From: an uncultured Thiotrichaceae bacterium
Lineage (GTDB): Bacteria; Pseudomonadota; Gammaproteobacteria; SZUA-229
Assembly: GCA_964646145.1 (NCBI GenBank)
Contig: CAZYCY010000001.1
Span: 1 to 32,959, forward strand
Length of the DNA: 32,959 nt
Direction of reading: 5' to 3'
In this document: one piece after another, positions 1 through 32,959 of the stretch
How positions within the stretch are numbered: position 1 is the first letter of the stretch
Layout: each line of letters begins with the position of its first letter
Notes under the pieces: generated by a model
Seen by the model: only the letters and a program-made list of their open reading frames with translations
Told to the model about the DNA's origin: nothing
Databases searched by the model: none
Program-made: the position numbers and the translations under genes

Positions 1-52
1 AAACCAGATATGACTGACCTATCCTTCAGACTCATTTCTTTATTGGAAAATA

Positions 53-260
53 CTCCTCTATTAATTCCATCCTTAGGTGCGTAAACGACACATCCGTGTG
101 TCACTTCTCGTGAAGATGAATCTTGAGTCCAAAATATGCCATATTTTCGTTGCAAATCTTCGCAATAGCCCACTCACGTGCCCATGTTGATAATATCGGA
201 CGCCTTAATCTGACCTATTTTGAATCTCAATCTTCACCTCCAGAATTAATAGAAATGCCC
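53..260 (+). mobile_element. ~210-bp MITE-like repeat (element X), copy A; outermost left terminus degenerate
   Basis: About 95% identical by eye to 23947..24159. Internal hairpin gacacatccgtgtgtc. Right end gaattaatagaaatgccc is the inverted complement of left tctattaattc. Confidence 0.6.
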
Positions 261-399
261 ATAACATATAGGCTATATTAAGAACCAAAACCCCTACATG
301 GCTATTTTTGTCCATTCCCCGATATGGTATCCCGTCCGCCTGTACGCGGGTAGGATGGTTATAGAGCATAACAATATATAGTTATGCTATGCATCCACT

Positions 400-558
400 A
401 TGGCAAGACTAGCGAGAGTAATATTACTCAATTTTTCGCATCACATAATTCAACGTGGAAATAGAAGACAGGATATTTTCTTTAAAGCAGGGGGCCATGA
501 GTGTTATCTTGAACTATTGAAAGAGTGGAGTAAAAAAGAGGAAATGGAGATGTTCTGA
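400..558 (+). pseudogene. 52-aa N-terminal stub of an IS200/IS605-type (COG1943, RAYT-like) Y1 transposase
   Basis: My own translation gives MARLARVILLNFSHHIIQRGNRRQDIFFKAGGHECYLELLKEW.... It matches the conserved N-terminus (..HHIIQRGNnRQ.IFF..eDY..YL.lL) of this family. It stops before the HUH and catalytic Tyr motifs. An 8-bp stem hairpin agcataac/gttatgct lies at 364..391, just upstream. Confidence 0.6.
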
Positions 559-933
559 ATCGTGCCACTTAATTACATAATCATAATGATCCGAAAGCTT
601 TTTAATTGATGCTAATAAATAATAAACATTATTGGATGAGGCGCGAAACCAGTCGATTAATTTGCCATCTGAATCATCGGATATAACGATGTCCAAGTTT
701 TTAATGCTTGTGCCCGATATGCAGCCACTCGGATTAGCCGCAGTGATAAACTGCCGCAATCCACATTTCGCTTTATCCGTCAATTCAAAATAATCCGACA
801 GTGATTGTTGAAAATCACCGTCAATTAACAGGACATGTTGTCCCATGTCGGCAAGAATGCCGCCAATATTAGCAGCGATAGAGGTCTTACCGACACCGCC
901 TTTGGTTGATACGATACCAAATACTTTAGCCAT
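514..933 (-). pseudogene. Truncated ParA/Soj-family partition ATPase
   Basis: Deviant Walker A KGGVGKTS and LLIDGDFQ are present. Homology ends after ..HYDYVI, where the Walker B/DTPP block should follow. The 139-aa ORF compares with about 210-260 aa for intact ParA. Its tail overlaps the transposase stub. Confidence 0.7.
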
Positions 934-1084
934 TTCTTTTTACCCGTAAAGTTAGTTATTCGTTTTATTGTTTCCGCAACAACCTCTAAAACCCCAAATA
1001 TCCGATATTGTGTAATATCGGAAGTATTGATATTGAAGTTTATTTGGCTATAATTAAAGGTATTTACTGTACCGACATAAAGCA

Positions 1085-2332
1085 ATGAATCTAAAACGAA
1101 TACCTCCAGCAGCGATTATTGACAATCTCAACTATATTGGTAACCCATTTAAGAAAAAGAGCTTTTCGGCGGCACCATACTTATCGACTAAAATACGTGG
1201 TGTTGATGCAGATTTAGAATTCGTTCTTAAGTTTCTGTATAGCTACAATGGCAGCACTGCAACTTTTAATAGCTATCGACGTGATCTGGAAAGACTTCTT
1301 CAATGGTGCTGGCGAATCGAACAAACTTCCTTATTAAATCTTAAACGTGAACACATCGAAGAGTTTATTCTTTTTTGTTTTAATCCACCGAAAGCCTGGA
1401 TAGGTATAAAGAATGTGGCGCGATTTAAAAATCTAAATGGCACACGTAAAGCCAACGATGAATGGCGACCCTTTGTCGTATCCGTTGCGAAGTCTGAGCA
1501 TAGTAATAATAAGACAGCAGATATAAGTCACTTTTGTCTATCACAAGCTGCTATTAAAGCCATGTTTACCGCTTTGTCTTCTTTTTACGAATACCTGATA
1601 CAGGAAAACCTTGTTGAATCAAACCCTGTTGCTCTTATTAAACAGAAAAGTAAATTTATCCGTAAAGATCAGTTAAAACCTGTTGTGAGGCGCATCAGTA
1701 CGCTACAGTGGGATTACGTATTGGAAACGGCAGAGTTAATGGCGTCTAAGGATCCTGGAGTGCATGAACGTACCTTGTTCATCATGAACTGTTTGTTTGC
1801 AATGTATCTTCGCATTTCAGAACTGGTCGCTGATGAGCGCTCCGCGCCGATTATGAGTAATTTCAGAAAAGACCATGACAGCAACTGGTGGTTTGACGTT
1901 ATCGGTAAAGGCAATAAAAACCGTTCTATTACTGTGTGCAATGACATGCTCAATGCACTCAAACGATATCGTAACTATTTAGGTCTATCGGAATTACCTA
2001 ATTTAGGTGAGCAAATACCGCTTATCTCCAAGACGAAAGGCAAAGGTTCAATTACAAGCACTCGACAGATTAGAAGCATTGTACAACGGTGTTTCGATAC
2101 GACCTATGAGCGTATGAAGGCTGACGGTCTTAAAGATGATGCTATTGAGCTAAAATCAGCCACAGTTCACTGGCTAAGGCACACAGGAATATCAGAGGAC
2201 GTAAAGTTTCGACCGCGTGAACACGTTCGCGATGATGCTGGACACGCCAGCATGGCCACCACAGATCGTTACATTGACTCTGACTTGCGTGAAAGGCATG
2301 AATCTGGGCGAAAAAAGCGCGTAAAATCCTAG
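1085..2332 (+). CDS. Tyrosine site-specific recombinase / integrase
   Basis: 415 aa. SAM-like N-domain (TFNSYRRDLERLLQWC). Catalytic-domain motifs are LRISEL (Arg), HWLRHTG (H-x-x-R) and GHASMATTDRY (nucleophile Tyr). Confidence 0.85.
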   Translation: MNLKRIPPAAIIDNLNYIGNPFKKKSFSAAPYLSTKIRGVDADLEFVLKFLYSYNGSTATFNSYRRDLERLLQWCWRIEQTSLLNLKREHIEEFILFCFNPPKAWIGIKNVARFKNLNGTRKANDEWRPFVVSVAKSEHSNNKTADISHFCLSQAAIKAMFTALSSFYEYLIQENLVESNPVALIKQKSKFIRKDQLKPVVRRISTLQWDYVLETAELMASKDPGVHERTLFIMNCLFAMYLRISELVADERSAPIMSNFRKDHDSNWWFDVIGKGNKNRSITVCNDMLNALKRYRNYLGLSELPNLGEQIPLISKTKGKGSITSTRQIRSIVQRCFDTTYERMKADGLKDDAIELKSATVHWLRHTGISEDVKFRPREHVRDDAGHASMATTDRYIDSDLRERHESGRKKRVKS

Positions 2333-2391
2333 AATAGAGATCAATATCCGGTTTGACGACAATTATGATGGTCGATAGATAGTTTAACCAC

Positions 2392-2539
2392 CCTATTTTC
2401 GTTGCAAATTTTCGCAATAGCCCGCTCACGTGCCCATGTTGATAATAACGTGCGCCTTAATCTGACCTATTTTGAATCTCAATCTTCACCTTCAGCAGCT
2501 AACTAAATTACCATGTTTGAGAGATACAAGAGATGCCCT
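2392..2539 (+). mobile_element. Element X copy B: lacks the left ~85 nt and has a replaced segment near the right end
   Basis: ctattttcgttgcaaattttcgcaatagcccgctcacgtgcccatgttgataat...tctgacctattttgaatctcaatcttcacc aligns with 138..238. It ends with the shared terminus agagatgccct. Confidence 0.55.
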
Positions 2540-3482
2540 ATAGATTATTTATATATGTAACCATCTTTTTGCGCATAGCTTCATCAGGCAGCCGCCCATG
2601 ACCCGCCGCCATATTCTCACGCAGATGCACCAGTTGTGAAGTTGCAGGGATAGCGCAGCTAACAGCAGGATGAGAAATAATAAATTTCAAAAAGAACTGC
2701 GCCCAGTTAGCGCAATCAATTTCACTGGCCCAATCGGGTAACGGGTAGCGTTCAAACTTGTCAAACAGTCTACCGCGTTGAAATGGACGGTTAATAATCA
2801 CCGCGATACCCATGTCTTTTGCCATCGGTAGCAAGTATTGTTCTGCTTCTCGATCCAGCACATTGTAGGTGAACTGCACAAAATCCAGCGGCTGTGTGCG
2901 CATGATGTGTTTTAACCGGTTATGACGACGACCGTGTGAGGTGGTCACGCCAACATAACGAATATCGCCCTCCTGCTTCATAAAAAATAAAGTCGGTAAA
3001 TGGGTCTGCCAGTCAAGCAGGTTATGCACCTGCATCAGATCGAATTGGTCTAATCCCCATAACAGGCGTGATCTCTCCATCTGAAGGAAACCCTGCCGAT
3101 TGCCGGTAGTCCACACCTTGGTCGCAGAAAATAAACCTTTATGCACAGCAATGCGTTGCAAAGCAATACCAATCACATCTTCCGCAACACCATACATCGG
3201 TGACGAATCCAACAACCCGCCACCGCGCTGCACAAATTCACGTACAATAGCAACGCGACTGGCTAACGCTGCCTCATCATCAGTATCAATCGCGAAAGTT
3301 AGCCACGAGCCAAGGCCAATAGTCGGAATTATCTCACCCGTAGAAGGGATAATACGTTTATGCCAGTCGGCAGACGCCGTGGCAGAAGGCAAAGCCGAAA
3401 AACTATGAGGGGCAGCCAGAGAAGAGCCAGCAACAGCCAGATATTTAACAAATTGACGACGTGTAATTGACACAAGCACCAC
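2538..3482 (-). CDS. Aldo/keto reductase with a twin-arginine (Tat) signal peptide
   Basis: 314 aa with a GTG start. The N-terminus ITRRQFVKYLAVAGSSLAAPHSFSA is Tat-like. The body has AKR-like blocks (LLDSSPMYG, VGVTTSH, INRPF). Confidence 0.8.
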   Translation of the reverse strand: MVLVSITRRQFVKYLAVAGSSLAAPHSFSALPSATASADWHKRIIPSTGEIIPTIGLGSWLTFAIDTDDEAALASRVAIVREFVQRGGGLLDSSPMYGVAEDVIGIALQRIAVHKGLFSATKVWTTGNRQGFLQMERSRLLWGLDQFDLMQVHNLLDWQTHLPTLFFMKQEGDIRYVGVTTSHGRRHNRLKHIMRTQPLDFVQFTYNVLDREAEQYLLPMAKDMGIAVIINRPFQRGRLFDKFERYPLPDWASEIDCANWAQFFLKFIISHPAVSCAIPATSQLVHLRENMAAGHGRLPDEAMRKKMVTYINNL

Positions 3483-3831
3483 CTGCGGTAATCAATTATT
3501 GATAAAACTATTCTACAACTAATGTAAAAATTGTCATACTGAAAAATTAGAAAGGGAACTACGCCATTAAACTCGGATTACTTATAAGAGCCAATAATTT
3601 TAATCTGGCAGCAGAGACATTGTGCTGTAAAATAAGACCATGGGAAACTTCTTCAGCATCAGCCGTCAGCACGAGTCCGCACATGCGGTAATAAACAATT
3701 GTGTACAATAACTCGAAACCAGCCCTGCCGAGGTGAATTTTGGCTTCCTCTATGCCACTCGCAGTATGCTGTGAAGAATGAAACCCTCAACGATTAATCA
3801 GAGATTCGCTAAAATATAAAAGGAGATGCAA

Positions 3832-4005
3832 ATGAAGACCATCATTAAATCAATCATCGTAGTATTGCTAACGACTCTGTCAATAACAGGCTGTTCCAGC
3901 AGCCCCGCACCGTTTAATGATCCATACAACCAGGCTGATTCTCAGAGAGATAGGTCGAAGCAAGCACAGCATGAATTGTCCACAGAAACATCCCGAGAGA
4001 GGTAG
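3832..4005 (+). CDS. Small (57-aa) lipoprotein, below the ORF-track cutoff
   Basis: My own translation gives MKTIIKSIIVVLLTTLSITGCSSSP.... It has a hydrophobic signal plus lipobox L-S-I-T-G-C. SD AAGGAG lies 7 nt upstream of the ATG. Confidence 0.55.
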   Translation: MKTIIKSIIVVLLTTLSITGCSSSPAPFNDPYNQADSQRDRSKQAQHELSTETSRER

Positions 4006-4135
4006 TGAAACACTAGCCCCCGAAGCAGGGCAATGGCATTCACTTAACCCATCTTTCGATTTAGCAGAAAGCAATTATATAAAAAAAACAAATAGTTACT
4101 AAATTTATGGAGTCGGAGTTGGCACTACAGATTCC

Positions 4136-4270
4136 ATTGTTCCCACGCTGCTCCCGCGTAGGAATACAACCACTGACGCTCTGCGTCTCGTTACATGCAA
4201 AAAACACACAACATAAGCGATTCTTGACGCGGAGCGTCTGAAAATTCATTCCCACGCAGAGCGTGGGAAT
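4136..4270. repeat. Cluster of four REP-like hairpins (A-B...B-A arrangement)
   Basis: Hairpins: ttcccacgct/cgcgtaggaa (4140..4164, imperfect), gacgc-tct-gcgtc (4175..4187), gacgc-gga-gcgtc (4226..4238), attcccacgc-aga-gcgtgggaat (4248..4270, perfect 10-bp stem). Confidence 0.55.
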
Positions 4271-4409
4271 GATAAATCAGTGAGTTATATGAGGTGTTTT
4301 ATTTTTTGTTTTTGTTGGGTATGTGAATGTCATTGCTTGCCGGGACGGGAGTCTCACCCGCTGGAATTATCGACCTTGCTCGCCGCACACCCCAATTATC
4401 TCCTAGTTT

Positions 4410-4439
4410 CTGATACTTGCCCCACGCCTTTTATATAAT
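4410..4439 (+). promoter_or_regulatory. Candidate sigma70 promoter for the plus-strand trio
   Basis: CTGATA (4410..4415), 18-nt spacer, perfect TATAAT (4434..4439), about 60 nt upstream of the 4500 ATG. The -35 element is weak. Confidence 0.25.
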
Positions 4440-4499
4440 GCCGGTAACAAGCTCACAAGCCTTGCAACTTTCCTTGTTTTTCAATAAATTAACAAGATT

Positions 4500-6392
4500 A
4501 TGGACTTTAGTGAATATAAAGCACTCGTCACCTCAATACCTTGCGGGAAAAAACTACCCGACTCTATTTATATTCACGAATCCGCAATTGACATCCTGCC
4601 TAGACAACTAGGTGCTCATTTCGCACGTGTAATAATAGATCTCGATTTAGATGATAAAGATTGGAATATCCTTAAATTCTTTAAGCGAGACCATAAAGTT
4701 GCACTGTTAAATTATCCTGGCTTCTTTGATGACAGTTACCCTGCACTGTATACAAGCTATACAATTGATCTTGAAAAGAAAACCTTTAGAAAAGCTAACT
4801 ACAATAAATCTGACAATCCGCCAATTCTGCACAGAAAAGAAACATTTCTAAAACCTGACCATCCGCTTGTTGCAGAATTTATAGAAATAACGCAGGAAGG
4901 TGAAGCTATAGGTCTCTATGAAAAAACAAGCCGAATTGGCTTTAAACAAAATTGGGAAAGGTTAATAAAATCTAAAGGATACTTTCTTGATAAACATGGT
5001 CGATTAAAACCATTAACTGAGAAACCGTTAGCTCAAACAAAACCATCAGATTTAAATGGTGATGTAGAACGACATAAAACAGCTATTGACCGTAATCAGC
5101 TATCACAGCCTATGCAGGCATTGACCAGGCATAATTATTTAAATGATGATTATAGTGTTCTCGATTATGGCTGTGGTAAGGGTGATGATGTTAGGGAATT
5201 AAAGGCACATGGAATTGATGTCACTGGCTGGGACCCTGTTCATAATCCCAACGAAGAATACTCTAACCGAGATATAGTGAATCTCGGCTTTGTGTTAAAT
5301 GTAATTGAAGACCGACAGGAACGGACAGAAACACTTATCAATGCATGGAAACATGCGGATAAAATTTTAGTTGTGGCGGTTATGGTTGCAGGTGAAAACG
5401 TCATTAGTCAATTTACACCATACAAAGATGGCGTTATAACCAGCAGAAATACATTTCAAAAATACTACTCTCAAGGTGAAATCCGTTACTACATCGAGAA
5501 TTCACTTGATGAAACGGCTATTGCAGTAGGCCAGGGTGTTTTTCTGATATTTAAAGACAAGCTCGAAGAACAAGCCTTTTTATCAGAACGTCAGCATATC
5601 AAACGTGATTGGTCACAAAAAATACAGCGCCAACTAGCACTTAAACCTAAAGCAATCAGAAAAGATGTCATTGATAAACATATCGAACTATTTACTGACT
5701 ACTGGGAAACCTCACTTGAATTAGGACGAATACCAGCAAATAATGAATTTGAATTCTCTGATCAAATACGCCGCATCTGTGGCTCACATAACAAAGCCCA
5801 CCAGGCATTACTTAAACATTTTGGTGAAGAAGTATTTATTGAATCCAAAGAAAAACGTAGAGAAGATCTCATCGTCTATTTTGCCTTAAGTCTTTTTGAA
5901 AAAAGGAAACCTCAAAGTAAAATGCCAGAAAATCTAAAACGAGATATCAAAGCTTTTTTTTCTTCATATCAACAGGCATTAGAAGAAGCACGAGAAATAT
6001 TATTCTCTGTGGGCAACCCAGTAACAATTAGTGAGGCGTGCAATGTTGCTTATAAAACACTAGGCTGTGGTCACATGGAAGATAGTCATAGCTTTACGTT
6101 TCATAAAGACAATTTAGGCGACCTTCCACCGGTACTTCGCATATATGTTGGATGCGCCACGCAACTATATGGCGATATCGATAATTTTCAACTTATTAAA
6201 GTACATATAAGATCTGGAAAGGTTAGCTTAATGCGGTATGATGATTGGTCAAAAAATGAACCACTACTCCTTGAGCGTATAAAAATCAAACTTAGAGAAC
6301 TAGATATTGATTTTTTCGAATACACAGGTAAGTATTTACCTCCACCATTAACTAACAAGTCATCATTTTTAAGTGGCGCATCAGAAACCTAA
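4500..6392 (+). CDS. DNA-phosphorothioation-associated putative methyltransferase-like protein (630 aa, three-part architecture)
   Basis: Central class-I SAM-binding motif VLDYGCGKGDDV with a downstream DIVNLGFVLNVIED block. The N-terminal region (PPILHRKETFLKPDHP...GLYEKT) is as I remember for the TIGRFAM dnd-related methyltransferase family. A ~270-aa C-terminal extension has unknown function. Confidence 0.7.
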   Translation: MDFSEYKALVTSIPCGKKLPDSIYIHESAIDILPRQLGAHFARVIIDLDLDDKDWNILKFFKRDHKVALLNYPGFFDDSYPALYTSYTIDLEKKTFRKANYNKSDNPPILHRKETFLKPDHPLVAEFIEITQEGEAIGLYEKTSRIGFKQNWERLIKSKGYFLDKHGRLKPLTEKPLAQTKPSDLNGDVERHKTAIDRNQLSQPMQALTRHNYLNDDYSVLDYGCGKGDDVRELKAHGIDVTGWDPVHNPNEEYSNRDIVNLGFVLNVIEDRQERTETLINAWKHADKILVVAVMVAGENVISQFTPYKDGVITSRNTFQKYYSQGEIRYYIENSLDETAIAVGQGVFLIFKDKLEEQAFLSERQHIKRDWSQKIQRQLALKPKAIRKDVIDKHIELFTDYWETSLELGRIPANNEFEFSDQIRRICGSHNKAHQALLKHFGEEVFIESKEKRREDLIVYFALSLFEKRKPQSKMPENLKRDIKAFFSSYQQALEEAREILFSVGNPVTISEACNVAYKTLGCGHMEDSHSFTFHKDNLGDLPPVLRIYVGCATQLYGDIDNFQLIKVHIRSGKVSLMRYDDWSKNEPLLLERIKIKLRELDIDFFEYTGKYLPPPLTNKSSFLSGASET

Positions 6393-6402
6393 GGAACCTA
6401 AT

Positions 6403-7224
6403 ATGAATAGCAATGGAACAGCCACACCTAAAAATGTCAAAGTAGGTATGCATGTTGAAATTAACCCTCAAACGGACCGTACAAGAAAAAAAATAGCCCC
6501 AGGGATAATATCAGAAATTTTAACTAAATCAAATAATCACCCTCATGGTGTATTAGTTCTACTTGAATCTGGTGAGAAAGGCAGAGTAAAAGCGATACTT
6601 GACCAGAATGGTAAAAACCAACATGCTGAAAACAAAACTGATCTAAAGGAAGAAAAAAACACCACTACTCTTAAAGAATATATAGCTGAAGGAGAAAATC
6701 ATCATGTTGAATTTAAATCTGGTGCTTTATGGAGCACTAAGTTTACAAATAATGATATAAAGAAGTACAAACCTCAATCAAATGAACTTCATGCATATGG
6801 TCAAAGCACGTCAAAGATTATAATTTCTAAAACACTTGCAGGATTTTTAAACACAGATGGTGGTACATTAATAATTGGGTTAAAAGAAAATAAAAATAAT
6901 AATAAAGACGAAGTTATTGGTATTGAAGTGGAGTTCGATAATTTGAAAGATCAATGCCAGGATGGCTATAGAAGAATGTTAGTTGATTTAATTAAAGACT
7001 ACTTCCCTTCTGATGTTTTCAACCACCTTAATCAATACCTACAAATTAGGTTCGAAAAAGTAAGTGGTAAAGTTATCTGTGGTGTTACTGCTTCTAGATC
7101 TGATCAGAGAGTATTTCTGAAACTTAAAAATGCTGATCATTTCTACATTAGAACAGATGCTTCTACTAGGGAACTGCATGGAGAAGAAATTCTTGATTAC
7201 TGTTTAAAACGATTTAATAAATAA
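6403..7224 (+). CDS. YwbE-like (DUF2196) N-terminal domain fused to an AlbA_2 (Schlafen-type) nucleic-acid-binding domain
   Basis: N-terminus GMHVEINPQTDRTRKKIAPGIISEILTKSNNHPHGVLVLLESGEKGRVKAIL matches the YwbE pattern. C-terminus has EGENHHVEFKSG and LAGFLNTDGGTLIIGL, the AlbA_2 signature. I place the start at ATG 6403 (SD AAGGA at 6391..6395) rather than the track's GTG 6373. Confidence 0.7.
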   Translation: MNSNGTATPKNVKVGMHVEINPQTDRTRKKIAPGIISEILTKSNNHPHGVLVLLESGEKGRVKAILDQNGKNQHAENKTDLKEEKNTTTLKEYIAEGENHHVEFKSGALWSTKFTNNDIKKYKPQSNELHAYGQSTSKIIISKTLAGFLNTDGGTLIIGLKENKNNNKDEVIGIEVEFDNLKDQCQDGYRRMLVDLIKDYFPSDVFNHLNQYLQIRFEKVSGKVICGVTASRSDQRVFLKLKNADHFYIRTDASTRELHGEEILDYCLKRFNK

Positions 7225-7273
7225 TATTTTATATTTTTACTACTAAAGCAGTCCGAGAATACTAGAGAAGCAT

Positions 7274-8260
7274 ATGTTATACAGAAACGGTGAAAATCTA
7301 AAAGAAGAGCTCATAAGATTTTTATCTAATAAAAAAAATGTAACTATTTTTTCACCCTATATTAAAGCAACAACATTGAACAAGTTATTGGAATCCACAG
7401 GCTTTAATTGCGAACAAATTATTGTACGATGGGAACCTATGGACCTAGCTCTAGGGTCGTCAGATATAGAAGTTTATAAAATATGTAAAGAGAATAACAT
7501 TGCCTTGTACATGAATAATCGTATACATCTCAAACTCTTCACAAACAATTTTAATGATGCCTTATTAGGGTCAGCCAATATCTCAGAGCGTGCAATAAGT
7601 GACAACACAAATCATTTTAACTATGAGGTATGCACTTATGTTCAATCCATTGATAGAGATGATCGTTTATATCTTCATAAAATAATTCATGAAAGTATTT
7701 TAGTAACAGATGATATTTACGATGCTATTGAAGCTCAAATTCCTGATATTTCTCCAGATATAAAAAATAAAAAACTTAAACTTCCAGCATCTACTAACGC
7801 AACATCAGACTTTCTCATTACAAAGTTACCAATGATAGACAACCCTACTCTGTTTTGGGAATTGTATTCTGGAAAGTTAGATATTGAATCTGAAGAACAA
7901 GAAAACTGTCTCTGTCACGATCTATCACTTTATGAAATTAATACACTGGAATGTAATAAAAGAGAATTTTTTGAAATCTTATCCAGAAACTTCTTTAGCT
8001 TACCATTCATTAACGCTTTTTTAGAAGAAATAGATAAATCAAAACGTAACACAAGGAGTGGTGAAGCAAGGGATGGGTTACAATTTGGCGCTGTAAGGAA
8101 ATGGTTCTCTAATAATACGACTTCTGTACCATCACCCAGACCATTTGAATTAACAAAAAATGTACAAATACTTTATTCTTGGATAGAGCACTTATCTAAT
8201 GGGAAATACACCATCTCTATACCAGGATCGCATTCACAGATTATAAAAAAAACGTACTAG
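7274..8260 (+). CDS. Single-HKD phospholipase-D-superfamily (Nuc/BfiI-like) putative nuclease with an unknown C-terminal domain
   Basis: 328 aa. RIHLKLFTNNFNDALLGSANIS equals H-x-K-x4-(N instead of D)-x6-G-S-x-N. Residues ~150-328 carry no motif I recognise. Confidence 0.65.
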   Translation: MLYRNGENLKEELIRFLSNKKNVTIFSPYIKATTLNKLLESTGFNCEQIIVRWEPMDLALGSSDIEVYKICKENNIALYMNNRIHLKLFTNNFNDALLGSANISERAISDNTNHFNYEVCTYVQSIDRDDRLYLHKIIHESILVTDDIYDAIEAQIPDISPDIKNKKLKLPASTNATSDFLITKLPMIDNPTLFWELYSGKLDIESEEQENCLCHDLSLYEINTLECNKREFFEILSRNFFSLPFINAFLEEIDKSKRNTRSGEARDGLQFGAVRKWFSNNTTSVPSPRPFELTKNVQILYSWIEHLSNGKYTISIPGSHSQIIKKTY

Positions 8261-10032
8261 CAATCACCCACACCTAAAAAATCAGTTAAAACCTCACCCC
8301 ATCGCCGTCTAGCATTTTGGTATTGAGCCCTTGCGTTTGACGAACTTTCAGCTTCCATGCGAGACCACGCTGCTATAGCAAGCTCCAACATTCCTTGTTG
8401 CTCTTCACCAACCTCATGAATTATTTTCCCATAAAAAGGGTGATTCTTATTGATCTGAACTAATGTAAAACCATTCTGACTTGTCACATCAAAAAAAGCT
8501 GAGGAATCAAAAGCAAGTTCTTCAATTTTATATCTTAAACCACTTTGCAAGATTTCTTCTGGTGTAGGCATAGACTCTCTTTGTTTATCACCATGGCCAT
8601 GCTCAAGTACAGATTTTATATCATCTAATGTTGGTACCGTGTCGTCTGAAGATATAGGGTTCTTATCTGCTCTAGCAGAGTCTGCTTCAGTAGCTGCATT
8701 TTCAACAGAACTACCACCATCGCCTCCCTGCTTTTCTTTGGAAAAATTTGAGAAGTCGAGAAGATTCAATGGTTTTCTCAATGAATCAATTACAAAACCA
8801 ACCTTATTTATTATCTTAAAAAGATGTATTTTAGGATCATTATTAAATTTCAAATCATCCTCATATTCTCCTACTGACAAGCCTTCTCTTTCTGCTTCTT
8901 CATCTTTTTGTAAATTATAAAAATTCACAGCTGACTGTTTATTATTTAGCACACCGAAGACTATATCTAATGCTGGAGGAAATGACACTTCAATTGAAAT
9001 AAACCTACCTTTATCCCTAAGTTCAGTAATAAAAAATCCAGCATCCTTGAGCTCTAACTCTCTATTAGATCTAACAATTGACAGTCCAAAATTAGTCGCA
9101 GCGTGTTTTCCCCAGACAGTTCCTCCTGGTCTTTGCTTCGCTTCCTCCCTTATTCTTTTAAAAATTAATGGGTTAACTACAGAGCCTTTTATCTTCACTT
9201 CATGCATCCCATTATTAAATTCAATTTTAATGGTTTCTTCTTTTTCTAGATTGAAAAATGGCTCGTTTTCATAAGGATGTGGAAGCTTTGAAAGTGATGT
9301 ATTCGTTAAAAGATACATCGGGTCGTTTGCTTTAAACTTTTTAGGATTATCTTCTAGTTTATAAACATTATCAATTTCTAAAAATCGGTCGAACCATATA
9401 GTGGCATCGCCGCTGTCTAGGTAATATCTATACATGCGCCCTATTAACGCTTCAGAGTGCTTGTATATTGACGCGCTTGTTTTCCACTGTAAGCGATCTA
9501 AATTACTCCATAATATAAAAGTTCCACTTTTAGAAAGCTTATCTCCTAGCGTTTCCAAAATAGCAGAGGGAATTTCGTTTGTTTTTGGTTTTGGAATGCT
9601 TTCAAGGTTACCATTCATCATTTCATTAATATCTAGGTACGTATAGAAGATTTCGTCTACGTTTATCCACGACCACACTTCTACTTTTGTACATTGTGAT
9701 ATTGATGAATTTGGTAATCCCATGCCAAATTTACCCATACCTTCTTTATCTGTATGATTTTCTCCTGCACCAAACTCCAACGCTTTATAAAGCTGATCAG
9801 GACTCATTCCTGAGCCGTTATCTAGAATGCCTATTTTATCTATTAATTTTAATGCTCGTTGTTTATTAGCCTTTGATACAGTCTCATAACATATGAGTCT
9901 TACTATTTCTGCACCTGCTTGAATGCTATTATCGATCAACTCCGCTATTGCATATGCTGCATTTTTATAGCCATTATCACGTAATGATTCTATTACTACC
10001 TGACCACTTATAAATGGGCGTGAATTTGTCAT
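8257..10032 (-). CDS. GHKL-superfamily (HATPase_c_3 / MORC-like) ATPase
   Basis: 591 aa. N-box AELIDNSIQAGA, G1 box LDNGSGMS, G2 box GKFGMGLPNSS. It lies 20 nt downstream of the helicase gene on the same strand. Confidence 0.8.
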   Translation of the reverse strand: MTNSRPFISGQVVIESLRDNGYKNAAYAIAELIDNSIQAGAEIVRLICYETVSKANKQRALKLIDKIGILDNGSGMSPDQLYKALEFGAGENHTDKEGMGKFGMGLPNSSISQCTKVEVWSWINVDEIFYTYLDINEMMNGNLESIPKPKTNEIPSAILETLGDKLSKSGTFILWSNLDRLQWKTSASIYKHSEALIGRMYRYYLDSGDATIWFDRFLEIDNVYKLEDNPKKFKANDPMYLLTNTSLSKLPHPYENEPFFNLEKEETIKIEFNNGMHEVKIKGSVVNPLIFKRIREEAKQRPGGTVWGKHAATNFGLSIVRSNRELELKDAGFFITELRDKGRFISIEVSFPPALDIVFGVLNNKQSAVNFYNLQKDEEAEREGLSVGEYEDDLKFNNDPKIHLFKIINKVGFVIDSLRKPLNLLDFSNFSKEKQGGDGGSSVENAATEADSARADKNPISSDDTVPTLDDIKSVLEHGHGDKQRESMPTPEEILQSGLRYKIEELAFDSSAFFDVTSQNGFTLVQINKNHPFYGKIIHEVGEEQQGMLELAIAAWSRMEAESSSNARAQYQNARRRWGEVLTDFLGVGDC

Positions 10033-10052
10033 TTTTTATCCATATTATTCAA

Positions 10053-11663
10053 TTAAACTTCATTCCAAGATTGGTTCCAATATTCGAATGCATTACTTAA
10101 ATTCATAAACTCTGGAATATTATCTACAACTGTATATATATTACAACTATAATTGCCCCCACTCTCTTTTCCTCTCATAGCTCTCCCTACCATTTGAGAA
10201 TACAAAACAAGTGATGTTGTAGGCCTCCCAACAATTGCAACATTAGTAATTGGAGCGTCAAATCCTGCTGTTAGAACGCCATAATTAACAATGATTTTTA
10301 ACTTTCCATTTTTAAAGTCTGATATTTTTGATCTGCGCGATTCTGTCGTATCATATCGACTATCCAGCGAACTTGCAGGACATCCTAAACAGCATAAAGC
10401 AGCAGCTAATTCTCTTGAATTATCCACACTACATGCAAATATTATTATCGTACTACCATTATTATATTCCTTAATTGCTTGTTTAATGATACTTGAGTTT
10501 CTATCTTCGTTCTTCCCTAGTGTCTTTAACAAGCTAGCTTCATCTAGACCAGAAACACTCTCTCCTAAAGAAACCTGACCTTCATAATTAATTGGATAAA
10601 AACTGGGGTTAGCTAAATATTTATTTTCAATTAAATACCTAACAGGTGATTGATACCCTTTTACTTTCATAGTTACTTTGGTACGAGAAAATAGTTCAGA
10701 TAATTCATAATTCTCAGTGCCATCATCATTAAAGGTCCTACCTGGTGTTGCAGTTAAACCCAAAACAAATGCATTTTTTTCAGTGCCACTAGATAATTCA
10801 TCCAGTGTAGTTCTGTACGTGGGAGCTAGTGCTTTATGAGCCTCGTCAAATATTATTAAGGTAACATTGTTTTGTATTTTTTCAAATAAAAATTTTCTAT
10901 CTGTTTTTTTTAGGCTATGAATTCTTTGTAATCCTGCAACTAAAAAACCATTTTTTATTCCACTCAACGATTTTTTTGAGTCAGAAAAAAAAGAATAATT
11001 ATTTATATTTCTATTTCCAAGCTTACCCCAAGCAATATCAAACTCTTCGGATGCCTGTGTACACAATTCTTCTGAGTCAGCCAGCCAAATAACTAAACCG
11101 TCTTTATTACGCCTTAAATGCTCGCAGACCACATTAAGTGCTGTACGTGTTTTTCCTGCACCTGTAGGCAAATGAATTAAAGCTCGATTTGTTTTATCAC
11201 TATTAATTAAATCTATAGTCTTGTTCGAAACTTTAACCTGATAATCATACAGTGGGTAATCGGGAACAATTGGCTTTACATCAGAAATTGATACACTCGC
11301 TAAAGCAGCGGCATCCCACTGCTCACCCATACCCATTATCTGAGAGAATTTTTTCGTATAGTTTTTTGCTAATACTTTTAGACTTTCATATTTTTGCAGT
11401 TGTTCTATATTTGATAAATCCACATCTTTGTCAAATTCATAAAACACCTCATTGAGTTGCTGAATTGTCATTCGCGAAATGATCAAATTTCTGTATTCAC
11501 TATTTTTGATTAAGTCGATACCCACTGTTAATAAAACTGCAATACTTAAATTTCGAATGTCTAAGTTATTTTCAGTTATTTCTCTTGCAAATCTTAGAGT
11601 TTTCGAACCTAATATATTTCCAAGTTCCGCTTCGCTACAGTTTTCTAAAATATTTTTTATCAT
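10053..11663 (-). CDS. SF2 DEAH-box helicase (type III restriction Res-like core)
   Basis: 536 aa. Motif I HLPTGAGKTRTA, motif II IIFDEAHKA, motif III LTATPGR, motif VI QMVGRAMRG. Confidence 0.85.
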   Translation of the reverse strand: MIKNILENCSEAELGNILGSKTLRFAREITENNLDIRNLSIAVLLTVGIDLIKNSEYRNLIISRMTIQQLNEVFYEFDKDVDLSNIEQLQKYESLKVLAKNYTKKFSQIMGMGEQWDAAALASVSISDVKPIVPDYPLYDYQVKVSNKTIDLINSDKTNRALIHLPTGAGKTRTALNVVCEHLRRNKDGLVIWLADSEELCTQASEEFDIAWGKLGNRNINNYSFFSDSKKSLSGIKNGFLVAGLQRIHSLKKTDRKFLFEKIQNNVTLIIFDEAHKALAPTYRTTLDELSSGTEKNAFVLGLTATPGRTFNDDGTENYELSELFSRTKVTMKVKGYQSPVRYLIENKYLANPSFYPINYEGQVSLGESVSGLDEASLLKTLGKNEDRNSSIIKQAIKEYNNGSTIIIFACSVDNSRELAAALCCLGCPASSLDSRYDTTESRRSKISDFKNGKLKIIVNYGVLTAGFDAPITNVAIVGRPTTSLVLYSQMVGRAMRGKESGGNYSCNIYTVVDNIPEFMNLSNAFEYWNQSWNEV

Positions 11664-11683
11664 TATATTAGTGAATTAAGCCA

Positions 11684-12541
11684 TTATAAACTACAAATCA
11701 AACAAGCTTGATCTTCAGGGTCTTCATCATCTTCTTGATGCCTTAACACATCCTGCCATCTTTCAGTTTTTTTACTTGTTTTATTAATGTCTGTTTTCTC
11801 TCTCAACTCTGCTCTTTTAACAAGCTCATCTAAAGACCCTTGAGAGCTCCAGGTATACCCATGACCACCAAATTCCACCTCACCCTCTTTCCAGTCGAAT
11901 TTCGTTCGTATTTTATTCTCAAATTCTTTTGCTTTCTCAAATAATTCAGGATGGTTTCGTTTAAGACCTAACCATTCTTTTTGCTGTTGGAAAAAGCAGA
12001 AATAACAACCAGATCGTGATCGCCATTTATAGTATTTTGGAATGCCAACTGTATCTTCAAGCATCTGGAATATATCATCACGTACTAGACCATCTTCTAC
12101 AAAAGGGAAAACTGCTTTTATTGTTGGTTTTTGACTAATGTAACCTTCTCGATTTTCATCTGCACGTATGCCGACATAAGTAATAACAAAGTCATCCCCT
12201 ACAAATTCCTCAAAGGGTTTAATTTTCATCATTCGAGTACACCATCTTTGCTGTGGTGATGGCAAGTATTCATTATGAACCTTTAGCCAATGCTCAAATG
12301 GTTTTCCACTACTGAGTCTTATAATCTCTTTACCTAAATATGCTTCAAGCTTTGCTAGAAATTCATATACCTCATCTAATTCAGCGCCCGTATCAGTAAA
12401 GAAGTATTCAACCTTTTCATGAACGTCAGGATGTTGTTCTTTGATATAAATAGCTAAGGCTGCACTATCTTTACCACCAGATATTCCTAAAACATGTCGA
12501 TATTGATTATCGTTTATATACTTTTTATAATTCTGGCTCAT
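11684..12541 (-). CDS. sspD: SspD-like PP-loop ATP pyrophosphatase (PAPS-reductase family)
   Basis: 285 aa. PP-loop ISGGKDSAA. Cys pairs SGCYFCFF and C-terminal CLICSL. Its short length fits SspD rather than ~500-aa DndC. It follows sspC after 6 nt. Confidence 0.8.
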   Translation of the reverse strand: MSQNYKKYINDNQYRHVLGISGGKDSAALAIYIKEQHPDVHEKVEYFFTDTGAELDEVYEFLAKLEAYLGKEIIRLSSGKPFEHWLKVHNEYLPSPQQRWCTRMMKIKPFEEFVGDDFVITYVGIRADENREGYISQKPTIKAVFPFVEDGLVRDDIFQMLEDTVGIPKYYKWRSRSGCYFCFFQQQKEWLGLKRNHPELFEKAKEFENKIRTKFDWKEGEVEFGGHGYTWSSQGSLDELVKRAELREKTDINKTSKKTERWQDVLRHQEDDEDPEDQACLICSL

Positions 12542-12547
12542 ATCTTG

Positions 12548-15500
12548 TTACCTACTAACTAATGATTTTGATTGTAGTTTTTCAGGTTTATTTTTTTGAG
12601 TAACTTGTTCTCCCCTGTATTCAGTTAAAAACTTATTAACAGATTCTGCTAATACAGCCAGCATGATTTCTTTATCTGGAAGTTCTTTAAGTACGTCTGA
12701 TATGTCTTTATTAGCCTTATTTCTCAGCTTAATACTTTCTTGGTCTGCGATAGCAATTTCATCTTGAATTGCTCCACCCTTTTTAATGCTACGCAGCAAA
12801 TATACATCAAAGTCACCATTTTTCTTTATCGCACAATCTTTTTCATGTAGCCTAAGTTTTTCTAGATCAATTATACGTTGCGAAAAATCTGCTAAACGAT
12901 ATTCAGCTGTATCTTGATCGCTATCTAACCATTTTTTAGATGGCTTATTACCTAAGAACATAAGTATATTTTCGAACCATTCTTCATCTGTACTAGAGGA
13001 TTTAATTATTCGCATGATAAATGCACGCAAGCCTTGCATATCAATTGTGTAGTTTTCTAAACCATAACAATTTCCTGCCAGTCTTTTTCTAATATCTCCT
13101 AACGACAGCTTAGAATTTATGTTAAATGCATGTGCAATCAGCTCTTTTTGTTTATTTAAAAGATTGTGATATGAATCTTTTAACTCCTTCAGTGTTTCAG
13201 TCAAGGTTTGTGAAAACTCCTCCAGTTTATTGTTACTCAAGCTTGAATTAATAACATTGAAACCAAGTTTTTCTGGCAACTGTTCAAATAATAATATTTC
13301 AGGAGACTTCGCTAAATCAAAAGCGGCTCTTACTTTTATAGCTTTTTGAGATAACCCTCTTCTAGTCTTTTGTGTATATTCAGGTAACTTTCCCATAAAT
13401 ACTGCAAGTGGTCTGGCTAATTCCAGCAGAGTGCGTTTTTTGCTATCCCCATGTAAAACTTTTGAATATTGTTTAAATATTGAAGCGCGTAATCCAGTTA
13501 TTCGAAACCGCTGAATCTCAAACTCATCAGGCCGTTTAACAAAACGCTCAATCATCTCTTCAGTAAAATATGGTTTATACCTTCCTTGTTCGTAAACCGC
13601 GAGTTCGTGCTGATAGACTAAATAGGCTGTTATATAAAAAACGGGTAATAAACCGGCTTTAACACCATAGGGCGGCGCTAATAATTCGGCATTTAATTGG
13701 GTAAAAGATTTAGCTTGTTTTTCAGTGCTATCAAGAAACTCGTCAATACATTGCCAGACATGACGAAGATTTGATTTTTTATCTTTTCTACCATCTGTTG
13801 GTGGCGCACAAAGATTCCATGTTTCGTCGCCATCCGTTATTTTATCAATTATTAACTGATGCAAACCTGTTTCGCGTAATACAGATCGGTACATTGATTT
13901 TTCAGCGGGGAATTTTTCTATACCTAAATCTGCTTTTGTTGCATGGTTTTGCATTGCATATAACAGCTTGTTACGCGCAGCATTGGCTTGTGCAGAAGGT
14001 TTATCTCGGTTGATCAGTTCATTAAAGACTTTCGGCATTTTGTTATAGACTTTACCAAGAACGCTTGAAAGCATTTCTTGCATGGTTCGCTTACTGGTTA
14101 TTTCTAATTTTTTTCCGCTGTGATACCAAATGCTATCAGCGGGTGAATCGATCAAACTTTTTAATAGTTTACCTTCTGCTTGTTCTGCAGCCGTTAACCG
14201 ATCTTCAAATTCACGCTTAGCGACTGGGTCGCTATTGAGCTCCTGGCTATTTATTCTGACGCGATTTAACGCTATGGTTTCCGCTACGGCTTCCCTTAAC
14301 TGCGCTCCATTAAGACTTAAAGCGGTTATATCCAGATTTGAGAAATAGTTAATTACATCTGTATGAAATATTTTCTCGTCATCCTGGTCTGCCGCCAGGT
14401 AGAAGATGATGCGTGCATCTTTACTTTGTTTTTCTGTCGTTTTGTAATTTTTTGCATCAACAAAAACAGGCACAAAATACCTTAATGCACCTGTTTGAAT
14501 GGTGTATTTACGAGCAACAACTGGCAGCATGTTTTTGGCTGTATTCAATTCTGCTGCCAGGGAGAACTGACCGATATTATTTATTTCTTCCTGCAATGCC
14601 TCTTCTAGATCAAAATCACTGCCCTGCCATACGCGGTATTCGTTGTTAAAGCGTCGATAATTGATGATGGATTTATCTTGCAGTGCTTTGATTGCGTTCC
14701 TTGCTGTTATTTTCTTAGGTAAGCAGGTTTCCAGTATGGCTTTAGATGCTTTAAAACCACCTTTGCTACCGATAATATTTAGGATGCCAATGGTTTTGAG
14801 AATATTAACTTCGTCTTCGCATGCATCACCTAGACGCTCAATAGCGGTTACTACTTCTGCCCAGCGCCGATGGGTTAAATAGTCACCTAATACTGATGGT
14901 TGGTTAGTAATAAAATAATCGTAGATATGATGTGGGTAAACATAATCTCCAAAGTTATCCATCTCATGCAGCATATGCTGTAAGCCAAACTCTTCATGAC
15001 TACCAAGATAGCTAAATATGGTGCGCTCGTTTTGCGCTACTTTCTGGCAGAGTAATGGCAATATAAGCGCACTAACGGGATGCAATGGATAACAGTTTGA
15101 ATACAGTTCCACTGCCTCGTCAAATTTCAACGCACTGGGCATGGCTTGTTGTTTGACTAATACATCGACTACTTTTGTAGTTATATTTGTCAGCGTATTT
15201 TTTTGTTGTTTAGTAAGGTTAAATTCAAATGCTGCTGATACAACACGTAATATTTGTTCGGCAGATTCCAGAAAAGGCACTTCTTCAAAACGCCCCTGCA
15301 CTTTAGACCATTCATTTTTTAGATTTTCACCTAGACCTTTTGCGTATTGCTCAAATGATTGATGCAGTAGTACAAATAAGAAAAGATTAACCTTACTGCC
15401 TTTACAGGCATGTTCAGCAAGTGCCTGTAATAAATATATATCGTTAGCACCGTAATGGCGTGCTTCGTATTCTAAAAATTTGCCAAGTTCATCTATTACT

Positions 15501-16072
15501 AATAGTATGCCTTTGCAGTGTGTTTTTTCTAGAAGCAGTTGAAGTTTTATAAACAGTTGTATCAGTTCATTTGATGAAACATTACTTGTTGCAGCTTGCT
15601 TTATTTCTTTAATGATTTTTGGTTTTCTACTTGGTATGTTTTCCCAATATGCCTCTGCTGCATCGGCTAAACCTTTAACCAATCTCTTTGACAATGATTC
15701 AGGTGAACCAGTAATGAGAACTTTTAAATAGCCCTGATTTTTATTGGTTTGGTTGCAGAATTTTTTCGCTAATAATTCATCTGCCTTTTTTAGTACTTGC
15801 TGTGCTGCTTGCGAGCCTTCTTCAGAAGGGTTAGATAATAGTTGCGATAAAAATACTGAAAAAGAGGATTTACCTGAACCGTATGGGCCGATTAAAGACC
15901 AGGCTCTAGGTGATAGGCCAGTATTAAACGCATCAGACACACGTGCAAAGGTTCTAAGTGCCCTGGACGTAGGGATGTATGCATTAATAACATCAACTGA
16001 ACCAGCATCCCGTTCGAGGTTAATTGAACGAGTGTAGTGTGTATTGACTGTAACGAGATTATTTATGTTCAT
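12548..16072 (-). CDS. sspC: SspC-like large P-loop ATPase
   Basis: 1174 aa. Walker A GPYGSGKSS, Walker B LLVIDELGKF. Its start overlaps the sspB stop by 4 nt (ATGA type). Confidence 0.75.
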   Translation of the reverse strand: MNINNLVTVNTHYTRSINLERDAGSVDVINAYIPTSRALRTFARVSDAFNTGLSPRAWSLIGPYGSGKSSFSVFLSQLLSNPSEEGSQAAQQVLKKADELLAKKFCNQTNKNQGYLKVLITGSPESLSKRLVKGLADAAEAYWENIPSRKPKIIKEIKQAATSNVSSNELIQLFIKLQLLLEKTHCKGILLVIDELGKFLEYEARHYGANDIYLLQALAEHACKGSKVNLFLFVLLHQSFEQYAKGLGENLKNEWSKVQGRFEEVPFLESAEQILRVVSAAFEFNLTKQQKNTLTNITTKVVDVLVKQQAMPSALKFDEAVELYSNCYPLHPVSALILPLLCQKVAQNERTIFSYLGSHEEFGLQHMLHEMDNFGDYVYPHHIYDYFITNQPSVLGDYLTHRRWAEVVTAIERLGDACEDEVNILKTIGILNIIGSKGGFKASKAILETCLPKKITARNAIKALQDKSIINYRRFNNEYRVWQGSDFDLEEALQEEINNIGQFSLAAELNTAKNMLPVVARKYTIQTGALRYFVPVFVDAKNYKTTEKQSKDARIIFYLAADQDDEKIFHTDVINYFSNLDITALSLNGAQLREAVAETIALNRVRINSQELNSDPVAKREFEDRLTAAEQAEGKLLKSLIDSPADSIWYHSGKKLEITSKRTMQEMLSSVLGKVYNKMPKVFNELINRDKPSAQANAARNKLLYAMQNHATKADLGIEKFPAEKSMYRSVLRETGLHQLIIDKITDGDETWNLCAPPTDGRKDKKSNLRHVWQCIDEFLDSTEKQAKSFTQLNAELLAPPYGVKAGLLPVFYITAYLVYQHELAVYEQGRYKPYFTEEMIERFVKRPDEFEIQRFRITGLRASIFKQYSKVLHGDSKKRTLLELARPLAVFMGKLPEYTQKTRRGLSQKAIKVRAAFDLAKSPEILLFEQLPEKLGFNVINSSLSNNKLEEFSQTLTETLKELKDSYHNLLNKQKELIAHAFNINSKLSLGDIRKRLAGNCYGLENYTIDMQGLRAFIMRIIKSSSTDEEWFENILMFLGNKPSKKWLDSDQDTAEYRLADFSQRIIDLEKLRLHEKDCAIKKNGDFDVYLLRSIKKGGAIQDEIAIADQESIKLRNKANKDISDVLKELPDKEIMLAVLAESVNKFLTEYRGEQVTQKNKPEKLQSKSLVSR

Positions 16073-16995
16073 GCGGCTATACCTTTCTCTAAGTCCATAT
16101 AATATTTTTTAATATAAGATAGCGGTTCTATTTCATTGGTTCGATACAATTGATGTATGCCCGCTGTTTCTCGTATATCAAAATGTCCGGGGATATAATT
16201 CACCATTAATTCTAGTTTGGTAATTAAGTCTGTTTCCGTTAACCTGAAAACGGAACCTGGTGCTGCATAGTCGTTTCGGCTATACATGAGTTCTTCAATG
16301 GCTATGGTCATAATATTTCTCTGCTGCATTAATTGAGATACCGCAAAAGAAAATATTCCGACTGGCAAGCCTGATCTTGCTTCTGGTTTTGACTGGTATG
16401 TTCGAGCACTCGAAAACTGTGTGACCAGACCAAGTAAAGATAGTGGTGAGTCTAACGCTTCTTCCAACGCTATACGGGCGTTAGCTTTTGACTGCGTATA
16501 CATACGTGGCAGTAATAAGGCATCATTTTTAATGGTATTCGCTGAGGGCCGACGTTTTTCTACGACACGCTCTTTAATAAAGTCGATAAGTGCTGTTTGT
16601 AATTCTTCAGCGGTAAATTCTGGTTTGTGAAATTTATTAAAAAACCAAAACCACGATGTTGCCATTGCTGAGTTAGTGACTAATAACCAGTGTACTAACC
16701 AAATAGTCGCTTCATCTTCTAAATAAGGGTCTAAGCCAGTTTTTGCATCAAAGACTAAATTACCAATTGGTTCTGCAACCTCTGGTTTTTGAGAGCTTAT
16801 TAACTGGCATGCTCTTAACCAGTAGCGTATTGACGACACCATGTTACGACCGACTCCAAGCACAACCACAGAATCGTCATCTTCAAATACACCCGGTTTT
16901 TGTTTTAAGGCATGGAAACCTTTAGATAGCCAGCTATAGCGAAGTGCAAATGTTTCGTGCCGACCGAATGCAACGGTATCGCTTTTAAATTTCAT
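16069..16995 (-). CDS. sspB: SspB-like DUF4007 protein (PT-system nickase family)
   Basis: 308 aa. The N-terminus FGRHETFALRYSWLSKGF is the hallmark DUF4007 block. Its ATG directly abuts the stop of the upstream RHH gene (TAAATG). Confidence 0.8.
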   Translation of the reverse strand: MKFKSDTVAFGRHETFALRYSWLSKGFHALKQKPGVFEDDDSVVVLGVGRNMVSSIRYWLRACQLISSQKPEVAEPIGNLVFDAKTGLDPYLEDEATIWLVHWLLVTNSAMATSWFWFFNKFHKPEFTAEELQTALIDFIKERVVEKRRPSANTIKNDALLLPRMYTQSKANARIALEEALDSPLSLLGLVTQFSSARTYQSKPEARSGLPVGIFSFAVSQLMQQRNIMTIAIEELMYSRNDYAAPGSVFRLTETDLITKLELMVNYIPGHFDIRETAGIHQLYRTNEIEPLSYIKKYYMDLEKGIAA

Positions 16996-17190
16996 TTATC
17001 TTACCTTCCGTGTATTGCTATTATTATCTGGCAGCAAGCTCAGCTGAGTTTTGTCCTTTAAAAACCCGTCTGCATTGCTCATAAACCACTGCTTCATCGT
17101 GAGCTCTTCTTTTTCTAAAGCAGAATATAGCTCCTCTTTTAAGGCTGGGTCAACCTCAATGACTATGCGCCCACTTGTACCTTTAGCCAT
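16996..17190 (-). CDS. Ribbon-helix-helix (CopG/Arc/ParG-like) small DNA-binding protein, first gene of the ssp operon
   Basis: 64 aa. Beta strand GRIVIEV, helix PALKEELYSALEKE, then helix TMKQWFMSNADGFL. It is translationally coupled to sspB. Confidence 0.55.
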   Translation of the reverse strand: MAKGTSGRIVIEVDPALKEELYSALEKEELTMKQWFMSNADGFLKDKTQLSLLPDNNSNTRKVR

Positions 17191-17212
17191 TATTTTTGCC
17201 TACCTTTTATTG

Positions 17213-17254
17213 TGTTATGTTACATAGAATATGTCACATAACATTTATTGTCAA
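17213..17254 (-). promoter_or_regulatory. Sigma70 promoter with an overlapping palindromic operator for the RHH-ssp operon
   Basis: Minus strand: TTGACA (17254..17249), 17 nt, TATTCT (17231..17226). Imperfect 13-nt inverted repeat tgttatgttacat / atgtcacataaca (17213..17225 and 17231..17243) covers the spacer and -10. Confidence 0.55.
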
Positions 17255-17290
17255 TATTTTTAAAAATCAACAGCTTACGCTGTTTTACCG

Positions 17291-17583
17291 GTAGCTTCTC
17301 AATAAGCAGGGGCTGCCCCAATGCCAGTAAGTTAAGAAGAATATAGCTCTTTTACTGTTATCTCGAACGAATGTGAGAGATCTTAATCCCCATACAATAA
17401 GATTTCTCCCTATGGTCGAGTAGTGGTACAGGGATGTACCGTTAATGAACCAGTAGTGGCACATGGATGTGGCGATTACGAACCAAAGGATGGAGAGGAT
17501 GGAGAGGATGGAGAGGATGGAGAGGATGGAAATGACAATACAGATTAGGCATTGGTGACAGCCCCGACTTATTGAGAAGCTAT
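17291..17583. mobile_element. Long (293-bp) member of the hairpin-MITE family
   Basis: ~35-nt imperfect terminal inverted repeats gtagcttctcaataagcaggggctgccccaatgcc / ggcattggtgacagccccgacttattgagaagctat. The interior has small hairpins (ggtacagggatgtacc, gtggcacatggatgtggc) and a 9-bp tandem repeat. Flanks (ttttaccg / atttcacc) are only a degenerate duplication. Confidence 0.6.
17487..17531. repeat. 9-bp tandem repeat AGGATGGAG x4 plus one variant (AGGATGGAA)
   Basis: Direct reading. It explains the artefactual SILSILSIL stretch in the minus-strand ORF 17285..17641. Confidence 0.9.
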
Positions 17584-17692
17584 ATTTCACCATGCTGCAC
17601 AATAAGTAAGTGTAGAATTGACTAAAAAATAGTTGCTGCACAATATAGATCCATACACCATCACACCAGTAAATCTTGTAGACTTAAACCCC

Positions 17693-20287
17693 ATGAGTAC
17701 AGCCACAGCAAACAGCAAAACCAAAGCTGAAACAGCGCACACTCCTATGATGCAGCAATACCTGCGCATCAAGGCAGAACACCCCAATACCTTGTTATTT
17801 TATCGCATGGGTGATTTTTACGAGTTGTTTTTTGATGATGCAAAAAAGGCCTCAAAAATACTCGATATTACTCTCACCGCACGTGGCAAGGCTAACGGCA
17901 GCCCTATTCCGATGGCTGGCATTCCCTACCATGCCGCCGATAATTATTTAGCTCGGCTGATTAAACGTGGTGAATCGGTAGCTATATGTGAACAAACCAG
18001 CAAACCCGGTGAAGGTAAAGGCCCGGTCAGTCGTGAAGTTAAACGCATTGTCACGCCAGGTACGGTCACGGAAGAAGCCTTACTTGATGAGCGTAAAGAC
18101 AATTTACTGGCATGCATTCATCAACATAATGACTGTTATGGTCTGGCAACCTTAAACATCACTTCCGGGCGTTTTAATGTTTGTCAGATAAAACACAAGG
18201 CGCAACTTTATGCTGAGCTTGAACGACTACAGGCGGTTGAAATTTTATTAGCAGAAAACGACCCCCTGTATGAGGAATTAAATAGCACCTTAAACAACAG
18301 TATATGTTTGCGCCAGCAACCGCCATGGTGGTTTGACTTTGACAGTGCAAACCGTTTGCTTAACGCGCAATTTGGCACTAATGATTTATCCGGTTTTGGC
18401 TGTGAAAATTTGAATACTGCAGTAATGGCTGCCGGTTGCCTGTTGCAATATACCCAGCACACACAACGCGCTGCGCTACCGCATATTTCTGGCTTGCATG
18501 TTGAAAACAGCGATGACGTTATTGTGCTGGATGCAGCCAGTCGACGAAATCTTGAAATCGAAATCAACCTCTCAGGTGGCACTGAAAACACCCTGGCATC
18601 GGTTATTGATCGCACCACCACCAGTATGGGTAGTCGCTGCTTGCGCCGCTGGCTGCATTCACCCTTGCGTAACCGTGAATTACTCAGCCAACGCCATCAG
18701 GCGATTGCTGAATTGCTCAATACCCAGCTCACCATGGATATTCAATTTTGCCTGAAGTCGATTGGTGATATCGAGCGCATTATGAGCCGCCTGGCTTTGC
18801 TTTCTGCCAGACCACGTGATCTGGAAACACTAAAAAATTCTCTGGCAGTATTACCAGAACTGCAAAAACTTTTACAGCCAAATCAAACATCGTTTATTCA
18901 ACAACTGGCATCAAACATAAACACCCACCCGCAGATTGTTAAACTACTCAGCGCAGCCATTTGTGAAAACCCGCCAGTGTTAATACGTGACGGTGGTTTT
19001 ATCGCTACAGCTTATAACCGGGAGTTAGATGAACTGCGCGCGTTAAGCAAAAACGCCAATGCTTTCCTCGAACAACTAGAGCTTCGCGAACGTGAACTAA
19101 CCGGCATTAAAACCCTTAAAGTTAATTACAACCGGGTACACGGTTTTTATATTGAAATCAGCCGCCTGCAATCGGACAATGTGCCAGCACATTACACCCG
19201 CAAGCAAACCCTGAAAACTACAGAACGTTTCATTACTGATGAATTAAAACAATATGAAGACAAAGTACTAAGCGCCAAAGAACGCGCACTGGCATTAGAA
19301 AAATCCATTTATGAGGATTTATTGCAACAACTGCAAACTTTTTTACAGCCGCTAAAAACCTGTGCCGCTGCCATCGCTGAACTTGACAGTATTTGTTGTT
19401 TAAGCGAACGTGCGCAAACCCTGGATTATTGCTGCCCTGCACTAACAGATAAACCGGGCATTGACATCAAACAAGGTCGTCACCCGGTTGTCGAGCGGGT
19501 TGTTGATGAGCACTTTGTCGCCAATGACATTTTATTAAACGACAACGAGCGTATGAGCATTATTACCGGTCCTAACATGGGCGGTAAATCTACTTATATG
19601 CGGCAAGCCGCACTGATTGTTCTGCTCACTCATATCGGCAGTTATGTACCGGCACAGAGCGCAACCATCGGTCCTATTGATCGCATCTATACCCGCATTG
19701 GTGCACAGGACGATTTAGCCAGCGGTCGCTCAACCTTTATGGTCGAAATGACAGAAGCGGCAAATATTCTCAACAATGCTACAGAAAACTCGCTGGTATT
19801 GATGGACGAAATTGGTCGCGGCACCAGCACTTTTGATGGCTTATCCCTGGCATGGGCCTGCGCTTGTCATTTAAGCACGGTGAATAAATCTTATACCTTG
19901 TTTGCCACCCACTATTTTGAAATCACCGCCCTGCCGGATGAAATAAGTGGCATCAATAACATCCACATTAACGCGGTTGAACACGGTGAAAAAATTGTAT
20001 TTTTACATAGTGTTAAACCCGGCCCTGCCAGCCAGAGTTACGGCTTGCAGGTTGCACAATTAGCAGGTGTTCCGCCGGACGTGATTAAACTGGCAAAAGC
20101 TAAACTGATTGAACTGGAAAAACAGAGTATCATCAGCACCAACCACCAGCAACCCGGTCAGTTTGACATGTTTGACTACAGCCCTCACCCGATAGTGGAA
20201 AAATTGCAGGGTTTGAATGTTGATGATTTAAGTCCAAAGGCGGCACTTGATTTTCTTTATAAAATAAAAAGTGATGTTAGTCCTTAA
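17693..20287 (+). CDS. mutS: DNA mismatch repair protein MutS
   Basis: [35 protein letters not shown] (mismatch-binding GxFYE). Walker [15 protein letters not shown] place the start at ATG 17693 (MSTATANSK) rather than the track's 17633. Confidence 0.95.
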
Positions 20288-20298
20288 AGGAAGGCAAA

Positions 20299-21171
20299 AT
20301 GAAATTTAATACGATTGGTATCATCACCAAACCACAGACTGAACTCATCAGTCAGACTTTGCAATCCGTTTTTACTTTTCTGAAACAGAAAAACTGCAAA
20401 GTCATGCTTGATGAACAAATCCCCGATGCGATAAACAACCATCACTTCGAAAAAGTCAGCCGCAAGATTATCGCAGATCAATGCGATCTTGCTATCGTTG
20501 TCGGTGGCGACGGCACCATGTTAAACGCAGTACGCTCACTGGCTCATGCCAATGTTCCTTTATTAGGTATCAATGTCGGTCGTTTAGGTTTTCTGGCAGA
20601 CATCTCGCCCGATGAGCTGGAAGCCTCACTGGAAGATATACTCAATGGCTGTTACCGCGAAGAACAACGCTTACTACTGGAAATGCAGGTATCAAGAAAA
20701 GGAGAAACCATTTTTCAAGGCGATGCTTTTAATGATGTCGTGGTTCATATACGTGATGTTGCCAGAATGATTGAGTTTGAAACGCGCATCAATAAAGAAT
20801 TCGTCAATTATCAACGCGCAGATGGCATTATCGTATCCACACCCACCGGCTCAACCGCTTATGCGTTGTCTGCAGGCGGTCCAATAATACATGCAACACT
20901 CGATGCCATTGCGCTTGTGCCCATTGCCCCACACACCTTAAGCAATCGCCCTATCGTGGTACATGCTGATTCACAAATAGAAATATTAATTTGCAATACC
21001 AAAGAAGGCGTCGCACAGGCAACCTGCGATGGTCACTTATCGACCGACGTACACGTGGGTGATTGCATTAAAGTAAAACGCAAAACAGATAAAATAACCC
21101 TGCTTCACCCCAGGCAACATAACTACTTTGAAATTTTACGTGCTAAATTACATTGGGGTGGGCATAGTTAA
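20299..21171 (+). CDS. nadK: NAD kinase
   Basis: 290 aa. GGDGTML motif. SD AAGGAAGG upstream. The nadK-recN adjacency is as in E. coli. Confidence 0.9.
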   Translation: MKFNTIGIITKPQTELISQTLQSVFTFLKQKNCKVMLDEQIPDAINNHHFEKVSRKIIADQCDLAIVVGGDGTMLNAVRSLAHANVPLLGINVGRLGFLADISPDELEASLEDILNGCYREEQRLLLEMQVSRKGETIFQGDAFNDVVVHIRDVARMIEFETRINKEFVNYQRADGIIVSTPTGSTAYALSAGGPIIHATLDAIALVPIAPHTLSNRPIVVHADSQIEILICNTKEGVAQATCDGHLSTDVHVGDCIKVKRKTDKITLLHPRQHNYFEILRAKLHWGGHS

Positions 21172-21281
21172 TGTGTCGTTTCAAACTGTAAAAGATCTAT
21201 AACAGCATTTTTAAAGCCGTCACAGATTTTTTTTATAATTCAATTTCAAACCTGTAACTTGCAACATAAAACTTTTAAAAA

Positions 21282-22970
21282 ATGTTAAACCATTTATACA
21301 TCAAAAACTTTGCCATCATTGACGAGCTTGAACTGAATTTTAATGCTGGCATGACTGCACTCACTGGCGAAACCGGTGCAGGTAAATCAATTTTACTCGG
21401 TGCACTGAATCTGGTGTTGGGCGACCGTGCCGACAACGACAGCATTAAGCAAGGTTGTGAGTTCGCCGAAATTGTCGCCGAATTTGAGATTCAGAATCTC
21501 GATGATGTTTCCACATGGTTAGTGGCACAGGAATTAAATGCAGATGCAGAATGCATCTTGCGTCGCCGCATTGCAAAAGACGGCCGTTCCCGTGCCTATA
21601 TTAACAGCACACCGGTTAATTTACAGATGATCCGTGAACTGGCGGAAATGTTAATTGATATTCACGGTCAGCATGAACATCAGTCAATAATGAAAAGCTC
21701 AGTGCAAAGACAATTGCTGGATGACAGTGCTAAACATTCATCTTTACTGGAAGCAGTAAGCAAACTGTACGTTGAATTAAAACAGGTCGAGGAGCAATTG
21801 CAGCACCTGCAACAAAGTAATAATGAACAAAATGACCGTCTTGATTTGTTGCGTTTTCAAACTCAGGAACTTGAAACACTGGCGATTGAAGAAAATGAAT
21901 ACCTGTTACTTAACAAACAACACCGACGCATGGCCAATGCAGAAAAACTGCAAAGCACAGCCGCGCATGCGATACACATATTAAGTGAAGATGAAAACAG
22001 CAATGTGCAATCAGCGCTGTCACACATTATCGCTTCCCTTTCAGACATTAATGATATTGATGCAAACCTGTCGCCGGTTTCGGAAATGCTAACAGAGGCA
22101 CTGGTGCAAATAGATGAAAGTGTTTCATTGTTGCACGCTTATGGTGACAACATTGAGCTTGATCCTGCGCAGATGATGAGAATAGAACAGCGCATACAGA
22201 GCATTATTGATCTTGCCCAAAAACATCGTATCGAACCCGAAGCGTTGCAGGCATTACATAAAAAACTTCAAAAAGAACTGACTGATATCGATCATACCGA
22301 TGAACGTATCGGTGAATTAACCATTGAACAAAAACAACTGGAAGAAAAATATTTAAACGCCTGCGAAAAACTTTCCAGCAGTCGCAAAGTCGCCGCGAAC
22401 AAACTCAATAAAGCGATTACCCGGTCAATGCAAACCCTGGGCATGTCCGGTGGCAGATTTGACGTCACCATTACCCGTGCAAACGCAAAACGCTCGGCTT
22501 ATGGTCTGGATCAAATAGAATTTACCGTTACCGCAAATGCAGGTCAGATATGCAAACCCATTGCACGTGTCGCCTCAGGTGGCGAGCTGGCGCGCATTAG
22601 TCTGGCGATTCAAATGATTATTTCCAGCAGCAGTAAAATTCCCTCACTTATTTTTGATGAAGTTGATAGCGGTGTGGGTGGTGCTATTGCAGAAATTGTT
22701 GGTCAGCACTTACGTGCTTTAGCTCAACTTAAAAAAGGTTCGGCTAACCAGGTCATTTGCATTACCCATCTGCCTCAGGTTGCATCACAGGCGCACCATC
22801 ACTTGCGTGTAGAAAAACAAACCGTCAACAAACAAACAACCAGTCAGGTTGTTGCCCTTGATGAAAAACAACGTCGCCAGGAAATTGCCCGCATGTTAAG
22901 CGGGCTTGAAGTGACCGAACAATCACTGGCACATGCAAATGAAATGATAGAAAGGGCACAGAGCATTTAA
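21282..22970 (+). CDS. recN: DNA repair protein RecN
   Basis: 562 aa. N-terminal LTGETGAGKSIL Walker A, long coiled-coil middle, C-terminal SGGELARISLA signature and FDEVDSG Walker B. Confidence 0.95.
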   Translation: MLNHLYIKNFAIIDELELNFNAGMTALTGETGAGKSILLGALNLVLGDRADNDSIKQGCEFAEIVAEFEIQNLDDVSTWLVAQELNADAECILRRRIAKDGRSRAYINSTPVNLQMIRELAEMLIDIHGQHEHQSIMKSSVQRQLLDDSAKHSSLLEAVSKLYVELKQVEEQLQHLQQSNNEQNDRLDLLRFQTQELETLAIEENEYLLLNKQHRRMANAEKLQSTAAHAIHILSEDENSNVQSALSHIIASLSDINDIDANLSPVSEMLTEALVQIDESVSLLHAYGDNIELDPAQMMRIEQRIQSIIDLAQKHRIEPEALQALHKKLQKELTDIDHTDERIGELTIEQKQLEEKYLNACEKLSSSRKVAANKLNKAITRSMQTLGMSGGRFDVTITRANAKRSAYGLDQIEFTVTANAGQICKPIARVASGGELARISLAIQMIISSSSKIPSLIFDEVDSGVGGAIAEIVGQHLRALAQLKKGSANQVICITHLPQVASQAHHHLRVEKQTVNKQTTSQVVALDEKQRRQEIARMLSGLEVTEQSLAHANEMIERAQSI

Positions 22971-23095
22971 GAGCTGCCACCCATTGCTTCCACCTTGCCA
23001 GTATATCTATCTGTTTTATATGGAAATAACAAAATGAAATAAAAGTATAATAATGCTAAAATCAATACTCAATAACACCATGCAGGAGAACACTC

Positions 23096-23470
23096 ATGTC
23101 TCAAGTCCAGTTTAACACCCAGTTAACCGACCAAATTGAAGTCTCAGACGAAGCAGTCAAACAACTCATTGCCCTTACCGATAGTGAAGACGGCGTTAAT
23201 GGTATACGAATTTTTGTTTCAGGCGGTGGCTGTAGCGGCATGTCTTATGGTATGACCTTTGTTGACCAGACTACTCCCTTTGATACCATACTGGAAAAAA
23301 ACGGTCTTAAAGTACATGTTGACGCTGTTGCTTTAGGGTTTCTTGAAGGCGTAGAAATTGATTACCAGACAGAAGGTGCTAATGCCAGTTTTGTATTCAA
23401 AAATGTCTTTGCTAATTCCAGCAGCGGTGGCTCATGCGGTGGCTGTGGTTCTTCTGGCGGCGGTGGATAA
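23096..23470 (+). CDS. IscA/HesB-family iron-sulfur cluster insertion protein with a Gly/Ser-rich tail
   Basis: 124 aa. GGGCSGMSYG block and C-terminal CGGCG cysteines. SD AGGAG upstream. Confidence 0.8.
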   Translation: MSQVQFNTQLTDQIEVSDEAVKQLIALTDSEDGVNGIRIFVSGGGCSGMSYGMTFVDQTTPFDTILEKNGLKVHVDAVALGFLEGVEIDYQTEGANASFVFKNVFANSSSGGSCGGCGSSGGGG

Positions 23471-23493
23471 CGCCTAAAAACCGGGAAGCCAAG

Positions 23494-23847
23494 ATGAATG
23501 ACCAGCTCACGATAAAGGACAGGAGCAAAAAACAGTTGAAAATAATTACAACCATAGTCTACGCGCTCCAGGCTGCATCATTCCTGCTTGGCTTTACCTT
23601 TTTAATTGCCGTTATTATTAATTATGTAAAAAAAGAGGATGTGTCTGGCACCTGGCTAGAGTCACACTTTCGTTGGCAGATCAGAACATTTTGGTTTAGT
23701 ATACTGTGGTCAATCACTGGTATTGTCACCATCTTTATCTTTATAGGTTACCCTATCCTTTTCGCTAACGCTGTCTGGCTTATCTACAGAATTGCTAAAG
23801 GCTGGTTGCGTCTGGCTGAAAGCAAACCCATGTACACAATTGACTAA
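23494..23847 (+). CDS. Small integral membrane protein (three hydrophobic segments)
   Basis: MNDQLTIKDRSKKQ... followed by hydrophobic helices and a conserved-looking HFRWQIRTFW block. I place the start at ATG 23494 instead of the overlapping 23434. Confidence 0.6.
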   Translation: MNDQLTIKDRSKKQLKIITTIVYALQAASFLLGFTFLIAVIINYVKKEDVSGTWLESHFRWQIRTFWFSILWSITGIVTIFIFIGYPILFANAVWLIYRIAKGWLRLAESKPMYTID

Positions 23848-23946
23848 CAAGGCAACACAGCCATGCCAGCTCATTATACGATTTTGTTTTCTCACTGATT
23901 GCAGGCAGACTGCTGAAGTAACATTTTTACTAAAGGGCACCTCTAC

Positions 23947-24159
23947 AGGGCACCTCTATTAATTCCATCCTTAGGTGCGTAAACGACACATCCGTGTGTC
24001 ACTTTTCGTGAAGATGAATCTTGAGTCCAAACTATGCCATATTTTCGTTGCAAATCTTCGCCATAGCCCACTCACGTGCCCATATTGATAATATCGGGCG
24101 CCTTAAGCTGACCTATTTTGAATCTCAATCTTCACCTCCAGAATAAATAGAGATGCCCT
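23947..24159 (+). mobile_element. Element X copy C: best-preserved copy, with ~20-nt terminal inverted repeats
   Basis: The 5' end agggcacctctattaattcc matches the reverse complement of the 3' end agggcatctctatttattct at 17/20 positions. The left terminal 12 nt are tandemly duplicated at 23934..23946. Confidence 0.65.
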
Positions 24160-24285
24160 AAGGAGAAGCAATAAGCCCGCCATATTAAGAATTCTTTATT
24201 TCTATCTTTGAGCTAAAAGAAACAGGTGATTTAATTTTCTCATAGTTTTAAAATTCACTATTCACTATTCACTGCTATTAAAATT

Positions 24286-25002
24286 ATGTTTTCATTTATC
24301 AAAGGTTTTACAGATTGCTTCAGCGGTTTCGGTTTATTATTCAAACCTGGTATCAAACGTTTTGTATTCATTCCCTTTATCATTAATTTTGGACTGTTCC
24401 TGCTGGCAATAAAATTATTGACGGATCAACTGGACATCTGGCTAGAAAAACTATTACCTGGCTGGTTAAGCTGGCTGGAATGGTTAATTTGGCCTTTGTT
24501 TGCAATCGCCATGTTCTTGATCGTGTTCTATGTTTTTACCGTTATTGCAAACCTTATTGCAGCACCTTTTAACAGTTTACTGTCTGCAAAAATCGAAGCC
24601 GTGCTTACTGGAAAAAAACCAGAAGACGTAAACACGGATGATTTTATTAAACTAATGCGGCGAACAGTAAAATCAGAAGTTCGAAAAATCCTGTATGCCA
24701 TCAAATGGTTTATCCCTTTGCTTATCATCACAGTGATACCAGTGGTTAATATTATCGCACCCTTTCTCTGGATTTTATTTGCTGTCTGGTTCTTTGCATT
24801 ACAATACAACGACTACCCATTAGCCAATCGTGGACATTTTTTTGAAGAGGTAAAAATATATAGCCAGAAAAATCGAATGCGCTCCCTGGGGTTAGGTACT
24901 GCTGTTTTTTTATTAACCAGCATCCCCGGCGTTAATTTTTTTGCTATGCCTGTCGCCGTTGCTGGTGCAACAAAATCAACCTGTATAATAAATCAACCGT
25001 AA
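24286..25002 (+). CDS. cysZ: CysZ-family sulfate transporter / membrane protein
   Basis: 238 aa and multi-TM. The N-terminus FIKGFTDCFSGFGLLFKPGIKRFVFIP is typical of CysZ. Confidence 0.8.
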   Translation: MFSFIKGFTDCFSGFGLLFKPGIKRFVFIPFIINFGLFLLAIKLLTDQLDIWLEKLLPGWLSWLEWLIWPLFAIAMFLIVFYVFTVIANLIAAPFNSLLSAKIEAVLTGKKPEDVNTDDFIKLMRRTVKSEVRKILYAIKWFIPLLIITVIPVVNIIAPFLWILFAVWFFALQYNDYPLANRGHFFEEVKIYSQKNRMRSLGLGTAVFLLTSIPGVNFFAMPVAVAGATKSTCIINQP

Positions 25003-25030
25003 TTTCTCAATATGCTTTTGATGAATATAC

Positions 25031-25164
25031 GTAACTTCTCAATAAGTCGGGGCAGTCCATCGTTTTGAGACTGTCGGCAGCATGGATGCTACCGTCAAGC
25101 CTATAGGGACGTATTTACGGCGTGTCTCAAAATGATGGACTGCCCCGACTTATTGAGAAGTTAC
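25031..25164. mobile_element. Hairpin-MITE copy (134 bp) with a perfect 8-bp target-site duplication
   Basis: Arms are gtaacttctcaataagtcggggcagtccatcgttttgagac / gtctcaaaatgatggactgccccgacttattgagaagttac. The asymmetric core is tgtcggcagcatggatgctaccgtcaagcctatagggacgtatttacggcgt. It is flanked by GAATATAC at 25023..25030 and 25165..25172. Confidence 0.8.
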
Positions 25165-25203
25165 GAATATACTAAATGAGAAGGCTGATTACCCGAGATA
25201 ACA

Positions 25204-25407
25204 ATGGAAAATAGAATCACCGAACTGGAAATACGTTTAACACACCTTGACGATACTATTGACGTACTAAACCAGAGCATTATTAAACAGCATAATGAAA
25301 TAGATACCCTGAAATTACAGGTATCTATTTTAGAAAAAAAAATTAAAGCATCACAATCATCACCAGTTGCACATGAAAGCGAGGAAAAACCTCCACCACA
25401 CTACTGA
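25204..25407 (+). CDS. slyX: SlyX-family protein
   Basis: 67 aa, coiled coil. RITELEIRLTHLDDTIDVLNQSI is typical of SlyX. Confidence 0.8.
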   Translation: MENRITELEIRLTHLDDTIDVLNQSIIKQHNEIDTLKLQVSILEKKIKASQSSPVAHESEEKPPPHY

Positions 25408-25496
25408 CGCTAATTCTGGCGGAAAATAGTTATGGGCATGTCTAAAAGCTATCTTTTTGACCGATTACAACATTGCTGCCGGGTTAATAATGAAAC

Positions 25497-25606
25497 GGAT
25501 GAAGAGAATACTGCTTATTCAAGACATGCTATCAACACTTCCGTGTAAGCTTGACTACAACATCCTTGCGGTAGACAGTTTTGGATAAGCAGCATCCTTT
25601 TCATCC
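25497..25606. mobile_element. Hairpin-MITE copy, short-arm subfamily, core in the opposite orientation
   Basis: Arms are ggatgaagagaatactgcttattcaagac / ...ttttggataagcagcatccttttcatcc. The core gtaagcttgactacaacatccttgcggtagaca is the reverse complement of the core at 32857..32905. Confidence 0.55.
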
Positions 25607-25839
25607 AATTTAGTAGTATAAGAGTTCAATCCTGGTGGTTCTACATGCATAACTTTACAACGTAATCTTTTGACACATGCTGACAGGCATAAATTCCATA
25701 AGCTTGATTTTGATTGACTATTTAGTGGGCGAACATCAGCCACACATAATTCACCGTTACTAAACAGCAATTCAAGTTTTTTAACTTCAATTTCTATTTG
25801 TACGACAGCTTGTTTGCACGACCTGTTATGTAATATCAT
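25555..25839 (-). CDS. Hypothetical protein (doubtful)
   Basis: 94-aa ORF only. There is no SD and no motif I recognise. Its 3' end runs into the MITE copy. Confidence 0.2.
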   Translation of the reverse strand: MILHNRSCKQAVVQIEIEVKKLELLFSNGELCVADVRPLNSQSKSSLWNLCLSACVKRLRCKVMHVEPPGLNSYTTKLDEKDAAYPKLSTARML

Positions 25840-26075
25840 AATTTAAAACGTTAGTGTTGAAATTAAATATGCGGCAGAAAAACATAGTTATAAATTCTTA
25901 AACTCGTATATTGCAAATTATTTTTAAATCTGGCTTAAATTAAAAAGTGGCAAATCCTTATGCCTGGAGTCTTCCTGAAATCGAAACTATTTTATTAGAT
26001 TAGTTTTGCAAAGAAAATACTTAAACGATGGTGTTCTTTTCTGAGTGAGAGAGTAATTTCATGACTACCTCCAGT

Positions 26076-26207
26076 TTAATATGGTATTTTCTTTTGTGTT
26101 TGCATGGGCACTAATTTTATATTTTTTTCTGATTTTTTATTTTTACAATTGTTACTACAACCTGAACAAGCACTATTTGTAGTGTTTTTATTGGTATTAC
26201 AACTCAT
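26076..26207 (-). CDS. Candidate 43-aa Cys-containing micro-ORF downstream of the DUF2325 gene
   Basis: My own translation gives MSCNTNKNTTNSACSGCSNNCKNKKSEKNIKLVPMQTQKKIPY, with a C-x10-C-x2-C-x3-C pattern. AAGGA lies about 11 nt upstream. It is on the same strand as the DUF2325 gene, 86 nt after its stop. Confidence 0.25.
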   Translation of the reverse strand: MSCNTNKNTTNSACSGCSNNCKNKKSEKNIKLVPMQTQKKIPY

Positions 26208-26293
26208 ACTCTTATGTTCCTTTATGTTTTATATTATTACGAAATCCTTGCACGATACATTCACGAATTAAAATGCATCGTGCAAAGGTCTCA

Positions 26294-27556
26294 CTATGCA
26301 ATAACTTCATTTAATCCTCTAGCAAAGGCAGCAAGACTGGCACGTCTCATAATGACTAGAGGCTTACCGGTTCGGCTGCAAAATTGTCTGACACGATTAA
26401 CCGCATTGTGACTGATGCAGTCTATTGGGCAAAAAATCATATCAGCTTTTGGTAACAACGATCCAAGATGCTGGTCACCATCATTCAGACCACCATCATG
26501 GTGGATAAACGTACCTTTATTTTCTTCAACCAGCGCGCGAAAATGTACACATTGCCTGTCACGTCCACCTACATAAAGTACACAACTGCCTTCCAAATTA
26601 CCGGTTGTTACACAAGCATCCTGTTTATCACAAGATGAAAAACCCTGGTTTAAATATTTTTCAAGGGTGCTTTCCATTGCTATATTTTCTTTATGTAATT
26701 CCTGTAGCTGAGCTTCTGCGATACATAATTTATCACCACAATTTAATGCAGACTTTTTCCAGTCTTCAAGGCTTTCTTCAAGATGGTGTACACGTTTTAT
26801 TTTTACATCAAGTTTATTTTCAGAGTCAAACAATTTTCTTTTTAACTGGCTTAAAAGTGCATTATTTTTTAGTTCTACAATTGACTTTTTAGCTTCAATT
26901 AATTCTATTTCTATTTCATCTGATTTCTTTAACTGTTGTTTCAACAGGTTAATTTGTACCGATTGGTCAGTTAGTTTTTTTCGTGTTTTTATATTGTCAT
27001 TACTAATTTCAGTGTTTCTATCTTTCTTTTCCTTTTCTAAACGCTTTAATTTTTCCATATCCACACGTAACGAGGCACCTGATAAATGTGAAAGCATATG
27101 TACTTCACCATATATTTGATCAAGTAAGCGATCATCTATATCTGGGTGTGTCAAGATTGCCCAGAATGTGTCAGGCAGCTTATCCATTTCAAGTGCTTCT
27201 CGCCAAAAACCTGACAACTCTTCACTCTTTAGCTTTAATGCTTGCTTGATGGTTTCTTTATACTTTTTATCCAGATATCTATTCAATGTTCTGGCAGCAA
27301 ATGAATCGCTGCCAGCCACCCTGACAAAACTATGATGCCAATCGTAATCGGTAAATTCTGCCTGCATTGAAATTTTCATTTTTTTACATAAATAACGTAA
27401 TTCAGCTAGTGATAAACAGGTACCTACTACGCTGCAATGAAAACCACTTTCAAGCTCCCATATTTTTTTTCTTTTAGCATAAAAAGACTGGTGTTCACTC
27501 GGCTTTATCGCCACCACTTTACATTTTTCACACATGTTATCTTCACTCACAAACAT
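26294..27556 (-). CDS. DUF2325-domain protein with a Cys-containing N-domain and a long coiled coil
   Basis: 420 aa. The C-terminus LYVGGRDRQ...IHHDGG...FCPIDCISHNA...VIMRRASL matches the DUF2325 pattern. The N-terminus has CEKC and HCSVVGTCLSLAELR. The middle ~130 aa are heptad-like and K/E-rich. Confidence 0.7.
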   Translation of the reverse strand: MFVSEDNMCEKCKVVAIKPSEHQSFYAKRKKIWELESGFHCSVVGTCLSLAELRYLCKKMKISMQAEFTDYDWHHSFVRVAGSDSFAARTLNRYLDKKYKETIKQALKLKSEELSGFWREALEMDKLPDTFWAILTHPDIDDRLLDQIYGEVHMLSHLSGASLRVDMEKLKRLEKEKKDRNTEISNDNIKTRKKLTDQSVQINLLKQQLKKSDEIEIELIEAKKSIVELKNNALLSQLKRKLFDSENKLDVKIKRVHHLEESLEDWKKSALNCGDKLCIAEAQLQELHKENIAMESTLEKYLNQGFSSCDKQDACVTTGNLEGSCVLYVGGRDRQCVHFRALVEENKGTFIHHDGGLNDGDQHLGSLLPKADMIFCPIDCISHNAVNRVRQFCSRTGKPLVIMRRASLAAFARGLNEVIA

Positions 27557-27578
27557 TCTGAATTAAACCTCAATTACA

Positions 27579-27606
27579 ATGATAATGATTCTCATTCGTA
27601 TGTCAA
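27579..27606 (-). promoter_or_regulatory. Sigma70 promoter overlapped by a Fur-box-like site upstream of the DUF2325 gene
   Basis: Minus strand: TTGACA (27606..27601), 16 nt, TATCAT (27584..27579). Plus-strand gataatgattctcattcgt (27581..27599) matches GATAATGATAATCATTATC at 14/19, including the first 9 nt. Confidence 0.5.
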
Positions 27607-27630
27607 CAACTATTTTCCAGCTCAATAAAA

Positions 27631-27668
27631 AGCCGGAATACAGGTTTTCACCTATTCCGGCTTTTTTT
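27631..27668. terminator. Bidirectional Rho-independent terminator
   Basis: Perfect 10-bp stem agccggaata / tattccggct with a 12-nt loop. It is preceded by AAAAA and followed by TTTTTT. Confidence 0.75.
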
Positions 27669-27722
27669 GAAGTACGACGCTTATCCGCCCCCTCCATCCT
27701 CACATGGAAATAAGGTATTAAT

Positions 27723-27846
27723 CGTTGCATAAGTATTCGCAGTGTGTACTTTTTAAACTGTCGGTAGCATGGATGCTACCGTCAAGCCTATAGGGATATA
27801 TTTACGGCGTGTTTCAAAAGTACACACTGCGAATACTTATGCAACG
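27723..27846. mobile_element. Hairpin-MITE copy with divergent arms; no clear duplication
   Basis: Arms are cgttgcataagtattcgcagtgtgtactttt / aaaagtacacactgcgaatacttatgcaacg. The core is nearly identical to that of 25031..25164 (ctgtcggtagcatggatgctaccgtcaagcctatagggatatatttacggcgtg). Confidence 0.65.
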
Positions 27847-27877
27847 CTCTATATAACCAATAATTTATAAATTTGTT

Positions 27878-28034
27878 GTAACTACTCAGCGTATTATCCA
27901 GGTAAGGATGTAGGTTATTGATTTTTCAGGCATCTGCAACATGGATGTTGCAGTAGAGCGTACATGGACGTATTTACAGCGTCCTTAAAAATCAATAACC
28001 TGCGTCCTTTTCCAAAATTACGCTGAGTAGTTAC
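27878..28034. mobile_element. Hairpin-MITE copy (157 bp) with a perfect 8-bp target-site duplication
   Basis: Termini are gtaactactcagcg / cgctgagtagttac. The core is catctgcaacatggatgttgcagtagagcgtacatggacgtatttacagcg. It is flanked by AATTTGTT at 27870..27877 and 28035..28042. Confidence 0.8.
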
Positions 28035-28045
28035 AATTTGTTTTA

Positions 28046-28606
28046 CTAAAGCACCCCACGCGTAACCTTTTTGAAGGCTTTCATTGCATCCGGTAGTTCA
28101 ATATCAATGACCTGATCAGGTATCCATTTATTATCCTTTTCACCCATCACATCCCGCACATGCTCACCTGTACAACGGCGCACCTGAAACCCAGGTTGAT
28201 TATTATCTTCAAAAATAAAATTACTGTACTCAGCCATGCGTTGGTTTATTAAGTTTATGTATTCAGCACGAAAATCAGATTTTTTATCAGTAGAAACGTC
28301 TCGGCGGTTATCATGCATAGTTTTTGCCAAATTAAGCGCCAATGCCGTGATTAATGCCTGCCGATCTTCTACGGAATAATTTTTTGCTGAAAGGGCGCGG
28401 TCAACAACGTGTACAAGAAACGCGGTAAATTCAGCGATGACATCCAGTCGCTGAAAGTGGGTATCGGTTTGAAATCCCTCATTTTCCATGTGCATGACGT
28501 TGGCACTGGCGATTTTCCAGAAGTTAAAACTCAAAACACTGCCTATTTCCTCTGGTGTACGTACTTTATTTTTGTCATTCCACTTGTTTTTAATCCGAAT
28601 TTTCAT
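28046..28606 (-). CDS. Hypothetical protein
   Basis: I place the start at ATG 28606 (MKIRIKNKW), with SD GAGG 5 nt upstream, instead of 28642. No motif recognised. Confidence 0.55.
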   Translation of the reverse strand: MKIRIKNKWNDKNKVRTPEEIGSVLSFNFWKIASANVMHMENEGFQTDTHFQRLDVIAEFTAFLVHVVDRALSAKNYSVEDRQALITALALNLAKTMHDNRRDVSTDKKSDFRAEYINLINQRMAEYSNFIFEDNNQPGFQVRRCTGEHVRDVMGEKDNKWIPDQVIDIELPDAMKAFKKVTRGVL

Positions 28607-28686
28607 AATAACCTCAATAAATGCATCTGTACTCTCTTGCATTGAATAGTATACTGATAGAGTCAGTTATAAACTATGTTCCCATA

Positions 28687-29742
28687 ATGGATATATCACG
28701 ATTAATCAATGACGTACAACTAAATTGTCATATCTCTGATGCCAGGCATGCAGGCAACTATACACTTTGCATCTACCTGCTAAAGATGCGTGAGTTTTAT
28801 CGCTGGGAGCATCAATATATGTTTAGTGAAAAACTGTCTACTGATGATATAGGCAACTGGCTAACCCAGCGCGAGGAATTATGGAGAAAAATAGAAACCC
28901 AGGACTATCATTTATTACCAATCACTGCCGCCAGGCATGACCCGTTTGACTCCTCAACCATAAATCAGAAGCTCCTTTCTGAAAACCTGGTGTATAGCGG
29001 GGGTTACGGCGTTAAAAACAAACCACACTTCTTTTTAGCTGATCTGGAAAAAAAGCAAACCATTAACGACTACACAATTTATATTAGCGGTAAAGAACAT
29101 GCACGCGATTTAACTTCGCCGCCAGCAATGAGCCAGCATAAAACCATATATATTCGCCGTGAATCTTTTAAACGTTTAATCTGGGAGCGCACCGACGAGT
29201 GGCGCTGGAATAAGCCGGAAAATGCCATGGCGAGAGCGATCCGTTGTTATGATTTTGATAACGACCTGGAAACAGCTCTTTCCAAGATGACAGAAAATGA
29301 ATTAAACGCGGCCATATTGCATGAAATTGGTGAGATTAAAGCAGGAGAAAAACTTGTTGGCTGGCATCAAATGATGTCTGACATCACATTCACCCAGGCA
29401 GAAATTATGGCACGTGCAGTGCGTGATCATTTTGCAGACACCATATACACTCTGCCAAACTTAATAAAAAACAATAATAAGGCGTCAATTCATTTTTATT
29501 TTGCAAATTTGACTAATATGCGTAAACACATCTTCCCTGCCCTGATGGATGCATATAACAAATGGTGTAAAAACAAAAAAATAAGCATTATTGAACAAAC
29601 GGTTGTAGCATCTGCCGATCACTGGCAATATGTCGCTCAGCAGTTACTGGTCTTACATCAGCAGGATGTTAAACAGTGCAGTATTAAGATTGAAACTCTG
29701 GTTAACGGAAATAAATACGATGGTTTTGAGAAAAAACAATAA
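28687..29742 (+). CDS. Conserved-looking hypothetical protein
   Basis: 351 aa from ATG 28687 (MDISRLINDVQLNCHISDARHAGNYTLC...). Long uninterrupted ORF, divergent from 28046..28606. No motif I can name with confidence. Confidence 0.6.
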   Translation: MDISRLINDVQLNCHISDARHAGNYTLCIYLLKMREFYRWEHQYMFSEKLSTDDIGNWLTQREELWRKIETQDYHLLPITAARHDPFDSSTINQKLLSENLVYSGGYGVKNKPHFFLADLEKKQTINDYTIYISGKEHARDLTSPPAMSQHKTIYIRRESFKRLIWERTDEWRWNKPENAMARAIRCYDFDNDLETALSKMTENELNAAILHEIGEIKAGEKLVGWHQMMSDITFTQAEIMARAVRDHFADTIYTLPNLIKNNNKASIHFYFANLTNMRKHIFPALMDAYNKWCKNKKISIIEQTVVASADHWQYVAQQLLVLHQQDVKQCSIKIETLVNGNKYDGFEKKQ

Positions 29743-29756
29743 AATCAAATTTTATT

Positions 29757-29934
29757 CATGCCTCTGCATTTAACTCAGCATTGTTATGAGGTCAGGACGC
29801 AGGTTATTGATTTTTCAGGCATCTGTAGCATGGATGCTACAGTAGAGCGTACATGGATGTATTCACAGCGACCTGAAAAATCAATAACCTGCGTCCTGAC
29901 CATGGTGCTGTGCTGAGTTAAATACAGAGGCATG
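29757..29934. mobile_element. Hairpin-MITE copy (178 bp) with a perfect 8-bp target-site duplication
   Basis: Termini are catgcctctgcatttaactcagca / tgctgagttaaatacagaggcatg. The inner arm gcaggttattgatttttcagg is shared with 27878..28034. It is flanked by ATTTTATT at 29749..29756 and 29935..29942. Confidence 0.75.
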
Positions 29935-29951
29935 ATTTTATTTGTAATATC

Positions 29952-30049
29952 ATTAGCATTATTGTTGCAAATCTTCACCATGTCTCACCCGCGTGCCCGT
30001 GTTGATATTGTTGATGCCTTCTCCATATCCTGAACTAATAGGGACGCCC
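29952..30049 (+). mobile_element. Element X copy D: diverged and internally deleted
   Basis: ttgttgcaaatcttcaccatgtctcacccgcgtgcccgtgttgatattg...aactaatagggacgccct aligns with the central and right-terminal blocks of copies A and C. Confidence 0.4.
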
Positions 30050-30057
30050 TGATAATA

Positions 30058-30648
30058 ATGCACAAAAAACAAAACACCATTCACGAAGTAAAACCCAATA
30101 CCTTCATCTTTGAAAAAATAAACGCCCTGTCACTAGACATCTGCCAGGAAATGATTCGTCGTTTTGAAGAGGACACCGAAAATCAATATCCCGGTCGAAT
30201 CGGTCAAACTTTTACCACAGACCAAAGCATGAAGCGCTCAACCGATCTGGTCACTAGCGGAAAAGAAAACTGGAAAGATCTGGACACTGAATTATATCGC
30301 TCATTAGGCAATGCAATACGGCAATTCCGCGAAACTTATGCCTTCTTTAACGGTGCATTCAAAGATAATGGTTACGCAATACAACGCACCAACCCTGGTG
30401 AATATTATCACTGGCATATTGACGGTGGCAGCCACGAATTTTCCACACGTCAGTTAGTCGCCGTGTGGTATTTAAACGATGTCGCGGGTCCTGGCGGTGA
30501 GACAGAATTTTCCTACCAACAGGTTAAGGTAAAACCACAAGCCGGTAAACTCTGCCTGTTCCCACCGTTCTGGACGCACGAACATCGGGGTGTGACACTG
30601 GAAAAAGGTGTGAAGTATATTGCAACCACCTGGGTGGTGTTTGCTTAA
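30058..30648 (+). CDS. 2OG-Fe(II) oxygenase superfamily protein (prolyl-4-hydroxylase-like)
   Basis: 196 aa. H-x-D in YHWHIDGG. Distal His in FWTHEHRG. GGETEF and KLCLFP blocks. Confidence 0.75.
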   Translation: MHKKQNTIHEVKPNTFIFEKINALSLDICQEMIRRFEEDTENQYPGRIGQTFTTDQSMKRSTDLVTSGKENWKDLDTELYRSLGNAIRQFRETYAFFNGAFKDNGYAIQRTNPGEYYHWHIDGGSHEFSTRQLVAVWYLNDVAGPGGETEFSYQQVKVKPQAGKLCLFPPFWTHEHRGVTLEKGVKYIATTWVVFA

Positions 30649-30729
30649 AAGCCTGCAATCTATTCAATACGCTACACTGGAGTCTGCAAGATAATGACAC
30701 CATCAACACGGCAGCAATGAGGCATGAAT

Positions 30730-32274
30730 ATGAATAATCCCGTCATTGCAGATAACAAGCCGGTAAAAGTAAGTCTTACTAAAGGTCAGAAGTATCATTT
30801 TTGCACCTGTGGCAGGTCAAAAAGCCAGCCTTTTTGTGATGGTTCTCACGCCGGTACATCATTCAAACCCAAAGTAATAATTCAAGACAAAAACAGTAAC
30901 GTCTATCTATGTGCCTGCAAGCATACACGCAACACACCGTTTTGCGATGGCACGCACAAACAGTTCACTAATAACCAGGTAGGCAAAGAAGGGCCTGGCA
31001 TCGCCGCTGATGAAAGTATTTTACCAGAGGCACGTGCAACCATCGAAGAACCCACACTGGAATTTATACATCAATTAGCTGAAGAAGGTCTAAGTAATAT
31101 GGGAAACCATGGCCCAATGACGGCAATGGGCGTACCTCGCAATCAGCTCCCGCTCTGGGATGAGATACAAATTATGGTTGCACAGCTTCATCAAAAACCT
31201 CTATTGGAAGATGTCGATGTCAGCACTGAATTAATCATTGGACCTGAGTGCAAAAAACCACTGGCATTAAAAATCCCTCTGTTTGTTTCTGATATGAGTT
31301 TTGGCTCGCTATCGCTGGAAGCCAAAATAGCCTTGTCTAAAGGAGCTGAATTATCAGGAACAGGCATCTGCTCTGGTGAAGGCGGCATGTTACCGGAAGA
31401 ACAACAGGAAAACAGCCATTATTTTTATGAGCTGGCCAGTGCAAAATTTGGTTATAAAGAAGATTTGCTAAAAAAAGTACAGGCTTTTCATTTTAAAGGC
31501 GGTCAGGCTGCGAAAACTGGCATCGGTGGACATTTGCCCGCAGAAAAGAACATTGGCAGAATCGCTGAAGTTCGTGGCATCACAGCAGGTGAACCAGCAA
31601 TATCGCCGCCAACTTTTCATGACCTGAAGACACCCGCTGATTTTAAACGTTTTGCAGATCGAATACGCGAAATAAGCGGAGGCATTCCAGTTGGCTTTAA
31701 ACTCAGCGCCAATCACATTGAACAGGATATTGAATTTGCCTTACAGGCAAGCGCGGATTACATTATCCTGGATGGTCGTGGTGGTGGCACTGGCGCCGCG
31801 CCTTTATTATTTCGCGATCACATTAGTGTGCCCACCATTGCCGCGCTAGCTCGCGCCCGGCATTATCTGAACAAGCAAGGCGTAAGTGGAAAAGTAACCT
31901 TGATTATAACTGGCGGTCTACGCGTACCCAGTGACTTTATCAAAGCCATGGCACTGGGTGCAGACGGCATTGCCATCGCAAACAGCGCAATACAATCGAT
32001 TGGTTGCATTGCTGCCAGAATATGCAATACCAACAACTGCCCTTCCGGTATTGCAACACAAAAACCTGAATTAAGGAAAATGCTAAACATCGATAAATCC
32101 GCACAAAGATTATCTAATTTTATTGATTCATCGGTAGCATTAATGCAAGTTATGGCAAGGGCATGTGGACATTCTCACTTGAATCAATTTAACATTAATG
32201 ATCTTGCCACCTTTAATCCCGAAATGGCAAAATTGTCAGGGATCGACTTTTGCGGATTCAATCCGGATAGATAA
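30730..32274 (+). CDS. Two CDGSH iron-sulfur domains fused to an FMN-binding glutamate-synthase-related (GltB domain 2-like) domain
   Basis: CTCGRSKSQPFCDGSH and CACKHTRNTPFCDGTH at the N-terminus. FVSDMSFGSLS, GEGG and ILDGRGGGTGAAP blocks are typical of the Glu_synthase domain. I prefer the start at ATG 30730 (GAGG 7 nt upstream); 30724 is the alternative. Confidence 0.8.
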   Translation: MNNPVIADNKPVKVSLTKGQKYHFCTCGRSKSQPFCDGSHAGTSFKPKVIIQDKNSNVYLCACKHTRNTPFCDGTHKQFTNNQVGKEGPGIAADESILPEARATIEEPTLEFIHQLAEEGLSNMGNHGPMTAMGVPRNQLPLWDEIQIMVAQLHQKPLLEDVDVSTELIIGPECKKPLALKIPLFVSDMSFGSLSLEAKIALSKGAELSGTGICSGEGGMLPEEQQENSHYFYELASAKFGYKEDLLKKVQAFHFKGGQAAKTGIGGHLPAEKNIGRIAEVRGITAGEPAISPPTFHDLKTPADFKRFADRIREISGGIPVGFKLSANHIEQDIEFALQASADYIILDGRGGGTGAAPLLFRDHISVPTIAALARARHYLNKQGVSGKVTLIITGGLRVPSDFIKAMALGADGIAIANSAIQSIGCIAARICNTNNCPSGIATQKPELRKMLNIDKSAQRLSNFIDSSVALMQVMARACGHSHLNQFNINDLATFNPEMAKLSGIDFCGFNPDR

Positions 32275-32382
32275 ATTCAGTGCAATGGCCTACTATATTT
32301 GTATTGTCATAAACATTTAATAAAACTGTCACCATAGTTAAACGTAATAATGCCATTGTTGTTATCAGTCAATAACTAACTA

Positions 32383-32787
32383 ATGGTGAATAATATGTCT
32401 GGCACTGCTAATGCACCCTATGATCACGATACTGACTTAAGTAACATTGACCTTTTCTCTGCCTGGCTATTCGGAAAAATAAATGCAAACTGTTTATTAT
32501 CCGATCTTAGCCAACGCGGATGTTCTGTTCTTATCCCTAAAAACCAATCCATACCCTGCGATATTTTTAACTTGTTAATTATGTCGCCTGGAAATAGCGA
32601 TCAACTTCATACTATTGTAAAAGCCGAGCAGCGCTGGGAAAATAAAAATCACTCTTCAACGCATAGCAAAATTGGTATTAAATTTCGAAACCTGGAACAT
32701 GACCAACTATTGGAAATAAGACTATTAGAAAAATATTTTAATACTCTGGGGAATGTCTGCATTAAATGCAGTTCATTACAACCTTAA
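32383..32787 (+). CDS. Possible PilZ-domain protein
   Basis: 134 aa. LSDLSQRGCSVLIP resembles the D-x-S-x-x-G PilZ block. I do not see a clear upstream RxxxR. Confidence 0.35.
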   Translation: MVNNMSGTANAPYDHDTDLSNIDLFSAWLFGKINANCLLSDLSQRGCSVLIPKNQSIPCDIFNLLIMSPGNSDQLHTIVKAEQRWENKNHSSTHSKIGIKFRNLEHDQLLEIRLLEKYFNTLGNVCIKCSSLQP

Positions 32788-32826
32788 TTGTAACCGTTGC
32801 TAACACAAATATGCGAAGGAGATTTA

Positions 32827-32936
32827 CAATGAAAAAGACACCACTTATCAAAGACTGTCTACAGCAAAGATGTTGTAGTCAAACTTACATGGACGTATTT
32901 ATAACGTGTCTTTAGTAAGCGGTGTTCTTTTCATCT
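32827..32936. mobile_element. Hairpin-MITE copy, short-arm subfamily
   Basis: Arms are atgaaaaagacaccacttatcaaagac / gtctttagtaagcggtgttcttttcat. The core is tgtctacagcaaagatgttgtagtcaaacttacatggacgtatttataacgt. GATTTA is present immediately on both sides (32821..32826 and 32937..32942). Confidence 0.6.
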
Positions 32937-32959
32937 GATTTAGTAATAATGACAGCACT

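Follow-up and report, generated by a model that had tools for sequence, protein, structure and literature searches.

Single-strand phosphorothioate (PT) modification systems of the Ssp type have Vibrio cyclitrophicus as their prototype species, and PT bears on the nucleases of PT systems in two ways, blocking cleavage in DndFGH and SspFGH and licensing it in SspE and Pbe. PLD and helicase domains share one chain in SauUSI and PbeA, while MORC proteins act as DNA clamps. Ssp loci that lack sspA are functional with IscS (PMC8092258, PMC13251355). In the DndCDEA-PbeABCD systems of haloarchaea and bacteria, PbeA joins a PLD domain to a ResIII/SF2 helicase and is partnered by a large ATPase in PT-dependent defence (PMC6459918), and BREX type 4 writes PT too (PMC12914056). 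The MORC/paraMORC restriction-modification operons unite a GHKL+S5 ATPase, an SF2 helicase and a nuclease (HKD enzymes included) on mobile islands (Iyer, Abhiman and Aravind 2008, PMC2292703).

We analyzed a 32,959-nt stretch of DNA (the window) from an uncultured Thiotrichaceae bacterium, in which nine ORFs were confirmed between 4500 and 17254, with the motifs quoted for them present in the window ORF translations. The island has a GC content of 31–40%, compared to 42–46% in its flanks, and is probably of foreign origin, acquired horizontally. Sequence comparisons indicate that it is probably a PT-based defence island of the restriction-modification type, made up of an SspBCD writer, a helicase-MORC-PLD restriction arm, an accessory operon and an autoregulator.

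An SspBCD writer and its putative autoregulator

The first-pass annotation had named an SspB-SspC-SspD trio in that order, and profile searches agree, placing all three proteins inside their families with PADLOC scores far above chance. SspB (16069–16995, minus strand, 308 aa) scored 291 bits against the PADLOC SspB model and 266 bits against DUF4007 (PF13182), carries the DUF4007 hallmark FGRHETFALRYSWLSKGF and matches the sequences of the SspB crystal structures 6JUF/6LB9 at E = 3e-29. SspC (12548–16072, minus strand, 1174 aa), a BrxC-like P-loop ATPase with Walker A GPYGSGKSS and LLVIDELGKF, scored 1481 bits, and SspD (11684–12541, minus strand, 285 aa), a sulfurtransferase of the PP-loop/PAPS-reductase family (PF01507) with an SGGKDS motif (ISGGKDSAA), scored 345 bits; both matches cover the whole model. 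The earlier remark that SspE is missing also held, as no window ORF matched the PADLOC SspE model. By homology, SspB, SspC and SspD would place single-strand PT on host DNA, with both the chemistry and the target motif predicted. Because no sspA lies within the window, their sulfur would come from the host's housekeeping cysteine desulfurase (IscS), whose gene is likewise outside the window.

The six minus-strand genes are tightly packed, with successive gaps of 0, −4, 6, 20 and 20 nt: a small gene (16996–17190, minus strand, 64 aa) ends right where sspB begins, a 4-nt overlap joins sspB to sspC, and 6, 20 and 20 nt separate the genes that follow. The 64-aa protein had no significant family match and only weak hints of RelB (PDB profile E = 0.49, Pfam RelB E = 0.095), and its ribbon-helix-helix fold is putative. 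Homologues with 47–78% identity sit directly upstream of sspB in loci L002, L006, L027 and L049. Upstream of the small gene, a candidate promoter-operator region for the ssp operon (17213–17254, minus strand) comprises a −35 element (TTGACA, 17254–17249), a −10 element (TATTCT, 17231–17226) and a palindrome, TGTTATGT-N15-ACATAACA (17213–17243), that overlaps the −10. The palindrome has one match in the window versus none in 100 shuffles, and in each of the same four loci its half-site ATGTTATGT recurs within ~50 nt ahead of the small-gene homologue. This comparative evidence suggests that the 64-aa protein probably controls the writer operon, its own gene included, by binding this conserved palindrome at the −10.

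Partner and accessory genes

The domain calls made at first pass for the partner proteins (helicase, GHKL ATPase, PLD-like, methyltransferase-like and YwbE::AlbA_2) were borne out by profile searches and, for the PLD-like protein, by fold. The SF2 helicase (10053–11663, minus strand, 536 aa) contains ResIII, DEAD and Helicase_C domains, with motifs I, II, III and VI conserved at 98–100% across 68 homologues, and gives a partial match of 85 bits to the PADLOC PbeA model. The GHKL ATPase (8257–10032, minus strand, 591 aa) matched HATPase_c_3 at 70 bits, and its E31, D34, N35 and D71, along with the G-loops, are invariant among 81 homologues. Its AF2 model (pLDDT 77.7) is MORC-like, with DNA-bound MORC2 (9CDJ) and SMCHD1 (6MW7) as top Foldseek matches.

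The predicted PLD/HKD-family nuclease (7274–8260, plus strand, 328 aa) is encoded convergently, and the CTAG at 8257–8260, common to both operons, contains both stop codons. PLDc_2 is weak by sequence, and a fold search with the AF2 model (pLDDT 86.6) confirms it, the top matches being SauUSI (7CLG), BfiI (2C1L), Nuc (1BYR), NucT and Zucchini. All 52 homologues compared retain H85, K87, S100, N102 and E118, and the C-terminal half is a helical domain.

The two remaining plus-strand genes, not connected at first pass with any characterised PT system, both recur in PT loci. The "methyltransferase-like" gene (4500–6392, 630 aa) belongs to TIGR04096 (622 bits against an NCBIfam cut-off of 150), a curated family named 'DNA phosphorothioation-associated putative methyltransferase', and also matched Methyltransf_23. 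Its product has the SAM motif I DYGCGKG and an invariant NPPILHRKE; motif I of small-molecule methyltransferases was the only motif matched, and the canonical DNA-methyltransferase motif IV was not found. The gene occurs in 13 of 48 full loci (defined below), and the V. cyclitrophicus homologue is 49% identical. The second gene (6403–7224, 273 aa) encodes a fusion of DUF2196 (YwbE, PF09962) with AlbA_2 (PF04326); its longest ORF spans 6373–7224, with the ATG at 6403 likely the true start, as in public records. This architecture is common to at least 115 clusters at 90% identity and lay inside PT islands in all seven contexts examined. The SAM-binding TIGR04096 protein and the fusion, a predicted nucleic-acid binder, may serve as a sensor or regulator, or add a second mark.

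Recurrence of the trio and the proposed mechanism

A scan for relatives of the GHKL ATPase yielded at least 564 loci, and gene counts were taken from the 48 whose flanks both extend for at least 8 kb (full loci), which span Gammaproteobacteria, Alphaproteobacteria, Cyanobacteria, Bacteroidota, Chloroflexota and others. In 44 of these loci the helicase gene directly precedes the GHKL gene, in 35 a PLD-family gene comes after the GHKL gene, and SspA is present in 33. At least one of SspB, SspC and SspD lies within 10 kb of the GHKL gene in 41 (85%), and an SspB homologue accompanies the GHKL homologue on at least 14 of the 18 plasmids that have the latter. In V. cyclitrophicus itself, the helicase-GHKL-PLD trio sits between sspB and sspA and adjoins sspE and TIGR04096. 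The composition that the first-pass annotation regarded as non-canonical is thus common beside SspBCD in many phyla, and the partner and accessory genes recur with PT systems in hundreds of species. The split convergent layout, also singled out, was seen only in close relatives of the window (L001 and L002; partly L007 and L013) and is a lineage-specific permutation. The three partners are functionally uncharacterised, and our literature search found no description of helicase-MORC-PLD as the cutting arm of PT systems.

We propose that the restriction arm consists of the helicase and MORC-like ATPase, co-transcribed with sspBCD, together with the convergently encoded PLD nuclease. By analogy with SauUSI, PbeA and MORC DNA clamps, the complex would load on DNA, translocate with ATP and finally nick or cleave DNA without the PT pattern. 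PT may either block or license the putative nuclease, and we favor block.

The island could instead hold two independent systems, an orphan SspBCD writer serving an epigenetic or redox function and a PT-blind helicase-GHKL-PLD restriction system, the latter perhaps modification-dependent like SauUSI (type IV) or of MORC/Hma type. Seven full loci carry the helicase-GHKL pair between housekeeping genes with no SspBCD within 10 kb, so the pair may act without a neighboring PT writer, or these loci may be remnants. The type IV enzyme SauUSI is the top fold match of the PLD protein and the second-nearest solved sequence to the helicase; MORC-helicase-nuclease operons are known from PT-unrelated restriction-modification contexts (PMC2292703); and a reported 84% of sspBCD loci have no known restriction partner, with orphan writers deemed possible (PMC8092258). 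We nevertheless consider this explanation unlikely given the 85% co-localization across many phyla, in which adjacency survives many rearrangements. In the window, the helicase and ATPase genes run in the direction of sspD with gaps of just 20 nt; elsewhere, sspA often follows the PLD gene, which puts the trio inside the ssp locus. The PLD gene was also found in 35 of the 41 loci with SspBCD and in none of the seven without (Fisher p = 2e-5, not corrected for phylogeny).

It is more doubtful still that the helicase, a MutL-like GHKL protein and the nuclease repair or maintain PT-marked DNA, acting at SspB nicks or oxidized PT sites. PT sites are chemically labile, the repair helicase RadD is the top NCBIfam and PDB match of the helicase (6JDE ranking first among solved sequences), and the MutL N-terminal domain is also among the GHKL fold matches. 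Against this stand the patchy, mobile distribution, plasmid carriage and low-GC island, the association with defence genes such as SspE and DndB-like ones, and a PLD fold nearest to restriction nucleases; moreover, characterised Ssp systems modify DNA without the trio (PMC8092258, PMC13251355). Finally, the earlier idea that the island corresponds in part to the sspBCD-sspFGH cassette is very improbable: three partner genes do adjoin sspBCD and one has a P-loop, like SspF, but SspF, SspG and SspH of V. anguillarum FF-93 (A1QU_04845–04855) were described as resembling no annotated genes, a Walker A motif and an FtsK/SpoIIIE-like C-terminus being the exceptions (PMC8092258), a description that sets them apart from the clear ResIII/Helicase_C, HATPase_c_3 and PLD proteins here, none with an FtsK/HerA-like domain.

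Comparison with known systems

With SspABCD-SspE (V. cyclitrophicus FF75, E. coli 3234/A) the window shares homologous SspB, SspC and SspD in identical order, and it differs in lacking SspA and SspE (DUF262/DUF1524); its presumed effector is an ATP-dependent assembly of three proteins, whereas SspE is a single PT-stimulated GTPase-HNH nickase. SspBCD-SspFGH (V. anguillarum FF-93) likewise has an SspBCD writer with IscS as the sulfur donor and a cassette of three partner genes, and SspFGH damages non-PT DNA, the mode we favor for the arm proposed here. The partners themselves differ, with only a Walker A motif in SspF and an FtsK-like C-terminus in SspH (PMC8092258), compared to an SF2 helicase, a MORC-like GHKL ATPase and a PLD protein in the window. 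BREX type 4 (BrxP/BrxC/PglZ/BrxL) is related through the homology of SspC, SspD and SspB to BrxC and BrxP, but PADLOC scores for BrxC (487 bits) and BrxP (45 and 24 bits) fell far below those of the Ssp models, PglZ and BrxL are absent from the window, and the PAPS reductase and DUF4007 reside on separate proteins.

The likeness to DndCDEA-PbeABCD lies in the PbeA match of the helicase; PLD and helicase are separate proteins in the window, a GHKL/MORC-like ATPase stands in place of the SMC-like ABC ATPase PbeC, the writer is Ssp rather than Dnd, and PADLOC found no PbeB, PbeC or PbeD in the window. SauUSI, an ATP-dependent type IV restriction endonuclease, shares the logic of an SF2 motor driving a PLD nuclease, but is a single polypeptide with a C-terminal modified-cytosine reader domain and has neither a GHKL partner nor a linked writer. 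The MORC/paraMORC operons, in a paper (PMC2292703) with no occurrence of 'phosphorothio' or 'dnd', resemble the trio through a GHKL fold that here likewise matches MORC2 and SMCHD1; DNA base methylases are the partners in those operons, whereas the trio in the window stands beside a PT writer.

The Ssp writer and its partner enzymes

The first-pass annotation had described nine ORFs forming an Ssp-type island, and all nine were found where it had placed them, with every motif that it quoted. Its assignment of the phosphorothioate (PT) writer was upheld by profile searches. SspB (16069–16995, minus strand, 308 aa) matched the full PF13182 (DUF4007) profile at 266 bits and the PADLOC SspB model at 291 bits, and aligned with the crystal-structure sequence 6JUF/6LB9 (E = 3e-29). 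SspC (12548–16072, minus strand, 1174 aa) scored 1481 bits over positions 1–1063 of the 1064 in its PADLOC model and carries the Walker A motif GPYGSGKSS, and SspD (11684–12541, minus strand, 285 aa), a PP-loop/PAPS-reductase family protein with a PF01507 match and the SGGKDS motif, scored 345 bits over positions 1–276 of 277. The B-C-D operon runs contiguously from 16995 down to 11684, with a 4-nt overlap and then a 6-nt gap. BrxC and BrxP, their homologues in BREX type 4, gave scores far below those of the Ssp models. Characterised Ssp systems carry out single-strand PT modification at C-ps-CA. A tblastn search with an SspA/DndA-type protein found no match in the 33-kb window. SspA is dispensable where IscS substitutes for it, as is documented for host IscS in the sspA-less Ssp loci of V. 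anguillarum FF-93 and E. coli 3234/A (PMC8092258, PMC13251355).

Three further island proteins, hereafter the trio, have recognisable enzyme folds. The SF2 helicase (10053–11663, minus strand, 536 aa) contains ResIII, DEAD and Helicase_C domains; among solved sequences, it is closest to RadD and to the type IV enzyme SauUSI. The GHKL ATPase (8257–10032, minus strand, 591 aa) contains an HATPase_c_3 domain and its profile retrieves MORC2 and SMCHD1 from the PDB; an AF2 model (pLDDT 77.7) was matched by Foldseek to MORC2-DNA, SMCHD1, Hsp90, MORC3/4 and the MutL N-terminal domain (E = 1e-13 to 1e-10). Its ATP-binding motifs are intact and invariant, and a transducer (S5-like) domain is present. 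The third protein (7274–8260, plus strand, 328 aa; model pLDDT 86.6) has the fold of the PLD nucleases SauUSI, BfiI, Nuc, NucT and Zucchini, with H85, K87, S100, N102 and E118 invariant. Across 52–81 homologues, the catalytic motifs of the trio are kept at 98–100%.

The six minus-strand genes of the island are tightly spaced (intergenic distances of 0, -4, 6, 20 and 20 nt), and the gene sets of the two strands converge on a common CTAG (8257–8260) that contains both stop codons. GC content is 31–40% in the island and 42–46% in its flanks; an aldo-keto reductase gene lies on one side, and mutS and the genes for NAD kinase and recN lie on the other. The mutS-nadK-recN flank and a GC of about 44% suggest a gammaproteobacterial host. 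No tRNA or Rfam feature that might mark an integration site was found in the window; the ~1 kb between the aldo-keto reductase gene and the first island gene (3483–4499) holds no convincing ORF. Farther upstream, a 124-nt direct repeat (139–262 and 2391–2514, 87% identical) brackets a ParA-like fragment (514–933, minus strand) and an integrase-like ORF (1085–2332, matching Phage_int_SAM_1 only), and this segment could represent either a small integrative element or a duplicated att site. Between the island and mutS, about six copies of the 9-bp tandem repeat AGGATGGAG (17478–17535) are enclosed by a 24-nt inverted repeat (17292–17315 and 17559–17582, 92% complementary).

Linkage of the trio to SspBCD

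At E ≤ 1e-5, the GHKL protein has over 2,300 relatives, and a scan with its profile, taking one genome per species, gave at least 564 loci; ORFs were called and clustered in the best 80, of which 48 had at least 8 kb on both sides (the full-flank set). Within this set, the helicase gene lies immediately upstream of the GHKL gene in 44 loci, at least one of SspB, SspC and SspD is encoded in 41, the PLD family in 35, SspA in 33 (a representative scoring 455 bits with PADLOC), the TIGR04096 family of the window's 630-aa protein in 13 and SspE in seven. The composition of the island had been considered non-canonical, a description not supported by the recurrence of the trio beside SspBCD (PLD in 35 of the 41 writer-bearing loci, the helicase-GHKL pair in 44 of 48). 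Hosts among the loci listed include Vibrio, Pseudoalteromonas, Psychrobacter, Colwellia, many cyanobacteria, Bacteroidota, Chloroflexota and Alphaproteobacteria, among others, and the prevailing order is B-C-D-helicase-GHKL-PLD-(sspA), or the trio divergent from the writer.

In the full-flank set, the PLD gene is confined to loci that have the writer. It occurs in 35/41 loci with SspBCD versus 0/7 without (Fisher p = 2e-5, a value that ignores kinship, several of the seven being clearly the same insertion), and those seven full-flank loci have housekeeping genes on either side. On PLSDB plasmids, an SspB homologue was found on 98, a GHKL homologue on 18 and both on at least 14; at least 14/98 is a rough, biased estimate of the share of the trio. 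On a Hymenobacter plasmid, the module can be read from the PGAP annotation as a run of DUF4007, hypothetical, PAPS reductase, hypothetical, DEAD/DEAH helicase, ATP-binding and phospholipase D family proteins. Two loci, from V. cholerae BI-5D (L032) and Ruegeria (L163), have two helicase-GHKL pairs abreast beside one SspBCD set. A DndB-like (DGQHR) protein of ~420 aa with a ~170-aa partner often lies between sspD and the helicase gene or after the PLD gene (seen in L010, L030, L043, L050, L060, L072 and L167).

The trio is also found in V. cyclitrophicus. In two assemblies of this species, a forward sspE is followed by reversed sspD, sspC and sspB, then by forward genes for the helicase, the GHKL ATPase, a 585-aa protein, the PLD protein and SspA, and finally by reversed genes for a TIGR04096 protein and a 175-aa protein; ATLT01 is presumably strain FF75 itself. 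The helicase is 43%, the GHKL ATPase 45% and the TIGR04096 protein 49% identical to its window counterpart. The species that defined Ssp therefore carries seven of the nine window families in its ssp locus; genes for the other two (a DUF2196::AlbA_2 fusion and an RHH-like small protein) were not found there in either assembly. An extra protein of 563–585 aa without a Pfam match, encoded between the GHKL and PLD genes, is seen in Vibrio loci (in V. cyclitrophicus L171, at 11865–13622, and L173, and also in L005).

Gene order varies among these loci. Among the best 80 of at least 564, the convergent split of the window, with the TIGR04096, AlbA_2 and PLD genes facing those for the RHH-like protein, sspBCD, the helicase and the GHKL ATPase, was seen only in the window itself and its closest relatives L001 and L002; an inverted PLD gene alone also occurs in L007 and L013, and other loci arrange these genes differently. 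The split layout, which the first-pass annotation did not know from any characterised PT system, is therefore a lineage-specific permutation rather than a defining feature. Our data show the island to be an ordinary member of a large, already sequenced class of loci, a class that itself appears to be functionally undescribed.

Accessory genes and a candidate operator

Two accessory genes had been unfamiliar to the first-pass annotation from any characterised PT system; our searches associate both with PT loci. The 630-aa protein (4500–6392, plus strand) belongs to TIGR04096, a family already curated as a DNA phosphorothioation-associated putative methyltransferase, scoring 621.7 bits where the cut-off is 150. 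SAM motif I is present and a canonical DNA-methyltransferase motif IV is absent; in profile searches for its substrate class, likeness to small-molecule methyltransferases was confined to motif I, and elsewhere no solved methyltransferase was resembled. The stretch NPPILHRKE (4815–4841, residues 106–114, N-terminal to SAM motif I) is invariant in 13 homologues; it recalls methyltransferase motif IV but has no aromatic residue. In other loci TIGR04096 has a variable small partner, either a 278-aa DUF6997 protein with a D...ExK-like motif or a ~180–230-aa protein without a family match (the partners fall in cluster 15 in L014, L015, L017 and L021, and in cluster 13 in L005, L009, L011 and L018).

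The DUF2196(YwbE)::AlbA_2 fusion (6373–7224, plus strand; public gene calls use the ATG at 6403 as the start, for a protein of 273 aa) constitutes its own family of at least 115 clusters at 90% identity, and a HMMER search of 1.84 billion representatives gave 34 matches at E ≤ 1e-30. All seven homologues inspected on long contigs lie in PT islands, six of them with SspABCD, and five of these six show the helicase, GHKL and PLD genes in the stretch viewed. In L170, only GHKL and PLD genes accompany the fusion and SspABCD, and the contig stretch ends there. In the seventh, L169 (9012–15090), the neighbours of the fusion are DndBCDE together with a PLD protein, a helicase of 634 aa and a ParB_N protein. 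A metagenome scan with the family alignment returned mostly AlbA_2-only proteins and one informative locus, L083 (3653–10768), whose operon is like that of L169 in a different gene order; PT writer genes were not visible in the stretch of L083 examined. The operon seen in L169 and L083 comprises genes for the PLD protein, the fusion, a ~630-aa helicase, a ParB_N protein and one or two further proteins. These occurrences suggest that PT-linked restriction arms of more than one type make use of the AlbA_2 fusion. Its conservation is high, at 54–61% identity to the window protein in loci (L163–L170) where the GHKL ATPase, helicase and SspC reach only 24–34%.

A 64-aa protein (16996–17190, minus strand) is encoded immediately upstream of sspB. 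The proposal that an RHH regulator heads the operon holds for position, homologues with 47–78% identity occupying the same place in four other loci; for the fold, profile searches gave only sub-threshold RelB hints. A palindrome, TGTTATGT-N15-ACATAACA (17213–17243), overlaps the -10 element of a TTGACA-17-TATTCT promoter, and in 4/4 other loci the half-site ATGTTATGT recurs a short distance upstream of the homologous small gene, usually as an inverted repeat. Together, the palindrome and the recurrent half-site support a candidate autoregulated promoter for the writer operon, as judged from sequence comparison. A promoter and terminator scan of the window gave counts no higher than shuffles, and we retain the site upstream of the small gene because the comparative data back it.

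A candidate further branch of PT restriction

Several known systems were weighed as identities for the island. SspFGH, with which the first-pass annotation had thought the island might partly coincide, differs in domain content: the partners here have ResIII/Helicase_C, HATPase_c_3 and PLD folds, and none contains an FtsK/HerA domain. This comparison was made at the level of described domains; SspF, SspG and SspH are reported to resemble no annotated genes, save that SspF has a Walker A motif and SspH an FtsK/SpoIIIE-like C-terminus (PMC8092258). PbeABCD was rejected since there is no fused PbeA (the helicase matched the PADLOC PbeA model at 85 bits over positions 197–437 of 672 only, and the separate PLD gene had no PbeA match); PbeC (an SMC-like ABC ATPase), the small PbeB and PbeD had no PADLOC matches among the nine proteins. 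Consistent with the earlier statement that SspE (DUF262 plus DUF1524/HNH) is absent, PADLOC found no match to it in the nine genes or the ten other window ORFs, and no other defence proteins in those remaining ORFs; the same library recognised SspE at 709 bits in related loci and PbeC at 591 bits in other loci. DISARM was rejected on a marginal match of the PLD protein to DrmC (E = 8.6e-4, 17 bits) with no DrmA helicase or DrmB (DUF1998), and Mza and BREX type 4 on partial or weak matches of single proteins.

In a 2021 survey, 84% of 2,678 sspBCD loci had neither SspE nor SspFGH, each reported at 7%, and the authors asked about further restriction partners (PMC8092258). A 2025 review counts just three branches of PT restriction, namely dndFGH/sspFGH, sspE and pbeABCD (PMC12707154), and the available part of a May 2026 paper by the Ssp laboratory names no systems other than SspE, Dnd and sspFGH (PMC13251355). 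Our search of openly accessible papers found none linking a GHKL/MORC ATPase and helicase module to phosphorothioation. Its tight linkage to SspBCD in many phyla, its plasmid share and its location within the prototype species' ssp locus make the trio a concrete candidate for another such branch; its share of at least 14/98 SspB-bearing plasmids, though rough and biased, is comparable to the figures for SspE and SspFGH.

We propose that SspBCD, with IscS, would place PT on host DNA, and that the helicase, MORC-like clamp and PLD nuclease would form an ATP-driven complex damaging DNA that lacks PT. Whether PT blocks or licenses the nuclease, either would be compatible with confinement of the PLD gene to writer-bearing loci, a pattern that leans slightly towards a nuclease needing self-protection. 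In its full form, the proposal is that the trio is a widespread, previously uncharacterised PT-coupled restriction machine, in which a MORC-type DNA clamp would link an SF2 translocase with a PLD nuclease and recognise backbone sulfur, often with TIGR04096 and DUF2196::AlbA_2 alongside. It would then be a fourth branch beside DndFGH/SspFGH, SspE and PbeABCD. A sizeable share of the "orphan" sspBCD loci would be explained by it, among them the genes within the ssp locus of V. cyclitrophicus. We regard this full form as evenly poised between right and wrong. MORC-family ATPases act in eukaryotic epigenetic silencing; if the proposal is true, the trio would offer a bacterial model of such an ATPase reading an epigenetic DNA mark, as well as new enzymes that discriminate PT-DNA.

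By analogy, the closest logic may be that of PbeA and SauUSI, which join a PLD nuclease to an SF2 motor, and of the MORC-helicase-nuclease restriction-modification operons predicted in 2008 (PMC2292703), with SspFGH the probable nearest counterpart in biology. In PbeA and SauUSI the nuclease and motor are fused, whereas in the window they are separate proteins. Like the MORC/paraMORC operons, the window has a GHKL ATPase with a transducer domain beside an SF2 helicase and a nuclease. Those operons have a linked DNA base methylase, of which TIGR04096, with SAM motif I and no canonical motif IV, is a possible counterpart (present in only 13/48 full-flank loci from the best 80 of at least 564). 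In the window, a PT writer fills the modification role.

What the first reader, a model, noticed from the sequence alone, without database searches (positions are those of the whole stretch)
4500..8260. Convergent three-gene operon (MTase-like, YwbE::AlbA_2, PLD-like) as a possible undescribed module
Seen: three plus-strand genes are tightly packed. The stop of gene 1 lies 11 nt before the ATG of gene 2, and a 49-nt gap separates genes 2 and 3. They run head-on into the ssp operon. Gene 1 has a bona fide SAM motif (VLDYGCGKGDDV) flanked by ~200-aa N-terminal and ~270-aa C-terminal regions of unknown function. Gene 2 is a domain fusion treated in a separate finding. Gene 3 is a single-HKD PLD with H-x-K-x4-N instead of D. 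Established: the MTase-like family was defined only by genomic association with dnd clusters, and as far as I know it has no demonstrated substrate. Inference: the trio could be a second self/non-self layer, with a methyl mark or a small-molecule or nucleic-acid modifier, a sensor and a nuclease. It could equally be an independent defence system that co-localises with Ssp.
Basis: partly seen in the sequence, partly recalled or inferred. Interest (0 to 1): 0.8.

Follow-up and report, generated by a model that had tools for sequence, protein, structure and literature searches.

The report
Undescribed effector cassette of Ssp defence
The three genes are real and co-transcribed, but they are not a module of their own: the PLD nuclease and its small partner belong with the neighbouring helicase and GHKL ATPase as an apparently undescribed restriction cassette of the phosphorothioate (Ssp) DNA-marking defence system, and the methyltransferase-like gene is a general companion of such marking systems.

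Summary
Three tightly packed plus-strand genes sit at 4500-6392, 6403-7224 and 7274-8260, and they run into the minus-strand sspBCD-helicase-GHKL operon. The stop codons of gene 3 and the GHKL gene share one CTAG.

In about 45 related loci from six or more phyla:

- **Gene 3** is a single-HKD PLD nuclease with a C-terminal helical domain. It lies within a few kb of an SF2 helicase gene in every locus that extends far enough. A MORC-like GHKL ATPase gene is there too, except in one Dnd-linked locus. PT-modification genes (sspBCD, once dndBCDE) are present whenever the contig is long enough. Often all of these form one operon.
- **Gene 2** (DUF2196+AlbA_2) always accompanies this PLD, but its slot is variable.
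- **Gene 1** (TIGR04096) is a much larger family. It also sits beside sspFGH-type and dnd loci, occurs alone on plasmids, and is found in a megaphage.

The contiguous trio is therefore the gene order of one clade. The evolutionary unit is SspBCD + helicase + GHKL + PLD (± gene 2). It resembles a split SauUSI/PbeA-type ATP-dependent endonuclease. I found no paper that describes it. About 14 of 98 SspB-bearing plasmids carry it. I rate it a new variant of a known kind, of moderate to high interest.

The parts
4410..4439 (+). Best sigma-70-like promoter match upstream of gene 1 (CTGATA-18-TATAAT)
   Evidence: The number of such matches in the region is not above the shuffled expectation, so this is only a candidate.
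4500..6392 (+). Gene 1: PT-associated methyltransferase-like protein (TIGR04096 family), 630 aa. Layout: N-terminal beta-rich 'X' domain, class I SAM-MTase core, helical region, then a degenerate second X copy.
   Evidence: (621.7 bits, cut-off 150)
4500..5024 (+). Gene 1 residues 1-175: uncharacterised 'X' domain with invariant N106-P-P108-I-L-H-R-K113. It has no Pfam or PDB relative. Elsewhere it occurs as a stand-alone gene (L046, megaphage L050).
   Evidence: (pLDDT about 88)
5055..5579 (+). Gene 1 residues about 186-360: class I SAM-dependent methyltransferase core. Motif I is D222-Y-G-C-G-K-G228, with acidic D245 and N261/E270 invariant.
   Evidence: Methyltransf_23; only small-molecule and RNA MTases are matched
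6177..6374 (+). Gene 1 residues about 560-625: degenerate, truncated second copy of the X domain. Longer homologues keep D/N-PP-I-L-H-x-K here.
   Evidence: alignment of 14 homologues; jackhmmer: MT_N and MT_C profiles cross-hit
6403..7224 (+). Gene 2: DUF2196 (YwbE-like, residues 8-65) fused to a Schlafen-type AlbA_2 domain (residues 98-258). This is the variable accessory slot of the effector cassette.
   Evidence: (E98, E103, K105, N150, G153, G154 invariant)
7274..8260 (+). Gene 3: single-HKD PLD-fold nuclease (residues 1 to about 160) plus a conserved C-terminal helical, probably winged-helix, domain (about 170-328).
   Evidence: pLDDT 85; SauUSI, BfiI, Zucchini, Nuc, NucT
7526..7579 (+). 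HKD motif of gene 3: H85-L-K87-LFTN-N92-FNDALL-G99-S100-A-N102
8257..10032 (-). MORC-like GHKL ATPase (HATPase_c_3, residues 26-154; N-box ELIDNS, G1 DNGSGM, G2 GKFGMG). It is the constant partner of the PLD and helicase genes.
   Evidence: MzaB 1e-15; 70.4 bits
10053..11663 (-). SF2 helicase/translocase (ResIII + Helicase_C; GAGKT, DEAH). Its closest solved relatives are RadD and the helicase domain of the restriction enzyme SauUSI.
   Evidence: (PbeA 1.5e-24, type IV REase 2e-18)
11684..12541 (-). sspD (PAPS-reductase-like PT-modification enzyme)
   Evidence: (SspD 7e-104)
12548..16072 (-). sspC (BrxC-like ATPase of the PT-modification module)
   Evidence: SspC, E = 0
16069..16995 (-). sspB (DUF4007)
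   Evidence: 2.4e-87; 266 bits

Best explanation
Positions 4.3-17.0 kb of the window are one low-GC defence island. It encodes a phosphorothioate (Ssp-type) restriction-modification system with a restriction cassette that, as far as I can find, has not been described.

**Modification side.** SspB, SspC and SspD write PT marks on host DNA, presumably with a housekeeping cysteine desulfurase, because no sspA is present in the window.

**Effector side.** The effector is a three-protein machine split across the two convergent operons: the SF2 helicase/translocase, the MORC-like GHKL ATPase and the gene 3 PLD nuclease. The helicase and PLD together correspond to a split version of HKD-nuclease + SF2-helicase restriction enzymes such as SauUSI or PbeA.

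**Inferred mechanism.** The helicase loads on or translocates along DNA that lacks the PT pattern. A single-HKD PLD must dimerise to form an active site. ATP-driven dimerisation of the GHKL clamp is a plausible switch that brings two PLD subunits together to cut.

**Gene 2 (DUF2196+AlbA_2).** This is a clade-variable accessory that always sits with this PLD. It is a likely adaptor or nucleic-acid sensor, or a back-up Schlafen-type nuclease.

**Gene 1.** This is not specific to the cassette. It is a general companion of PT-modification modules (Ssp with either effector type, and Dnd). It is a SAM-dependent enzyme of small-molecule/RNA-MTase type, flanked by two copies of a novel domain. It most likely acts on, or regulates, the modification side.

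**What is shown and what is inferred.** The domain identities, the conserved catalytic motifs and the gene linkage are shown. PT dependence, the cleavage mechanism and the substrate of gene 1 are inferred.
For: **Linkage of the PLD.**
- GHKL is adjacent in all 14 metagenome or genome loci with sequence beyond the PLD gene. A helicase follows wherever the contig continues.
- All 10 plasmid records with a PLD homologue (22-25% identity) hold these genes next to DUF4007/SspC/PAPS-reductase/cysteine desulfurase, most in the order helicase, GHKL, PLD.
- Searching with GHKL gives the same picture for Hymenobacter and Rhodobacteraceae SC52. GHKL homologues at 26% identity or less lie outside Ssp loci.
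- The cassette lies inside the ssp operon in Trichormus variabilis ATCC 29413 (between sspD and sspA), Treponema, Pleomorphomonas, Pannonibacter and Hymenobacter.

**Fold and motifs.**
- The PLD model has pLDDT 85, and its best PDB matches are SauUSI, BfiI, Zucchini, Nuc and NucT.
- The helicase's second-best solved relative by sequence is the SauUSI helicase domain, at 4.5e-14.
- H85, K87 and N102 are invariant. Walker A, DEAH and the GHKL boxes are intact.

**Gene 2.** All four sampled distant homologues, and every other locus that has a gene 2 homologue, carry the PLD within 5 kb.

**Gene 1.**
- It has more than 6,200 homologues, against 58 for the PLD with the same tool.
- It is found after sspH in one operon (Azospirillum, Methylobacterium), convergent to sspFGH (L023, L024), upstream of dndBCDE (Pseudoalteromonas), next to sspA (SC52, L002), directly after sspD (L046 as a split gene, L053, L054), and alone (Piscinibacter, Picosynechococcus).

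**Frequency.** About 14 of 98 plasmid records with an SspB homologue carry the helicase-GHKL cassette.

**Literature.** SspFGH is defined by a Walker-A protein and an FtsK-like SspH. A 2021 survey found 83.9% of sspBCD loci without a known effector (PMC8092258).
Against: - There is no experimental evidence of any kind. PT dependence is inferred from linkage alone.
- Comparative-genomic work has argued that DndFGH, long taken as PT-dependent, is a standalone system (PMC10853773). The same could be true here.
- In the window the PLD gene is on the opposite strand from the helicase and GHKL genes and collides with them head-on, which is unusual for subunits of one complex.
- Pfam's PLDc_2 match is below the gathering score (18.6 against 27).
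- The window's clade has N instead of D in the HKD motif.
- One locus (Aminobacter MSH1) has a different third gene, and one (L049, Dnd-linked) lacks the GHKL.
- The sampling of loci was anchored on the genes themselves, and the plasmid gene tables are incomplete.
- My literature search covers open-access papers and bioRxiv only.
Confidence: 0.7

Rival explanations
1. One reading: MTase-like + DUF2196/AlbA_2 + PLD form a self-contained second self/non-self layer (methyl mark, sensor, nuclease) that is separable from sspBCD + helicase + GHKL.
For: - The three genes form one operon here and keep this order in 10 loci.
- SAM-binding residues are invariant.
- Solitary copies of gene 1 on plasmids, and X-domain plus MT-core genes in a megaphage, look like what orphan protective methylases do.
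Against: - The PLD is found with helicase + GHKL and without any MTase-like or DUF2196 gene in many distant loci.
- Gene 2 is missing (L010, L016) or replaced (L001, L013, L025).
- Gene 1 accompanies sspFGH and dnd systems that have no PLD.
- The MTase core matches only small-molecule and RNA MTases, not DNA MTases.
Confidence: 0.08
2. Helicase + GHKL + PLD (± gene 2) is an autonomous anti-phage system, a split SauUSI-like ATP-dependent nuclease. It merely hitch-hikes with PT-modification genes and does not read PT.
For: - Defence genes cluster in islands.
- An analogous decoupling has been argued for DndFGH (PMC10853773).
- PLD, gene 2 and helicase also occur beside dndBCDE rather than ssp in L049.
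- The cassette sits in variable orientation relative to sspBCD.
Against: - Every PLD, gene 2 or close GHKL homologue with enough flanking DNA lies next to PT-modification genes.
- The cassette is often embedded between sspD and sspA in one operon.
- No locus without PT genes was found in about 45 inspected.
Confidence: 0.15
3. Gene 1 is a true modification enzyme that adds a second mark, for example methylation of a base, of the PT sulfur or of a DNA end. PT-linked effectors read this mark, and phages copy the enzyme to escape.
For: - The SAM motifs are invariant.
- Two flanking copies of a conserved domain and a weak match (below Pfam's threshold) to a homing-endonuclease-associated helical repeat suggest nucleic-acid binding.
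- Stand-alone copies occur on mobile elements, and split copies in an uncultured 485-kb phage.
- An unrelated small class I MTase is embedded between sspC and sspD in a Micavibrio MAG, so an MTase appears to have been recruited independently.
Against: - The MTase core has no (D/N/S)PP(Y/F/W) or cytosine-C5 motif.
- Its structural neighbours are small-molecule, tRNA and Hen1-type enzymes, with weak E-values of 2e-3 or higher.
- About half of the helicase-GHKL-PLD loci lack the gene within 10 kb.
- pLDDT is below 50 over the motif I region of the model.
Confidence: 0.2
4. The trio is a decaying or non-functional remnant next to a functional Ssp system.
For: In the Nitrosopumilus MAG locus the MTase-like gene survives only as a frameshifted remnant. 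The window's PLD has N for D in the HKD motif.
Against: - All three ORFs are intact.
- They are 60-88% identical to homologues in other phyla, with catalytic residues conserved.
- The gene order is conserved in 10 loci.
Confidence: 0.03

Closest known systems
SspABCD-SspE and SspABCD-SspFGH (PT-based defence; Xiong 2020, from memory; Wang 2021, PMC8092258)
   Same: The modification module is the same (SspB, SspC and SspD hit the PADLOC models). The logic is also the same: a variable effector cassette sits next to sspBCD. As in V. anguillarum FF-93, no sspA is present in the island.
   Different: The effector proteins are unrelated. There is no SspE hit. There is no Walker-A SspF and no FtsK-like SspH, both of which are present in L023, L024, Azospirillum and Methylobacterium. 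Here the effector is SF2 helicase + GHKL + PLD.
SauUSI (type IV ATP-dependent restriction enzyme, PDB 7CLG) and PbeA / 'HKD + SF2 helicase' of the CxC-ABC (Pbe) systems
   Same: A PLD/HKD nuclease combined with an SF2 helicase. SauUSI is the best structural match of gene 3 and the second-best sequence match of the helicase. PbeA is the best PADLOC hit of the helicase.
   Different: Here the nuclease and the helicase are separate genes. There is no SRA-like target-recognition domain. A GHKL ATPase is added. The PLD carries its own C-terminal domain. The partner modification is Ssp-type PT, not cytosine methylation or DndCDE-Pbe.
DISARM (DrmA helicase, DrmB, DrmC PLD nuclease, methylase)
   Same: A multi-gene system with a helicase, a stand-alone PLD nuclease and a modification enzyme. 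DrmC is the only PADLOC hit of gene 3 (E = 8.6e-4).
   Different: There is no DUF1998 (DrmB) and no YprA-type helicase. The hit is marginal. The modification is PT.
Prokaryotic MORC/GHKL defence proteins (for example MzaB of the Mza system)
   Same: The N-terminal HATPase_c_3 module.
   Different: Only the ATPase head aligns (residues 11-240). The score is far below the MzaB family cut-off (60 against 850 bits). The partner genes are different.
TIGR04096 'DNA phosphorothioation-associated putative methyltransferase'
   Same: Gene 1 is a clear member (621.7 bits against 150).
   Different: The model starts at residue 189, so the conserved N-terminal X domain is not part of it. No function has been published for the family in the searchable literature.

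Membership tests
SspFGH effector module | A three-gene cassette next to sspBCD with a Walker-A protein (SspF) and a very large SspH that has an FtsK/SpoIIIE-like C-terminus (PMC8092258) | tested here: not met
   None of the window proteins has an FtsK_SpoIIIE domain. Genuine sspFGH loci (L023, L024, L029, L040) show 1,760-1,785-aa FtsK_SpoIIIE proteins.
SspE effector | Sequence match to SspE (a PT-sensing NTPase with a nicking nuclease domain) | tested here: not met
   No window protein in the island was reported as matching an SspE model in the PADLOC scan. That PADLOC holds an SspE model is my recollection.
Ssp modification module (SspBCD) | DUF4007 SspB, BrxC-like SspC and PAPS-reductase-like SspD in one operon | tested here: met
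   PADLOC gives SspB 2.4e-87, SspC E = 0 and SspD 7e-104. Pfam gives DUF4007 and PAPS_reduct.
Ssp modification module (SspBCD) | PT modification of DNA (d(CpsC) at CCA sites) | not testable with these tools
   Needs LC-MS/MS of genomic DNA.
TIGR04096 (PT-associated putative methyltransferase) | Score above the curated cut-off on the NCBIfam model | tested here: met
   621.7 bits against 150.
TIGR04096 (PT-associated putative methyltransferase) | Genomic association with PT-modification genes | tested here: met
   The gene lies next to ssp or dnd genes in the window, L002, L006, L015-L017, L023-L025, L027-L030, L040, L045, L046, L053 and L054. It is solitary in L039 and L041.
DNA (amino or C5) methyltransferases | Catalytic motif IV, (D/N/S)PP(Y/F/W), or the PC(Q) motif of C5 MTases within the Rossmann fold, with structural similarity to DNA MTases | tested here: not met
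   The region after strand 4 reads DIVNLGFVLNVIED. The only NPP motif (NPPILH) lies in the separate N-terminal domain. Foldseek returns only small-molecule, tRNA and Hen1-type MTases.
Class I SAM-dependent methyltransferase fold | Motif I, (D/E)xGxGxG, plus an acidic residue at the end of strand 2 | tested here: met
   D222, G224, G226, G228 and D245 are invariant in 14 homologues. Methyltransf_23 scores 29.9 bits against 27. SAM binding itself was not tested.
PLD/HKD nuclease superfamily (Nuc, BfiI, Zucchini, SauUSI N-domain) | The HxK(x)4D(x)6G(S/T)xN motif | tested here: inconclusive
   H85, K87, G99, S100 and N102 are present and conserved. The D position is N92 in this clade and D in distant homologues. 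Pfam PLDc_2 is below its cut-off (18.6 against 27).
PLD/HKD nuclease superfamily (Nuc, BfiI, Zucchini, SauUSI N-domain) | PLD fold | tested here: met
   The AlphaFold model has pLDDT 85. Foldseek gives probability 1.00 to SauUSI, BfiI, Zucchini, Nuc and NucT.
SauUSI / PbeA-type restriction enzymes | HKD nuclease and SF2 helicase in one polypeptide with a C-terminal target-recognition domain | tested here: not met
   The nuclease (7274-8260, +) and the helicase (10053-11663, -) are separate genes. No SRA or DUF3427 domain is present.
Schlafen/AlbA_2 and DUF2196 (YwbE) domains | Pfam matches above the gathering score | tested here: met
   DUF2196 scores 53.6 against 25. SLFN_AlbA_2 scores 45.1 against 25.3. 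The E-x4-E-F-K signature is invariant. The stand-alone YwbE equivalog TIGR03833 is below its cut-off (55.9 against 63.4).
DISARM | DrmA (YprA-type helicase), DrmB (DUF1998) and DrmC (PLD) | tested here: not met
   Only a marginal DrmC hit for gene 3 (8.6e-4). There are no DrmA or DrmB hits.

The most novel reading that the evidence does not exclude
SspBCD + SF2 helicase + MORC-like GHKL ATPase + PLD/winged-helix nuclease (± DUF2196-AlbA_2) is a third, mechanistically distinct class of PT-coupled restriction machinery. It accounts for a sizeable share of the 'orphan' sspBCD loci. In it, ATP-driven GHKL dimerisation assembles the composite active site of a single-HKD nuclease on DNA that lacks the PT pattern. 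In addition, the widespread TIGR04096 protein performs a so far unknown SAM-dependent reaction on PT-DNA, for example at the sulfur. Phages have copied this protein as a counter-measure.
Probability: 0.4. Interest if true: 0.8.

Novelty: new variant of a known kind. Interest (0 to 1): 0.62.

Why it matters
A 2021 survey found that 84% of sspBCD loci lack a known restriction partner (PMC8092258). It asked whether further partners exist. The helicase-GHKL-PLD cassette defined here by comparative genomics is a concrete and testable candidate. It occurs in Pseudomonadota, Cyanobacteriota (including the model strain Anabaena/Trichormus variabilis ATCC 29413), Bacteroidota, Spirochaetota, a Chlorobiota MAG and a Nitrosopumilus MAG.

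It would add a GHKL-dependent, split SauUSI-like nuclease to the repertoire of PT-based immunity. It would also improve defence-system annotation tools, which currently call these loci modification-only.

The TIGR04096 protein has more than 6,000 homologues, no known substrate, a novel duplicated domain and phage-borne copies. It is an open biochemical question in its own right.

Tried and rejected
1. **Identity with SspFGH.** My first guess. Rejected after reading the paper and seeing true sspFGH loci.
2. **PADLOC.** No hits for genes 1 and 2, and only a marginal DrmC hit for gene 3.
3. **PDB sequence searches with genes 1-3.** These gave only motif-level or no matches.
4. **Related-loci scan with the diverse PLD alignment A1.** It failed for lack of a conserved stretch. 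The narrower A2 found only 3 genome loci and 14 metagenome loci, so those counts are lower bounds.
5. **Pfam at E up to 10 on the N- and C-terminal parts of gene 1 and the C-terminal domain of gene 3.** Nothing except a weak HNH_repeat match.
6. **Profile search of the X domain against PDB and Pfam.** Nothing credible.
7. **Foldseek with the whole gene 1 model.** It only saw the MTase core.
8. **The 168-aa and 213-aa proteins inside the Micavibrio ssp operon (L048).** I tested whether they are a split gene 1. They are not: hhalign probability 1.5%, and BLASTP matches motif I only.
9. **Organism identification via cluster names.** No names are held for these proteins.
10. **Local signals.** Promoter and terminator scans are not above chance. 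No tRNA gene marks the island boundary.
11. **Literature.** Searches for the cassette combining SspABCD or SspBCD with GHKL, helicase, PLD or DUF2196 returned nothing relevant. Two Aravind/Krishnan comparative papers cover Dnd and BREX but not this cassette.

Full report
**1. Observation**

The window contains three plus-strand ORFs at 4500-6392 (630 aa), 6403-7224 (273 aa from the ATG) and 7274-8260 (328 aa). On the minus strand, running towards them, lie a 591-aa, a 536-aa, a 285-aa, a 1174-aa and a 308-aa ORF.

The gaps between the plus-strand genes are 10 nt and 49 nt. The stop codon of gene 3 (TAG 8258-8260) and that of the 591-aa gene (8257-8259 on the other strand) share one CTAG. The two transcription units therefore collide with no terminator between them. 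An independent gene call on a Logan contig of the same DNA gives identical products.

The segment from about 4.3 to 17 kb has 31-40% G+C, against 42-46% for the flanking mutS, NAD-kinase and recN genes and for the aldo-keto reductase side. A tyrosine recombinase gene lies at 1085-2332.

PADLOC identifies the last three minus-strand genes as SspD, SspC and SspB. The 536-aa protein is an SF2 helicase (ResIII, Helicase_C). The 591-aa protein is a HATPase_c_3 (MORC-like GHKL) ATPase.

- The SAM motif I is present and invariant in the family.
- Gene 2 is DUF2196 + AlbA_2.
- Gene 3 has HxKx4N...GSxN.

**2. It is not SspFGH**

My first guess was that the trio is SspFGH. That cassette is defined by a Walker-A protein and an SspH with an FtsK/SpoIIIE-like C-terminus (PMC8092258). 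Genuine examples that I later met have 1,760-1,785-aa FtsK_SpoIIIE proteins. Nothing like that is in the window. PADLOC has no model that matches genes 1 or 2. Only a marginal DrmC hit appears for gene 3.

**3. Who travels with whom**

*Gene 3.* The word-indexed search finds only 58 homologues of gene 3. An exhaustive profile search finds 373 clusters (at 50% identity) at E ≤ 1e-30, nearly all matching over the full two-domain length.

I collected loci through exact look-ups, a genome scan and a metagenome scan. I annotated them with tblastn and jackhmmer, using the window's proteins as queries.

- In all 14 such loci that extend beyond the PLD gene, the next gene is the GHKL ATPase. The helicase follows wherever the contig continues.
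- sspBCD is present whenever about 10 kb is available (L001, L002, L004/L008, L006, L015, L016, L017).

Independent sampling from annotated plasmids gives the same result at 22-25% identity. All 10 records with a PLD homologue hold these genes, most in the order DEAD/DEAH helicase, 'ATP-binding protein', PLD. They lie next to DUF4007, the large SspC-like ATPase, the PAPS-reductase-like SspD and a cysteine desulfurase. The hosts are Treponema saccharophilum, Trichormus variabilis ATCC 29413 and 0441, Pleomorphomonas, Mesorhizobium, Planktothrix, Cyanobacterium HL-69, Roseobacter, Geminocystis and Pannonibacter.

In Trichormus, Treponema, Pleomorphomonas and Pannonibacter, and in Hymenobacter (found through the GHKL protein), the three genes sit in the same operon as the ssp genes. 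In Trichormus they lie between sspD and sspA.

GHKL homologues with about 27% identity or more lie in Ssp loci in every case inspected. Those at 26% or less (Leisingera, Roseivivax) do not.

Of 98 plasmid records with an SspB homologue, about 14 carry this cassette. For comparison, the 2021 genome survey found about 7% each for SspE and SspFGH.

*Gene 2.* The DUF2196+AlbA_2 fusion has 155 homologues. Four distant members on long contigs all lie within 5 kb of a PLD of this family. Three are in Ssp + helicase + GHKL loci (two Roseobacter-group genomes and a Micavibrio MAG). One is in a dndBCDE locus, as PLD, gene 2, helicase with no GHKL.

The slot is variable:
- DUF2196 alone, 68 aa, in L013.
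- DUF2196 fused to a PLD-fold MIT_C domain in L001.
- Nothing in L010 and L016.
- A NERD-kinase-TCAD9 protein in L025.
- A DUF2779 protein in Planktothrix.
- No such gene in most plasmid loci.

*Gene 1.* The same search tool returns more than 6,200 homologues. The gene sits in the following places:
- Convergent to sspBCD-sspFGH in Pleionea litopenaei and another genome.
- Last gene of an sspCD-sspFGH operon in Azospirillum and Methylobacterium plasmids.
- Directly upstream of dndBCDE in Pseudoalteromonas.
- Next to sspA in Rhodobacteraceae SC52 and L002.
- Divergent from sspB in Trichormus.
- Directly after sspD in two IMG/VR contigs.
- Split in two genes in L046, where the 167-aa product matches the N-terminal domain with hhalign probability 99.95%.
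- Alone on plasmids of Piscinibacter and Picosynechococcus.
- About half of the helicase-GHKL-PLD loci have no copy within 10 kb.

In short, gene 1 is a companion of PT-modification modules in general. This is what its TIGR04096 name says.

*Conclusion on linkage.* The contiguous trio (MT, gene 2, PLD) is confined to the window's clade: 10 loci with PLD identity of about 60% or more. L017 has the MT gene inverted, and L010 and L016 lack gene 2. The conserved unit across phyla is PT modification + helicase + GHKL + PLD.

**4. What the proteins look like**

*Gene 3.* The AlphaFold model has mean pLDDT 85.3 and pTM 0.82. Its N-terminal 160 residues match PLD-fold nucleases: SauUSI (best), BfiI, Zucchini, Nuc and NucT, all with probability 1.00.

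Residues 170-328 form a conserved helical domain that ends in helix-helix-strand-strand, probably a winged helix. Its conserved residues are H215, D216, F271, G272 and W277. It has no match in Pfam.

The N for D in the HKD motif is a feature of this clade. Distant members have D. Catalytic H and K are invariant.

*Helicase.* Its best solved relatives by sequence are RadD (1e-20) and the helicase domain of the same SauUSI entry, 7CLG (4.5e-14). Its best PADLOC hits are PbeA and type IV restriction enzymes. PbeA is the HKD + SF2 helicase protein of the Pbe/CxC systems (PMC10853773).

Two independent lines therefore point to a split SauUSI/PbeA-like ATP-dependent endonuclease.

*GHKL protein.* It has intact N, G1 and G2 boxes. 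It resembles MORC and MzaB only in the ATPase head.

*Gene 2.* It keeps the E-x4-E-F-K signature and the N-x-x-G-G motif of Schlafen-type AlbA_2 domains invariantly.

*Gene 1.* The model has mean pLDDT 76. It is good for residues 1-170 and 390-620, and poor around motif I.
- The core matches only small-molecule, tRNA-wobble and Hen1-type class I methyltransferases, with weak E-values of 2e-3 or higher. It matches no DNA methyltransferase.
- There is no (D/N/S)PP(Y/F/W) motif in the Rossmann fold.
- An alignment of 14 homologues down to 31% identity shows an N-terminal beta-rich domain with an invariant N-P-P-I-L-H-R-K. This domain is repeated, degenerate and truncated, at the C-terminus.
- It has no relative in Pfam or the PDB.

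**5. Mechanism proposed**

Shown: the domain identities, the intact catalytic motifs and the tight, phylum-spanning linkage.

Inferred:
- SspBCD with IscS marks host DNA.
- The helicase/translocase, the GHKL ATPase and the PLD nuclease form the restriction activity against DNA without the PT pattern.
- A single-HKD PLD needs a second subunit to complete its active site, as in Nuc and BfiI (established knowledge). GHKL ATPases dimerise on ATP binding. GHKL-driven pairing of two PLD subunits is therefore an attractive licensing step.
- Gene 2 may tether the PLD, because DUF2196 always lies next to a PLD-fold gene and is once fused to a PLD-fold MIT_C domain. It may instead act as a nucleic-acid sensor or as a back-up nuclease. 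Schlafen-type RNases have been proposed as back-up effectors in BREX loci (PMC12839542).
- Gene 1 most likely acts on the modification side, as a regulator or a secondary modifier.

I cannot tell whether PT inhibits the effector (classical R-M logic) or stimulates it (as for SspE).

**6. Rivals**

- An autonomous helicase-GHKL-PLD system that merely co-localises with PT genes cannot be excluded without experiments. It is disfavoured because no PT-free occurrence was seen and because the cassette is often embedded in the operon.
- A protective-mark role for gene 1 gains some support from stand-alone copies on mobile elements. An uncultured 485-kb phage encodes a separate X-domain ORF and an MT-core ORF about 0.4 kb apart. 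An unrelated small MTase is embedded in the Micavibrio ssp operon. This role is compatible with my main explanation.

**7. Novelty**

The searchable literature (PMC open access and bioRxiv) holds no paper that combines Ssp with this cassette. An August 2025 research paper and a February 2026 review list only SspE and SspFGH as Ssp effectors. Two large comparative-genomic papers on Dnd and BREX do not cover it. Only one paper uses the TIGR04096 name, and only as an annotation.

I therefore rate the locus as a new variant of a known kind: PT-based restriction-modification with a new effector cassette. The specific claim of a three-gene module is not upheld.

Caveats:
- All evidence is computational.
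- Subscription-journal papers could not be searched.
- Locus sampling was anchored on the genes of interest.

Noticed in passing
L050 3977-4549 and 4991-5668 (uncultured phage LR745208.1, 485 kb): A megaphage encodes a stand-alone homologue of the gene 1 N-terminal 'X' domain (35% identity, E = 5e-26). About 0.4 kb downstream lies a separate ORF that matches the gene 1 MTase core. No PT genes lie in the 8.6 kb inspected. This may be a counter-defence or a protective-modification gene pair.
   Followed up: partly
IMG/VR contigs L051-L057: Seven viral or proviral contigs carry the NPPILHRK domain. L053 and L054 carry sspB-sspC-sspD-MT on one strand, and L053 also has helicase, GHKL and PLD. The others have solitary MT or X-domain genes.
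   Followed up: partly
window 4500-5024 and 6177-6374: Gene 1 contains an internal duplication. The N-terminal beta-rich domain (invariant NPPILHRK) recurs in degenerate, truncated form at the C-terminus. Longer homologues keep a complete second copy. The domain has no Pfam or PDB relative.
   Followed up: yes
L048 7997-9141 (Micavibrio MAG JBKBNU010000002.1): An unrelated small class I methyltransferase (213 aa; Methyltransf_23/11/25, TehB-like) and a 168-aa protein are embedded between sspC and sspD. This appears to be a second, independent recruitment of an MTase into an Ssp modification operon.
   Followed up: partly
L049 (FLOH01001257.1) 3799-15090: PLD, DUF2196-AlbA_2 and a helicase lie divergent from dndBCDE instead of ssp. 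There is no GHKL gene. A ParB_N-like protein and a 397-aa protein follow instead. The PLD, gene 2 and helicase set therefore also pairs with double-strand PT systems.
   Followed up: no
L045 11817-12449 and L046 12711-13313: A PC4-like (ssDNA-binding) protein is encoded between the GHKL and helicase genes in two alphaproteobacterial variants of the cassette. This fits the single-strand character of Ssp PT marks.
   Followed up: no
L027 17616-19922; L037 2994-5330; L036 9887-11140; L002 11202-13481: Many helicase-GHKL-PLD loci carry an additional DndB-like/DGQHR protein, about 760 aa in three of them and about 420 aa in L036. It sits in the ssp operon, downstream of sspD, next to a small hypothetical protein. 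The window lacks both.
   Followed up: no
L025 11871-14261: In one close relative of the window's system the gene 2 position is taken by a 796-aa NERD + protein kinase + TCAD9 protein. The diverged PLD lies in the same operon as sspDC-helicase-GHKL.
   Followed up: no
window 17292-17582: The sspB-mutS intergenic region holds a perfect 9-bp tandem repeat (AGGATGGAG x 4.9, 17487-17530) and a 33-bp repeat x 2 (17419-17485). Both are bracketed by 24-nt inverted repeats (17292-17315 and 17559-17582, 92% complementary). This may be a small insertion element or a regulatory structure upstream of mutS.
   Followed up: no
window 4249-4269 (related half-site near 4141): A perfect hairpin, TTCCCACGC-AGA-GCGTGGGAA, lies in the 500-bp non-coding stretch upstream of gene 1, at the left edge of the low-GC island. 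It resembles a REP element.
   Followed up: no
window 514-2332: A ParA-like ORF (514-933, minus strand; possibly truncated, domains not checked) and a 415-aa ORF with a weak phage-integrase N-terminal (SAM-like) domain match (1085-2332), read here as a tyrosine recombinase, lie left of the island. No tRNA gene is in the window, so the insertion site of the island is undefined.
   Followed up: partly
window 1-32959: No cysteine desulfurase (sspA/iscS) is encoded in or next to the island, among the ORFs I annotated. This differs from most related loci and resembles V. anguillarum FF-93, which uses the housekeeping IscS.
   Followed up: partly
L004/L008 342-714 (Nitrosopumilus MAG JACERO010000107.1): An archaeal MAG contig carries the cassette: the PLD is 66% identical, and helicase, GHKL and sspBCD are present. 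Only a frameshifted remnant of the MTase-like gene survives, and there is no gene 2. This points to recent inter-domain transfer or to a binning artefact.
   Followed up: no

Follow-up and report, generated by a model that had tools for sequence, protein, structure and literature searches.

The Ssp system places phosphorothioate (PT) in DNA, and SspE and SspFGH are the described effectors that go with it. SspE is a single NTPase-nickase of the DUF262/GmrSD type (PMC9646914). SspFGH is encoded by three genes beside sspBCD and is thought to damage non-PT DNA (PMC8092258). In the census of the latter study, about 7% of the sspBCD clusters come with sspE, about 7% with sspFGH, and 83.9% have neither, so most sspBCD clusters are without a known restriction partner.

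Operons of a MORC or paraMORC ATPase, an SFII helicase and a nuclease were predicted in 2008 by Iyer, Abhiman and Aravind to be restriction-modification systems (PMC2292703). That class was tied to DNA methylases, with no link to phosphorothioation, Ssp being then unknown. We found no literature tying the class to Ssp; Xiong et al. 2020 may already comment on such genes in Vibrio cyclitrophicus FF75, the type Ssp strain.

Here, we analyzed a window of 32,959 nucleotides, the whole stretch of DNA presented above, where sspBCD is joined by genes for an SF2 helicase, a MORC-like ATPase and a PLD-family nuclease. The three enzymes form a conserved cassette that is a dedicated genomic partner of SspBCD(A), and cassette and modification module together likely make up a PT-based restriction-modification system distinct from both SspABCD-SspE and SspABCD-SspFGH. 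In that system, which defends against phage, the cassette would probably be a restriction arm not described before.

Gene layout and the three enzymes

The relevant genes of the window are as follows.

4500..6392, + strand: TIGR04096 'DNA phosphorothioation-associated putative methyltransferase', a recurrent accessory (NCBIfam TIGR04096 8e-187, 622 bits against a cutoff of 150)
6373..7224, + strand: DUF2196 + AlbA_2 (Schlafen-type) protein, an occasional cassette accessory (Pfam)
7274..8260, + strand: single-HKD PLD-family nuclease, the third component (model fold; HKD residues; family adjoins the ATPase gene elsewhere)
8257..10032, - strand: MORC-like GHKL+S5 ATPase, 591 aa (HATPase_c_3 2e-19; MORC2 profile match; fold; conserved motifs)
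10053..11663, - strand: SF2 (ResIII/Rad25-type) helicase or translocase, 536 aa, the cassette's first gene (Pfam ResIII, DEAD and Helicase_C; PDB sequence matches; motifs; synteny)
11684..12541, - strand: sspD, PAPS-reductase-like ATP pyrophosphatase (PADLOC SspD 7e-104; Pfam PAPS_reduct)
12548..16072, - strand: sspC, BrxC-like ATPase of the modification module (PADLOC SspC E=0, 1481 bits, full length)
16069..16995, - strand: sspB, DUF4007 nickase/DNA-binding subunit for PT modification (Pfam DUF4007 3e-79; PADLOC SspB 2e-87)

On one strand, sspB, sspC and sspD are followed by the helicase gene and then the ATPase gene. Both gaps are exactly 20 nt, at 11664-11683 between sspD and the helicase gene and at 10033-10052 between the helicase and ATPase genes. 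The initial annotation had described this arrangement and the motifs of both enzymes, and all of it is seen. The ATPase and PLD genes are convergent, and their stop codons overlap in CTAG at 8257-8260. We found no terminator-like sites between the genes and one promoter-like match in the sspD-helicase gap; the promoter scan overall did not rise above chance. Co-transcription of the helicase and ATPase genes with sspBCD is plausible.

The window has no sspA, and a Pfam scan of the island genes at 4500-16995 detected no FtsK domain. The methyltransferase gene is present at 17 of the 80 loci surveyed below, and a similar gene is in the FF75 locus. The DUF2196 + AlbA_2 gene lies co-directionally between the ATPase and PLD genes in locus L089 and is also found in L001.

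The helicase translation carries PTGAGKT, FDEAH, LTATPGR and QMVGRAMR. Across 74 members of its family, motifs I, II, III and VI are retained in 95% or more. Its Pfam matches are ResIII (3e-24), DEAD (3.5e-14) and Helicase_C (1e-10), and its PDB sequence matches include RadD (1e-20) and SauUSI (7clg, 4.5e-14). An N-terminal domain of ~135 aa has no Pfam match.

The ATPase translation carries AELIDNS, LDNGSGM and MGKFGMG, with MORC2 as the best PDB profile match (4e-5). In its model (pLDDT 83) the GHKL domain is followed by a transducer domain of the S5 fold, and the model aligns over 370-490 columns with MORC2/3/4, the N-terminal MutL fragment LN40 and the N and M domains of Hsp90. The four GHKL motifs (E31/N35, D71-G75, G100-G105 and T171) are invariant in a 22-sequence alignment. 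Among 86 members, the N-box, G1 and G2 residues E31, D34, N35, D71, G75, G100, F102, G103 and G105, together with the S5 motif and K365, are kept in 82-85, with the exception of G73 (77). The S5 motif, G316-L-S-I-V-R-S-N-R-E-L, matches the MORC signature GhXhhpXXRhl at 10 of 11 positions, E325 occupying a hydrophobic one; G316, R321, R324 and E325 are each conserved in 83-84 of the 86. The C-terminal region is helical and terminates in a conserved module of ~90 aa. The family is large, with 969 clusters at 50% identity (E<=1e-30).

The PLD protein has a single HxK...GSxN motif (H85, K87, S100 and N102), and these residues and E118 are present in all 55 members. Pfam PLDc_2 stays below its gathering threshold on the protein of the window (18.6 vs 27). 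The model (pLDDT 86.7) shows the PLD nuclease fold of the Nuc/BfiI/SauUSI type, and Foldseek matched it at probability 1.00 to the SauUSI nuclease domain (top), BfiI, Zucchini, Nuc and NucT. The nuclease domain (1-~140) is followed by a conserved C-terminal domain (~145-328) of unassigned kind.

Domain-profile searches detected no nuclease domain in the helicase or the ATPase. This and the single HKD motif of the opposite-strand PLD agree with the initial annotation. The accessory domains have no Pfam matches, and no PT-reading domain was identified. Judged from the alignments, the predicted catalytic residues of all three enzymes are intact and conserved.

Conservation and linkage to the ssp genes

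We surveyed 80 genomes with a relative of the ATPase. As the top matches to a single query, these loci are not phylogenetically independent, and statistics on them overstate significance. The taxa include Gammaproteobacteria, Cyanobacteria, Bacteroidota, Chloroflexota, Planctomycetota and a Nitrosopumilus MAG. The helicase gene is immediately 5′ of the ATPase gene in 71 of the 76 evaluable loci. A single-HKD PLD nuclease of ~310 aa is encoded at 55 of the 80, and at 46 its gene comes right after the ATPase gene on the same strand; three Nostoc loci have a small HNH in its place. The median gap is -4 nt between the helicase and ATPase genes, 5.5 nt from the ATPase to the PLD gene and 5 nt from there to sspA, and the cassette is often followed by sspA as the last gene of its operon. 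The convergent PLD gene of this window is a minority arrangement. Separate transcriptional control of the nuclease, as suggested at the outset, holds for this window and loci L001, L006, L012 and L090 but not as a property of the system, given the 46 co-directional loci.

Within 10 kb, SspBCD is found in 42 of the 49 loci with full flanks, and the three-component composition tied to sspBCD that the initial annotation had proposed is conserved in other genomes. SspBCD accompanies the nuclease gene in 38 of 38 full-flank loci, as compared with 4 of 11 loci without the nuclease (Fisher 3.8e-6, the loci not being independent). No PLD is detectable at 25 of the 80 loci, and at 7 of the 49 the helicase and ATPase genes have neither Ssp genes within 10 kb nor a nuclease gene. 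Hence, the helicase-ATPase pair appears able to persist alone. The link between cassette and ssp genes is seen with SspC of two divergent lineages and with the genes in three different orientations. Thus the effector genes are genetically coupled to the PT-modification genes, as the class of PT-based restriction-modification requires.

We also found the cassette in Atlantibacter, in Acinetobacter and on plasmid A of Anabaena variabilis. On plasmids, SspB is found in at least 14 of 18 records of the ATPase family, vs 98 of 72,556 records overall. The cassette goes with at least 14 of those 98 SspB-bearing records, a share to be set against the census of PMC8092258 for scale only as the datasets differ.

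In FF75, the locus runs sspE, sspDCB and then helicase-ATPase-X585-PLD-sspA. The cassette, with the X gene, lies between sspB and the validated sspA, whose product is identical to PDB 6M4J apart from the engineered C314S. As far as we found, the cassette has gone unrecognized within this reference locus. Its presence there means that the past in-host phenotypes may include its contribution.

Comparison with described systems

The cassette belongs to the restriction-like class of MORC, SFII helicase and nuclease predicted in 2008, the adjacencies counted above being those of that class. Both have a GHKL+S5 ATPase beside a Rad25/ResIII-type SFII helicase and a nuclease, possibly of the HKD fold, and both are distributed sporadically and with lateral mobility. 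Several taxa abbreviated in the figure legends of PMC2292703 (Anabaena variabilis, Vibrio cholerae and Psychrobacter) also yield family members, which is suggestive only. However, the partner is SspBCD(A) instead of DNA methylases, and the HKD nuclease is encoded by a gene of its own and bears a conserved C-terminal domain.

The modification module is the same as in SspABCD-SspE, and both effectors co-reside in the FF75 locus, but the cassette consists of helicase, ATPase and PLD instead of one protein. Identity with SspE was rejected; the cassette has no DUF262/GmrSD_N NTPase, C-terminal nuclease or homology to it, and SspE of FF75 matched the PADLOC model with E=0. The suggestion that the cassette is SspFGH-like failed as well. 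The helicase, ATPase and PLD have no similarity to the PADLOC models of SspE, SspF, SspG or SspH, and the same models find true SspE, SspF and SspG in control loci (SspF 3e-237 and SspG 6e-219 in L084). SspF has a Walker A motif and SspH resembles FtsK, whereas the cassette motor is an SF2 helicase and the proteins are unrelated.

The cassette does look like a split version of a PLD-helicase enzyme, as the initial annotation had proposed. The helicase matches SauUSI (7CLG) in sequence and the PLD model matches it in fold, each resembling the corresponding module, and the Dnd-linked PbeA/TIGR04095 has a similar chemistry of PLD and ResIII-type helicase with weak and partial matches. The fused HKD-SF2 enzymes hold their modules in one chain, whereas the cassette splits them with the MORC-like ATPase gene in between. 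Moreover, it has no DUF3427 reader domain and is partnered with Ssp, not DndCDE/CxC-ABC. TIGR04095 (dnd_restrict_1) itself was rejected; the helicase aligned only to model positions 22-186 and reached 56 bits where the cutoff is 600, and the separate PLD had no match.

DISARM (DrmA helicase, DrmB, DrmC PLD and methylase) follows the same logic of helicase, PLD and DNA modification, but the cassette has a GHKL ATPase and the modification is phosphorothioate, not methyl. It was rejected with no DrmA or DrmB (DUF1998) matches and only a weak similarity to the DrmC PLD. The N-terminal GHKL domain of the ATPase is like MzaB (1e-16). MzaB was rejected at 60 bits against the NCBIfam equivalog cutoff of 850, with only residues 13-240 aligned and no Z1/MzaD or other Mza partners.

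Proposed working and alternatives

In the restriction arm as we picture it, the PLD would be the catalytic subunit, and the helicase and the MORC-like ATPase the two ATPase subunits. The helicase would drive the complex along DNA. The MORC-like dimer, gated by ATP, may clamp or loop the DNA and so link translocation to assembly of a PLD dimer, as one PLD active site would take two HKD halves. DNA without the host PT marks would be nicked or cut, and PT on host DNA would halt or disarm the complex.

The cassette could instead serve PT modification or its upkeep and not the attack on foreign DNA, for example by giving the SspB nickase access to opened DNA, by selecting the strand or site, or by repairing nicks and PT damage in a MutL/UvrD-like way. 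In many genomes a single operon has the cassette genes flanked by sspBCD and sspA, and this, the MutL-like GHKL+S5 fold and the loci missing the PLD would fit such a role. However, SspABCD from FF75 alone suffices for PT in E. coli (PMC7188994), so the cassette genes are dispensable for modification. The slot after the ATPase gene takes a nuclease of two unrelated folds, PLD or HNH, which is a pattern of restriction modules, the nearest kin of the helicase and PLD are the restriction enzymes SauUSI, BfiI, HsdR and PbeA, and some helicase-ATPase pairs have no Ssp genes within 10 kb. We thus regard a role in modification or its upkeep as very unlikely. An autonomous MORC-type restriction-like or type IV system, merely sharing defence islands with Ssp and working independently of PT, is quite unlikely too. 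Operons of MORC, SFII helicase and nuclease are known with methylases or without any modification gene (PMC2292703), the 7 Ssp-free full-flank loci agree with it, and Ssp islands house other systems, such as GmrSD and a ScoMcrA-like SBD-HNH in L081. But the linkage is operonic, with sspA last at a gap of a few nucleotides and the cassette sandwiched among ssp genes, and it holds across the SspC lineages and orientations. The constant company of nuclease gene and SspBCD and the strong SspB enrichment on plasmids also speak against autonomy.

The remaining alternative is a sensor in the manner of SspE, in which PT in host DNA switches the ATPases and the nuclease on against phage DNA and the cassette is harmless without PT. 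SspE works so in the same type of locus (PMC9646914, PMC8092258), and the PT occupancy of about 14% of CCA sites in FF75 (PMC9646914) is hard to reconcile with simple PT protection. However, loss of the nuclease gene where SspBCD is absent and the position of sspA after the nuclease gene within one operon both fit an enzyme dangerous without modification, neither being decisive, and translocase-nucleases of such build (type I/III and SauUSI-like) act on the DNA they travel on. We hold the sensor to be highly improbable.

A bolder form of the restriction arm, which we consider unlikely, is that the MORC clamp and SF2 translocase read PT by distance and not by site. The motor would be reset at each PT and the PLD licensed only after a long PT-free run. 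If true, this would explain the safety of hosts with so few sites modified, and make the cassette a main missing restriction partner of the roughly 84% of sspBCD clusters without sspE or sspFGH, and an unstudied second effector in FF75.

The cassette offers a concrete and widespread candidate for the partnerless sspBCD clusters. No earlier case is known to us in which an ATPase of the MORC type would work together with a modification of the DNA backbone. The cassette would give an experimentally tractable bacterial model of MORC clamps cooperating with helicases and nucleases, and bear on the discrimination of self from non-self under partial modification. As a separate observation, SspFGH can stack with other effectors, as on an Agrobacterium plasmid where the helicase-ATPase pair directly adjoins sspFGH.

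A helicase, ATPase and nuclease cassette beside the Ssp genes

On the minus strand of the window, sspB, sspC and sspD form a five-gene run (8257-16995) with an SF2 helicase gene and a MORC-like GHKL ATPase gene. A plus-strand trio (4500-8260) points toward this operon, and its last gene encodes a PLD-like nuclease with a single HKD motif. The helicase, ATPase and PLD protein are together called the cassette here.

Genes of the two converging runs in the window
4500-6392, plus: TIGR04096 protein, 'DNA phosphorothioation-associated putative methyltransferase' (TIGR04096, 8e-187)
6373-7224, plus: DUF2196 and AlbA_2 protein
7274-8260, plus: PLD-like protein, third gene of the trio
8257-10032, minus: GHKL ATPase (Pfam HATPase_c_3, 2e-19)
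10053-11663, minus: SF2 helicase (Pfam ResIII, 3e-24; DEAD; Helicase_C)
11684-12541, minus: sspD (PADLOC SspD, 7e-104)
12548-16072, minus: sspC (PADLOC SspC, E=0, full length)
16069-16995, minus: sspB (PADLOC SspB, 2e-87)

The helicase and ATPase motifs named in the initial annotation are all found in the translations. The spacing that it gave for sspD-helicase and helicase-ATPase was also right, both gaps being exactly 20 nt, with gap sizes approximate because the ORF starts are longest-ORF guesses. The co-transcription of the minus-strand genes is likely, and the promoter and terminator scans of the window, being not above chance, are uninformative on this operon question. The convergent PLD and ATPase genes end on a shared CTAG palindrome (8257-8260) within their stop codons, with no spacer or terminator. 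Their transcripts would thus each read antisense into the other, which suggests mutual transcriptional interference.

The G+C content is 31-40% in the block of about 4.4-17 kb versus 42-46% in its flanks, and the block is bounded by an aldo/keto reductase gene and mutS. This segment (~4400-17000) is probably a laterally acquired island, with no adjacent tRNA or clear integrase; the tRNA and Rfam scans of the whole window were both empty. The scanned ORFs of the window showed no cysteine desulfurase gene (sspA). About 1 kb at 3483-4499 has no ORF longer than 64 aa. The sspB-mutS intergenic region, just upstream of the ssp operon, holds tandem repeats (17419-17530), a 33-nt unit twice and then a perfect 9-nt unit, AGGATGGAG, 4.9 times.

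Conservation of the cassette and its linkage to Ssp

Searching 1.84 billion representative proteins with an ATPase profile yielded 969 clusters at E<=1e-30. The ATPase-homologue alignment was also scanned against one genome per species and found relatives in at least 564 species. The 80 best of these loci, the closest relatives of one query, were retrieved with 10 kb on either side and searched by tblastn and by iterated profile searches on all ORFs.

The cassette genes are held in a tight operon. In 71 of 76 evaluable loci, the ATPase gene is immediately preceded by the helicase gene on its own strand, at a median gap of -4 nt. The PLD family of the window type (~310 aa) occurs in 55 of the 80 loci and is directly downstream of the ATPase gene and codirectional in 46, where the median gap is 5.5 nt. 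It is often followed by a cysteine desulfurase gene (median gap 5 nt in the 80 loci). In Nostoc and related cyanobacteria (loci L060, L075 and L078), a 148-aa HNH endonuclease takes the PLD slot between the ATPase gene and sspA.

SspBCD is found within 10 kb in 42 of the 49 loci with full flanks (8 kb or more on each side), and the Ssp genes can be colinear, divergent or convergent to the cassette. At least two SspC lineages accompany it, with ~25% and 30-82% identity to the window SspC. Among the full-flank loci, the nuclease gene is confined to those with SspBCD nearby. All 38 that retain a PLD or HNH gene have SspBCD, versus 4 of the 11 that lack a nuclease gene (Fisher 3.8e-6, the samples not being independent). 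Five loci in Chloroflexota, Microcoleus and Nostoc (L034, L056, L063, L070 and L073) have the helicase-ATPase pair with neither nuclease nor Ssp genes within 10 kb; such solitary pairs could be remnants or could serve in a second role. Among 72,556 plasmid records, SspB occurs in 98 and the ATPase family in 18, with both in at least 14. The Atlantibacter DNA, searched in near and distant modes, gave no match to the cassette in 5,426 complete E. coli genomes.

On a Vibrio cyclitrophicus contig, sspE comes first and sspD-sspC-sspB follow on the opposite strand; after these lie the genes for the helicase, the ATPase, a protein of 585 aa, the PLD and a cysteine desulfurase of 348 aa, and then a TIGR04096-like gene. 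Except for the engineered C314S, the desulfurase has the same sequence as PDB 6M4J (SspA of strain FF75), and the PADLOC SspE model matches the sspE product over its full length. Hence, the cassette parts sspB from sspA in FF75, the very strain where Ssp was defined. TIGR04096 relatives occur in 17 of the 80 loci.

The FF75-like layout recurs in Atlantibacter, in Acinetobacter other than A. baumannii and on plasmid A of Anabaena variabilis ATCC 29413. The RefSeq order on that plasmid is a DUF4007 protein, a hypothetical protein, a PAPS reductase family protein, two hypothetical proteins, DndB, a DEAD/DEAH box helicase, an ATP-binding protein, a phospholipase D family protein and a cysteine desulfurase. 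In several cyanobacterial and other loci (L083 at 5863-8169; L042, L053, L059 and L071), a ~770-aa DndB/DGQHR-like protein is encoded between sspD and the helicase gene. The convergent PLD of the window is a minority form (L001, L006, L012 and L090). Since another locus, L089, has an AlbA_2 gene and a PLD gene (54% identical to the window PLD) codirectional after the ATPase gene, the PLD/AlbA_2 block of the window looks like an inversion.

The three cassette enzymes

The active sites are conserved in all three enzymes. The ATPase profile matches MORC2 and SMCHD1 in the PDB, and its AlphaFold model (pLDDT 83) has a fold like MORC2/3/4, the MutL N-terminal fragment and Hsp90 N+M. This fold consists of a GHKL domain and an S5 transducer domain. 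The ATPase segment G316-LSIVRSNREL matches the MORC signature of PMC2292703 at 10 of 11 positions, and the key residues and K365 are near-invariant.

The C-terminal region of the ATPase, which has no Pfam match, includes a ~90-aa module (hFDV...N-x-x-H-x-F...AW; 8257-8560, residues ~500-590) with N528 and H531 in 86 of 86 members. The module recurs at the C-termini of accessory proteins that are otherwise unrelated, one of 585 aa in FF75 (L088:13330-13622) and one of 233 aa in Atlantibacter (L081:12280-12583), whose genes lie between those of the ATPase and the PLD. The module may serve in docking or dimerisation.

Among solved structures, the helicase is closest by sequence to RadD (1e-20) and to SauUSI (4.5e-14), a type IV restriction enzyme. 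At least 95% of the 74 members retain its motifs I, II, III and VI, and its N-terminal domain has no Pfam match.

The PLD model (pLDDT 86.7) has an N-terminal domain whose fold matches the SauUSI nuclease domain, then BfiI, Zucchini, Nuc and NucT. These relatives came from the fold search only, the family profile giving nothing significant against PDB sequences. All 55 members have H85, K87, S100, N102 and E118. The conserved C-terminal half (145-328) is largely helical with short hairpins, and has no Pfam match; neither has the N-terminus of the TIGR04096 protein (4500-6392).

Predicted role and relation to known systems

We infer all the cassette functions by analogy. As in type I/III and SauUSI-type enzymes, the helicase would translocate the complex along DNA. 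Single-HKD nucleases must dimerise, and MORC, MutL and Hsp90 are ATP-gated dimers. By likeness to these, the MORC-like dimer may clamp or loop DNA and govern the assembly of the PLD dimer, and the DNA would be nicked or cut.

The cassette is dispensable for the synthesis of phosphorothioate (PT), because plasmids with SspABCD alone, amplified as separate sspBCD and sspA fragments, make PT in E. coli (PMC7188994). PT could either protect the host from the cassette in the classical polarity or activate the cassette in an SspE-like mode. The protective polarity is favoured, because the nuclease gene is gone wherever SspBCD is absent and because sspA often lies behind the nuclease gene in the same transcript. 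Activation by PT is quite improbable.

Direct membership tests of the cassette proteins rejected SspFGH, SspE, TIGR04095, PbeA, MzaB and DISARM, and the initial suggestion of a possibly SspFGH-like system is not supported. None of the three proteins has a model in PADLOC 2023 or NCBIfam 2026. Iyer, Abhiman and Aravind 2008 (PMC2292703) predicted operons of MORC/paraMORC, SFII helicase and nuclease as restriction-modification systems. The cassette belongs to these in kind and its ATPase gene has their conserved adjacency to SFII helicase and nuclease genes, but it is linked to Ssp whereas they are linked to methylases. In the papers searched on PT and Ssp (among them the 2024 Dnd reappraisal and the 2026 BREX survey) and on MORC, and in the TIGRFAM names, no link of Ssp to MORC, helicase and PLD is described; Xiong et al. 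2020, outside that coverage, may mention these genes. Of sspBCD clusters, 83.9% lack sspE/sspFGH, and further partners have been proposed (PMC8092258). The cassette is a strong candidate for such a partner.

A 'missing nuclease' has been noted for the Ssp of A. baumannii global clone 2 (PMC12421847). The cassette, present in other Acinetobacter species, is not supported for this part, with no A. baumannii cluster among the 120 best homologues of a Psychrobacter member. A. baumannii VB1190 (L091) carries a different GHKL protein (HATPase_c_3, HEF_HK and HATPase_c). There, two genes convergent to sspBCD (19049-23303) encode a 637-aa protein that no Pfam model matches and a 'sensor histidine kinase' of 779 aa. 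The latter is in fact this GHKL protein, of paraMORC type and two-component-like; it represents another GHKL family beside Ssp and might be relevant to the missing nuclease.

Beside the Atlantibacter cassette, an HNH enzyme with a ScoMcrA-type sulfur-binding domain and a GmrSD-type gene are found (L081, 16631-21836), and this region is a phosphorothioate-centred defence island. An Agrobacterium tumefaciens plasmid (L084, 5705-18982) has a divergent helicase-ATPase pair and a 359-aa endonuclease-like gene, with sspF, sspG and an FtsK-domain gene (sspH-like) immediately after them and SspB ~16 kb distant from this run. Effector modules thus appear to stack.
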